Assembly (NCBI GenBank): GCA_002269645.1
Contig: NIVC01001703.1
Coordinates: 55,613 to 119,612, forward strand
Source of the DNA: Macrostomum lignano
Taxonomy: Eukaryota
Length of the DNA stretch: 64,000 bases
Direction of reading: 5' to 3'
A program made the translations under genes and the position numbers. Shown piece by piece: positions 1 to 64,000 of the stretch; within the stretch, counting starts at the first letter, position 1, and each line of letters starts with the position of its first letter. Below the pieces are notes generated by a model that saw only the letters and a program-made list of their open reading frames with translations, made no database searches and was not told the origin of the DNA.

Positions 1-1043
1 CTGGGTGAGATTTTGAGGATATGGATTGAGACTTCTGGGTGAGATTCTGAGGATATGGATTGAGACTTCTGGGTGAGATTTTGAGGATATGGATTGAGAC
101 TTCTGGGTGAGATTCTGAGGATATGGATTGAGACTTCTGGATGAGATTCTGAGGATATGGATTGAGACTTCTGGGTGAGATTCTGAGGATATGGATTGAG
201 ACTTCTGGGTGAGATTCTGAGGATATGGATTGAGACTTCTGGGTGAGATTCTGAGGATATGGATTGAGACTTCTGGGTGGATTTTGAGGATATGGATTGA
301 GACTTCTGGGTGAGATTCTGAGGATATGGATTGAGACTTCTGGGTGAGATTCTGAGGATATGGATTGAGACTTCTGGGTGAGATTTTGAGGATATGGATT
401 GAGACTTCTGGGTGAGATTCTGAGGATATGGATTGAGACTTCTGGGTGAGATTCTGAGGATATGGATTGAGACTTCTGGGTGAGATTCTGAGGATATGGA
501 TTGAGACTTCTGGGTGAGATTTTGAGGATATGGATTGAGACTTCTGGGTGAGATTTTGAGGATATGCATTGAGACTTCTGGGTGAGATTCTGAGGATATG
601 GATTGAGACTTCTGGGTGAGATTCTGAGGATATGGATTGAGACTTCTGGGTGAGATTCTGAGGATATGGATTGAGACTTCTGGGTGGGATTTTGAGGATA
701 TGGATTGAGACTTCTGGGTGAGATTTTGAGGATATGGATTGAGACTTCTGGGTGAGATTTTGAGGATATGGATTGAGACTTCTGGGTGAGATGTGAGGAT
801 ATGGATTGAAACTTCTGGGTGAGATTTTGAGGATATGGATTGAGACTTCTGGGTGAGATTCTGAGGATATGGATTGAGACTTCTGGGTGAGATTTTCAGG
901 ATATGGATTGAGACTTCTGGGTGAGATTTGAGGATATATGGATTGAGATTTCTGGATGAGATTCTGAGGATATATGGATTGAGACTTCTGGGTGAGATTC
1001 TGAGGATATGGATTGAGACTTCTGGGTGAGATTTTCAGGATAT
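1..1043. repeat. 34-bp minisatellite (GAGACTTCTGGGTGAGATTCTGAGGATATGGATT)n, ~30 copies, in a clathrin intron; runs off the window start
   Basis: CTGGGT recurs at positions 1 and 35 and onward with period 34; few variants (TTCTG/TTTTG). Confidence 0.97.
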
Positions 1044-1235
1044 AGATAGAAAAGAGAAGCGAGCTGAGCAAAGACACAAATTTGAGCAGGCCGCATTGCT
1101 ATTGTAAAGTTTCAAAGGATTGAGAGGACCGAGGACCGGGTAGAGAGGCTTCGCAGGCCGGTTTTTGCGGACCCCTGCTCTAAGGAGTGAAAAACTTCAA
1201 GCTTGCGTCACCAAATCTCTGCGCAAATCTTGCAG

Positions 1236-1736
1236 GTGAACCCTAGCCGTCTTCCAGTGGTTGTTGGCGGCCTATTGGACGTCGACTGCTCCGAAGACGT
1301 GATCAAGCAGCTCATCCAGGTGGTCCGTGGCCAGTTCTCAACTGACGAACTCGTTGCGGAAGTTGAGAAGCGGAACCGGCTCAAACTGCTGCTACCCTGG
1401 CTTGAGAATCGGGTGCACGAGGGCTCTGAGGAGCCGGCCACGCACAATGCCCTGGCCAAGATCTACATCGATGCTAATAACAACCCGGAGCGGTTCCTCA
1501 GGGAGAACCGGTTCTACGATTCCCGGGTGATCGGCAAGTACACGGAGAAGCGCGACCCTCACCTGTCCTGCCTTGCCTATGAGCGGGGCCAGTGCGACGA
1601 AGACCTCATCCGGGTGTGCAACGAGAACTCGCTGTTCAAGTCCGAGGCCAGGTACCTAGTTAAACGGAAGGACGAGACTCTGTGGGCTCAGGTGCTGCAG
1701 GAGGACAATCCTTACAGGCGACAGCTGATTGATCAG
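1236..1736 (+). CDS. CLTC: Clathrin heavy chain, internal exon ([21 protein letters not shown]...RRQLIDQ), phase 0/0; the gene begins upstream of the window
   Basis: TTGCAG|GTG acceptor at 1235/1236, CAG|GTGAGC donor at 1736/1737, 167 codons. The peptide closely matches the metazoan clathrin heavy chain leg repeats as I know them. Confidence 0.97.
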
Positions 1737-1754
1737 GTGAGCGGTTTCGAAATC

Positions 1755-2215
1755 ACATTTTCAAGGATTTTGTAGATAATCTGTAATCCGTTGAGTGAGA
1801 TTTTAAAGAGATTTGTAATCTGTGTGGGTGAGATTCTGAGATTTGTAACCTGTCTGGGTGAGATTTTGAAGAGATGTGTAATCTGTTAGGTGAGATTATC
1901 AAGAGATTTTTAATCTGTTGGTAAGATTTTAAAGAGATCTCTAATCTGTTTGAGACTGAAGAGATATGTAATCTGTTAGGTGAGATTTTGAAGAGATATG
2001 TAATCAATTAGATGAGATTTTGAAGAGATGTGTAATCAGCTGGGTGAGATTTTGAAGAGATGTGTAATCAGTTGGATGAGATTTTGAAGAGATATGTAAT
2101 CTGTTAGGTGAGATTTTGAAGAGATGTGTAATCAGTTCGGTGAGATTTTGAAGAGACTTCTAATCTGTTTGAGATTGTAAAGATATCTGTAATCTGTCTG
2201 AAATTTTGAAGAAAT
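1755..2215. repeat. Degenerate ~32-bp minisatellite (GAGATTTTGAAGAGATATGTAATCTGTTAGGT-like) in a clathrin intron
   Basis: GAGATTTTGAAGAGAT..GTAATC recurs at ~32-bp spacing. Confidence 0.85.
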
Positions 2216-2272
2216 CTAGAAGGTGAGGTTAACCATGCTGCTCAAATCCCAATCATTGCTCACAACCCGCAG

Positions 2273-2602
2273 GTGGTGCAGACCGCCCTGTCGGAGACCA
2301 ACGACCCCGAGGAGATTTCCGTCGCCGTCAAATCCTTCATGGCCGCGGACCTTCCCAACGAGCTCATTGAACTGCTGGAGAAGATCGTGCTGGACAACAC
2401 CGTGTTCTCGGACCATCGCAATCTGCAGAATCTGCTCATACTCACCGCCATCAAGGCCGACACGACCCGGGTCATGGAGTACATCACCAAGCTGGAGAAT
2501 TTTGACGCTCCAGAGATTGCTCAGATTGCCATCAGCAACCAGCTGTTCGAGGAGGCGTTCGCCGTGTTTAAGAAGTTCAGCGTCAACGAGAGCGCCATTA
2601 AG
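2273..2602 (+). CDS. CLTC: Clathrin heavy chain exon ([40 protein letters not shown]...ESAIK)
   Basis: CCGCAG|GTG acceptor, AAG|GTGAGC donor, 110 codons, phase 0/0. Confidence 0.97.
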
Positions 2603-2619
2603 GTGAGCGCTACGGATAT

Positions 2620-3790
2620 GAGACTTTAATCCCTGGATTGGGTTCTTAAATCTCCCAAATCCCTGGACTGGGATCTTAAATCTCCCAAATCTCTAGATTG
2701 GAATTTTAATCTATCAAATCCCTAGATTGGGATCTAAAGCCTCCCAAATCCCTAGATTGGGGTCTTGAATCTCCCAAATCCCTAGATTAGGATCTTGAAT
2801 CTCCTAAATCCCTAGATTGGGATCTTAAATCTCCCAAATCCCAAGATTAGAATCTTAAAAATCTCCCAAATCCCTAGATTGGAATCTTAAATCTCTCAAA
2901 TCCCAAGATTAGAATATTGAATCTCCCAAATCTCTAGATTGGAAACTTAAATCTCCCAAATCCCTAGAATGGAATCTTAAGTCTCCCAAATCCCTAGATT
3001 GGAATCTTAAATCTCTCAAATCCCAAGATTAGAATATTGAATCTCCCAAATCTCTAGATTGGAAACTTAAATCTCCCAAATCCCTAGAATGGAATCTTAA
3101 GTCTCCCAAATCCCTAGGATGGAATCCTAAATCTCCGAAATCCCTAGAATGGAATCCTAAATCTCCCAAATCTCTTGATTGGAATCTTAAATCTCCCAAA
3201 TCCCTAGATCGGGATCTAAAGTCTCCCAAATCCTTAGATCAGGATCTTGAATCTCCTAAATCCCTAGATTGGGATCTTAAATCTCCCAAATCCCAAGATT
3301 AGAATCTTAAATCCCCCAAATCTCTAGATTGGAATCTTAAATCTTCCAAATCCCTAGATCGGGATCTAAAGTCTCCCAAATCCCTAGATCAGGATCTAAA
3401 GTCTCCCAAATCCCTAGATCGGGATCTTAAATCTCCCAAATCCCTAGAATGGAATCTAAAATCTCCGAAATCCCTAGAATGGAATCTTAAATCTCCCAAA
3501 TCTCTAGATTTGAATCTTAAATCTCCCAAATCCCTAGATCGGGATCTTAAATCTCCCAAATCCCTAGAATGGAATCTTAAATCTCCCAAATCTCTAGATT
3601 GGAATCTTAAATCTCCCAAATCCCTAGATCGGGATCTTAAATCTCCCAAATCTCTAGATTGGAATCTTAAATCTCCCAAATCCCTAGATCGGGATCTTAA
3701 ATCTCCCAAATCTCTAGATTGGAATCCTAAATTTCCCAAATCCCTAGAATGGAATCTTAAATCTCTCAAATCCCTAGATATTAATCCTTA
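2620..3790. repeat. 30-bp minisatellite (AAATCTCCCAAATCCCTAGATTGGAATCTT)n, ~39 copies, in a clathrin intron
   Basis: Period-30 tandem array. It generates the spurious ORFs LKSPKSLDWN and RDLGDLRF. Confidence 0.96.
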
Positions 3791-3922
3791 ATCTTCTTTA
3801 AATCCTTATTGAAGGCTTACTCTCAAATCCTTTCATATGGATTCTAAATCTCTCGGCAGCCTCCATTGAGATGAATATTCCAATGCGTTCCGTCACTAAT
3901 CCCTAATTATCCCCAACCCCAG

Positions 3923-4438
3923 GTGCTCATCGAAAACATCCGCAATCTTGATCGCGCCTACGAATTTGCCGAGAAGTGCAACGAGCCGGCAGTCTGGTCC
4001 CAGCTGGCCAGCGCCCAGCTTGAAGAAGGCTTCGTCAAAGAAGCAATCGACAGCTTCATCAAGGCCAACGATCCCAGCTGCTACGTGGATGTTGTTCGGG
4101 TCGCTAGCGACTCGGGGCATTGGGAGGATTTGGTGAAATTCCTGCTCATGGCTAGGAAAAAAGCCAAGGAGTCCTTCATCGAGACCGAGCTGGTGTTCGC
4201 CTACGCCAAGACCGGCCGGCTCGCGGATATGGAGGAGTTCATCAACTCGCCCAATCACGCCAAAATTGCCGAAGTGGCCGACCGCTGCTTCGACCAGGAG
4301 ATGTACGAGGCCGCCAAGATTCTGTATAGCAACGTGTCTAACTATGCCCGGCTGGCCATCACCCAGGTTAAACTGGGCGAGTTCCAGAACGCTGTTGAGT
4401 CTGCTAGGAAGGCCAATTCTACTAAGACTTGGAAGGAG
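3923..4438 (+). CDS. CLTC: Clathrin heavy chain exon ([29 protein letters not shown]...ANSTKTWKE)
   Basis: CCCCAG|GTG acceptor, GAG|GTGAGT donor, 172 codons, phase 0/0. Confidence 0.97.
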
Positions 4439-5335
4439 GTGAGTGTTCCGCCCCTTAGTAGCTGAGGATTCCGCCCCCTGAGCAGCTGAGTATTCCGCCC
4501 CTTAGTAGCTGAGTATTCCGCCCCTTAGTAGCTGAGTGTTCCGCCTCTTAGTAGCTGAGTAATCCGCCCCCTTAGTAGCTGAGTATTCCGCCCCCTAGTA
4601 GCTGAGTATTCCGCCCCCTTAGTAGCTGAGTATTCCGCCCCCTTAGTAGCTGAGTATTCCGCCCCTTAGCAGCTGAGTATTCCGCCCCTTAGTAGCTGAG
4701 TATTCCGCCCCCTTAGTAGCTGAGTGTTCCGCCCCCTTAGTAGCTGAGGATTCCGCCCCCTGAGCAGCTGAGTATTCCGCCCCTTAGTAGCTGAGTATTC
4801 CGCCCCTTAGTAGCTGAGTGTTCCGCCTCTTAGTAGCTGAGTAATCCGCCCCCTTAGTAGCTGAGTATTCCGCCCCCTAGTAGCTGAGTATTCCGCCCCT
4901 TAGCAGCTGAGTATTCCGCCCCTTAGTAGCTGAGTATTCCGCCCCCTTAGTAGCTGAGTGTTCCGCCCCCTTAGTAGCTGAGTATTCCGCCCCTTAGTAG
5001 CTGAGTATTCCGCCCCTTAGCAGCTGAGTATTCCGCCCCTTAGTAGCTGAGTATTCCGCCCCTTAGTAGCTGAGTATTCCGCCTCTTAGTTGCTGAGTAA
5101 TCCGCCCCCTTAGTAGCTGAGTATTCCGCCCCCTTAGTAGCTTAGTATTCCGCCCCCTTAGTAGCTGAGTATTCCGCCCCTTAGTAGCTGAGTATTCCGC
5201 CCCCTTAGTAGCTGAGGATTCCGCCCCCTTAGTAGCTGAGTATTCCGCCCCTTAGTAGCTGAGTATTCCGCCCCCTTAGTAGCTGAGGATTCCGCCCCCT
5301 TAGTAGCTGAGTATTCCGCCCCCTAGTTAGTTTCT
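4439..5335. repeat. 23-24-bp minisatellite (CTGAGTATTCCGCCCC[C]TTAGTAG)n, ~38 copies, beginning at the splice donor
   Basis: Tandem array. The first unit is GTGAGTGTTCCGCCCCTTAGTAG and overlaps the donor GT at 4439. Confidence 0.96.
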
Positions 5336-5475
5336 AAGTATTCCGCCGGCATATTTGTTGAGTATTCCGTCCTGGCGACTGCATTTCCTATTAATTGATT
5401 TTCCGCCCCCTTATCCTCTGAGTATGAAGAATCTCATTGCAAAGAAACTGTCAACCAATGCCAACCCCTACACAG

Positions 5476-5982
5476 GTGTGCTTCTCCTGCCTGGAGAGCG
5501 AAGAGTACCGCCTGGCCCAGATCTGCGGCCTGAACATCATCATCCACGCGGATGAGCTGGAGGAGCTGATCAACTTCTACCAGACTCGGGGCCTGTTCAA
5601 TGAGCTCATCTCACTGTTCGAGGCCGGGCTGGGGCTCGACCGCGCCCACATGGGACTGTTCACGGAGCTGGCCATTCTGTACAGCAAGTACCGCACAGCC
5701 AAGCTCAAGGAGCACCTGGAGCTGTTCTGGTCCCGCATCAATATTCCCAAGGTGCTGCGAGCGGCCGAGCAGGCCCACCTGTGGGCTGAACTGGTCTTTT
5801 TGTACGACAAATACGAGGAGTTCGACAATGCCATACTCACTATGATGAAGCACCCGACTGAGGCTTGGCGCGAGTCCTTCTTTAAAGAGATGATCTCCAA
5901 GTGCGCCAATATTGAGATCTATTATAAGGCTATTAAATTCTATTTGGATTTCAAGCCTCTGCTGCTCAATGATTTGCTGCAG
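5476..5982 (+). CDS. CLTC: Clathrin heavy chain exon ([36 protein letters not shown]...LLLNDLLQ)
   Basis: ACACAG|GTG acceptor, CAG|GTGAGA donor, 169 codons, phase 0/0. Confidence 0.97.
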
Positions 5983-6024
5983 GTGAGATAATGCTTCATG
6001 TAGCCTTTTGTATCTGCTGTATGT

Positions 6025-6755
6025 TCATATTAGTCATGTATGTACACATTAGTCATGTATGTACACATTAGTCATGTATGTACACATTAGTAATTTATGT
6101 ACACATTAGTCATGTATATACACATTGGTCATGTATGTACACATTGGTCATGTATGTACACATTAGTCATGTATGTACACATTAGTCATGTATGTACACA
6201 TTAGTAATGTCATGTACGTACACATTAGTCATGTATGTACACATTAGTCATATATGTACACATTAGTCATGTCATGTACGTATTAGTCATATGTACACAT
6301 TAGTCATGTATGTACACATTAGTCATGTCATGTACGTATTAGTCATATGTACACATTAGTCATGTATGTACACATTATTCATGTCATGTATGTACACATT
6401 AGTCATGTCATGTACGTATTAATCATATGTACACATTAGTCATGTATGTACACACTAGTCATGTCATGTATGTACACATTAGTCATGTCATGTATGTACA
6501 CATTAGTCATGTATGTACACATTAGTCATGTCATGTATGTACAAATTAGTAATGTATGTACACATTAGTCATGTATGTACACATTAGTCATGTATGTACA
6601 CATTAGTCATGTACGTACACATTAGTCATGTCATGTATGTACACATTAGTCATGTCATGTATGTACACATTAGTCATGTATGTACACATTAGTCATGTAT
6701 GTACACATTAGTCATGTATATACACATTGGTCATGTACGTACACATTAGTCATGC
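6025..6755. repeat. 19-bp minisatellite (CATTAGTCATGTATGTACA)n with 24-bp variants, in a clathrin intron
   Basis: Tandem array visible directly; some units carry an extra GTCAT. Confidence 0.95.
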
Positions 6756-6784
6756 AGCTTCAAATCAATTTTGTTCACCCCCAG

Positions 6785-7424
6785 GTGCTGATCCCCCGCC
6801 TGGACCACACCCGAGCTGTGAGCTTCTTCGCCAAGGAGGGCAAGGTGGCCATGGTGAAGCCCTACCTCAAAGCGGTGCAGCAGAACAACAACAAGCACAT
6901 CAACGAAGCTCTGAACAGTCTGTACATCGAAGAGGAAGACTACCAGAGCCTACGCGCCAGCATCGAGGCATTCAACAATTTCGACAACATCGGGCTGGCG
7001 CAGAAGTGCGAGAAGCACGAACTGCTGGAGTTCCGTCGGATTGCGGCGCTGCTGTACAAGGGCAACAACCGGTTCAGTCAGAGCATCGAGCTGTGCAAGC
7101 GCGACCGGCTGTACAAGGACGCCATGCAGTTCGCTGGCGAGTCGCGGGACTCCGAACTGGCCGCCGCCCTGCTGCAGTGGTTCCTGGATGAGAAGCTCAC
7201 CGAGTGCTTCAGCGCCTGTCTGTACCAGTGCTACGACCTGCTCAAACCGGACAGGGTGATGGAACTGGCCTGGCGGTACAACCTCATGGACTACACGATG
7301 CCCTACATGGTGCAGGTCATGGCCGAGTACCAGGCTCGGCTGGAGCGGCTCGAGCAGGCCGAGGCTGTGCGGGCTGAGAGCGACGAGAAAGCTAATAGCG
7401 ATGGCAACCCCATTGTGATGCAGA
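6785..7424 (+). CDS. CLTC: Clathrin heavy chain exon ([15 protein letters not shown]...[24 protein letters not shown]...PIVMQ), including the trimerization region
   Basis: CCCCAG|GTG acceptor, CAGA|GTGAGT donor (phase 1), 640 nt. Confidence 0.96.
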
Positions 7425-7444
7425 GTGAGTGCTGGCTGGTTTGG

Positions 7445-7645
7445 GGACAGACAGACAGGCAGGCAGACAGATAGACAGACAGGCAGGCGTGCAGACAGAC
7501 AGGCAGACAGACAGACAGACAGACAGACAGAGACAGACAGGCAGACACAGACAGACAGACAGACAGGCAGACAGACAGACAGACAGAGACAGACAGACAG
7601 GCAGACAGACAGACAGACAGACAGAGACAGACAAACAGACAGAGA
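7445..7645. repeat. (GACA)n microsatellite with variants, in the last clathrin intron
   Basis: Direct reading. Confidence 0.95.
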
Positions 7646-7684
7646 CAACAATAAATCCGCAGCAACTCGCCCGCCCACCCTCAG

Positions 7685-7827
7685 CCAACCCCATGCTGAT
7701 GCTGACCAGCGCTCCCCATCACTCGATGATGCCGCAGCAGCCGGGCTACCCGCCGCCGCCGCCGCCTCCCGCCGGCCCTTTCTACGGAGCCGGCAGCGGC
7801 CTGCCGCCGCAGGGGCATCACTTCTGA
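7685..7827 (+). CDS. CLTC: Clathrin heavy chain terminal exon ([25 protein letters not shown]...GHHF*)
   Basis: The CCCTCAG| acceptor at 7684 matches the phase-1 donor at 7424. It encodes an LMLT motif and a Pro/Gly/Tyr-rich tail, as in clathrin C-termini; TGA at 7825-7827. The six exons total 878 aa. Confidence 0.9.
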
Positions 7828-8894
7828 GCCGCCATCGATTATGAAAGTTCACGTTGAAGTCTTTGACTTACCAATCTATTATAGACCTAGATATATAAAC
7901 TTGAATGCAGGCGGTAAACAAACTTTAGTAAAAGGTAAGAAAAGTTTTGTTCAAATCCTGCGTTGCAAAATAAAACAAAAACAACTGCAGCAAAACTGTG
8001 ATTTCACAATTACACTTTACACCCTGTTGTTTTGGTTACCTCCGAGTATGTTTGTTGGCTATTATTGCCAATTATAAGTTAGCTTGTTGGTTCAAAAATA
8101 TATGATATTGTCTTTATTTGTTGTTTTTTTCCTTCAAAAATTTCTTTAAAGCAGTGTTCTGATTTCCGCTAAACACAACTTGCTCTGAGATGTTTCTAGG
8201 TTACTTAGTTAATTATTTATTCAGCTCCTTGTTGTACTTTTATTTTTAGCTATTCCGCTCATTTTGTCGGTTGTTTGAATTTATAGTACTGTCAAGCAAG
8301 TAGGCAAGTGAGCGTGTTTGCTTGTTATATATATTTCTATTTACGAAGAGATGTCGCAGCTGCTCCTAATGAATTGCATTGTTTTTCTAGCTTACACTTT
8401 TTATTTAAATAATAATTAAGTGATTTTTGTTATCTAACAATTAGTGTGTCTTTGTGTGTCAGCACTAGCAAATAAAATCAAAGTCTGTCGTACCGTCGCG
8501 ATTTTGGTTGCTTTTCATCAGCTGGTTAATGTAAACTGGAATCTGTAGTTATAAAGTTCTACCTTTGCTATTGTGTGTTTTATTATTGTAATTCAATTAT
8601 TACTATGATTATTATTCATCTGCTAGTGTCAATTTTGTCATCGAACTGTTTTGTCTTGTGTCTAATTAAAAAATAAAATTGTCAACCGCATATGCATGTC
8701 CGTAACTGCCACTCTTAATTGGTTCATCAGCAGTAGTACAATTTGAACTTTGTCACTCATATTTAATTGCTAAGCATAAAATTCTAAAAGTACTTATTGA
8801 TTTATTCAGTTTGCTTTAAACACTCAGCTAGTAAACTGGCTGCAATTCAAATGCTCTCGCACGGTGTGCACTCACTGATGTGTTCTTAATGTAG

Positions 8895-9105
8895 CCTCTA
8901 GTGTACATTAACACCAACTCCCCATCTATCTCTATCCCTTTTGTACATTGACACCAACCCCATTTATCTCTACCCCTAGTGTACATTAACACCAACCCCA
9001 ATCTATCTTTACCCCTAGTGTACATTGACACCAACCCCATCTATCTCTACCCCTAGTGTACATTGACGCCAACCCCATCTATTCCTATCCCTAATGTACA
9101 TCGAA
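8895..9105. repeat. ~36-bp minisatellite (CTAGTGTACATTGACACCAACCCCATCTATCTCTACCC-like), ~6 copies
   Basis: TAGTGTACATT.ACACCAACCCC recurs in tandem. Confidence 0.85.
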
Positions 9106-9659
9106 CCTAAAGAATTTAACGGGTTTTGCGCTAAGCGACATTTTCAACTATTGTCAAATTACCTTTGTTACCTAGTGAAAACAATTTTGTTTTAGAAGGA
9201 AAGCGAACAACATTTTTTTCTCTCAAAGACACTGTAAACGATTTCTCAGCATAGTTGATTGCTAGCGGTGCACTAATCACCATTTAAGCTGTGCACCCGT
9301 TTGGGTCTTCTGGTATTGTTCTTGTAGTACTTGTCAACTGCAACATTTATTTCGATTAATTCCTTTTTTAAACAGCAGTGTGTTTCTCTCAAATATTTGT
9401 TTGTTTTGCACTTTTAATTGCTTCGATTTATGTAATAATTCAGCTTCACTGCTTCTCCAAAAAATTCGATATTGTCAGTCACTTTAATCAGATGTTTCTC
9501 GTTGTTGGATGCACAGTTTTAAAAATGACAGCAAACACAAATACACTTTGAAGTTGGTTTTTATTGTTCTGAAGTCTCAAAATTTGCAACAGTTAACCTG
9601 CTGTGTGCGAAATGACTTAACATCAAATACTCTCTTCCATCCAATCCGCACGATACTGC

Positions 9660-12600
9660 TTTTGACTGGCACTGTTTGTCACTGTTTGACTGTCACTGTT
9701 TGACTTGCACTGTTTGACTGACACTAATTGACTGGCACTGACTGACTGACACTGACTGACTGACACTAATTGACTGGCACTTTTTGACTGACACAAATTG
9801 ACTGGCACTGACTGACTGACACTGACTGACTGACACTAATTGACTGGCACTTTTTGACTGACACTGACTGACTGACACTGTTTGACTGACACTAATTGAC
9901 TGACACTGTTTGACTGACACTAATTGACTGACACTATTTGACTGACACTATTTGACTGACACTGTTTGACTGACACTAATTGACTGACACTATTTGACTG
10001 ACACTATTTGACTGACACTGTTTGACTGACACTGACTGGTACTGTTTGACTGACACTAATTGACTGACACTATTTAACTGACACTATTTAACTGACACTA
10101 TTTAACTGACACTAATTGACTGACACTATTTAACTGACACTAATTGACTGACACTGTTTGACTGACACGGTTTGACTGACACTAATTGACTGACACTGTT
10201 TGACTGACACTGTTTGACTGGTACTGTTTGACTGACACTAATTGACTGACACTATTTAACTGACACTATTTAACTGACACTAATTGACTGACACTATTTA
10301 ACTGACACTAATTGACTGTCACTGTTTGACAGACACTGACTGGCACTATTTGACTGACACTATTTAACTGACACTATTTAACTGACACTATTTAACTGAC
10401 ACTAATTGACTGACACTAATTGACTGACACTAATTGACTGACACTAATTGACTGACACTATTTGACTGTCACTGTTTGACTGACACTAATTGACTGACAC
10501 TGTTTGACTGACACTGTTTGACTGACACTGTTTGACTGGTACTGTTTGACTGACACTAATTGACTGACACTATTTAACTGACACTATTTAACTGACACTA
10601 ATTGACTGACACTATTTAACTGACACTAATTGACTGTCACTGTTTGACAGACACTGACTGGCACTATTTGACTGACACTATTTAACTGACACTATTTAAC
10701 TGACACTATTTAACTGACACTAATTGACTGACACTAATTGACTGACACTAATTGACTGACACTAATTGACTGACACTATTTGACTGTCACTGTTTGACTG
10801 ACACTAATTGACTGACACTGTTTGACTGACACTGTTTGACTGACACTATTTAACTGACACTAATTGACTGACACTATTTAACTGACACTAATTGACTGAC
10901 ACTATTTAACTGACACTAATTGACTGACACTATTTAACTGACACTAATTGACTGACACTGTTTGACTGACACTATTTAACTGACACTATTTAACTGACAC
11001 TAATTGACTGACACTATTTAACTGACACTAATTGACTGGCACTATTTAACTGACACTAATTGACTGACACTGTTTGACTGACACTATTTAACTGACACTA
11101 ATTGACTGACACTAATTGACTGACACTATTTAACTGACACTAATTGACTGACACTAATTGACTGACACTAATTGACTGACACTGTTTGACTGACACTGTT
11201 TGACTGACACTATTTAACTGACACTATTTAACTGACACTAATTGACTGACACTATTTAACTGACACTAATTGACTGACACTATTTACCTGACACTGTTTG
11301 ACTGACACTATTTAACTGACACTAATTGACTGACACTGTTTGACTGACACTAATTGACTGACACTAATTGACTGACACTATTTAATTGACACTAATTGAC
11401 TGACACTATTTAACTGACACTAATTGACTGACACTGTTTGACTGACACGGTTTGACTGACACTAATTGACTGACACTGTTTGACTGACACTGTTTGACTG
11501 GTACTGTTTGACTGACACTAATTGACTGACACTATTTAACTGACACTATTTAACTGACACTAATTGACTGACACTATTTAACTGACACTAATTGACTGTC
11601 ACTGTTTGACAGACACTGACTGGCACTATTTGACTGACACTATTTAACTGACACTATTTAACTGACACTATTTAACTGACACTAATTGACTGACACTAAT
11701 TGACTGACACTAATTGACTGACACTAATTGACTGACACTATTTGACTGTCACTGTTTGACTGACACTAATTGACTGACACTGTTTGACTGACACTGTTTG
11801 ACTGACACTGTTTGACTGGTACTGTTTGACTGACACTAATTGACTGACACTATTTAACTGACACTATTTAACTGACACTAATTGACTGACACTATTTAAC
11901 TGACACTAATTGACTGTCACTGTTTGACAGACACTGACTGGCACTATTTGACTGACACTATTTAACTGACACTATTTAACTGACACTATTTAACTGACAC
12001 TAATTGACTGACACTAATTGACTGACACTAATTGACTGACACTAATTGACTGACACTATTTGACTGTCACTGTTTGACTGACACTAATTGACTGACACTG
12101 TTTGACTGACACTGTTTGACTGACACTATTTAACTGACACTAATTGACTGACACTATTTAACTGACACTAATTGACTGACACTATTTAACTGACACTAAT
12201 TGACTGACACTATTTAACTGACACTAATTGACTGACACTGTTTGACTGACACTATTTAACTGACACTATTTAACTGACACTAATTGACTGACACTATTTA
12301 ACTGACACTAATTGACTGGCACTATTTAACTGACACTAATTGACTGACACTGTTTGACTGACACTATTTAACTGACACTAATTGACTGACACTAATTGAC
12401 TGACACTATTTAACTGACACTAATTGACTGACACTAATTGACTGACACTAATTGACTGACACTGTTTGACTGACACTGTTTGACTGACACTATTTAACTG
12501 ACACTATTTAACTGACACTAATTGACTGACACTATTTAACTGACACTAATTGACTGACACTATTTACCTGACACTGTTTGACTGACACTATTTAACTGAC

Positions 12601-15600
12601 ACTAATTGACTGACACTGTTTGACTGACACTAATTGACTGACACTAATTGACTGACACTATTTAATTGACACTAATTGACTGACACTAATTGACTGACAC
12701 TATTTAACTGACACTAATTGACTGACACTAATTGACTGACACTAATTGACTGACACTAATTGACTGACACTGTTTGACTGACACTGTTTGACTGACACTA
12801 TTTGACTGACACTAATTGACTGACACTATTTAACTGACACTAATTGACTGACACTATTTAACTGACACTGTTTGACTGACACTATTTAACTGACACTAAT
12901 TGACTGACACTGTTTGACTGACACTAATTGACTGACACTAATTGACTGACACTGTTTGACTGTCACTGTTTGACTGACACTGTTTGACTGACACTATTTA
13001 ACTGACACTATTTAACTGACACTAATTGACTGACACTATTTAACTGACACTAATTGACTGACACTATTTAACTGACACTAATTGACTGACACTATTTAAC
13101 TGACACTAATTGACTGACACTGTTTGACTGACACTATTTAACTGACACTATTTAACTGACACTAATTGACTGACACTATTTAACTGACACTAATTGACTG
13201 GCACTATTTAACTGACACTAATTGACTGACACTGTTTGACTGACACTATTTAACTGACACTATTTAACTGACACTATTTAACTGACACTAATTTACTGAC
13301 ACTATTTAACTGACACTAATTGACTGACACTATTTAACTGACACTAATTGACTGACACTATTTAACTGACACTAATTGACTGACACTATTTAACTGACAC
13401 TAATTAACTGACACTATTTAACTGACACTAATTGACTGACACTGTTTGACTGACACTATTTAACTGACACTGTTTGACTGACACTATTTAACTGACACTA
13501 ATTGACTGACACGGTTTGACTGACACTAATTGACTGACACTGTTTGACTGACACTGTTTGACTGGTACTGTTTGACTGACACTAATTGACTGACACTATT
13601 TAACTGACACTATTTAACTGACACTATTTAACTGACACTATTTAACTGACACTAATTGACTGACACTATTTAACTGACACTAATTGACTGACACTAATTG
13701 ACTGACACTATTTAACTGACACTATTTAACTGACACTATTTAACTGACACTATTTAACTGACACTATTTAACTGACACTAATTGACTGACACTAATTGAC
13801 TGACACTAATTGACTGACACTAATTGACTGACACTATTTGACTGTCACTGTTTGACTGACACTAATTGACTGACACTGTTTGACTGACACTGTTTGACTG
13901 ACACTATTTAACTGACACTAATTGACTGACACTAATTGACTGACACTATTTAACTGACACTAATTGACTGACACTAATTGACTGACACTAATTGACTGAC
14001 ACTGTTTGACTGACACTGTTTGACTGACACTATTTAACTGACACTATTTAACTGACACTAATTGACTGACACTAATTGACTGTCACTGTTTGACTGACAC
14101 TATTTGACTGACACTATTTGACTGACACTAATTGACTGACACTATTTAACTGACACTATTTAACTGACACTGTTTGACTGACACTAATTGACTGACACTA
14201 ATTGATTGTCACTGTTTGACTGTCACTGTTTGACTGACACTGTTTGACTGACACTGTTTGACTGACACTATTTGACTGACACTATTTGACTGACACTGTT
14301 TGACTGACACTATTTGACTGACACTAATTGACTGACACTGTTTGACTGACACTGTTTGACTGACACTGTTTGACTGACACTATTTGACTGTCACTGTTTG
14401 ACTGACACTAATTGACTGTCACTGTTTGACTGACACTGTTTGACTGACACTGTTTGACTGACACTAATTGACTGACACTGTTTGACTGACACTGTTTGAC
14501 TGACACTAATTGACTGTCACTGTTTGACTGACACTGTTTGACTGACTATTTGACTGACACTAATTGACTGACACTAATTGACTGTCACTGTTTGACTGAC
14601 ACTAATTGACTGACACTATTTGACTGACACTAATTGACTGACACTATTTAACTGACACTATTTAACTGACACTAATTGACTGACACTAATTGACTGTCAC
14701 TGTTTGACTGTCACTGTTTGACTGACACTGTTTGACTGACACTGTTTGACTGACACTAATTGACTGACACTGTTTGACTGACACTGTTTGACTGACACTA
14801 ATTGACTGACACTGTTTGACTGACACTGTTTGACTGACACTGTTTGACTGACACTAATTGACTGACACTGTTTGACTGTCACTGTTTGACTGACACTGTT
14901 TGACTGACACTAATTGACTGTCACTGTTTGACTGTCACTGTTTGACAGACACTGACTGACACTGTTTGACTGACACTGTTTGACTGACACTAATTGACTG
15001 GCACTATTTAACTGACACTAATTGACTGACACTATTTAACTGACACTAATTGACTGGCACTATTTAACTGACACTAATTGACTGACACTGTTTGACTGAC
15101 ACTATTTAACTGATACTATTTAACTGACACTAATTGACTGACACTATTTAACTGACACTAATTGACTGACACTATTTAACTGACACTAATTGACTGACAC
15201 TATTTAACTGACACTGTTTGACTGACACTAATTGACTGACACTAATTGACTGACACTATTTAACTGACACTAATTGACTGACACTGTTTGACTGTCACTG
15301 TTTGACTGTCACTGTTTGACAGACACTGACTGGCACTATTTGACTGACACTATTTAACTGACACTAATTGACTGACACTATTTAACTGACACTAATTGAC
15401 TGACACTATTTAACTGACACTAATTGACTGACACTATTTAACTGACACTAATTGACTGACACTGTTTGACTGACACTGTTTGACTGACACTGTTTGACTG
15501 ACACTGTTTGACTGACACTATTTGACTGACACTAATTGACTGACACTGTTTGACTGACACTGTTTGACTGACACTATTTGACTGACACTAATTGACTGAC

Positions 15601-18600
15601 ACTAATTGACTGTCACTGTTTGACTGACACTATTTGACTGACACTATTTGACTGACACTAATTGACTGACACTATTTAACTGACACTATTTAACTGACAC
15701 TAATTGACTGACACTAATTGACTGTCACTGTTTGACTGTCACTGTTTGACTGACACTGTTTGACTGACACTGTTTGACTGACACTATTTGACTGACACTA
15801 ATTGACTGACACTGTTTGACTGACACTATTTGACTGACACTAATTGACTGACACTGTTTGACTGACACTGTTTGACTGACACTGTTTGACTGACACTATT
15901 TGACTGTCACTGTTTGACTGACACTAATTGACTGTCACTGTTTGACTGACACTGTTTGACTGACACTATTTGACTGACACTAATTGACTGACACTGTTTG
16001 ACTGACACTGTTTGATTGACACTGTTTGACTGACACTAATTGACTGACACTATTTAACTGACACTAATTGACTGACACTAATTGCCTGACACTAATTGAC
16101 TGACACTAATTGACTGACACTATTTGACTGTCACTGTTTGACTGACACTAATTGACTGACACTGTTTGACTGACACTGTTTGACTGACACTGTTTGACTG
16201 ACACTAATTGACTGACACTGTTTGACTGACACTGTTTGACTGACACTGTTTGACTGACACTAATTGACTGACACTGTTTGACTGACACTAATTGACTGTC
16301 ACTGTTTGACTGACACTGTTTGACTGACACTGTTTGACTGACACTATTTGACTGTCACTGTTTGACTGACACTAATTGACTGTCACTGTTTGACTGACAC
16401 TGTTTGACTGACACTGTTTGACTGACACTAATTGACTGACACTGTTTGACTGACACTGTTTGACTGACACTAATTGACTGACACTGTTTGACTGACACTG
16501 TTTGACTGACACTAATTGACTGACACTGTTTGACTGTCACTGTTTGACTGACACTGTTTGACTGACACTAATTGACTGTCACTGTTTGACTGACACTGTT
16601 TGACTGACACTAATTGACTGACACTATTTAACTGACACTAATTGACTGACACTATTTAACTGACACTAATTGACTGACACTGTTTGACTGACACTATTTA
16701 ACTGACACTATTTAACTGACACTAATTGACTGACACTAATTGACTGACACTGTTTGACTGACACTGTTTGACTGACACTAATTGACTGACACTAATTGAC
16801 TGACACTGTTTGACTGACACTAATTGACTGACACTATTTAACTGACACTATTTAACTGACACTAATTGACTGACACTATTTAACTGACACTAATTGACTG
16901 ACACTATTTGACTGACACTAATTGACTGACACTAATTGACTGACACTGTTTGACTGACACTGTTTGACTGACACTAATTGACTGACACTGTTTGACTGAC
17001 ACTAATTGACTGACACTATTTAACTGACACTAATTGACTGACACTAATTGACTGACACTAATTGACTGACACTAATTGACTGACACTAATTGACTGACAC
17101 TAATTGACTGACACTAATTGACTGACACTAATTGACTGACACTAATTGACTGACACTAATTGACTGACACTATTTAACTGACACTAATTGACTGACACTA
17201 ATTGACTGACACTATTTGACTGACACTAATTGACTGACACTAATTGACTGACACTATTTGACTGACACTAATTGACTGACACTATTTAACTGACACTAAT
17301 TGACTGACACTGTTTGACTGACACTGTTTGACTGTCACTGTTTGACTGTCACTGTTTGACAGACACTGACTGGCACTGTTTGACTGACACTAATTGACTG
17401 ACACTATTTAACTGACACTAATTGACTGACACTAATTGACTGACACTAATTGACTGACACTAATTGACTGACACTAATTGACTGACACTAATTGACTGAC
17501 ACTAATTGACTGACACTAATTGACTGACACTAATTGACTGACACTAATTGACTGACACTATTTAACTGACACTAATTGACTGACACTAATTGACTGACAC
17601 TATTTGACTGACACTAATTGACTGACACTAATTGACTGACACTGTTTGACTGACACTAATTGACTGACACTATTTAACTGACACTAATTGACTGACACTG
17701 TTTGACTGACACTGTTTGACTGTCACTGTTTGACTGTCACTGTTTGACAGACACTGACTGGCACTGTTTGACTGACACTGTTTGACAGACACTGACTGGC
17801 ACTGTTTGACTGTCACTGTTTGACTGACACTGTTTGACTGTCACTGTTTGACTGACACTGTTTAACTGTCACTGTTTGACTGACACTGTTTGACTGTCAC
17901 TGTTTGACTGTCACTGTTTGACTGACACTGTTTGACTGGCACTGTTTGACTGACATTGTTTGACTGACACTGTTTGACTGACACTGTTTGACTGACACTA
18001 ATTGACTGACACTGTTTGACTGACACTAATTGACTGACACTATTTAACTGACACTAATTGACTGACACTAATTGACTGACATTAATTGACTGACACTAAT
18101 TGACTGACACTAATTGACTGACACTAATTGACTGACACTAATTGACTGACACTATTTAACTGACACTAATTGACTGACACTAATTGACTGACACTATTTG
18201 ACTGACACTAATTGACTGACACTAATTGACTGACACTGTTTGACTGACACTGTTTGACTGACACTAATTGACTGACACTATTTAACTGACACTAATTGAC
18301 TGACACTGTTTGACTGACACTGTTTGACTGTCACTGTTTGACTGTCACTGTTTGACAGACACTGACTGGCACTGTTTGACTGACACTGTTTGACTGACAC
18401 TGTTTGACTGTCACTGTTTGACAGACACTGACTGGCACTGTTTGACTGTCACTGTTTGACAGACACTGACTGGCACTGTTTGACTGTCACTGTTTGACTG
18501 ACACTGTTTGACTGTCACTGTTTGACTGACACTGTTTAACTGTCACTGTTTGACTGACACTGTTTGACTGTCACTGTTTGACTGTCACTGTTTGACTGAC

Positions 18601-18690
18601 ACTAATTGACTGACACTGTTTGACTGGCACTGTTTGACTGACATTGTTTGACTGACACTGTTTGACTGACACTGTGACTGACAGCTGTTC
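9660..18690. repeat. ~9-kb satellite array of a 14-bp unit (TGACTGACAC + TGTT/TAAT/TATT), ~640 copies
   Basis: Period-14 array with three main variants and rare diagnostic variants; both edges decay into unique sequence. Confidence 0.98.
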
Positions 18691-19036
18691 GACTGGGAGC
18701 TAGTTGACTGACAGCTATTTAGGTTAACAGTTGAGGTTGGCAGTGAAAAGTCGCAGGCCCGCCTCAGTACATGTGCATGCGCAGTACATTTACAGGTTGA
18801 GTGTACATTAACGTCAAGCCACATAATCTAAAAGAATATTACTAGATACAAGCTAAGCTGTCGCAAACTGAGATAGATGGTTTTATTGCTGAACAGCTAC
18901 AGGTACTACTATTATAGAGTAGACAGTTAACATTGCAGTCAGTAAGCTGATACTTCATGTATCTATCTGTATATACAATTTGTAGTTGACTTGCATCCCG
19001 CGTGAGCTGCACGCAGATCTGATTGATGACTGTGCA

Positions 19037-19256
19037 TCAGATGTGCTCGCTGAAGCAGCAGCCCTCGGCGTTGGCCAGCCTGCCGCAGCAGTCCCACACG
19101 AACAGGACATCAGCCAGACGGCCCTGGCTGCTGTGCTGCTCCACCCGCTGCCGGCCCTTCGAATGGTACTTGCAGGCGAACTTGTTGTTGTCAACCAGAC
19201 GGTAGAGCTTCTGGCAGCGAAGGCACCGGGTGACTGACGTCTTTGCTGGCATCACC

Positions 19257-19297
<41 letters not shown>

Positions 19298-19525
19298 AGC
19301 TCCGCGACTTCGCTTCTGCGTGTTTCTTGCCAAATTCAGAATCGGCAAGCTGTTGTTGACTGCAGCGGCAGAGCTTGCTGCTGCCACTGCTGCTGCTGTT
19401 GCTCCATCTGCTGCTGCTGTAGTCTTTGATGTTGTAGTTTTCATCGCTTCCAGATGCGTTGTTGTTGGCGGATGTGGAGGCGGGAGCGGCTGACGGTACG
19501 TGAAGGCGTGCTTCATTGAGGCCAC
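19037..19525 (-). CDS. Terminal exon of an uncharacterised ~601-aa coiled-coil protein; low-complexity/polyQ linker, then a C-x2-C...C-x-YH...W-x-CC...GC...H Cys/His domain
   Basis: TTTCAG|GTG acceptor at 19526/19525 (phase 0); stop at 19039-19037. The C-terminus RCLRCQKLY...ACKYHSKG...WDCCGRLANAEGCCFSEHI resembles CHORD-, Btk- and REXO1-type zinc-binding patterns. Confidence 0.8.
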
Positions 19526-19710
19526 CTGAAATTTTATGTGCGATTATGGATGGCTGCCTGCCAGGGTTCTGTGAGGAATGGCCTTCATTAGCAGAATGAG
19601 ACCAGTTCCACACATCTCGCATCAAGCATTTTTCTCACTCCACTCTCTCCTCTCTACTCTCTCATCTCTCCTCCCCTCTTCTCTCGGCCCTCATGAATTT
19701 TCCCTCCCAC

Positions 19711-20391
19711 CTGTTTTTCATAAGCGGCCAGCTGCTTGGCCTTCTCCTTGGCGTCCTCCTCGGCGGTGCGAAGCGCCTTGGCCAGCGCGTGCAGATCCCG
19801 ACGCAGACGAGCATTCTCGGTCAGCGAGTCGGCGAGAGGATCGGACTGAGGCTGCTCTGTCTGAGTGGCATCGTCAGTGGGGTCAGGCTGCTGAGTTGGC
19901 TGTTGAGTTGGCTGCTGGTGCCGGGGCCTCAGCGGCACAACGGCAATATCCGAGGGTTTAGCGCCGGCAAGCACGCGAACTCCCCGCTTCCAGCCGAGAA
20001 TCGCGCCGGCCACGATTTGGTCCCGCTGAGTCGAATGAGGCGGCTGCTGCTGCTGCTGCTGAGCATTGGGGATAATTTTCCCGTTGGCGTCTCCTCCGTC
20101 TGACATCGGCACCGAGCTGCTCATAGCGGAGCCGCAGGCTGAGCAGTATGCTTGAAGTGGCTTCTGGTGCTGCTGCTCACGGGTGAGCTGCTCGCACCGG
20201 TTCTGCAGCTCGCGAATGGCCTGAAATTTGAGATTTGGGAAAGTTGCAGTTCTCTGCTTCGATTCAAGTTCTTTTAGGGCACGAAAATTGGCCCAGGGGG
20301 ATGTTGTGCGATTCGCAGCCATGAGAGCCAGCCGACAAGGCACACAGAGTGTACCTGCTTGACTATTGGAAAGTCGGGGTCGCCGTACACC
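19711..20391 (-). CDS. Exon 3 of the coiled-coil/Cys-His protein (two CxxC motifs, Q-rich, coiled coil)
   Basis: CCCAG| acceptor at 20392, CAG|GTGGGA donor at 19710, 227 codons, phase 0/0. Heptad-like segment LTENARLRRDLHALAKALRTAEEDAKEK. Confidence 0.75.
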
Positions 20392-20439
20392 CTGGGTGAG
20401 CGAGTGCGTGCCTATCCGTGTGCGATCGCTTGAAAGAAA

Positions 20440-20995
20440 GGGAGCGAGGCGATAGCAGAGAGGGGGAAGAGGGCGAAGAGTGGGGAGAGAGGGGGAGAGA
20501 AGTGGGAGAGTGGACCGTGAGGAGAGAGGAGAGATGGGAGAGGGGAGAGGGGAGGGAGGGGAGAGGAGGAGAGGGGAGAGAGGGGAGATGGGAGAGAGGG
20601 GAGAGAGGAGAGATGGAAGAGAGGGCAGAGGAGGAGAGGGGTGAGAGGGGAGATGGGAGAGAGGGGAGAGGGAAGAGAGGGGAGAGAGGAGAGATGGAAG
20701 AGAGGGCAGAGGAGGAGAGGGAAGAGATGGGAGAGAGGAGAGAGGGAAGAGAGGGCAGAGGAGGAGAGGGGAGAGAGGGGAGATGGGAGAGAGGGGAGAG
20801 GGAAGAGATGGGGGAGAGGAAAGAGGGAAGAGAGGGCAGAGGAGGAGAGGGGAGAGAGGGGAGAGGGAAGAGATGGGGGAGAGGAAAGAGGGAAGAGAGG
20901 GCAGAGGAGGAGAGGGGAGAGAGGGGAGAGGGAAGAGATGGGAGAGGGAAGAGAGGGGAGAGGGAAGAGAGGGGAGAGTGGAGAGAGGGGAGTGG
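20440..20995. repeat. Purine-rich (GGAGA/GAGG) low-complexity minisatellite in an intron of the minus-strand gene
   Basis: Almost exclusively A/G; lies between the donor at 21055 and the acceptor at 20392. Confidence 0.9.
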
Positions 20996-21055
20996 TAGGA
21001 GGGTGTCGCAACAGATGGAGAATTTCGCCCAAGCCCTGCAGCCCCAGCAGCCCAC

Positions 21056-21526
21056 CTTGTACAAGTCGACCCCGCGGCCGCTCAGCCCTTCGTCACCGGT
21101 GGCGCCAGCCGCGAGCAGCCGGGCGCAGTGGCGCCTCTCCTGAGCCAGCTGGGTGAGCCGTGCCTCCAGCTTGGCATTGATGGATTTCAGCTCTCGGATG
21201 AAATTCTCATAGTGCCAGGCCAGCTCCGAAGCCGCGCTCGCCTTCTCCAGAGCCTCGGACAGCTGCTCCCGCAGTTGAGCAGTTTCAGCCGAGTCCGCTT
21301 CCGCTTCCCCTGGTTCAGATTGCACTTCCGGGTTTGCCTCCTCCTCCTCTTTCTCTTCTTCCTCTTCCCTGTAGTCCGTGAACTGTTTCTGAAGCTTGTA
21401 TTCCCCATCAGCGTCGCTTCCGGTTAACTGCAGCGTCAACTTCCGGTGCCGCTCCAGCTCCTCCATGGCTTTAGACATCGAGCTCTGCGATTGGGATGGG
21501 AGCTGATTGAAGTGGCGATTTGCGTG
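21056..21526 (-). CDS. Exon 2 of the coiled-coil/Cys-His protein (acidic coiled coil)
   Basis: TCTCAG| acceptor at 21527, AAG|GTGGGC donor at 21055, 157 codons, phase 0/0. Encodes MSKAMEELERHRKL...ELKSINAKLEARLTQLAQER. Confidence 0.78.
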
Positions 21527-21544
21527 CTGAGATAAAGGGAGGGG

Positions 21545-22000
21545 AGGAGAGACTGGGAGAGTGATGGGGAGAGTGATGGGGAGAGTGATGGGGAAAGTGA
21601 TGGGGAGAGTGATGGGGAAAGTGATGGGAAGACTGATGGGGAGAGTGATGGGGTGAGTGATGGGAAGAGTGATGGGCAGAGTGATGGGGAGAGTGATGGG
21701 GAGAGTGATGGGGAGAGTGATGGGGAGAGTGATCGGGAGAGTGATGGGGAAAGTGATGGGAAGAGTGATGGGGAGAGTGATGGGGGAGAGTGATGGGGAG
21801 AGTGATGGGGAGAGTGATGGGGAGAGTGATGGGGAGAGTGATGGGGGAGAGTGATGGGGAGAGTGATGGGGAGAGTGATGGAAAGACTGAGGGGGAGAGT
21901 GATGGGGAGAGCGATGGGGGGGAGTGATGGGGAGAGTGATGGGGAGAGTGATGGGGAGAGTGATGGGGAGAGTGATGGGGAGAGTGATGGGGGACAGTGA
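21545..22000. repeat. 12-bp minisatellite (GGGGAGAGTGAT)n in intron 1 of the minus-strand gene
   Basis: Direct reading. Confidence 0.93.
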
Positions 22001-22069
22001 GGGAGAATGAAGGAGAATGAGGGTAGAGCTCAGGGAGAATTATGCGAAGGATCCCCAGTCAAGGCTCAC

Positions 22070-22234
22070 CCTCCAGCCGTTCCTCTCGTGCTGCAGCTGT
22101 GTCTGCAGAAAATTGCCCATCATCAGCCTGTCCAGGTCGTCCAGCTTCTTTGACAAGCTGGGATTTGAAGCCAAAAACTCGTCGGTTTTTCGACGCAAAT
22201 CGCCATCGATGCTGTGCCGCTCTGAGGCCGGCAT
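22070..22234 (-). CDS. First coding exon of the coiled-coil/Cys-His protein (MPASERHSIDGDLRRKTDEFLASNPSLSKKLDDLDRLMM...GWR)
   Basis: ACAGCC-ATG context with an in-frame TGA nine codons upstream; AGG|GTGAGC donor at 22069; phase 0 matches exon 2. Confidence 0.7.
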
Positions 22235-22469
22235 GGCTGTTGCCAGTTCGAATTTGGCTCAACAGCAGCAACAGACCGGGGATAGCAACAGGCTCGCCTG
22301 AGCGCCTGAGCGCTTTTTTATTAACCTGCGATAAAACAAACGAGACAGAAAATGAGCGACTGGCAGAGTGGGTGCACTTGTGTCTGCCTGCTCAAGCCAC
22401 TCGATGTAGCCACTCGTATGCGAGCATGCAGCTTTCTGCTCTCTTACCCGGCTCTCAACGCTCTGAGCT

Positions 22470-22636
<167 letters not shown>

Positions 22637-23274
22637 CCAAGCCTTTTGTTGCTCCTTTCTTAGAAATTTTTTTATTCTCATCGCTAGCCCAAGCACAGCT
22701 TTTGTATATTCTCAGCATTTATTCTGCATCAACATTTCTATTGTTTCTTGACACCCTGTACTTTTTATTACACTTTTTACTTTTACTCTTTTGCTTATCG
22801 TACAATTGCTCTTTTTTTAGTTTTTGAGGGCCTTTCACCTTATTTATTTATTTATTGATTTACTGCTTATTTATTTATTGAGCGTCAATTTTGTAAAGTG
22901 CTTAGAGTCACTCTTTCCCCTTTTTAGACACCGGTGCAGTCGCACTATTCCATTATTTATTTCGTGTGTAGGATCGCTGCAGCCCACGTGCGGTTCACTT
23001 TATTTGTGCACTGTTTTTTATTTTGCATTTTCAACTCTAATAGTGTTTTATCGACTCACACCAAGTGTACATACCGTACGCTCTCTATCTACCTGCCTAC
23101 TCTCTCTCCCCTCTAACCCGCCTATTTAATAACTTTTACAACACCACTTGTCGCTACTTTTCATTTGCCCTGACGAAGAATTTACCTAATTCGAAATATC
23201 GGCAACTTAAATCATCTTGACTTGTTTGTCCTTTTTACATGTACCGCGTCCGTGCCTGAGATTGGAGGCGCCCT

Positions 23275-23282
23275 CCTCTCTC

Positions 23283-23375
<93 letters not shown>

Positions 23376-23427
23376 CCGAGCAGAAATACAGTGTCAGACA
23401 GAGCGGATCGGCTGCGGGACTCTGCAT
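23275..23427. repeat. (CT)n tract followed by the same 56-bp cassette (copy 2)
   Basis: CAAGCCGAGCAGAAATACAGTGTCAGACAGAGCGGATCGGCTGCGGGACTCTGCAT in both copies. Confidence 0.9.
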
Positions 23428-23601
23428 GCTGTTGCAGAGAATTCAATGGCTGGAGCAGCTACCCACCGCATGATTGTCATTGAGCGCCTTTGTGAGAAAC
23501 AAGAATTGGCTCGAGATTTTTAGAGTTCTTCAAGTTGTAACTGTTTAAGCTGCGAACTGTACTGCTGAATTACGGTGGGGCCACCGGTGCGCTTGGCAGG
23601 T

Positions 23602-24182
<581 letters not shown>

Positions 24183-25686
24183 GCAGATCCATATAGCTGC
24201 CAGTCAGACCCACCGGCTATTTTACTTAATTTTAACTTACAGGCCTTTGTATTTTATATACAGTTTTCAAGTGATAAGTTGATATCGAATATGTACTCGT
24301 AAACAATTGCCGGAAAGAAAGAAAGTTAATTGAAGAAACATCAAGGGGTCAAGCAACAAACGAAATAGTTAAAAATTACTTTCGGGCATCATTATTTTTT
24401 CATGCCAAACAGCTGAAATAAAAGAGAAGTGAACATAATTTTCCCACTCCTTTTAAACTGATATTTATTCAAAAACTTCCTAAAATTACTAAACTGGAAA
24501 ATTTCTAGAATATTAGCTTTGCTGTGGATAAATAGATTGAGGGCTTTAGAGCATAATTTTATGCATTAGTCAGAAATCGACTTTACATTCACGATATTTT
24601 TCACGAGTTTAGCTGATTAGAAGTGTTAACGGACGATTTTTAAAAATGGAACGACTTTGCTTCTTTCCAGATCCAAAACGTTTTCAGGTTATCCAACAGT
24701 TGTTTCAGCTGTATTCATGCGATTTTGTTAGTTTGAATCACAGATTCGAAAATAACTAGATGGGCCACTCAGTCACTCAGTAAAACAACTTTCTACTTTT
24801 TTAATTCAGTAGCAAAGAAGAAAAAGTATCTATTTTTTAAAAAAGGCATCTGAATTGAAATTGAAATGACTTTTGTAAGTTTAGAAGCCCAAGCTTGCAG
24901 GCGTAAACAATTTGCTAATTGGTTCAGCAATAATGTACATTGGCCACTGAATGTACATGGCAGCTTTAGGCTGGAATTCCGAGAAAGGCAAGAAAAATTG
25001 GGGCGGGCGGATGGGGTAGTGTGGAAAAGCGCGGTTGGAGGGTTTAAGCTGGGGGGGGGGGTAAGAGCCAATAAATGAGCCTTGGCTTTCAAAATACATA
25101 AAGATGGTTCTGTTTGACTTGCTACTGAACTGAAATTAGTTTACACGCAAATGAGATGAGTGGCTCATCTAGTTATTCTATAGTATCTGTGGTGGTCTAT
25201 ATATGGTTTCATCGTTGGGCATTCTTGTCATTCGAATCGCCTCGTGACTCGTCGTCTGGGTCTCCTCGATTGTCCCCTCTACCGTCTTGACCGTCTTACT
25301 GCCGACCGCTTTGTCTTTGAACGCTGATCTGCCTAAAAATATCCAAGTGACGCAGATGCCTGCCCACTATAGTGTTCCTTGAGTTGTACTCGGTTGCCTT
25401 GAAGCGGAGAACGGAGCATGGTGCTTTGTGTTCGATTTGGACCAGTGCAAATTGTATTTAGACACCTATTGCGCAATCGCTAGTATCCAGGAGTTTTCTA
25501 TTCAAGCATATAGTTTGAAGCTTGCATTTACCTGCTAATATATAATTAGCTACCGTAAATCATGTCAGCCAGGTGCGATGGCATAGACATCTGCATTCTG
25601 ATGACTGCAGCGCTTGTTAAAAGCTTTTCTCCCCTAACGTTTCTACGCTCGTATTCCATTTTTGCTACTAACTAGGAATTGGGTGC

Positions 25687-27018
25687 TCAAAAGAGTGAAT
25701 AGAGGTCATTTCCTTTCCCAATAATAAACAAGCGACCCCCGACCTCTTGTGCACTCACGTTACTCATCCTGATTCTTGCGCAAAGGGAGCCGGAAGCCAA
25801 AGCCAGAAGCATTTGCTGCTTCGTCACTTTGAAGCCGCACAGGTGCTTCTCAATCAAAGACACAACCGGCCCGATTTCATTAACCAGCTTCGGGCAGTCG
25901 ACTATTTGGCCGTTTGCTGCTGTGACACCCAGGCAGCGAGTCTGCACAAGCTTGTCCACAGCCAGCGACTTGGCCGAAGCCACCGTCAGGGAGTTGTCGT
26001 CGCCCTCCGGACACCGAATATAGCCCAGAGATGCACCTGCCGCCTCCTCCAGCTCCGGTGTGACAAGCTGACCCATTTTGAAGAGAGCAGCGGCTCTGAG
26101 ATAGGCTTTGCCGACCTGAGCGCTGTCTGGAATCTGGCGCTCGACGTCCGACAAAAGTTGAGTCAATCTGCCAGACCGAGACCCGACCGGAGCTTCACTC
26201 CTGATGCTTAACCAAAGCTCAGTTGCCGTCTGCATTGTGGAAACGTATTCTGTCAAGCTGAAATCACTGCATTCCAGTAACTCTACTGCTAGAAGGTAGT
26301 AAGAGAGAAACGAAAGGAGAATCACGTTGACCTCAAATTTAGGCAGAGACTCTCTGAACGGTTTCAGGTCGCTGAGCAGGTTGTCTGCTGACTGACGGAC
26401 GGCTGCTACAATCCTCGATTTTGAGTCGTGCTCTCGCTTGAAGAACACTCTGGCGTCACCCAAGAAAAAAATGTCTCATGCAGGCGTCCTCGGAGTCTGA
26501 GCTCTCCATCATTGCCACGAGAATGTCTAACGACTGCTGCACCAGCGCCAGCAGGTTGTCCGACTTCCAGTCCTTCGCCGGTGTCTCGTCGAGCATGTAG
26601 AACAGCAAGTTTTTGCCAACGTACGTCTTCAGACCGCTCACTCTGCTGCCGATCACCCTCTTGATGAGGAACTTGACGAGGATGAAGAACTGGCCCTGCA
26701 CGGTGGTGAGATGCTGCATGACGGACCTTTCCAGCAGGGTTGTGCTCACTCGAAGTCGGCTGCCCTCTAGACCGGGCGGCGCACTGCTGACGGCGTGGCA
26801 CCTTGGCGTCTCGCCCAGCACCTCTTCTCTGAGCGCCCTCATGATGTCATCGGACATGCAAGTCCTGTATCCGGGCCGCAGCAGCTCGATGTGAGGGTAG
26901 CCGCAGCAGGAATGCGCCAAAATCAGGTCTATTGCAGGCAACATCCGCGACACTTCGAATGCGATATTCGGCGCTAAAACTGCATTTTCAGGACACATGT
27001 AGATGATAAATTTCGTTT
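25687..27018 (-). CDS. Mab-21/cGAS-like nucleotidyltransferase (cGLR), main exon; one extra T in a T7 run (26471-26465) breaks the frame (pseudogene or consensus error)
   Basis: Motifs IDLILA..C.GYP, HAV, RVSTTLLERSVM, LVKFLIK, GLKTYVGKNLLFYMLDE, W.SDNL and RHFF match the Mab-21 core and C-terminal helical bundle pattern. Removing one T joins ORF 26456-26998 to ORF 25687-26463 (MRHFFLG-DARVFF). Acceptor TACAG at 27019. Confidence 0.82.
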
Positions 27019-27081
27019 CTGTACATATCTAAATTTCATATCTAATGCATTAGTATGATATTATAGCGAGAATTTCCTTAC

Positions 27082-27193
27082 TGCGAACGCGTGCCTTGAC
27101 GTGCCCGTCCTCGTACTCCGCAGGCTCTGGCTGGGCTTTCACAAATACAGAGTTGGATTGTACAGTATTTGGGATCCAGTGCTCAATTTCGGG
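27082..27193 (-). CDS. Putative upstream exon of the cGLR gene (...PEPAEYEDGHVKARVR); 5' boundary uncertain
   Basis: GCA|GTAAGG donor at 27081 (phase 1) and a 63-nt intron with CTAAT and TACAG, joining in phase to 27018. GHVKARV resembles the PGYV.L segment of Mab-21 proteins. An in-frame TAA at 27196-27194 limits the exon. Confidence 0.55.
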
Positions 27194-27336
27194 TTATTTA
27201 CCTGAAACTGGCAACAGTCCTATTTTTCGAGTGCTTTGCTCAAAACGCGGGCTTAATATGCAAAGTTTCCTTGCTGAGAGTGCATTAGCATATTCAGGGC
27301 CCCTGTTCGCTCTGATCAGCATTGGCCAACTTCAAA

Positions 27337-27563
<227 letters not shown>

Positions 27564-28119
27564 CCCTCTTAGTATGTCTTGTACACCTGCTAGGTAAATG
27601 TTTTTGAATAAAATCAGTTTTTCTACCGAAAAAGTAATATTACTCAGTAGTCTTCTGCGCACCAACGCGTTCAAATCGAATCAACGTTAGTGAGCTAATT
27701 TTCGTATTCTGCTGCCAAGATGCGTTTAAATTGAAACATGGTGCTTCATCTAAGTACTGATATATGCAAAGGCCACATAACGACTTTAGCGGCATGAAAG
27801 TTCTACCAGCATAATATTGCTAATTCCCATCAGTAGCAGCTGGCCCCAGTGCTCAGATAGCTCAGGCAGATGAGAATTGGGAATAGACCAGGAATGGGGA
27901 GAAAAACTGGATTTGATGGATGAGACAGCAGGATGTGCAGGCGGTGGAAAGGAAACCAGGTAGAGGAAATAAGAAGGTGGGAATGTGCGCTGAATCAATG
28001 AAGTGTGGATTCACACATGGCTCCTGTGCTACTGGAACTCCTTGAGAGGAAATATTGATGCAGAAATATTGGAGAGAAGCTATTTTAGGCAGAGAAGCGA
28101 AGAGATTGCGGGAGCAGGG

Positions 28120-28560
28120 AAGAGGAGGGTGAGATGGAGAGGAGGGAGGGTGAGACGGAGAAAAGAGTGAGACGGAGAGGAAGTGAGACGGAGAGGAGGG
28201 TGAGACGGAGAGGAGAGTGAGACGGAGAGGAGAGTGAGACGGAGAGGAGAGTGAGCGGAGAGGAGGGTGAGACGGAGAGGAGGGAGGGTGAGATGGAGAG
28301 GAGGGTGAGACGGAGAGGAGGGAGGGTGAGATGGAGAGGAGGGTGAGACGGAGAGGAGGGAGGGTGAGACGGAGAGGAGGGTGAGACGGAGAGGAGGGAG
28401 GGTGAGACGGAGAGGAGGGTGAGACGGAGAGGAGGGTGAGACGGAGAGGAGGGTGAGACGGAGAGGAGGGTGAGACGGAGAGGAGGGTGAGACGGAGAGG
28501 AGGGTGAGACGGAGAGGAGAGTGATACGGAGAGGAGGGTGAGACGAAGAAAAGGGTGAGA
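28120..28560. repeat. 17/21-bp purine-rich minisatellite (GGGTGAGACGGAGAGGA[GGGA])n
   Basis: Direct reading. Confidence 0.92.
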
Positions 28561-29589
28561 TGGAACGCAGGGTGGGACAGAGAAGGGGTGATAAATGAGA
28601 TGCATGCAAATAGATATCTCACTCACAACTCTTACCCAAGTATGGACAGGCAGTCACTTTGCCGAGGCCCTCAAATAGAATTAACTAATTAGTGAACCAA
28701 CTATCTGAAGCCTCAAACAGCGAAGCAGATGTCACTGGAGCTTCTTTTAGTCCCTCAATCAACTCTCCTGGGCTGATCCAATCGGGACTAGCTGGAGCTG
28801 TCTGAGTTGTTCCAGAAAGTCCACTCTGCATCTCTCTGTCCATTCAGAAGCCCCTAGCAATGGCTGCGTCTTCCCAGCAACCGGCGACAATTGCATCTCT
28901 GTGAGCTGAAGTCCGGCATGCGGTGCCCTGTCCCAGAGATTATTAATTTGTGGGGGCCTATGCAAGATAATGGGGGACTCGTTGTCTCCTCTGCAGTGTG
29001 TCTGCCTCTTTGCGCGCGCTCATTAATTAATTAGACGCGGCTCCTCTCGTTCGAGAACGGCTCGAAAATTCGATATCGAAGCGAGTCCGCGGTCTGGCTG
29101 CTCTAAGCCGCTGAGTAGCCTCTGAGCCTCTTCATTCTCAACTGAGCTGGGCTTGATGCAGGTGAGGAATGAGTTGCCTAGAGGGGTGCAGCAAATTGGA
29201 AACGGCAACTCTCTCTCTCAGCTACAGGGGCTTCTCTCTTCCCGATCTCCTCTGCTCAGCCTGCAGCTTCCCTCAGCTCCATGCAGCCTCTCTTCTGCAT
29301 CGCCCCCAGCCTCAGCTCCTCCCCTGAATGGCCCGCGGTGCTCCAGTCTTTTTCATCCTGTCTCTCCGTCTCAACTGAACTAACGGAGAGCCTGCATGGG
29401 AGAAGCATAAAATCCCCCCCCCCCCCAACTCAGACAGACAGACAGGCTAGCAGTCCATGCAGCGGAGCTTCTGCCCTCCCCTCTCTACACAATAAATTTA
29501 GGAAGGAAGCAACAGCTGCGGTTGAATACAAGAGTGACACGGGGAGTGAATAGATAGAGTGATCTATAAACGTAAGGCGTGAACAACTC

Positions 29590-29890
29590 AGCGTGACCAG
29601 TTCAATTCAGAGTGACCAGTTCAACGGATAGTGACCAGGTCAACTCAGAGTGATAGGATCAACTCAGAGTGACTAGATAAACTCGAAGTGACCGCAGTTC
29701 AACTCAGAGTGAGTGACGAGATCAATTCAGCGTGACCAGTTCAACTCAGAGTGACCAGTTCAACTCAGAGTGACGAGATCAATTCAGCGTGACCAGTTCA
29801 ACCCAGAGTGACCAGTTCAACCCAGAGTGACCAGTTCAACCCAGAGTGACCAGTTCAACCCAGAGCTAGTGACCAGTTCAACTCAGAGTG
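29590..29890. repeat. ~19-bp minisatellite (GAGTGACCAGTTCAACTCA)n
   Basis: GTGACCAGTTCAAC recurs in tandem. Confidence 0.88.
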
Positions 29891-29944
29891 ATCAGATAAA
29901 CACAGGAGTGCCCAGACTGCCTTCTAGATCCCTCCGTCAGCAAA

Positions 29945-30640
29945 ATGAGCAAATCTCGCCCAAACCGCCGGCCCCGCATTCTGTGCTACGATCAGCGCTA
30001 CTTCTGCCGCATGACACTGTGGCTGGAGCTGATGGTGGGCATCATCATGACCATCCTGGGCCTCTTCATCCTGCTGCTCAGCATGGAGTCGCTCAAAGCG
30101 GGCGACTACGCCGCCGTGTACTTCTGCTCCTCCTTCATCGTGCTGGGCGTGGCCCTGCTGCTGGTGTACTACATCCACTACTACGCGCTGAAGCTCTCCG
30201 TCAAGCGGCAAGTCCAGAAGCTGGACGCCAGCATCAAGTCGGATCAGGACGCGCTGGCGGCGCTGGCCAGGCGGGGCCTGCAGTTCTCCAAGTTCGCGGC
30301 GGTCAGGCAGACGCAGTCAACGAATTCTGCCGACGCCACCGCTGAGGCGGCCGATCCCGAGGACGCCATTGTGGCTGTACACGAGGCCGTTGCGGCGGAG
30401 TCTGGAACAGCAGGAGCTGCATGTGCATCTGCGATGTCGAACGCTGACGTCGCAACATCTCCTTCATCGGCAGTGCAGAGCTGGCATCGTCGCCAAGATT
30501 CTGTCGATAGAGACACCATTGTCAGATTTCCGCAGGCGAGTAAAGCTGCCGCGGGGGCGGCGGAAGACAGCGACGGAATGTCGAATGTCAGCCTGGCAGA
30601 TCTCAGTGCCATCTGGGAGACGCGGCAGACCACTGTTTGA
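29945..30640 (+). CDS. Uncharacterised 231-aa protein with two predicted TM helices, a short coiled segment and an Ala/Ser-rich tail
   Basis: Single ORF with strong GC3 bias in the 5' half. Hydrophobic segments LWLELMVGIIMTILGLFILLL and AVYFCSSFIVLGVALLLVYYI. AAA-ATG context. Confidence 0.75.
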   Translation: MSKSRPNRRPRILCYDQRYFCRMTLWLELMVGIIMTILGLFILLLSMESLKAGDYAAVYFCSSFIVLGVALLLVYYIHYYALKLSVKRQVQKLDASIKSDQDALAALARRGLQFSKFAAVRQTQSTNSADATAEAADPEDAIVAVHEAVAAESGTAGAACASAMSNADVATSPSSAVQSWHRRQDSVDRDTIVRFPQASKAAAGAAEDSDGMSNVSLADLSAIWETRQTTV

Positions 30641-32744
30641 GTGCACAGCTGGGGCTGCTACGTGATGGTTTTAAAAACGCTTTTGTTAGTGCACTTACAT
30701 TGCACTTACCCCAGCAAAAAAGTCAATTAAGTCTAGAGAGTTTTCGTTAAGCAAAAATAATTTCAAATATCAAACGCCATTAAATTATCGCCGTTTAGCA
30801 ATCAAATAATTTTTAATTACACGTAACGATATAACTAAAGCATCATTGTTTGAATTACCGCCAATCTTTACTTCCGGAATTAAGAATGTCGTGCGGATCA
30901 TTTTATTGAGCTGACCTGCCCAGAATGATCAGTTGGCTTGTAAAGTTTTAGCTATAAACGAAAGACACTAAACATGTGTATTCAGGGAATTAAAAAATGT
31001 TAAAACTTATTGTCTACGAGCCTGTAGTCGTAATAAAATTTATATCGCAGGCGAAAGCCTAATTAATATAACTGACTCTTTGAGTTATAACTTGACGCAA
31101 GTTAATCTACGTTATATAAAGAAGCCTTATATGCCACGCGATGTGCATAGCTATGTAATTTGTCCTAGCTGATCCCCGTAATAAGAATTGTTAAAATTCA
31201 AGCCTAGAATTTCTGCCAGTTGGGAAACATTTATAGCTATTCAATATATTACAGATTTTATTGCTCACGAGTTATGGTAAAAAGAAAAGTAACAATTTCA
31301 ATCTTTTTTATTTAAATTTCTTCGTTTCAAATAAATCATAAGTAGTAAATATAATTACGAGTACAGATATACTGTCATAAATATATCAAATATCAAGCTA
31401 AAAAGATTTGTCGTAAGAGCTCAAAATGTTTCTATTTTAAATTTATACCATTTGTAAACAAATGCTTGACTATAAAAACTATTTTAATTTGAAACAGAGT
31501 TATTCCCACGTAACCTGTAATAAATAAAGTATCTAGCACATAATGCGACACGTGTTTAATATCTTAATTTTCTTGTATTCTACCGGATTTGTTTATAATA
31601 GCAAGTTGAAACGTGCTGTTAAAACAAATTGTTCTAATTTAAATTTGAAATCCTGTTAACTAATAGTCCCCAATATAATGTACTGTTTAATACGAAAACG
31701 TCTACCTACGTTCATTGTATGAGTCAAAGCAGGGTAGAAAAAACTTGCTCTCCTAATTCCCCGATAATCTCCAACCCTTATTTAGAGAGTAGCTAGTTTA
31801 TGGCAATGGCAAATATGCAAAATATATTACTTTTATGTGAAAAATACTTGCTGAACTATTGTCTGTCTGCAGAAGATTCATGCAATCAGAAATTTGTTAG
31901 AAATTTTATAATTATTGCTCCTCTCAGGTACAATACATCAAAACGTACAGTGAGTGTCGTATTACATAAATACATGTATGTTGCATACCATGCCACATGT
32001 TTTGCGGGGACTATAGCAATTTCCGCTCAGTATAATAAACGCATGTATATAGATAACCAACCAGTTATAATTGTGTTAATTCTTGTAGAATATTCTCCCC
32101 AAATAGGTCTTTTATTTGCACCTGTCTGCAATCTGCATGGGTATAATCGGTTGGTACAGTCGGAGTAAAATACCTGCATTAACGACCTAGATCTACATGC
32201 GCAGTTTTCCTGAAAAAAATTTAATCTAAAAAAGTTTAGCGATCAGAGTCAAGAAGAGCTGCATGCGCACAGCAGGTCAGCCAGCTTATCTCCGATAAAC
32301 TCAAGCCGAAAACCATGGTCAACTCCAAAGGGCCGCCCCGCTCAATTTGCGACTTAAGTGGAGCAGACATAATCTGAGAAATCCAAGCTTAGCTTCTCTT
32401 GAATTGCTGCATCAGTGCACGGATGAGCACAGTTGGGAATGCCGGGCCTGCAGCATCTCCCCGCCGGGTCCCCCTGGGGCGGCGCGCGGTGAGGATCGAA
32501 ATGTGACCGGGCTGATTGATGACTCGGGTTGCTTAGCAGAGGCTTTAGCGAGAAGCAGCTGTGCGAACCAGTTGGCTGCGATCTCTGCTGAGATTTGTTG
32601 CGAGGTATTGATCGAATTTTTAGATATTGTAGCTTTTGCGAGGTTTGCTACTTTTAGTAGGAGTATCGCATATTCAGTGGTAAATTCACAGATAATGCAT
32701 CCAATTTTCATAGAAATTAAAATGGGTTTCTGTGTCGAATGAGC

Positions 32745-33895
32745 GCAGTGAGTATCAGACAGTGTCAAATGGGTACAGTTAGTATCAGACAGTGTCAAAT
32801 GGGTACAGTTAGTGTCAGACAGTGTCAGATGGGTACAGTTAGTGTCAGACAGTGTCAGATGGGTACAGTTAGTGTCAGACAGTGTCAAATGGGTGCAGCG
32901 AGTGTCAGACAGTGTCAAATGGGTACAGTTAGTGTCAGACAGTGTCAAATGGGTACAGTTAGTGTCAGACAGTGTCAAATGGGTACAGTTAGTGTCAGAC
33001 AGTGTCAGATGGGTACAGTTAGTGTCAGACAGTGTCAAATGGGTGCAGCGAGTGTCAGACAGTGTCAAATGGGTACAGCTAGTGTCAGACAGTGTCAAAT
33101 GGGTACAGTTAGTGTCAGACAGTGTCAAATGGATGCAGCGAGTGTCAGACAGTGTCAGATGGGTGCAGCGAGTGTCAGACAGTGTCAAATGGGTACAGTT
33201 AGTGTCAGACAGTGTCAAATGGGTACAGTTAGTGTCAGACAGTGTCAAATGGATGCAGCGAGTGTCAGACAGTGTCAGATGGGTGCAGCGAGTGTCAGAC
33301 AGTGTCAAATGGGTACAGTTAGTGTCAAACAGTGTCAAATGGGTACAGTTAGTGTCAGACAGTGTCAGATGGGTGCAGCGAGTGTCAGACAGTGTCAAAT
33401 GGGTACAGTTAGTGTCAGACAGTGTCAAATGGTACAGTTAGTGTCAGACAGTGTCAGATGTGTGCAGCGAGTGTCAGACAGTGTCAAATGGGTGCAGCGA
33501 GTGTCAGACAGTGTCAGATGGGTGCAGCGAGTGTCAGACAGTGTCAAATGGGTACAGTTAGTGTCAGACAGTGTCAAATGGGTACAGTTAGTGTCAGACA
33601 GTGTCAGATGGGTACAGTGAGTGTCAGACAGTGTCAAATGGGTACAGTTAGTGTCAGACAGTGTCAAATGGGTACAGTTAGTGTCAGACAGTGTCAAATG
33701 GGTACAGTTAGTGTCAGACAGTGTCAAATGGGTACAGTGAGTGTCAGACAGTGTCAAATGGGTACAGACAGTTAGTGTCAGACAGTGTCAAATGGGTACA
33801 GTTAGTGTCAGACAGTGTCAAATGGGTACAGTGAGTGTCAGACAGTGTCAAATGGGTACAGACAGTTAGTGTCAGACAGTGTCAAATGGGTACAG
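32745..33895. repeat. 30-bp minisatellite (AGTGTCAGACAGTGTCAAATGGGTACAGTT)n, ~38 copies
   Basis: Period 30; one unit at ~33431 lacks a G. Confidence 0.97.
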
Positions 33896-34254
33896 ATTCG
33901 GTCAGAGGATGCGAAATGGGCTCCGAGAGGGTCAGATAGATGAGGGTACAAAGTGGGTATCTAGAATTTCAGCAGGTGCAGTTTCACCAGGCAGGCATAT
34001 GGCAAATTACAGTACTATAAAATAATAATAACACACACAATAATATTATCTAGGAAATGAACAACACTCCGAAAAGCGGAACCCGTGCACCGGAGTTGAA
34101 AACCAGGTCAGCCTTGTCCTCAGCCTGGCATCAGATCTGGGATAAATTATGAAAATTATGAGTCGCAATTATTTTCTATCCAATAATTGATTCTCAAAAA
34201 TTGCTCTCGGCCGGAAGCGAGCCTGTGGGTTCTTTTCTGCAATTTTTGCTATTT

Positions 34255-34645
34255 TAGAGATTTGACAGACTTGGGATAGAACTGGGGAGATTTTTCAGAC
34301 CTGGGGTAGAACTGGGGAGATTTGACAGACTTGGGGTAGAACTGGGAAGATTTTACTGAATTGGGGTAGAACTGGGGAGATTTGACAGACTTGGGGTAGA
34401 ACTGGGGAGATTTGACAGACTTGGGGTAGAACTGGGGAGATTTGACAGACTTGGGGTAGAACTGGGGAGATTTGACAGACTTGGGGTAGAACTGGGGAGA
34501 TTTGACAGACTTGGGGTAGAACTGGGGAGATTTGACAGACTTGGGATAGAACTGGGGAGATTTGACAGAGTTGGGATAGAACTGGGGAGATTTGACAGAC
34601 TTAGGGTAGAACTGGGGAGATTTTACAGACTTGGGGTAGAACTTT
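34255..34645. repeat. 30-bp minisatellite (GAGATTTGACAGACTTGGGGTAGAACTGGG)n, ~13 copies
   Basis: Period 30, highly homogeneous. Confidence 0.96.
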
Positions 34646-35152
34646 AAAGCAAACACAGATGCCATACTAAATACTAATAATTATTTGAGAACAGTGCAAG
34701 CGGGCCTGCTCAAAGGAAATCCTATAATTGGTTTATTCTGCATCGAAGAAAAAATGAAATTGTTTTTTATATAGATAAATGCCTGGCAAACGGCTCCCCG
34801 CTGCAGCTATAAAATCATTACGGTCGTGCGCATATAAGGCCATTAACTTCTTAGCCTATAGTTTCATATTGATATGCACACATGCATAACAGCATCAGCA
34901 CAGCCAGCCCCAGTCACGAGCTGCTCAGTCATGCGATGCCGACGACTCCCTGTAAGATTGCAGAGGCGGAGCTGCCATGCTGCCTATAGGTAGGGCAAAG
35001 TGATGGGGAGAGCAGGGCGGAGGGAGGCTGTAGGGAAGGAAGCACCTCGGACTGGGAAGGGAAGGCGGCTCAGTATTGATAAATCAGATGGGGCAGTTCA
35101 GCAGCCCGGGGGTTCCGCAGTCCTGGGATTCTCACAGCAGCAGCGCCCTGGC

Positions 35153-36069
35153 ATGAACGACCCCGAGTTCACCGAGGCCGTCTGGCACAGCGACATCTCC
35201 CAAGTCCGTCGCTACCTTCAGCTGCTCCGGCAGCCGGCCGAGGACAGCAACGCCGATGACAACGACGGGCTTCTCGGCCGCGACTCGGCCGGCGACTCGC
35301 CGCTGCACCTGTGCGTCAGGGCCAACGCCCAGCCTGAGCTGTTCGGCCTGCTGCTCAGAGCCGGCGGCTGCTGCCCCGCGACCCGGAACCAGGACGGCCA
35401 CTTGGCCGAGGACCTGTTCCCGGACTCGAAGTTCGGGCCTCTCTATCACGAGGAGCTGGACAATTTTACCGCGGACCTGATTTCGGCCGGGAAGCTGGAC
35501 CGCATCGTAGGCTGGATTCGCAAAGGCTGGACGGTGCCGGACCGGCGAGAGGAGGCCTACCGGGCCGCGGTCGCCGAGGGGCTGTCACCGAGGCTGCGCT
35601 GACCACCGCCTTCGAGCGGCTGCAACGCCTACAGGACTCGGTGGACCGGCTGCACGAGCTGCCCTGGCCCGAGTGCGGCGCGGATTCGAACCCGGGCCTG
35701 CTGGCCAGCCTGGACCAGTGCGGCCTGACTCTGCTGCACCGGGCGGCGCTCGAAGGCGACGCTGGCCGCGCTCGCCACCTGCTGGCCCTGCGGCCGCAGC
35801 TGCTGAGAGCGCCGGACTTTCTGGGCCGACCGGCCGCGTTCTACTGCGACTCGGCTGACAACGAGATGGCCGGCTTGCTGTTGCCAGGGGCAACCGAGGA
35901 GGGCGGTGGCGACGTTGACAACCCTCTGGGCTGCGCTGGCGCCACGCCCGACCAGCTGAGGTCGCGGCTGGCGGCGGGCTGCGCCAGGAGGCAGCGGCGC
36001 CTGACATCGTCTGCTGCCACCGGCTGCGATCTGGCCGCTGTCCGGGCTCTGGCCGAGCAGGCACTGTGA
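35153..36069 (+). CDS. Ankyrin-repeat protein with a 1-nt frameshift at a G4 run (35578-35581); may have further exons at either end
   Basis: Ankyrin motifs DSAGDSPLHLCVR, DQCGLTLLHRAALEG and DFLGRPAAFY. Adding one G gives a continuous frame (AVAEG-AVTEAALTTAFERLQ). GC3-rich. Possible acceptor at 35137 and donor GTGAAT at 36066. Confidence 0.75.
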
Positions 36070-36104
36070 ATGGGGAATGTGAATAGGGAAGAGTGAGCGG
36101 GTGT

Positions 36105-36392
36105 CTGTGAGTAGGAGGGATTCGTGAACTAACAAATAAGGGATTGTGAATGGGGATTCGTGAATCAATAAATAAGGGATTGTGAATGGGGATTCGTGAA
36201 TCAATAAATAAGGGATTGTGAATGGGGATTCGTGAATCAATAAATAAGGGATTGTGAATGGGGATTCGTGAATCAATAAATAAGGGATTGTGAATGGAGT
36301 TTCGTGAATCAATAAATAAGGGATTGTGAATGGAGATTCGTGAATCAATAAATAAGGGATTGTGAATGGGGATTCGTGAACTAATAAATAAG
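36105..36392. repeat. 36-bp minisatellite (GTGAATGGGGATTCGTGAATCAATAAATAAGGGATT)n, ~8 copies
   Basis: Period 36 (36146, 36182, ...). Confidence 0.94.
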
Positions 36393-36689
36393 TTATTGTG
36401 AATGGGGAGATCCGCGAAGATGGCTATAACAACACTTACCTATGTCAAGTTAGTCGTTTTGCAGAAATGGCTGCACAACTGCAGCAGAAGCAGCAGACCC
36501 CAGCGGCGCCCTCTGACTGTCATACTTTCAATTTGTCGATTTTTATCAATAAAACCCGCTTCAAGTTCACATTTCACAGCTAAACCTCGTTGCAGACACA
36601 ATGCACTCGAGTCAGTTGTCATTGTCAACTAAGCACCAACTCTTTGCACTTTTGTAGCTGTGCTGCTCACAGCTACAAACTTTTCTAGC

Positions 36690-37730
36690 ACCCTGAAACC
36701 CCATCCATTATCCTTGAAACGCTCCCTGAAACCCCATCGATCATCCCTGAAACCCCCAACCGATCATCCCTGAAACCCCCAACCGATCATCCCTGAAACC
36801 CCATCCATTATCCCTGAAACCCTCCCTGAAACCTCATCCATTATCCCTGAAACCCTCCCTGAAACCCCATCCATCATCCCTGAAACCCTCCCTGAAACCC
36901 CATCCATCATCCCTGAAACCCTCCCTGAAACCCCATCCATCATCCCTGAAACCCCATCCATCATCCCTGAAACCCCATCCATCATCACTGAAACCCCATC
37001 CATTATCCTTGAAACGCTCCCTGAAACCCCATCCATTATCATTGAAACGCTCCCTGAAACCCCATCCATCATCCCTGAAACCCCCAACCGATCATCCGTG
37101 AAACCCCCAACCGATCATCCCTGAAAACCCCCCAACCGATCATCCCTGAAACCCCATCCATCATCCCTGAAACCCCAACCGATCATCCCTGAAACCCCCA
37201 ACCGATCATCCCTGAAACCCCCCAACCGATCATCCCTGAAACCCCATCCATCATCCCTGAAACCCCATCCATCATCCCTGAAACCCTCCCTGAAACCCCA
37301 TCCATCATCCCTGAAACCCCATCGATCATCCCTGAAACCCCCAACCGATCATCCCTGAAACCCCCAACCGATCATCCCTGAAACCCCATCCATTATCCCT
37401 GAAACCCTCCCTGAAACCTCATCCATTATCCCTGAAACCCTCCCTGAAACCCCATCCATCATCCCTGAAACCCTCCCTGAAACCCCATCCAACATCCCTG
37501 AAACCCTCCCTGAAACCCCATCCATCATCCCTGAAACCCCATTCATCATCACTGAAACCCCATCCATTATCCTTGAAACCCCATCCAACATCCCTGAAAC
37601 CCCATCCATCATCACTGAAACCCCATCCATCATCCCTGAAACCCCCAACCGATCATCCCTGAAACCCCCAACCGATCATCCCTGAAACCCCCAACCGATC
37701 ATCCCTGAAACCCCATCTATCATCCCTGAA
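36690..37730. repeat. Compound minisatellite built on CCCTGAAACCCC(ATCCATCAT/CAACCGATCAT/T), ~12-22-bp units
   Basis: Direct reading; several unit variants are interspersed. Confidence 0.94.
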
Positions 37731-38199
37731 AACTACCTGTCTTGGATTCGGTATTCTTGGCATAAACAGTAATAACCAAAACTCGACACATTCATTTTAA
37801 AATACAAAGTTTCAGCAGTTTAATTTATTTATTTAAAATCTTTTAGCATTCGGTCACGTGCAGAACAGCTGATCAATTATTAAAATCAATTATTTAATTC
37901 TCTCTAATGGAGTGGCTCGCAGGTTGTCAAATATTCGAGCAGCTCAAGCGACAGTTGCTTAATAGAAACGAAAGCGACTGCTCGATCGATAAGTGCCTTG
38001 TCTGGGCAGGGACGGCGGTGGGAAATGGCTCCGAATTTGAAATGCGACATTTTTGCTAATTGCAGGGAAGTGTAAAGAGTGCTCTCGAGTGCCGCCTGTA
38101 CTCGATACCGGTGTTCTAACCTTTAACAAGGGCGAGAGGGACGCAATGGGCAATGTATGGATTTAGTTAGGTGTAATGATTTAGTCATATAGGCAAACA

Positions 38200-38520
<321 letters not shown>

Positions 38521-39361
38521 AAGCAGGAATCAAATCAGGCAGGCAGGCACCTGTGAGCAGGGGAGAATTGATTGAGCAGGCGGGCAGCCAAGGCCGAGAG
38601 CCACATGTCGCGAACTCAAGCGCTGCAGGCAACCCTCTCGATTTCGCACGCCCGCCTCAGCTCGCCTGCATTCCCGAAACCTTCTCAGCCTTTTTATTTC
38701 CCTTTTTCTTTCCCCTCGCCACCCCCCCCCCCTGGTCCCTTTAGTCCTTCGGCAGCTCGAATTCCCCGAGGGAAAATGAGAGGCAGATTCTCTGCTGCTG
38801 TTTTGGAGACACGGTGCCCCTGAGGGGGGGCTGCCCGCCCAGCTGCTGCAGAGATGAGGAAGCGATGGGTCAGCAGAACTGCCGGCCTACACGAGCCTCT
38901 CGAGAGTAATTGCGACACCTGCCTCAAAGAGACACCTAGGGGGTGGGGATCTCTCAACCTTAATTAGAAATTGTCCACACGCGAAGCTGAGCTGGAGTTT
39001 GCGAAACAGGAAAAACAGGCTGCCATTGCTGCTGCTGGAGAGGAAAAAATTAAAGAGCTGACAGGACGGGAGATTTCAACACGCGAATCCCTGGGAGAGA
39101 AAGAGGGGAGCTTGGGGACCTTCGCACCCGGATTTGTCAATGAATGATGAATGAGGCAGACTGCGAACTGTCGCTCATCCACTGCTCGGGTTTACCTCTC
39201 CCCGGGTTTGACGAATGAGAGATGAATAAATTTATTTGATTTTCCTGCTTGGCAAGACTGACAGAAGCAGATCGCTTTGATTTATTGTTAAATGCATGTG
39301 AGAGTAGCTGCATCGGGTCGCGGGCTTGCGAAAGATATATGGAGAGAAAAGAGAAGAGGGA

Positions 39362-39378
39362 AGATAGATACATAGATT

Positions 39379-39436
<58 letters not shown>

Positions 39437-39437
39437 C

Positions 39438-39526
<89 letters not shown>
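39362..39526. repeat. (GATA)n microsatellite
   Basis: Direct reading. Confidence 0.96.
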
Positions 39527-39528
<2 letters not shown>

Positions 39529-39794
39529 GCTCATTACTGCAAGCACTCTCTCAGTCATGTCACATTTTCACTTCAGGACTAATTTTCTTCAGTCGTCAGG
39601 ATTTCAAATAGAAAGGGCGGAATATGATGAGCTAGATAATGCTCACGGGCATAATTCCCTGTCACACATCTCTGCTCAGTGCTTTTATCCAGCTAGATTA
39701 GATTATGCGCATGATGGGTCCAGTGCCCAGAAGCGGTATCTAGAAGCGGCCTAGGAAAGCGAAATTCGCTTATATACCTTAGTAAGTACTAGCA

Positions 39795-40870
39795 ATCTAC
39801 GCCCCCCGTTGGGGAGCCAAAGAAATGCAATACACGTTTTTTTAATAAGCTACATGTATCCTTGAAATCTTAAAAAATCTCCTGTCAAACCTTGTAAGCC
39901 TTGACATGTCAGTTATCCCCCCACAAGCTTTAACATATCAACTTCCCCCCTTGACATCTCAGCAATGCCCCCAATAAGCCTTGGAAATCTAAAAATATCT
40001 GTCAACCTTCTAACCCTAACCCTAGCCTAACCCTAACCCTAACCCTAACCCTAACCCTAACCCTAACCTAACCCTAAAGCATTGAAATTTCAGTAATTCT
40101 CTCTAAGAGTCATTATAGCACTACTACAGCATTATAGCGATTCCTTGCAAGCCTCAACATCGTAGGGATTCCCAAATGAATCTCTTAACTTCGACATGAA
40201 GCTTCTTTTATTTTTTACATTACGTTTTTTTATCAGCGATCCCTCCCCTGAGGAGGCATCAAATAATGTAATAAAAAGTTTTCAATAAACTACATGTAGC
40301 TTCTGACTTTAGCTTTGAAATCTCATTTATACCCCCGTGAGCCTTGACATCTCAGCTATTCCCCCCGTAAGCCTTGACATGTCAGCAATGGCCCCCATAA
40401 ACCTTGAAATCTAAAAAATCCCCTGTTAACCTTGAAACCCGATAAAATATAACCCTCAACCCACACCTGACCTAAACCTTACTTTAACCCAACCTAAAGC
40501 CTTGAAATCTCAGCAATTCTTCTCCCCTAAGCCTTGACATTTTAGTGATTCTTTCTTTAAGAATCACAGCACTATAACGATTTCCACCAAGCTTTGACAT
40601 CGTAGCAATTCCCAAATGAATCTTTTAACTTCGACATGACTTTTCTTTTATGTATACATAGTGCTACTTTTATTTTTTACATGACTTTTCTTCTATCAGC
40701 GCCCCCCCCGTGACGAGCCAACAAAGAATGCAATAAAAAATGGAGTAAAGTACATGAACTTTGAAGTAGCTTCTGACTTTTGCTTTGACATCTCAGAAAC
40801 CCCCCCCCCGTAATCTCAGTTATTCTCTGAGAGCCTTTACGTCTCAGTTTTTCTCCCCAGCACAGCACTA
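39795..40870. repeat. Diverged tandem ~450-bp units (starts ~39795, ~40240, ~40698; the third is partial), rich in CCTTGACAT/CCTTGAAAT motifs
   Basis: Shared blocks such as TTCCCAAATGAATCT.TTAACTTCGACATGA and TAGCTTCTGACTTT recur at ~440-460-bp spacing. Confidence 0.7.
40011..40077. repeat. Interstitial telomeric-type repeat (TAACCC)n, ~11 units
   Basis: Complement of the canonical metazoan TTAGGG repeat, with two imperfect units. Confidence 0.9.
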
Positions 40871-40899
40871 TAATTGCATTTAATTTTTACATGACACCT

Positions 40900-41240
40900 T
40901 CATGTCTGACATGACGTTTCTTTTATTCTACCGTGACGCTTCTTAATTTTTTAAATGACACTTTCATTAGTTTTAAATGAGGCTTCTATGATTTTTTCTT
41001 GACGCTTCTATGATTTTTACATGACGCTTCTATGATTTTTATATGACGCTTCTACGATTTTTTACATGACGCTTCTATGATTGTTTACATGACGCTTCTA
41101 TGATTGTTTACATGACGCTTCTATGATTTTTTAAATGATGCTTCTATGATTTTGTAAATGACGCTTCTATGATTTTTTAAATGATGCTTCTATGATTTTG
41201 TAAATGACGCTTCTATGATTTTTACATGACGCTTCTTTTT
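40900..41240. repeat. 22-23-bp minisatellite (ACATGACGCTTCTATGATTTTTT)n
   Basis: ATGACGCTTCTATGA recurs in tandem. Confidence 0.9.
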
Positions 41241-42344
41241 AAAAAGTCTTTTAGTTTTCCTGACGTTGAAAAGCTTTAATTAAAAAAATTATACTTTATG
41301 AAAATTCAAACCATCGTCACTGCATTTAGCAGTTCAGGTTGTTCACCTTTAGGCTAGCTCTCATCGTTTTGATAACATCAACTTTTGCACTTATATAACT
41401 CAACACTTTTAAATCCAAGCATAGAGTAAATCACACGAAGCAGTTATGACATAATCAGTTTCTCAGTCAGTCAGTATCAGTTAACAATATGGTTACGCAA
41501 TTTAAATCAAGTCTGGTGCTACGCTTCCACACTGCATTTTCAATTCAAGTCGGAGTTACAATTCAGTTATGATGCAATATATTTCAGAGTCAGAATTCAA
41601 CCAGTCAGTTTTTTCTCTAGCATTCTTACAATGCATTTCAAGTCAAAAAGTTTGCTTGACCTTTGCAAAAAAGCATGTTTTTCGAATATTTAATGCCTTT
41701 AGCATCGAGCAATTTCTTAGCCACGATGCATGTACCGTCACGGGAAAATTTCTGATCGAACAGTGCAAGTTCGAACAAAATCGGTCCAGCCATTTTTTCT
41801 CTAATCTATCACATATATATAGACATCACATTTTTAGTATATAGGAAGGATAGGTAATGTTTTCTTCTCTCAAATACCCGTAGTATTAAGCAATCCCTTG
41901 CTAAAATGAACTTCGATCTGCCCAGATTTGGCTATTGCCAACTTCATTTTAATCTAATTTAGATTTTCCTTTCGTCAATTCGTCTTTTTCTCAATGAATC
42001 TCCTTCAGCTAAAGGCTCGCAGCTTTCGGGCCCGAATGAGGATGCCTGAACCCTTCGCTTAGCAACTAAGGCTGGGCTAAGCGCCAAATTTAGAAATTAA
42101 AATTCTGTGTTTCAATTTATCGAATTGATTAAAACAGACGCTCGCCACAGATGGGGCTCGCTTTGAATTATCTGCTTTTTAGGCCTTTTTGTGAGATTGA
42201 GGAATGAAATTCCCAATTTTTGTTAAATAAGCCTTCGGTTTTCAAGTCAGCCTCTTTATTGCTAAACTGCACCAAAATTTTAACAACGTTCGCGAAAATT
42301 GAAGTTTAGCACAATTCACAATAAATTTAGTTCACATGCACTAC

Positions 42345-42600
42345 CCCTCCTTCACGTCTCTCCACTCCACCTCATCTGCACTTCAGTCTCTCTCCATCCC
42401 ATCTCTCCCCTCCTCCACTCCATTTCTCCCTCCACTCCATCTCTCCACTCCTCCACTCCATCTCTCCCCTCCTCTACTCCATCTCTCACCTCCTCCACTC
42501 CATCTCTCCCCTCCTCTACTCCATCTCTCCCCTCCTCCACTCTATGTCTCACCTCCTCCACACTATGTCTCACCTCCTCCACTCGATCTCTTCCTCACTC
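42345..42600. repeat. ~21-bp pyrimidine-rich minisatellite (CTCCACTCCATCTCTCCCCTC)n
   Basis: Direct reading. Confidence 0.85.
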
Positions 42601-43284
42601 CCCCTCATCAACGAGTACCTTCATCTTTCCGCTCAAACGCAGTTCTGAAATCGAAGTTTGAACTAATCTGGATGCATAAAATATAACAATATTTTATTGT
42701 TCCCTTACAGCCTACTCTAAGTAGCAAAACAGACATAATAGTAGTAAGACTGCAGCTAATGTTGACTAATCTATACTTCTTCCCTACAACTCCTGTACCT
42801 TCAGCGTGGCAGCTCAATGTTTTTTGCCTGACATCTGGAGTCTCGCAGCTGCTCAGCTATCCTTCCAGGATGCCAGGAAATCGGCCAAGAAAACGTGACG
42901 TCTTTCCCCACCCCAAACTCGAAACAGAGATGGATGGCCGTGGCCACGAGAGCAGCTGAGCACAAATCGGTATTAAGGCAGCGATAAGTATGTGTGCATT
43001 TGCGCGAGCCACGGCTGCAGCATGAGCTCACGAATGGCCAACAGGATTCGAGTTCTCCTGAGCTCTGTTAAGCTTGAGTTTGCTCTCATGTGTATACGAG
43101 GCTGCTTTTTAGGAGAGGAAGGGGAGAACGAACTGGGGACGCGGGTATTTGGGGAATAAAGATGCAGCACCTGGACATGGGGACTAAATGCATTCTACAC
43201 CCCCAGTCCGAGTCTAGATAAACCCAGCCATAATTAATCGATTCCCAAGGTTAATCGGAGATTAACGAACGTAGGGAACACCTG

Positions 43285-43542
43285 ATGGACTGGCTTCGGA
43301 GACTCCGGAATCGACTGGGCTCCGCTGGCAGGTCAGTAATTCAGCGAATCTTTGATACTGCTAGCATGGGGAGTCAGCAGCAACATGCTCAAAGTAATGA
43401 TGAAGGAATAGAAGATTGCGAGAGCTCAGCAGAGACGGCCGATCTGAGGCCTACGGAGGCGATGAGGCGCAGGTTGATGCTGAGAAGGCAAAGCGTCAGC
43501 GCGGAGAAGCCGGAGCCTGAGGACGGGCGAGAATGGCACGCG
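43285..43542 (+). CDS. PRKAR2: PKA regulatory subunit type II-like, exon 1 (N-terminus and linker with inhibitor site RRQSVSAE)
   Basis: RRxS-V-x-AE matches the RII substrate-type inhibitory site. GCG|GTGAGA donor at 43543 (phase 0); in-frame TAA upstream of the ATG. Confidence 0.75.
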
Positions 43543-44105
43543 GTGAGATCAGATCGAGTTGTTTTCGAATAGCTCCGATTTTTAGCGGGTGAATCGTGTG
43601 CAGTCAAATTTCAGCGCAAACACAAGGTTTTTTTAAAACTGAGGATTTACTGTGGGAAAAACATGCTAAACTTGAATGACATTGTTGACTTACCAAGTTG
43701 GCAAATATCATTGTCATGAGCTTAGAAAGTATACAATGTTGTTGCCCAACTTCAATCGACTTGAAAAGTTTACAAAGTACATGCTCTGTCTCTACATCCA
43801 AGTACTTGGAAAGTGACTCGAGAGAACATTGCATACTAGCTTGAAAGTGCTTATCGAATGAACTTGAGAAACTCGGAAACTTCATAGGCTTGGCAAGTTT
43901 GGGTTGTTGTTTTTTTCTCAGGCAACTTCTCATCATTGAAGACTGAATAGAAAAAATCCATGTGTGCCAATTTCGTCAGCGTTACTGTTTTTTGAACTGG
44001 GTTTAAGCGCTTTTGCACAGCTGCGGTGTGATAGGATAGTCATTTAGATGGAGGGAGAATGAGCAAGAACTAAGACTGCAGAAATAATCCCCCCCCTCCA
44101 AACAG

Positions 44106-44241
44106 CCTTTCTTTGCCAAATCAGCTGACGAACTGCGCCAACTGACGGAATCGCTGCGCAACATCATATTCCTACGGGAGCTGGAGCCGTCCGATCTGCG
44201 TCGCATTGCAACAGCGATGCGCGAGCGAACTGTCCAACCCG
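44106..44241 (+). CDS. PRKAR2: PKA regulatory subunit, exon 2 (PFFAKSADELRQLTESLRNIIFLRELEPSDLRRIATAMRERTVQP)
   Basis: AAACAG| acceptor, CCCG|GTGAGT donor (phase 1). Aligns by eye with RII PKT.EQ..RL...K.ILLF..LD..QL..V.DAMFER.V. Confidence 0.85.
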
Positions 44242-45001
44242 GTGAGTCTTTGTTGGGACACGAAAGTCGGACTTTGCTTTTCCTATAAAACTTGAAAAAG
44301 TAAGCAGGTACAACAGTAAGCAGGTGCAAGCAGTGAACAACAAGTCAACAACAGCAATAAAAAGTGTGCTGCTACGCTCGTAAGAGTAGAAAAACTTTGG
44401 AGAAATTTTAGGCCACGCCACCGGCAGAATCGCTGCCGGTCCTCGCCGGTAAGTTGGTTGGCCGCAGTGTCAGAAGCAGCTGCTACCGCACACTGGTTGT
44501 GGGCAGCAAGACACTTAGATGACAACAGCTCTGTGAAATTTTTATGTTAAACTTATAGCTTGGCCCTCAGAATGGCTAGCTGTGAAAGAAAGCGTCAATC
44601 TAAGACTCTATAAGCGTCATATCGATGTACTCGTTAAGTAGAATACAGTGTACTGATTCCAAGGAAGATTCCCAAACTTGAGCAATCATGCTTTTCAAAG
44701 TTGCAACAAAGAAACTTCATCCGTATCTTAACTTCTGTTCAACATTACATGAACACAAACAGGTCTTCTTTCGAAATAGGCCTTTGAAACCTCTAATTTT
44801 TATTGGAAACATATTATTAAAGTATGAATTATTTCATTTATTGCAATCATTACAAAATATTTATTGGAATTATCATTCATCGTTACGAGTTTCGTACGCA
44901 CTTTGAAACTCTGCTTTTTGAATTGTACGAGCTGCAAGTTAAATCTAAAGACACCTTACAATTACCCATTGAATAATTAAAATGCTTCCTTCCAAACTAA
45001 G

Positions 45002-45732
45002 CGGAAACGGTCATACGCGAAGGTGACAACGGCGACAATTTCTATGTGATCCGGCGTGGTCACTTCGTTGTGACGGCAAAACAAGCCGATGGCACCGCAG
45101 AGGTGATCCGCCAGTTGACCGATCGAACGCAGCATGTTGGAGAAGCCGCTCATGCTCGCAACTACTTCGGCGAGCTCGCGTTGCTCTACAATCGGCCGAG
45201 ATCGGCCAGCGTGCTCGAAGCAGGCGGCGACGGGCAGGGCGGCAGCCTGTGGGTGCTGGACGGCTCCGCGTTCCGTCGGCTGGTGATTCGGGCCGGGCGT
45301 CAGCGCCGACTCGAGCGTCTCCGGATGCTTCGTCGGGTCCCCGCTCTGCGGGATGGATTGTCGACCGACGAGTTGGAGCGACTGGCTGACGCGCTGACCT
45401 TGCGAGAGTTCTCCCTCGGAGAGGTGGTCTGTTCTAGAGGCGACGAAGCCGATGGAATGTACTTTGTGCTTAGTGGAGGTGCCAGGGTAGTTGGCGATGG
45501 CGAAGTGAATTTAAGAACGCTCGGGCCTGGAGATTACTTCGGAGAGGCAGCATTGATTGACAAAAAGCCTCGCTCTGCCACGGTTGTTGCTGTGACCAGC
45601 AGCGATGGCGAAAGAAATGGCGAAGCCGAGGCTATGGCTACGATGGCTTTCCTAGATCGGTCAGCTTTTGAACGGCTGCTGGGTCCCTGTGTGGAGCTCA
45701 TGCGCCGGGGAATGGAGAAGTACACAGACTGA
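45002..45732 (+). CDS. PRKAR2: PKA regulatory subunit, exon 3: two cyclic-nucleotide-binding domains
   Basis: CTAAG| acceptor (phase 1). Motifs ETVIREGDNGDNFYVI, FGELALLYNRPRSAS, FGEAALIDKKPRSAT and FERLLGPC...KY*. Full protein ~374 aa. Confidence 0.9.
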
Positions 45733-46519
45733 TGAGCAACTGTTAGAAATCACAAGTTTAAGTTTGATGAACGCATAGAATAACGGGTTTTCCAGTAAAG
45801 CGGGCGGACAGACTTTACAGAGCTACTGATTCCACGTAGTTAGATAAAAGCCCCATCTACACTCAACTGTGTAAAAGACTACCAAGTAGATTTTAATGAA
45901 CTTTGGGATGGATAGTTCTGTCCGATTTGGTATAGTACGGGCTGAGGGCGTTTTATTGAGTTTGAATTGTCTCAGAGCAGCCCCTTTGGCCCTTTTTTGA
46001 ATTAACTGTTGAGTTCTGTAGCTGTTCTCCTTCGTGCATCTTATAATTTTGCGTCATACAAACTGTGCAGTTCGAAATATAAGCATTAAATTCGAAAAAA
46101 ACTACGCTCGTACGAGCGTACTTCAATCCTGTTGCGTGCTGCTAACAACATTTTTCGATAGCAGCCTTTTTTCAAACCAACTAGACGAGTTAAATATTTG
46201 AAGCAGTAAAAGTTTTTAGTGTCGTTCTATCTGAATGAAGTTTGCTAGTTTGAGTTATGCACTCGGAGAGATAAGCAGCGATATTCTCAATCGCCACTTT
46301 CGCTCTGTACTCATCAGCTTGTCACGAAAAGCGCATTAGATCTTGTTACAGCTACAGCTATTAAACTTAATGATGTATTTCCGGTTGCAAGTCGATGAGC
46401 GTGTATTAAAAACAAGCATTGAAACCCTGTGCAATGGCCAGATAAAAGTTTCCAGTGCAATTCCTATTATTTAAACACTCATAGGAACTATAGCTTTGCA
46501 AAGTGAAAGACTTACAGCC

Positions 46520-46628
46520 ATGCAGCGTATTAGCTTTTCATTCGCTATGGCAACCGTAATCCTGCTAATGGCCTGTTGCTATGGCATCGCCATGGCGGCT
46601 AGAAACAATCGGAATTGCGACAACATTA
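46520..46628 (+). CDS. Signal-peptide exon of a secreted thermonuclease (MQRISFSFAMATVILLMACCYGIAMA-ARNNRNCDNI)
   Basis: GCC-ATG context; basic n-region, hydrophobic h-region and A-x-A cleavage motif. The A|GTGAGT donor at 46629 is phase 1, matching the acceptor at 50160. Confidence 0.72.
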
Positions 46629-48914
46629 GTGAGTATAGTGCTTCGATGTATTTTCTCATTGAAACTTCACAATATAGAACTGTGGATAGATGTTCACTAT
46701 GGCTTTTAAGACCCGAAAAATAACTGGGACTAAACTAGATCCAAGGAAGATACCGCGTTGGTATCAGGACGTAGCATTTTTAAAAATGCTACAAAACTAT
46801 TAGAAGGCCCGCTAGTTGGCATTGCAGCTAAACTTTAAATGATCTTAACTCTGGATCTGTTGCACTTAAAATGAGTTTTTCGCCAGGTTTTTTTAACTAT
46901 TGTAGATATAGGGCAATATTAAATGTAATGTGACGAAGTTAGATCGATTGTGAACGATGTCGATGCAGCGTGACGCGCTGAGCGCTGAATCTATTCTTAA
47001 CATTAAAGATAGCAACGAGCGAAGCGTATTAATTGCTAGCGTATAGCGTAGCAATGAGACGGTGTGAAGGAAGGAGATCGAGAGGGAGCAAGCGCGCGTA
47101 AAATAGATTCGAATACATTTTATATACTGCTAGGTATTTCTATGAATTATACGGTATAACAAAAAATGCGTTAACGCTAAATAAGAAAGTAAAATTTAAG
47201 TATAATGTAGAAATAATGTAGATTATGAATATTATGCTGTATGATACAAAATAAGAAACAAAGGTGAAATAAAGAAAGTGACAGCGTCACACTTGCATTA
47301 CTCTATGAAATAATTTTTTGTCACATTGTATTTGTTTTCATGCGCCGGTCAAAGTTAATAAATACCGTGCACCCGTATTCAAAATATTTCGCTTTTTGCC
47401 CGGCCTGTTAGGCTTTCTGTTCTCCGGGGTCTTAATATATCCGGGGGACACCGCAAAGCAAAATTATTGTCGCTTTGCGATAACCTACCCTGGATAATCC
47501 AAGGCGCAACAAAACCGGGCTTTGAAATATCCTGGGTTTTAAATTGTCCGGGGTGAATAAAGATTGGTGGTCAAGTTATTTACCTGATAAAGCGCATGTG
47601 AATGGGGCAGGACATCATTTCGAGAGAATGGGGCTGACTCAGAGGCCAGGGAAGGGCCCTGACTGCACCTTAGAGAGAGGAGGGGCAGATGAGGTGCAGT
47701 CTAAGAATAAATCGATAATGGACTGGCGTCACATTGCTAGCACTACAAGCGCACGTGCGATGAAGATCAGTGTACGAGCTAATAGCCCACAAAGGAAAGT
47801 GTTGTGCAAATTACGAGTATATTACACGTAACTTTTTATTTCTTGTCGAAGTTCTACGTTTAGGAAAATTTATCTCTCGATGGCTAAAGTATCGCTGAAC
47901 CAAGTGTTTTTTGTGTTTTTAACGAGTATGTTGAGCTGCCGGAAAATTCCAGTACGAAAGAGAGAGATAATCTGAAACGAAAAATCAGAGAAAAGAGCAA
48001 AAACTTCACGCTTCATTCAGCGGATGGCCTGTTTTTGATTGAACGAATTACATGTAGATTGGTGAATCAAGTAACAGTTTTTTGGCTGACAATGTATAGT
48101 ATCAATACCTTTAATTTTGCTTCTGTTTGGAGTGTGTGAAATGCAAAATAGTGATTGAAAATACACTCGGTTAAATAAGCATGACGCAGATGTTTGCCAA
48201 TTGAAAAAGTAGCAGAAAGTTTTTTCTTACTTTGCTATTCCTAACCCCGGATATCAGTAGCCGGATGTCCTAAAGCAAACCTCGTCTCCGCAGACTGACC
48301 CCTCTCTTTCAATCTACAGTCGGATGTCCGAAGACAACTTCCCCTTCTTGTGATCTCCGGGCCGGATAGCAGAGTCAGTGCCGTAGGATGTCCGGGAGAG
48401 ACATCTCAAAGTGCCCAGACAATGCAAAGCAATTCAAGATATCCGGGTAGGAGAAAACAAAGCAGGCTTTTTGCTTGGCAGTATCCGGGCGGATATCGTA
48501 AGTGCGTTCGGATATCCGGGCCAGACAAAAAACCCCGGAAAGTCTAAAGTGTAACACCGGCCCCCGCTCGTGCTCGCTCGGCGGATCGATCGGCCCATTA
48601 CAAGTAGCATTCAGAATACTGAGCCGATTGAACCTTAGTGGGGTGTTCGTATATTGAATTGTAAGATTGAGTTGAAGTGTGAACCGATATGTCCGTTGAT
48701 AGGGCGCAGGAGGCCCGCGACTATTCTGTAATTTCATGGCTAACTTTGGAAGGAATAATTAAGACTAGCTCTGTAACTTTTGTGCACTTAAGTATTAATA
48801 TTTTAATTGCACCGATCTAAATCTGTAATTCCATATAATAATAAGCAATTTTTTAGTAGATAAATGTGATAGTTAACTTTTCCAACCTTCAATTCATATA
48901 TACTTGATTAAGTG

Positions 48915-49540
48915 CCCTTCTCAGTCAATTTATTTAAAGCTTTGATTGTTGCCAGCGAAACTATATATGTACCTTTCCGACAATTTTATATGGGAGACAA
49001 GTATTGGGGAGGAATCGCAATTTAAGATATCAAAGAGTACACATTTTGGCATCTATTCAAACCATCTCAGGGTACGTCCAATCGACTGGTGGAAACAGTA
49101 GTAGCCTTGGGCCATTATGTTGTATCGCTAACACAGGGATAAGTTAATTGGGATAATTGTCACCGTCAGGGTTGTCTATAAGGGTTGTCTAAAATTCAGA
49201 AATTTTAAGAGGTCTGAGACGTTTAGCCGATATAATAGTAATTTGTATCAAAACCTTAGTCATCGCTAGCTAAGAGTTCGGATACTCGTAGCCCTTTGTG
49301 AGGTAACAGACAGTGAGTCATCGTGAACCATGGCAGGACATTTTGCCGCATTAGTTAGAGTTCGAGTGAAAACAAATTGCCTTTTTATTATCGGGGTTTG
49401 TTTGAATGATAAGTGAATTGTGGGACCGAATTAATTTGAATTCATTTCTTAGAAACTCTGGAGTTAGTGCAGGGATCGTTATACTCACTGCAGTAGGAAT
49501 AGACGCCTTTTACATTTGGTAACAATGGTGGGATTTGAAA
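48915..49540 (+). mobile_element. LTR-like remnant ending TTACA followed by a PBS-like TGGT...GGTGGGATTTGAA, inside the nuclease intron
   Basis: 48915-49150 is similar to 52285-52500 (TCTCAGTCAATTTA, ACCATCTCAGGGTAC, AGTA..AGCCTT.GG.C.ATTAT). The CA-TT-TGGT junction is at 49513-49520. Confidence 0.5.
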
Positions 49541-50160
49541 TTCCTATTCTCCTACCGAGTTAAAAACAATTGTACAATTGTTCTCTTTTGGATGACGTAA
49601 TTAGCTAGTTCAGTCTTATATCTACATGTAGGAATGACAGGGGATGTACAGTAAGTAACTGCTATACGCAATATTTCTGGCAGTCGAAAAGAAATAAATA
49701 AGCTGCGATGAATTTCGACTATGGTTTCCGTTGAACTAGCTACCGTTTTCTTGACAAAGTAGCAAACCAGAAAAGCATACAGTTTGGAAGCTTTAAAAAT
49801 TGTAATCTGTTCAGTGCTGAATAGGCTGCAAAAAGCTATATAGTCTGCACAAAATCAGCGGGGCAATATTTCCGAAATCTTGGCACACCGGTGCAACACA
49901 TGGACTCCCAATATTTAAAGTATTTATTTTGCTGTTCAAACGAACAGTAGAAGTCAAATAAAAACTTTGTACGAGCTACAATATCATTGCTTTATATTTT
50001 GTATTTAAACTCGCCTTTAGAACCTCTATAATATCATAAAAAAACTTGTGAAATAGGAAAAGTTTGCCCAATACAACGGTGAATTCGTTTAGTGAACCTT
50101 GACTAGATCATAGCTAACTTGCCTTGTTTTAACTTGTTTTTTTTACTAATTTATTGGCAG

Positions 50161-50603
50161 GAGCTGATGATGAAAATGGAGAGAGCGTCATCTGCGGCAG
50201 GGTGACATTCGTGAACGATGGTGACACGCTGCGCCTCTCTCCGGACGGCCGCAGAAATTCGGCGTCTCTGCGCATCCGCCTGCTAGAGATTGACGCGCCG
50301 GAACTGAACCAACGGCACGGCGCTGAGGCGCGCGACGCCCTGCGATACATGGCGCCAACCGGCTCGCGCGTCTGCATCTTAATAGACAACGAGGACATCT
50401 ACGGCAGACTGCTGGGCCGAGTTTGCCGCGGCGGCGCCGACTTGAATCTGCGCCTGTTGGAGGATGGGCACGTCTGGTGCTATCGGGGCCGCTGTCGCTC
50501 GGCCTACAGGACGGCAGAATTGCAGGCGCGTTCTAGTAGGCACGGACTTTGGTCGGATCCGACAGCGCAGGCACCCTGGCTGTTCAGAAAGCAGAAAGGA
50601 TAG
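50161..50603 (+). CDS. Staphylococcal-nuclease (SNase/thermonuclease) domain, single-domain bacterial/LCL3 type, terminal exon
   Basis: Catalytic and Ca-binding motifs NDGDT, IRLLEIDAPE and DIYGR, plus LN..L...G..W.Y and C-terminal AR....GLW......PW.FR. Strong acceptor: poly-T tract, ACTAAT branch point, GGCAG at 50160. Confidence 0.92.
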
Positions 50604-51349
50604 GCTGGCAAGCATGACGCTGGTGTGGTCAAACTAATACGATGTACTATTAAGAGTAAGATAGTCAAAGAAGAACAATGAGAACGGACTGACTGCAAAG
50701 CTGCCGGAATTAAAAGCTTCTTTATATTGCAAACTAATTAAAAGCACTGAATTAATACATCGTTATGAAAGATAACACCGGATCTATAAAGTTTGCTGGC
50801 GCAATTATACTATTAAAAATTATCCACCTCTTCACATTACCTAAAAAATGCACAAAGAATTTAATGATATACGATTAGACTAGATGCTACTATTAGAATA
50901 CCCATACGAAATAACACCAGTTTTTTGTTCCTGCAAGCTTAATACGAGCTAAAGTAAGGAGTCCTCAGGCCACCATGCCCAGTTCTGAGCTAACCGTCCC
51001 GCGTCCGAGTAAGAAGATAACAGAGTCAGGCAGGACATCGCGCACCTGTTAATATAAAGTTTAGAAAGTTTTCCAACGACCGGCTGGGACTTTTTGCCCA
51101 ACTGGGCATCAATTTAATTATATTTACTAATTCACTATGTGTAAGGTGGTGTGATCGATACGTAGGGGCACGAAACAAGCGTAGCACAAAAAAACAAAAA
51201 GCGTTCAAAATCGGAAATCAAATTCAAACACGATTAGATTGAAAATAATACCATGCAAAAAGAGTGTAAAATTGTTAATTCCCTAGAAATACATTTTACG
51301 AGTACAAAGGGGCGCTTTCGCATGATAGCATCCTCCTACGTGCTATCAA

Positions 51350-52070
51350 CGAGCGGTGTTGCAAAGGTTTCCGGACTGTGTTCACGAGCAGTGCTACTCG
51401 CAAACAGAGAGGGAGTCGCTGGCCATCAAATTCGGTTGCCTCAAATTCCACCACTACCTTAGCCGCTGCCCAAAATTCAAGGTTATACCACCGGATTATA
51501 CCACAAGCCGCTGGTCAGCATGCACAGCCCCACCGCGGATCGAGCGCCTGGCACTTGGCTGCAGTACAAGCCAGGGGCAGACAACTCAGCAGATTTCTGG
51601 GACCGATCGAAGGTCATATGCTGCTAGTGTGCACAAACTACTTTTTACGCTTTTCACTGGTAGATAATTTCGGGGCGAAAGCAGCAGCCCAGGTCATCCG
51701 AAGCCTCCGAAAGTTGTTCAGGACGCCAGTCAGTTAAGATCACCAACGACAACGGCCCGCTGTTCTTGTCCGCAGAGTTCAACGCCTACTTGCGCAGTTA
51801 GGGCATCCAACATCATCAGAATGCACCGCTGCATCCCCAACCCAATGGACTCACTCGTGCAGCGATGCATCCGAGGCCTCACTAAGACACTCAAAGGGCA
51901 GCGACTGGCGGGCGGCACTGGACAACTAACTGGCGAAAACCGCGCCCAACAAAGGACATGGCCCAAGAGGCCTCCAACCACCAGATCACCGAAGGAAACC
52001 TCGTCCTCCGCCAGCTCACTAACCGCAGCAAGACCCAACCCCTTTTTCGAGGCCTCGCCTAAACATTATT
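51350..52070 (+). mobile_element. Degenerate Ty3/Gypsy pol remnant (RNase H and integrase fragments) with stops and frameshifts
   Basis: YSQTERESLAIKFGCLKFHHYL and PPRIER (RNase H region); GHMLLVCTNYFLRF, VIRSLRKLF..P and NDNGPLFLSAEF....GIQH...P.HPQPNG (integrase core). Confidence 0.85.
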
Positions 52071-52084
52071 AGCTCTAACAGACT

Positions 52085-53010
52085 GTGTTGGTGAGGACAC
52101 AGGAAGCCGAGCTTATATTTTTGTCTTTGTTAATTATTTGGTGTTAAGTCCTTATTAATATTTACTGCTGGTGCGCTAGTTAATTTATCGCTCAATAATT
52201 ACATTCGTCTATTTATTATTATTTCGAAGTCTCAATTTAACTCATTAAGTTCAACTAATCAAATCTTTCTTTGAGAAACGGCTTGTCTCAGTCAATTTAA
52301 TCATAGCTTCGATTGGTGGCAGCGAACTACCTTTCGTGATTTATCTAGCTTGGGGTTTAATTATCGATTTAAGAGGGAACTTAATTTATCAAGAAATTAT
52401 CGGTCGCACTCTATCAGACCATCTCAGGGTACCGCTCTTCGGCTGGTGCAGTATAAGCAGTATAGCCTTAGGCCCTATTATCGCAGCTACCGTTAATCAA
52501 AGTTATTTGGGACCTTTGTCAGCGGAAATAGGGAAACCAGTCACTCCGCCCGTTAAGATTTCGCGGACATTGAGCCCATTTAATCCGCGCCAGACGCTTA
52601 GTCATTACCGGCTAAAAGTCCAAGTGATTCATAGTCTGCAGTCAGACAAAGACCTAGAGAGACAGAGAGCCCAGCGGAAATATAGGAGTCTAGCGAGACA
52701 AAGAGCCCAAGGAATTTATAGGGCGCGCAAGACAATAAGCCCAGCTCGGCTTAGCGCTAGATTTCCGATCCGCAAGAGACTACTCGTGAGTAGCAGAGTT
52801 AGAACTAGGATTAATAATTGACACCGTCAAGTCTTAAAAATTTTAGGTCCGTTACATTTGGTGTTATTAGCGATGGGATTCGATATCCAAGCGTGAACCT
52901 TTTAATAAATTTCTGACCTTTTACATTTAGTGGAATCAGCGTTTGGATTAACGTGAAGTTTCAGCAGCGACTCCCAGACCTTTTACATTTGGTTCACAGC
53001 GGTGGAATTT
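52085..53010 (+). mobile_element. LTR-like segment followed by three TTACA-TT-T(G/A)GT LTR-end/PBS-like junctions
   Basis: Junctions at 52852, 52921 and 52983; internal similarity to 48915-49150. No clear PPT, so the 5' edge is uncertain. Confidence 0.45.
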
Positions 53011-54900
53011 AGTCAGTAACACCGTCACGCATAATTAAGTTAAGACCCTTGTACACTATTATTCATCGCTGAAATGAGAACCAACTTTTCAGCCTGTCGG
53101 GAACTGAATTTTACTAAAGCAACTTCGGTGAACATCTTTAGTTATTACGAGGCTCTTAGAAAGCTTTTGATGTTTGTCGCAATGGCGGCCGTCAGCGCGT
53201 GGAACATCACTGACGAGCTCAGGTTGAATCGAATTTTGAGCGACCCTGCGACAGAGCTGTCCGTAGATCTGAAGAAAATAATGGGTCTGGTCGGCTAGAT
53301 GCAAAACCCAAACCGCCAAATGCGATCCGCTGTTACCGGTGCTGTCACCATCGTAGTTATGGCGGGCAACACAATTTTACTTGTTTCTAACTTCAATTGA
53401 TTCGGTGATGGACCTTCCAATGCAGCTCGATAATTTGAGGTAATATTCGTAGACCAATTAAAGCTCTTCAACTTCACTGCATTTTCTCACTACTTAGTTT
53501 AGAGATTATCTCAAAAGTGCCTCCAGAAGTAATGTTATTCCGTATCGATAAATCTGTCATGCTTTGTCCAATACTGGACACAATCTCACATAAAATTCCA
53601 TTATAACTCGTATAGCTACCTTTGCTACCTGATCATTTTCTCTCAACATGCTATTGCAGGGTAAATACGGATACAGTATAGCGCGTACAAACAAGTAATA
53701 TCCTGTTTGAAAGTAATAGTTTTGAGTTCATTAATTTGCCCTAAGTGCAGCAGTATGTTGCCTGACGAGCTGTTATTCTGAGAAAGCGATTTAAGACCGG
53801 TGCTTACAATATGGGGTTGCACAATCTTGCCAACAGACACTCGCAGAGGCAGGAGCGGATAGCGGATCTGCGGAACAAAGACGCTGCACCAACGACCAAT
53901 TTGCTTTTTAAATTTTTCTTGCACAGAAATGCTGCAAAAAATGAAGCTGATATCTATATTAGCTATTCGTTAGCTGCATGCTGTCTAGCTAACGAAGTTG
54001 GTCCGGTCATTAGCGACCGTGCGGCGTCCAAAATAATACTGCAGCTGACGTCAAGCCAGTCTGGATGTCGCTGGCGACAAAAGTACTGTCGTTGTAAGCT
54101 AGGGGCCTAGCCTCTTGTAAAAACTTGCTAGGCATAGATGTAGATATTTGTATTATTTCCATTTAACACCCTTTATTGTATTCTTCACATGAGCAAGATT
54201 GGATGTGAAATTTTAGCGACAAAGTTGCATTTCTGCTTTAATGGTCCTGGAGGGATATGTCTATAGCGTTCCATGTAGCATGTGGGCAGTCAATATTATG
54301 TTTTAGCAGTCTGACAAGAAACACGGAAATATATCACTGCAGAATGGTTTTGCTATTTTTAGTATATTGGATTTTCGTTATAGCCCTAATAATTTAAAAA
54401 ATACCTTTTTAAGGCCATTTAGACCATTGAAAATTTAGGCCATTTACCAGTCAGTAAAGCGATATCACCCAACCATTTACCCTAACAGCACACATTTAGA
54501 GCAGTTAAGCATAGTATCAATGCTGTAGTGTTTAAGCAATCCAATGCGCTTTACAAGTCGATTTACAAGTCGACAAGTGAAAATTATCTTCTCTACTACC
54601 GTTTGTACGTCGTATTAGACTAAAGGGTAAATATATTTTCCTTACTCACAGAAGGCTAACACCACACGCTTCCTAGTGACCCAAAAAATCCAAAGCACAT
54701 TACCTACTTGCACTGCAACAGCAATTGCGTTTATGAGCTTAGTACTTATAATTGTAGAAGTTTCGGGTTAACCCCATCAGGTTTGTCATTGACCCTTCAA
54801 ATCAATAAACAATTCAGGGTTGAAGGCTTTCTTATACATACTATTTGATTATTATTTCACCTGATGAAAGTGAACCACTCCTATTTCAAGTCAAAAGTCT

Positions 54901-56445
54901 CTGACCAGCTCCGAAACAATTGACGTTGTAGTCCGATCCGTGACACTGTAAATTCCTGATGCAACGGTGAGACGATGTTCAAGGATGATATGCACAACTA
55001 CACTACAACGATATTTTAACCAGGTCTGAAACAGTTGACGTTGTCGTCGGATCCGTAACATAGCGAATTCCTGATGCAACGGTGAAATGCTGTTTAAGGC
55101 TGATATGCAGGACTACACTTCAGAGAAAGATATTGTAACCAGATCAGAATTAATTTAAGTTGTCGGATCCGTGACAATGCAGATTCCTAGTGCAACGGTG
55201 AGATTTTCAAGGCTGATTTGCAGGACTACACTCCATGCAGAGAAAGATATTGTAACCAGATCTGAAACAGTTGACGTTGATGCAGTGGTCAGATCCGTGA
55301 CAGGGCATATTCCTAATGCAACGGTGAGATGTTCGATCAAGACTGATACACAGGACTATATTCCAGAGAAGAATGTTGTAACTAGATCTGAAACAGTTGA
55401 CGTTGTGGTCGGATCCGTGACATTGCAAATTTCTGATGCAACAGTGAGACGATGTTCAAGGATGATATGCACAACTACACTACAACGATATTTTAACCAG
55501 GTCTGAAACAGTTGACGTTGTCGTCGGATCCGTAACATAGCGAATTCCTGATGCAACGGTGAAATGCTGTTTAAGGCTGATATGCAGGACTACACTTCAG
55601 AGAAAGATATTGTAACCAGATCAGAATTAATTTAAGTTGTCGGATCCGTGACAATGCAGATTCCTAGTGCAACGGTGAGATTTTCAAGGCTGATTTGCAG
55701 GACTACACTCCATGCAGAGAAAGATATTGTAACCAGATCTGAAACAGTTGACGTTGATGCAGTGGTCAGATCCGTGACAGGGCATATTCCTAATGCAACG
55801 GTAAGATGTTCGATCAAGACTGATACACAGGACTATATTCCAGAGAAGGATGTCGTAACTAGATCTGAAACAGTTGACGTTGTGGTCGGATCCGTGACAT
55901 TGCAAATTTCTGATGCAACGGTGAGACGATGTTCAAGGATGATATGCACAACTACACTACAACGATATTTTAACCAGGTCTGAAACAGTTGACGTTGTCG
56001 TCGGATCCGTAACATAGCGAATTCCTGATGCAACGGTGAAATGCTGTTTAAGGCTGATATGCAGGACTACACTTCAGAGAAAGATATTGTAACCAGATCA
56101 GAATTAATTTAAGTTGTCGGATCCGTGACAATGCAGATTCCTAGTGCAACGGTGAGATTTTCAAGGCTGATTTGCAGGACTACACTCCATGCAGAGAAAG
56201 ATATTGTAACCAGATCTGAAACAGTTGACGTTGATGCAGTGGTCAGATCCGTGACAGGGCATATTCCTAATGCAACGGTGAGATGTTCGATCAAGACTGA
56301 TACACAGGACTATATTCCAGAGAAGGATGTTGTAACTAGATCTGAAACAGTTGACGTTGTGGTCGGATCCGTGACATTGCAAATTTCTGATGCAATGGTG
56401 AGATGTTCAAGGGTGATATGCAGGACTAGACTCCAGAGAAGGATT
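54901..56445. repeat. Higher-order tandem repeat: 477-bp unit made of four diverged ~115-126-bp monomers, three near-identical copies plus flanking monomer
   Basis: Identical ORFs at 55171/55648/56125 are spaced 477 bp apart. Monomers start at ~55024, 55141, 55260 and 55386 and share GAAACAGTTGACGTT, GGATCCGTGAC and TGCAACGGTGAGA. Confidence 0.95.
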
Positions 56446-59400
56446 GTAGCTAGTGACTTATATTTGTCGTGTCACTATACATGTATGTTTTTTAAGAAAC
56501 GTGCATTTGAGAAATTTCTATGGATCACGTATACAAGTACAGTAGTTTATACGACTGTACAGTTACAAAGTCATAAAAGTCTACTAATATTGCCCCACTA
56601 TTCTGAAAATTTCGAATAGTGGGCTAAATAAGAGTATGGAAACGGTCTAGAAACTGATAAACAGAAACAATATTTATATAGCAATAAGAACTCAAATTGA
56701 TACTGTGCTGATAATCCACCCAGACTAAATGTCTTACTTACTAATTCTACTACAACGTACGCTTCTCTCGCTGCCGAGCATAGTTAGTTTGCATGGTTAT
56801 ACCGATTATTGAGGTCTCTGTTCGTTCATTTACATAAAGATACAACAATAGACGCAAGATATAGCTAGAAAGCAGGCTTAGAGCGGATAACTGTGGGAAT
56901 CGGATCTGATCTAGTGGCTATACATTCCCGACACAATAATTAAGGTTGAGAGCTGTCCGCACGGTCGACACTGAGACAGAAATCTTTGTGGTTTTTGCAT
57001 CCATTCCAAGAGATCAGTCAACGTGGCCGCTACCTGGATATCAATACGGAAAGTGTGTTGTTGTTTTAAAAGGCAATAAAATTGAAAACGCGTGACGAAA
57101 ATAGGGCATGGGGGACACTCGGACGGACGAGATCCCCGTACCCAGTCCTACTTTATGTGCTCGTACATGTACACGTATACCAGGCCAGTGGCTCCGTTCT
57201 GATGCAGTTTCGGAAGGCAGACGCCATACAAGTGGTGTTATTACTGTCTACTCTGGCTACAAGACAGCTACTACAGTCGTTTTTCTACATATTTCCCGAC
57301 CCGTGTCTCTGATGGGCATTCGCCTCACAAAGGAGATGTCGAAGGTTCGATGCTTGAATATCTACAATTCGATGGATAGTCACTCTACTGTCATGTCTAG
57401 ATTGCATTGAATTCAGTTTAGCTAATTATGAAACCATGCAGTTGTTGCCAGTGTTGTCTCTCGTCCTCCCGACTTTTTTCATTCACAAAAGGGCACGTTC
57501 CCTTTCATTTCCACTTGCACTCTACTTGACCATGCAGTTGATAAACCAACTGTAGTAGGGCATTATTTTAGGAACAGGTATTAGTCACGGGACAAATACG
57601 CTTTTACCCTACTATCAGTAGTTTCAGCTAAGGGAAATAATTAGAGCCGGGTAAATCGCTATTTTGGGGGTTGCTTTAGAACTACCGAGCAGTTGGGCTC
57701 TTGGGAAAGCATCCTCCGCGGAAATTCCGTTTGTGATCCGATTGAACTCAGAATGATTTTAAGGAATTTGATTTGGTAAGAAGGGAAATAAAAGGGAAAT
57801 AGAGTTAGAACGCACAGAAGAGTCTTGCCTCTAAAATTGTTGGGAGTCTTGCCCAGAGCACATAGGGAGAATAGGGAATGTAACAAACCAACTTCTGTAC
57901 AAGTAACATTCTTTCTATTAACTTTGTGTTAACTTAAACTATTGAATTTGTGTCCTGACTCACTTCTTTAAATCTAAGTGCTAGAATTAGGGAAGGCAAA
58001 AACCTGGTGGCACCGAACTACCAAAATCTCAAACCAGTAAATCCACTAGAAAGATCCTTAGCACAGAAACCAGTAGCTTAGCCGCGAGGTTACACGCCCA
58101 TTCCACAACCAATAAAATATTTTTAGTAAATGGAACTTAATTGATAATGATACATATAGATGTTTGGTTTGATTCTTGGTCTAATTTTAGTAGTACAAGT
58201 TCCGTATAGTTTGGATAGAAGTTGGATATAGTCTATAACAGACTGCATGCGTCTGTCGCTATACATGATTTATGAGTACCTCTAACTCTCATTCATTTTT
58301 TTGACATCTTGACACGAAAACATACTCTTTAAGGTATACTGTACTTGACTCTACTTGAGCTGAAAGAATGTATACATGTATATACGACTATACAAATTAT
58401 TTCAGTTGATTCATGGTTTCAATAACAAGTTTCAATTTGTTAGCAGCTTTCAAGCAGCTAGAGGCCCCGTAGCTGATGAGTGTCATATCGCGTGACTCAC
58501 CAGGTTATTTTTTATTGTTGACTAACCAATTTTATCGAGCGTAATGACTTTTCTCTCTTTGTGTGCGCGTTCTTTTGAACCCATAGTGCTTTTAAGCGTG
58601 TCGTGCAGTGTACGTGCTTTACATGTCGAAGTCTAAAAGCTTGTGAGCTTCAAAGCTTAAAGTTCGTATTTCATGCACTAAAGAAACTAGAGTTATTTAA
58701 ATGAGCATTTCGAAATTTACCTGATGGCTCTGAGCGGTACTGTGCTCCAAGTCCTAAAGACGAAAGTTAAGGACTAGGCCCTCCACATTCTACCCGCCGA
58801 CAGCCAGTCTGGGTAGCAGCGCTCCTCGAGATGCTGAAAGCCCTCGACTGGGGTTAGGAGTTTGGTAACCTGTTTATCTACGAGGACGAGCAACCCCGGA
58901 CAGTAGTAAGCACTGTGCCTGGATTCCGCCTTGCAGCGCCATCACCAACACCGAGCTGTGACGCCTACTAATGTAGCAACCAATCCCGATTTACCGGCAA
59001 ATAGTATCGTGGTTCACAAGACCATCTCCAAGCTTAGCTGAGCGGAAACGGTTTCACGGCCATCCTCAACCTGTCTAATAGCTGGATGCTTCGATTTGCA
59101 GTTCAGAATCCTACACCACCCGTACATTGCCTCCGAGAAGCGTCAGCGGGCAAACGGGATCTCTGTCTAGCGGAAACGGAGCCCTTGTGCATCATGACCC
59201 CTACGAGGACATAGACGGTGGACCCCATCAGGGAGAAAGCCACGAAGGCTGCCAAAACAGCTAGGAGGATGTGAGAAGGGCCGGAAAACCGCCCGGAACA
59301 GTATACACTCTGGATTGCAGCTGCTAGACACTGCCAAGGTTCGCAACCGCAGCAACCCCCAACCCAGTGTCACCACTGCGTCCCATACTCTTGGCCCAAC

Positions 59401-60513
59401 CCCCACGGCCACCGCCGTTGGCACCACTCTGATCAACCAGTAGGTGGACCCAAAGCATAGGGAGAGGTGGGCTAACACCCTTAAATGCCGGAAATCCTGG
59501 ACGGCTATCCCTTGTCCTGCCGTTGCACTCGACAGGGCCCTGCTTGGACTTAACCACGGGGACATCAGGGCGGTGACTATGGCTCTCTGATGACATGATG
59601 TTTTATTTTCTCACAAATGCTCATTACGCCTCTCCAGTGTTGAGAATGCGGAGCACTTCAACTGTGAAGAGTTTTACACTTTTACGCCCTAATATACTAC
59701 AGTGGTCCTGAAGCTTGCCATCGCTGCTCTTATAGTGTTGCGTACGTACAGAATCCCAGGGCTGTTGCAGAAGCTGTCAAGGACACCGAAGGGACTATCG
59801 AAGTCTGGGAGAGAATTGTAACAGCTAGAAGCGAGTCGACACGTCGACTCACACATGGACTATCATGTGTGAATCGCGCTCGAAATACTGAATCACTCTC
59901 ACTATCTGCTGCACGTTGACTTGGCGCCATAAGGCTGAGTTTTTCAAGCTCAGAGGGACACTGACATCCAACGAGCTGGTATTACACTGATTTCAGTTAT
60001 AATTACATGTGTGCACACTAAAATGCAACTAGTCAACGTACTGCAATCAGCGCCAGGTGACTATTTTCACAGTCGGAGTGTACAGCAGTGCAAAGAAGCC
60101 GTGATCAGTGATACAACTGACTATTTTAAGTGAACCGCTGCAGATATGCTTGATTCTACACTGCAGGTAAGGTATCAAAGCTGGTTGTACACTTGTACTG
60201 TGATATTTTTCAAATAGACAGAATATAGTTAGCCCTAAACAAACCTAGCTGGCGCAGTATTGCTCGATCGGTTATTCTACCAACATTTATGGTAGCAGTA
60301 GCTAGTGATACAAAGAGTTAAAAATGATACTGTACAAGTAAATAAACAACGCGAGTGAACACGATCACAGATTTGAGTGCGAGCACTGACTCATTTTTAC
60401 TCTTAAGAAAAAACTTGCAACGTCGCAAGGATATTATTCCTAAATTTAATTGACACGGACAATTTAGACAATAAAATGTTAAAAAATTCAGCGCTGCTTT
60501 TAACAAGACTGGT

Positions 60514-61290
60514 ATGACTATTCACTTCAGGAGTGACGACCCTGCTTCTCAATTCAAGAACTGATTCGCCCAAAGGTAACTCGCAGTCACTCGTGTCAAG
60601 TTCAATCTGAAGAGGCTGGCATTGAACTTTTTTGCCACGTCTCACGGTAAGGGCGCGATCGATGGAGGCACACTGAAACGGTTTGTTTGGAAGCTAGTTA
60701 AGGTGAGGCAGGTGATTGTCAGAATGCAGCAGTTAATAGTGCAGATGAGGTGTGTAAGATTGAGTGAGACCTACTGCATCTCAAAAAAGAAGATTCTGGA
60801 ACTGCTTATGCTTAACGATTGAGTAGATAAGATTTTCACAGCCAGAGGTGAGTGGTTTTTTTGTTGAGAGATCTGCAGAACTCAATGACTGAGTCTCTGC
60901 CTTCATTTCAAGTTCCAAGCATCAAGCGGCAGCACTTTTGGTGTGCATATGACAACTCACTTGCTGTCTTCACCAACAAACTGTCCATCGACCGATATGA
61001 GTATATGACCAGTTTCCAGGTAGCCAGAGCAGGATACGCAGCTTGATCCTTAAGCCAGACAGCTGCCCAGACTCGACTATAGATATCAGCTTACAGTTGT
61101 AGGTGACTGGGTGCTCGTCAAATACTGGTAGAGTCTAAAGACACAAGTTATACCTGGACAAGTCACCAATGTCATCAACATCACCATGGTGCAATCGCAC
61201 TGTGGTCACAATTGCTACAAATGGACTCGAAAGGACCTAATATACCATGCTGAAACTGACATTGTGCACATTATTGACACACCTGTTGCA
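60514..61290 (+). pseudogene. Decayed DDE-type DNA transposase (family not assigned)
   Basis: IHFRSDDPASQFKN* and NFFATSHGKGAIDGGTLKR resemble the SDG.A.QFKN / NFFATSHGKG..DG.GG..KR motifs of invertebrate transposase-like proteins. C-terminal VGDWVLVKY...YPG...KW...D motif at ~61099-61290; several stops. Confidence 0.7.
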
Positions 61291-63635
61291 CTTGTTCAAA
61301 GCTATTTTGACAAATGTTGCAATAATTACTACACAAGCAGGCTCATAAAAAACTGTGTTGCCTTTCTTTTGTTAAGAACTTATGAAAATCACCTTAGTAT
61401 ACTGATGATAATTCCCCAGAAATCTTCAGAAATATGGCATTGAATTTGAGAAGAATGATCTTGATTCTAATACAGGTCCTAACTACTTGCAGATCTTGGA
61501 GTATAAAATAAGAGGGGGCATATTTTAACCAAGAGTAGGATGCCATATTATGCAAAAGAGGTGCACCATATTGAAAAAACTGATGGCAGTGAAGACCCTT
61601 TTTATGACAACTTCTATGCTTATTTTCTGGCACTCTTGTATTATTTCCTGTTTTGGATTATATTACTCTATCTTGCAAAGTATTATACTTTTAGGATTTT
61701 GATACTTATACATGCGCAACTCTCCCTCCTATACACCAGCTATGCGACATACTTTTGACCATGTGACTTACCTATAAAAGAAGCTTAAGAAAATAAACGT
61801 GATTTTGGGTAGACGGCAAGAGTATAACTATGACTAAATTTTTAGGGAAAATGCCTCGTCATCTAATTAATACTATGTATATTTTGGATAGGCATTTTTG
61901 TGACTACTTACCTTGGCTTATGCCAGTGATCATATGCCAGTACTCATTTAATTTAAAGGAATGATATAGTTATAATATTACTATGAATAAGTTATTAGCC
62001 TAACATTATTAATTTGATTAAAGTTTCAACAATTTCAAATTCAGTCATGAAACTCTTAAAGACTTGGTACATAGTGTAATGCTTAGCATATAAAGCAAGT
62101 GCTACTTGGTATCCTTAGTGCATAATATATGATACTTTATGTGCTTGGCCTCATACATACGCAACTGCTAGCCAACCTAGCCAATCCAGCTACCATAAAT
62201 AGTGGTAGACTAGGTGTAAATTGCAAAAATGCCTACCCAAAGAATAGATATAATACTAATCAGATGATGAGGCATTTAGCCTTAATAAGACAGTCATGTA
62301 ATGACTCAGGAATCAGGCAGCATTTGTGGCATGCAAGAAAAAGGTCTTAACCCTCCAAGTAGGGTGAGACAATATTTATATATTTGGAAGCGATCTGATT
62401 GCAACGTGCACAAGACCCGCATGCCATATGTACATAAGTTGGGTAGCGACATGTACGTGCTAATATAATGTACAAGCTAGCACTGGCCAGAGTGGCATTA
62501 CAAGTCATAGTTACTCCTGCTATTTACTAAAATTCACATTCTAATTTTTGCTTAATGGTTTCTTTTATGGGTAAATTGCATTTTTGGTCTAAAAGTAAGT
62601 TGCATGGCTAGTATAAATCAGTGGGATTGTGCATGTATGCTTGGCTTGCAAAGTATATAAAGCTTAGTGCCTTTGGCATATATAGTATACTATAGTTTGG
62701 AAGGCAACATGTATGCTAAGATTTCCTAGCATAAAACAAGTCTTACCATTTTTTAGTATACATTAACATTAGGGTATATCCCCGAATATATGACACAGCA
62801 GATATATTGTGTCAAATGACAATTTTTTTGTCATTTTTTCTGGCATTAAACCTGACATACACTAATATACGATCCTAACTATAGATAATAGGCCCTATAT
62901 AATGCTTAGCATGTTGATAGACTTTGTTTTTGAGAACTTTACTATAATACAGCCATTAATGGGCTTTAATATAAGCTGATGAAATATAAAATGAGTCAAC
63001 ACAATGATTATAATTTTTCATGTTTATATTGAATAAATTATTGTCAAATAATTATTAATTAATCATTAATTATATAAGATATTAGATTTGAAGTATCTAA
63101 TATCATAAAATATTTAAAGCTATTTATTATAGTATTTACTATTTAATTTGGTCCAAAAAATATAAATCTAGTTCTAAAAATAAAAAGCCACAGATATTTA
63201 TCTAGACTAGGCCTAGGCCCTATCTAGGCTTATTAAATTAGACTAGAACTTAGAAGATAGTATTTTATAACTAGATAGGCCTACTTAGATTATATATCAA
63301 TGACAAAAGGTAGCAGATATTAATAAGTTACAAGATGAATACATACAAACTGACAAACATTGCTTTATCTTTTAGATCTTTAAAAAATTGAAAATACAAT
63401 GATGGCATTGTACAGAAATATGTCATCTATCTCTATTAATATAGAGATACAGCATACATTGCGCAATATCTAGCCAAGCCAGACAATTGGGCCAGCTAAT
63501 AAGGGGTCCACCAAGTAAGTTGCAAAAATGCCCAGCTAAAAATCTGCATGTATTTCTAATTAGATGACGAGGCATTTAGTATTAATAATACATTAATAGT
63601 TACTCATGCTGCTTACCCAAAATTATGTAAATTTT

Positions 63636-64000
63636 GCTTAGGTTTCTTTTATAAGTAGGCCTAAGTCGCATGGCCACTTGGCCGGTGAAATCAGGGGGTT
63701 ACATATGCAGAGGGGCCATTTTTCTAAATAGGCCTGGTCAATTTCAAGTTACCAAACTTAAAGAATATGACAATATAAATATGATATATCTCTCTACTAT
63801 CTACTATCTACTATCATAGATGATGTATCTCTCTACGATCTACTATCTACTATCATATCTATATTGTCATATTCTTTAAGTTTGGTAACTTGAAATTGAC
63901 CAGGCCCTATTTAGAAAAATGGCTCTTCTGCATATGTAACCCCCTGATTTCACGGCCAAGTGGCCATGCGACTTAGGCCTACTTATAAAGAAACCTAAGC
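63636..64000. repeat. Long near-perfect inverted repeat (arms ~150 bp: 63636-63786 and 63851-64000), probably continuing beyond the window
   Basis: GCTTAGGTTTC..ATAAGTAGGCCTAAGTCGCATGGCCACTTGGCC...AAGAATATGACAATATA pairs with its reverse complement ending at base 64000, with a few mismatches or indels. Confidence 0.95.

What the first reader, a model, noticed from the sequence alone, without database searches (positions are those of the whole stretch)
46520..50603. Secreted, intron-containing bacterial-type thermonuclease in an animal: candidate domesticated horizontal transfer
The 50161-50603 exon is a complete stand-alone SNase domain with all catalytic motifs (DGDT, IRL..IDAPE, D.YGR) and the GLW...PW..R tail typical of bacterial and fungal LCL3/plant CAN-type enzymes. 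The usual animal representative is the multidomain Tudor-SN. The ORF track misses that a phase-1 acceptor at 50160 pairs exactly with a phase-1 donor 3.5 kb upstream, ending a signal-peptide exon and giving a 183-aa secreted protein. The spliceosomal intron argues against contamination. The mature chain has six Cys, unlike the Cys-poor bacterial enzymes I know, consistent with acquired disulfides. Possible roles (inference) are extracellular DNA or biofilm digestion, feeding, mucus or innate defence.
Basis: partly seen in the sequence, partly recalled or inferred. Interest (0 to 1): 0.85.

Follow-up and report, generated by a model that had tools for sequence, protein, structure and literature searches.

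The report
Bacterial-type secreted nuclease gene in flatworm
The flatworm Macrostomum lignano carries a real, intron-containing gene for a small secreted DNA/RNA-cutting enzyme whose nearest relatives are all in bacteria, phages and plasmids, so it was most likely captured from a microbe and then adapted and duplicated by the animal.

Summary
Exon 1 (46520-46628) ends in a phase-1 GTGAGT donor. A 3,532-nt intron follows. Exon 2 (50161-50603) encodes a complete staphylococcal-nuclease (SNase) domain with every catalytic and Ca2+-binding residue.

The window is Macrostomum lignano contig NIVC01001703.1. The 183-aa product is identical to GenBank PAA64899.1 (Mlig002410.g1, "hypothetical protein"), from an RNA-seq-based annotation. 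So the gene model is already public, but I found no paper discussing it.

- **Host context:** clathrin heavy chain and a cNMP-binding gene lie in the same window, and two near-identical syntenic copies exist on other contigs. Contamination is excluded.
- **A gene family:** M. lignano has two more divergent paralogue groups (40-48% identity). All three share the same phase-1 intron position and five invariant domain cysteines that are rare in bacterial homologues. This points to one old acquisition followed by duplication.
- **Relatives:** the closest non-Macrostomum relatives (up to about 46-50% identity) are bacterial, prophage or plasmid thermonucleases. Human Tudor-SN scores 27 bits against about 108.
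- **Caveats:** horizontal transfer is well supported, but a formal tree including fungal LCL3 and plant CAN nucleases could not be built. Expression site, secretion and activity remain inferred.

The parts
46468..46474 (+). TATA-like motif TATTTAA, 52 nt upstream of the ATG. This is a candidate core promoter based on a consensus match only.
   Evidence: regex on the sequence; not functionally tested
46520..46628 (+). Exon 1, 109 nt, phase 1. It encodes the start codon, a hydrophobic N-terminal signal peptide (aa 1-26, predicted AMA|A cleavage) and a short linker containing Cys33.
   Evidence: identical to the exon 1 of GenBank PAA64899.1
46629..50160 (+). Spliceosomal intron of 3,532 nt, 39% GC. 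It has a GTGAGT donor, a TACTAAT branch-like motif, a T-tract and a CAG acceptor.
   Evidence: Splice sites are conserved in the two other genomic copies. The intron shows 0.9-2.3% substitutions and 84-126 gap columns between copies, whereas the exons show no indels.
50161..50603 (+). Exon 2, encoding the complete SNase (thermonuclease) domain and the stop codon TAG. It contains DGDT (50217-50228), IDAPE (50289-50303) and YGR (50400-50408).
   Evidence: The AlphaFold2 model has pLDDT 89.4 and TM 0.78 to S. aureus nuclease 4j1m.
50709..50714 (+). ATTAAA, a candidate polyadenylation signal 106 nt after the stop. Further copies lie at 50737 and 50812.
   Evidence: motif match only

Best explanation
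The locus is a functional Macrostomum lignano gene (Mlig002410.g1). Its product has three parts: a cleavable signal peptide, a short Cys-containing linker, and one staphylococcal-nuclease domain.

The gene belongs to a Macrostomum-specific family of three paralogue groups. The family descends from a single bacterial-type thermonuclease gene acquired horizontally from a bacterium or from bacterial mobile DNA (phage or plasmid).

The most likely order of events:
1. The ancestral copy came to have a signal-peptide exon separated from the nuclease exon by a phase-1 intron.
2. It acquired a set of six cysteines, probably forming three disulfides suited to the secretory pathway.
3. It drifted to host codon composition.
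4. It duplicated into three lineages.

Biochemically, it should act as a secreted Ca2+-dependent endo/exonuclease that cuts DNA and RNA outside the cell. A type II membrane-anchored form with the catalytic domain outside is less likely. The most probable site of action is the gut lumen or surface secretions, for nutrient scavenging or clearing extracellular DNA.

Shown: gene structure, host integration, domain and residue conservation, the paralogue family, and bacterial affinity. Inferred: secretion, disulfides, enzymatic activity, physiological role and donor.
For: **Integration in the host genome**
- The window matches NIVC01001703.1 exactly over 36520-60603.
- Clathrin heavy chain exons and a cNMP-binding gene lie in the same window.
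- Two further syntenic copies are 96-99% identical over about 24 kb.

**Gene model**
- It is identical to an annotation built from RNA-seq and transcriptome data (PMC5730564).

**Constraint between copies**
- There are 5 synonymous and 2 non-synonymous differences.
- The exons have no indels, while the intron has 126 gap columns.

**Catalytic competence**
- D58, R76, D81, E84, Y117 and R119 are conserved in all paralogues.
- The SNase fold is predicted with high confidence.

**Family evidence**
- Paralogue groups B (Mlig022653) and C (Mlig008456/013652) are the best non-self hits, at 127 bits against at most 106 bits for single-domain bacterial proteins.
- All three groups have one phase-1 intron exactly at Cys + 3 residues + split codon.
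- Five domain Cys are invariant in the family. They occur in 0-9 of 106 bacterial homologues, and no other of 416 collected proteins has more than two of the five.

**Bacterial affinity**
- Of 15,440 proteins with E<=0.001, the 150 best were listed. Every one of the roughly 20 checked by name or genomic context that was not Macrostomum was bacterial, phage or metagenomic.
- Relatives at 35-43% identity occur across many bacterial phyla, on at least 5,000 plasmid records and on 89 IMG/VR viral contigs.
- The best bacterial or phage hit scores 108 BLAST bits against 27 for human SND1. The alien index is about 56.

**Composition**
- CDS GC3 of 0.685 lies inside the range of host genes in the window, 0.63-0.87.
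Against: - No tree including fungal LCL3, plant CAN or protist SNases could be built, because no such sequences were available.
- The NJ tree recovers monophyly of the three Macrostomum groups with only 30% bootstrap.
- Only human SND1 was used as the metazoan comparator.
- Only about 20 of the top 150 exhaustive hits could be named or placed in a genomic context.
- Transcriptomes of other Macrostomum species appear not to be in the protein collection, so the age of the gene and its absence from relatives are not established.
- No RNA reads, expression site, secretion or activity data were seen. Look-ups of the gene IDs in supplements found nothing.
- The hydrophobic N-terminal stretch is about 22 residues long, which is also compatible with a signal anchor.
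Confidence: 0.78

Rival explanations
1. Vertical inheritance. Under this reading the gene is a relic of an ancient eukaryotic stand-alone SNase (the LCL3/CAN kind) that was lost in almost all other animals and only looks bacterial because the domain is short and conserved.
For: Stand-alone SNases exist in plants and fungi (PMC3505149). They were not explicitly included in my tree. Deep nodes of the NJ tree are poorly supported.
Against: - No non-Macrostomum eukaryote name appears among the top 120 hits of either word-indexed search, although the collection includes UniRef and NCBI nr. None appears among the 20 checked proteins of the top 150 exhaustive hits.
- Identity to bacterial and phage proteins is 42-50% across the whole domain without indels.
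- Plant CAN proteins have a 55-aa insert and N-myristoylation, both absent here.
- Human SND1 scores only 27 bits.
Confidence: 0.1
2. The product is a membrane-anchored ecto-nuclease rather than a soluble secreted enzyme. The N-terminal hydrophobic segment would act as an uncleaved signal anchor (type II), leaving the SNase domain tethered on the cell surface or in a lumen, as in S. aureus Nuc2 or fungal LCL3. That comparison is from established knowledge and was not tested here.
For: The hydrophobic stretch spans roughly residues 4-26. The Kyte-Doolittle mean over 19 residues is up to 2.0. AlphaFold predicts one helix over residues 6-28.
Against: A small-residue A-M-A motif at positions -3 and -1, followed by a polar RNNRN stretch, is a classical signal-peptidase site (sequence). 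No signal-peptide predictor was available.
Confidence: 0.2
3. Assembly artefact or bacterial contamination chimerically joined to animal DNA.
For: M. lignano cultures contain bacteria and diatoms, and the exon is much more GC-rich than its flanks.
Against: - Three independent contigs of 120-700 kb carry the same gene with the same flanks.
- The coding sequence is split by a canonical spliceosomal intron.
- Host genes in the same window have the same GC and GC3.
- Two further paralogue groups share the same intron.
Confidence: 0.01
4. The gene is transcribed but no longer works as a nuclease. It would be a decaying transfer, or a domain re-used for binding, as in Tudor-SN.
For: No activity or expression data were obtained. 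One paralogue B copy (P0320) looks frameshifted at its C-terminus.
Against: - All Ca2+-binding and catalytic residues are intact in all three paralogue groups despite only 40-48% identity between groups.
- ORFs and splice sites are intact in all three copies of this gene.
- Differences between copies are mostly synonymous.
Confidence: 0.07

Closest known systems
Bacterial 'thermonuclease family protein' / YncB-like SNases of Proteobacteria, Planctomycetota, Leptospiraceae and others, many on conjugative plasmids, ICE-like elements and (pro)phages
   Same: - Single SNase domain of about 135 aa preceded by an N-terminal export signal.
- 35-50% identity over the whole domain without indels.
- Shared motifs: V.DGD[TS]L, IRL.GIDAPE..Q, D.YGR, G.AW.Y and GLW...P..PW.[WF]R.
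- Identical catalytic and Ca2+-binding residues.
   Different: - The flatworm genes have a spliceosomal phase-1 intron between the leader and the domain.
- They have six conserved Cys in the mature chain, against a bacterial mean of 1.2 per domain.
- They have eukaryotic signals and host codon composition.
- They do not reach the NCBIfam equivalog cut-offs for EcnA (35 against 180 bits) or NucI (19 against 250 bits).
Staphylococcus aureus nuclease A (Nuc, micrococcal nuclease), the archetype of PF00565
   Same: - The predicted OB-fold superposes with TM 0.78.
- D21, R35, D40, E43, Y85 and R87 are conserved.
- It is a secreted Ca2+-dependent nuclease (established knowledge).
   Different: - Only about 26-30% identity.
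- T41 is Ala and K84 is Ile in the flatworm protein.
- The C-terminal PW.FR tail and the cysteines are absent from Nuc.
Tudor-SN / SND1, the usual animal SNase-domain protein
   Same: It contains SNase-like OB-fold domains.
   Different: - SND1 has four to five SN domains plus a Tudor domain and is intracellular.
- Similarity is only 25-27 BLAST bits (E about 1e-3 in a 14-sequence comparison) to PDB-verified human SND1 SN1-SN4.
- The flatworm protein is a single 183-aa domain with a signal peptide.
Plant CAN1/CAN2 Ca2+-dependent staphylococcal-like nucleases
   Same: They are eukaryotic stand-alone SNase-domain nucleases with conserved catalytic residues (PMC3505149).
   Different: CAN proteins are N-myristoylated and palmitoylated plasma-membrane proteins whose SNase domain is split by an insert of about 55 aa (PMC3505149). 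The flatworm protein starts M-Q, has a hydrophobic leader and has an uninterrupted domain.
Other domesticated bacterium-to-animal transfers of secreted enzymes (for example in nematodes, rotifers, arthropods and springtails)
   Same: A bacterial enzyme gene sits in an animal genome with an acquired intron, a secretion signal, host-like composition and lineage-specific duplication.
   Different: - The enzyme class is an SNase nuclease rather than a carbohydrate-active enzyme.
- The host is a free-living flatworm.
- Neither flatworms nor nucleases appear in the main text of the 2026 metazoan HGT compendium (PMC13342648).

Membership tests
SNase / thermonuclease superfamily (Pfam PF00565) | Profile match above the curated gathering score | tested here: met
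   53.8 bits against a cut-off of 21, E=3.1e-14, covering 107/107 profile positions
SNase / thermonuclease superfamily (Pfam PF00565) | Ca2+ ligands (Asp21, Asp40, backbone of residue 41) and catalytic Arg35, Glu43 and Arg87, plus Tyr85 | tested here: met
   D58, D81, A82, R76, E84, R119 and Y117. Ala at position 41 is the majority state in bacterial homologues (96 of 106).
SNase / thermonuclease superfamily (Pfam PF00565) | OB-fold beta-barrel plus three helices | tested here: met
   AlphaFold2 model with pLDDT 89.4. Foldseek against PDB: S. aureus nuclease variants at E about 6e-11, TM 0.78. This is a prediction, not a solved structure.
SNase / thermonuclease superfamily (Pfam PF00565) | Ca2+-dependent hydrolysis of DNA and RNA | not testable with these tools
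   Needs recombinant protein and an assay.
Named bacterial equivalogs (NCBIfam EcnA NF047969, NucI NF047694) | Score above the curated equivalog cut-off | tested here: not met
   35.2 against 180 bits and 18.8 against 250 bits
Tudor-SN (SND1) | Tandem SN domains plus a Tudor domain, with sequence affinity to SND1 | tested here: not met
   The protein is a single domain of 183 aa. It scores 25-27 BLAST bits to PDB-verified human SND1 SN1-4.
Plant CAN-type nucleases | N-terminal Gly2 myristoylation/palmitoylation motif and an insert of about 55 aa splitting the SNase domain (PMC3505149) | tested here: not met
   The N-terminus is MQRISF..., and the domain aligns with bacterial SNases without an insert.
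Fungal LCL3-type nucleases | Sequence affinity to LCL3 and an N-terminal membrane anchor | not tested
No fungal name appeared among the top hits.
Animal gene of horizontal (bacterial) origin | Physical linkage to bona fide host genes | tested here: met
   Clathrin heavy chain and a cNMP-binding gene lie in the same window. The gene is present on three contigs of 120-700 kb with conserved flanks.
Animal gene of horizontal (bacterial) origin | Eukaryotic gene architecture (spliceosomal intron) and evidence of transcription | tested here: met
   There is a canonical phase-1 intron, conserved in three paralogue groups. The gene model comes from an RNA-seq-guided annotation (PMC5730564). Individual reads were not inspected.
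Animal gene of horizontal (bacterial) origin | Best non-self hits are non-metazoan by a wide margin (hU >= 30, alien index > 45) | tested here: met
   108 bits (P0324) against 27 bits (human SND1) gives hU of about 81. The phmmer alien index is about 56. No other animal was named among the top hits. Caveat: only one metazoan comparator was used.
Animal gene of horizontal (bacterial) origin | Supported phylogenetic nesting within the donor group, with eukaryotic SNases included | tested here: inconclusive
   The NJ tree used 113 sequences. The Macrostomum groups are monophyletic at only 30% bootstrap, and B+C at 95%. No LCL3 or CAN sequences were included, and no specific donor clade emerged.
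Animal gene of horizontal (bacterial) origin | Absence from related animal lineages | tested here: inconclusive
   No flatworm or other animal homologue appeared in the searches. However, transcriptomes of other Macrostomum species seem not to be represented in the collection.

The most novel reading that the evidence does not exclude
A nuclease gene carried by bacterial mobile DNA (phage or conjugative plasmid) was captured by the Macrostomum lineage. It was fitted with a signal-peptide exon and a new three-disulfide scaffold, and it expanded into three paralogue lineages that now serve as extracellular nucleases for feeding on microbial and diatom DNA or for surface or mucosal defence. In the literature searched, this would be the first described functional bacterial-origin gene family in a free-living flatworm and the first secreted stand-alone SNase family in an animal. 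It sits in a model organism where RNAi and transgenesis can test it.
Probability: 0.45. Interest if true: 0.65.

Novelty: new member of a known kind. Interest (0 to 1): 0.55.

Why it matters
Well-documented, functional bacterium-to-animal gene transfers remain few, and I found none described for flatworms. This case has unusually clean internal evidence:
- three paralogue groups share one intron position;
- a cysteine pattern is absent from hundreds of bacterial relatives;
- the active site is intact throughout the family.

M. lignano supports RNAi and transgenesis, so the biological role can be tested directly. Candidate roles are digestion of environmental DNA, biofilm or extracellular-trap clearance, and reproduction. 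The closest relatives sit on phages and plasmids, which raises the question of whether mobile-element DNA is a favoured source of animal acquisitions. The disulfide-stabilised SNase variant might also be of practical interest as a robust nuclease.

Tried and rejected
1. **Base composition as a sign of foreign origin: rejected.** Exon 2 is 62% GC against 33-40% in its flanks, but host exons in the window have the same GC and GC3.
2. **Donor identification: no result.** The GTDB scan returned relatives at 35-43% identity from many phyla with no clear sister. The nearest proteins lie in phage-like or prophage-like contigs, but support is weak.
3. **First word-indexed protein search: misleading by itself.** It missed the Macrostomum paralogues. 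Only the exhaustive scan found them.
4. **Genome scan with alignment A1: failed.** The alignment had no stretch of 7-10 columns conserved enough to search with. The scan was repeated with A2.
5. **NJ phylogeny: weak.** It gave only 30% bootstrap for family monophyly, so the argument for a single origin rests on the shared intron and the Cys pattern.
6. **Disulfide geometry: not checked.** Model coordinates are not exposed.
7. **Expression data: none found.** Gene IDs were absent from the supplements of two M. lignano papers and from full text.
8. **Rfam scan of the window: nothing**. No tandem repeats overlap the gene.
9. **Phage reference collection:** only 4 hits, at most 38% identity.
10. 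**Extra SNase copies:** none in the window or in the flanks of the paralogues.
Full report
**1. The observation**

Reading the sequence shows an ATG at 46520. It opens a 109-nt exon that ends ...ACATTA|GTGAGT at 46628/46629, which is phase 1.

At 50160 there is a textbook acceptor, TTGTTTTTTTTACTAATTTATTGGCAG|. The reading frame then continues to TAG at 50601-50603. The nearest upstream in-frame stop inside the intron is at 50130, and exon 2 contains no ATG before the domain. The exon therefore needs an upstream partner.

The spliced CDS is 552 nt and 183 aa.

- Pfam SNase (PF00565) matches at 53.8 bits against a cut-off of 21, over the whole profile.
- Alignment to S. aureus nuclease shows Asp21, Arg35, Asp40, Glu43, Tyr85 and Arg87 all conserved.
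- An AlphaFold2 model (pLDDT 89.4) superposes on S. aureus nuclease structures with TM 0.78.
- The mature chain has six cysteines: 33, 48, 108, 125, 143 and 148.

**2. Where the window comes from, and what is already public**

The spliced protein is identical to GenBank PAA64899.1, "hypothetical protein BOX15_Mlig002410g1" of Macrostomum lignano. Its locus matches window 36520-60603 base for base, on contig NIVC01001703.1. UniProt calls it a "TNase-like domain-containing protein".

The M. lignano annotation was built from a genome-guided transcriptome assembly (StringTie/TACO, a mapped de novo transcriptome, and experimentally defined transcript ends), not from ab initio prediction (PMC5730564). 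The annotated junction therefore has indirect RNA support. I could not inspect reads.

I found no paper mentioning these gene IDs, or a Macrostomum thermonuclease, or a flatworm case in a 2026 compendium of metazoan transfers.

**3. It is in the animal genome**

The same window holds four clathrin heavy chain exons (1203-7474) and a cyclic-nucleotide-binding ORF (45046-45732), about 790 nt upstream of the nuclease ATG.

Two more copies of the gene, Mlig018861.g1 and Mlig002410.g2, lie on contigs of 354 and 702 kb. Their flanks and intron are 96-99% identical over about 24 kb. This fits the known redundancy and hidden polyploidy of this assembly (PMC5730564).

Between the most different copies:
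- the CDS has 5 synonymous and 2 non-synonymous changes and no indels;
- the intron has about 2.2% substitutions and 126 gap columns;
- all splice sites are intact.

The counts are small but point to purifying selection. Contamination or chimeric assembly is effectively excluded.

**4. The GC-rich exon is not a foreign signal**

Exon 2 is 62% GC in a 39% GC intron. Host exons in the window look the same, with clathrin GC3 of 0.74-0.87 and cNMP gene GC3 of 0.63. The nuclease CDS has GC3 of 0.685. The gene's composition matches the host's.

**5. A gene family, not a singleton**

The word-indexed search found only bacterial and metagenomic relatives of at most 44% identity. The exhaustive HMMER scan of 1.84 billion representatives showed that the best non-self hits are further M. 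lignano proteins:

| Group | Genes | Representative | Identity to the window protein |
|---|---|---|---|
| A | Mlig002410 / Mlig018861 (window gene) | P0122 | - |
| B | Mlig022653 g2-g4 | P0142, 200 aa | 40-46% |
| C | Mlig008456 / Mlig013652 | P0143, P0294 | 40-46% |

Groups B and C are 48% identical to each other. They score about 127-129 bits, against at most 106 bits for the best single-domain bacterial protein.

I fetched their loci and solved the splice sites. Both have exactly one phase-1 intron with a GTGAGT donor. It sits at the same place as in the window gene: the N-terminal Cys, three residues, then the split codon, followed by the [IL]CG[RS]V start of the domain.

The five domain cysteines are invariant in all Macrostomum copies. 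At the same columns, only 0-9 of 106 bacterial homologues have Cys. None of the other roughly 400 collected relatives has more than two of the five. All catalytic residues are kept in all three groups.

Shared intron position and phase, plus a shared derived cysteine pattern, argue for one ancestral, already "eukaryotised" gene that later duplicated. The NJ tree recovers family monophyly but with only 30% bootstrap (B+C 95%). The single-origin argument therefore rests on these structural characters.

**6. Who the relatives are**

Apart from Macrostomum, every hit I could name or place in context is prokaryotic or from a prokaryotic mobile element.

- Named hits: Neisseria leonii, Methylomonas plasmids, Hyphomicrobiaceae, and IMG "YncB/micrococcal nuclease" entries.
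- Bacterial gene neighbourhoods for P0182 and P0325: OsmC, YicC and an RND efflux component.
- A phage-like contig for P0154, the closest protein at 50% identity in the HMMER scan (about 45% by BLASTP), with DNA polymerase A, AAA and many ORFans on one strand.
- A prophage-like contig for P0324, with ERF, PDDEXK and holin genes.
- A scan of 185,579 species-representative genomes gave relatives at 35-43% identity across Neisseriaceae, Leptospiraceae, Planctomycetota, Nitrospira, Bacteroidota and others.
- At least 5,000 plasmid records (3,588 conjugative) and 89 IMG/VR viral contigs carry homologues.

The subfamily is therefore highly mobile among bacteria, and no specific donor can be named.

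For a metazoan comparator, I used a recalled human SND1 sequence only as a probe to retrieve the true PDB sequences (4qmg_A, 3bdl_A). Against those, the flatworm protein scores 25-27 BLAST bits, compared with 108 for the best bacterial or phage protein. That gives hU of about 81 and a phmmer alien index of about 56, well beyond the usual thresholds. Those thresholds are from established practice and were not recomputed against a full taxonomic database.

Plant CAN nucleases differ by a 55-aa insert and N-terminal acylation (PMC3505149). Fungal LCL3 could not be compared.

**7. How it most likely works**

*Shown:* an N-terminal hydrophobic leader (residues about 4-26) ending in A-M-A, followed by a polar stretch; a short linker with Cys33; and a catalytically complete SNase domain.

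*Inferred:*
- The leader is a cleavable signal peptide, so the mature protein would start at Ala27. The less likely alternative is a type II signal anchor.
- The six cysteines form three disulfides in the secretory pathway. The plausible pairs are C33-C48, C108-C125 and C143-C148, judged from their positions in the SNase fold. The geometry was not checked.
- The enzyme is a Ca2+-dependent extracellular nuclease acting on DNA and RNA.

The physiological role is the weakest step. I favour digestion or scavenging of nucleic acids in the gut lumen, or clearing of extracellular DNA at body surfaces. The reasons are that the animal feeds on diatoms among bacteria and that three paralogue lineages have been kept. 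No expression data were obtained.

**8. Origin of the leader exon**

Bacterial homologues also start with an export signal directly before the domain. Two routes are possible: an intron was inserted into an originally continuous ORF, or a host signal-peptide exon was captured. Groups B and C share clear similarity in exon 1 (GRKI..[RK]QAK..V[ND]C[TA]T), while group A is more diverged. The data do not distinguish the two routes.

**9. Verdict**

The finding is a real, apparently functional, bacterial-type nuclease gene in an animal, with strong internal evidence for an old horizontal acquisition followed by domestication and duplication. It is not categorically new. The protein family and the phenomenon are both known, and the gene model is already in GenBank as a hypothetical protein. 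As a flatworm case, and as a secreted stand-alone SNase family in an animal, it appears undescribed, and it is experimentally tractable.

Main gaps: a proper phylogeny with eukaryotic stand-alone SNases, sampling of other Macrostomum species and other flatworms, direct junction reads, and any biochemical or expression evidence.

Noticed in passing
window 1203-7474 (+): Four ORF segments match the Pfam Clathrin repeat (E 1e-31 to 1e-36). They are exons of the clathrin heavy chain gene, separated by introns.
   Followed up: partly
window 45046-45732 (+): A GC-rich ORF (66% GC) with a cyclic-nucleotide-binding domain (PF00027, E=1e-25) ends about 790 nt upstream of the nuclease ATG on the same strand. 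Whether the two genes share a transcriptional unit (M. lignano has polycistronic precursors resolved by SL trans-splicing) was not tested. An AG lies 2 nt before the nuclease ATG (46516-46517).
   Followed up: no
window 51356-52072: A GC-rich island downstream of the gene has overlapping broken ORFs. One contains ERESLAIKFGCLKFHHYL, which resembles the RNase H/RT region of LTR retrotransposons. That resemblance is from memory and was not tested. It is probably a degraded retroelement.
   Followed up: no
window 54913-56422: A tandem repeat of a 477-bp unit, 3.2 copies, 98% matches, with a 115-bp sub-period. It is also present in the two other genomic copies of the region.
   Followed up: partly
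window 7425-7852, 20400-21150, 23575-24302, 27300-27570, 32412-33620, 34249-34665, 38123-38632: Many short-period repeat arrays (for example the GTCT/CAGA type and 30-33-nt units) generate long spurious ORFs on several frames and strands.
   Followed up: no
window 26456-26998 (-): An ORF with a weak Mab-21 C-terminal domain match (E=3e-4, below the gathering score). It may be an exon of a Mab-21-like gene.
   Followed up: no
M. lignano paralogue loci L004/L005 (6001-7337) and L006 (6001-9967); protein P0320: Paralogue groups B and C of the SNase family have introns of 734 and 3,319 nt at the same position. One group B copy (Mlig022653.g1, P0320) diverges into unrelated sequence after GLG. This suggests a frameshifted or decaying copy, or an assembly error.
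   Followed up: partly
L090 8001-8390; L092 5001-5465: The two closest non-Macrostomum proteins lie in phage-like contigs. One contig has DNA polymerase A, a radical-SAM gene, an AAA gene and many ORFans. The other has ERF recombinase, PDDEXK and holin genes.
   Followed up: partly
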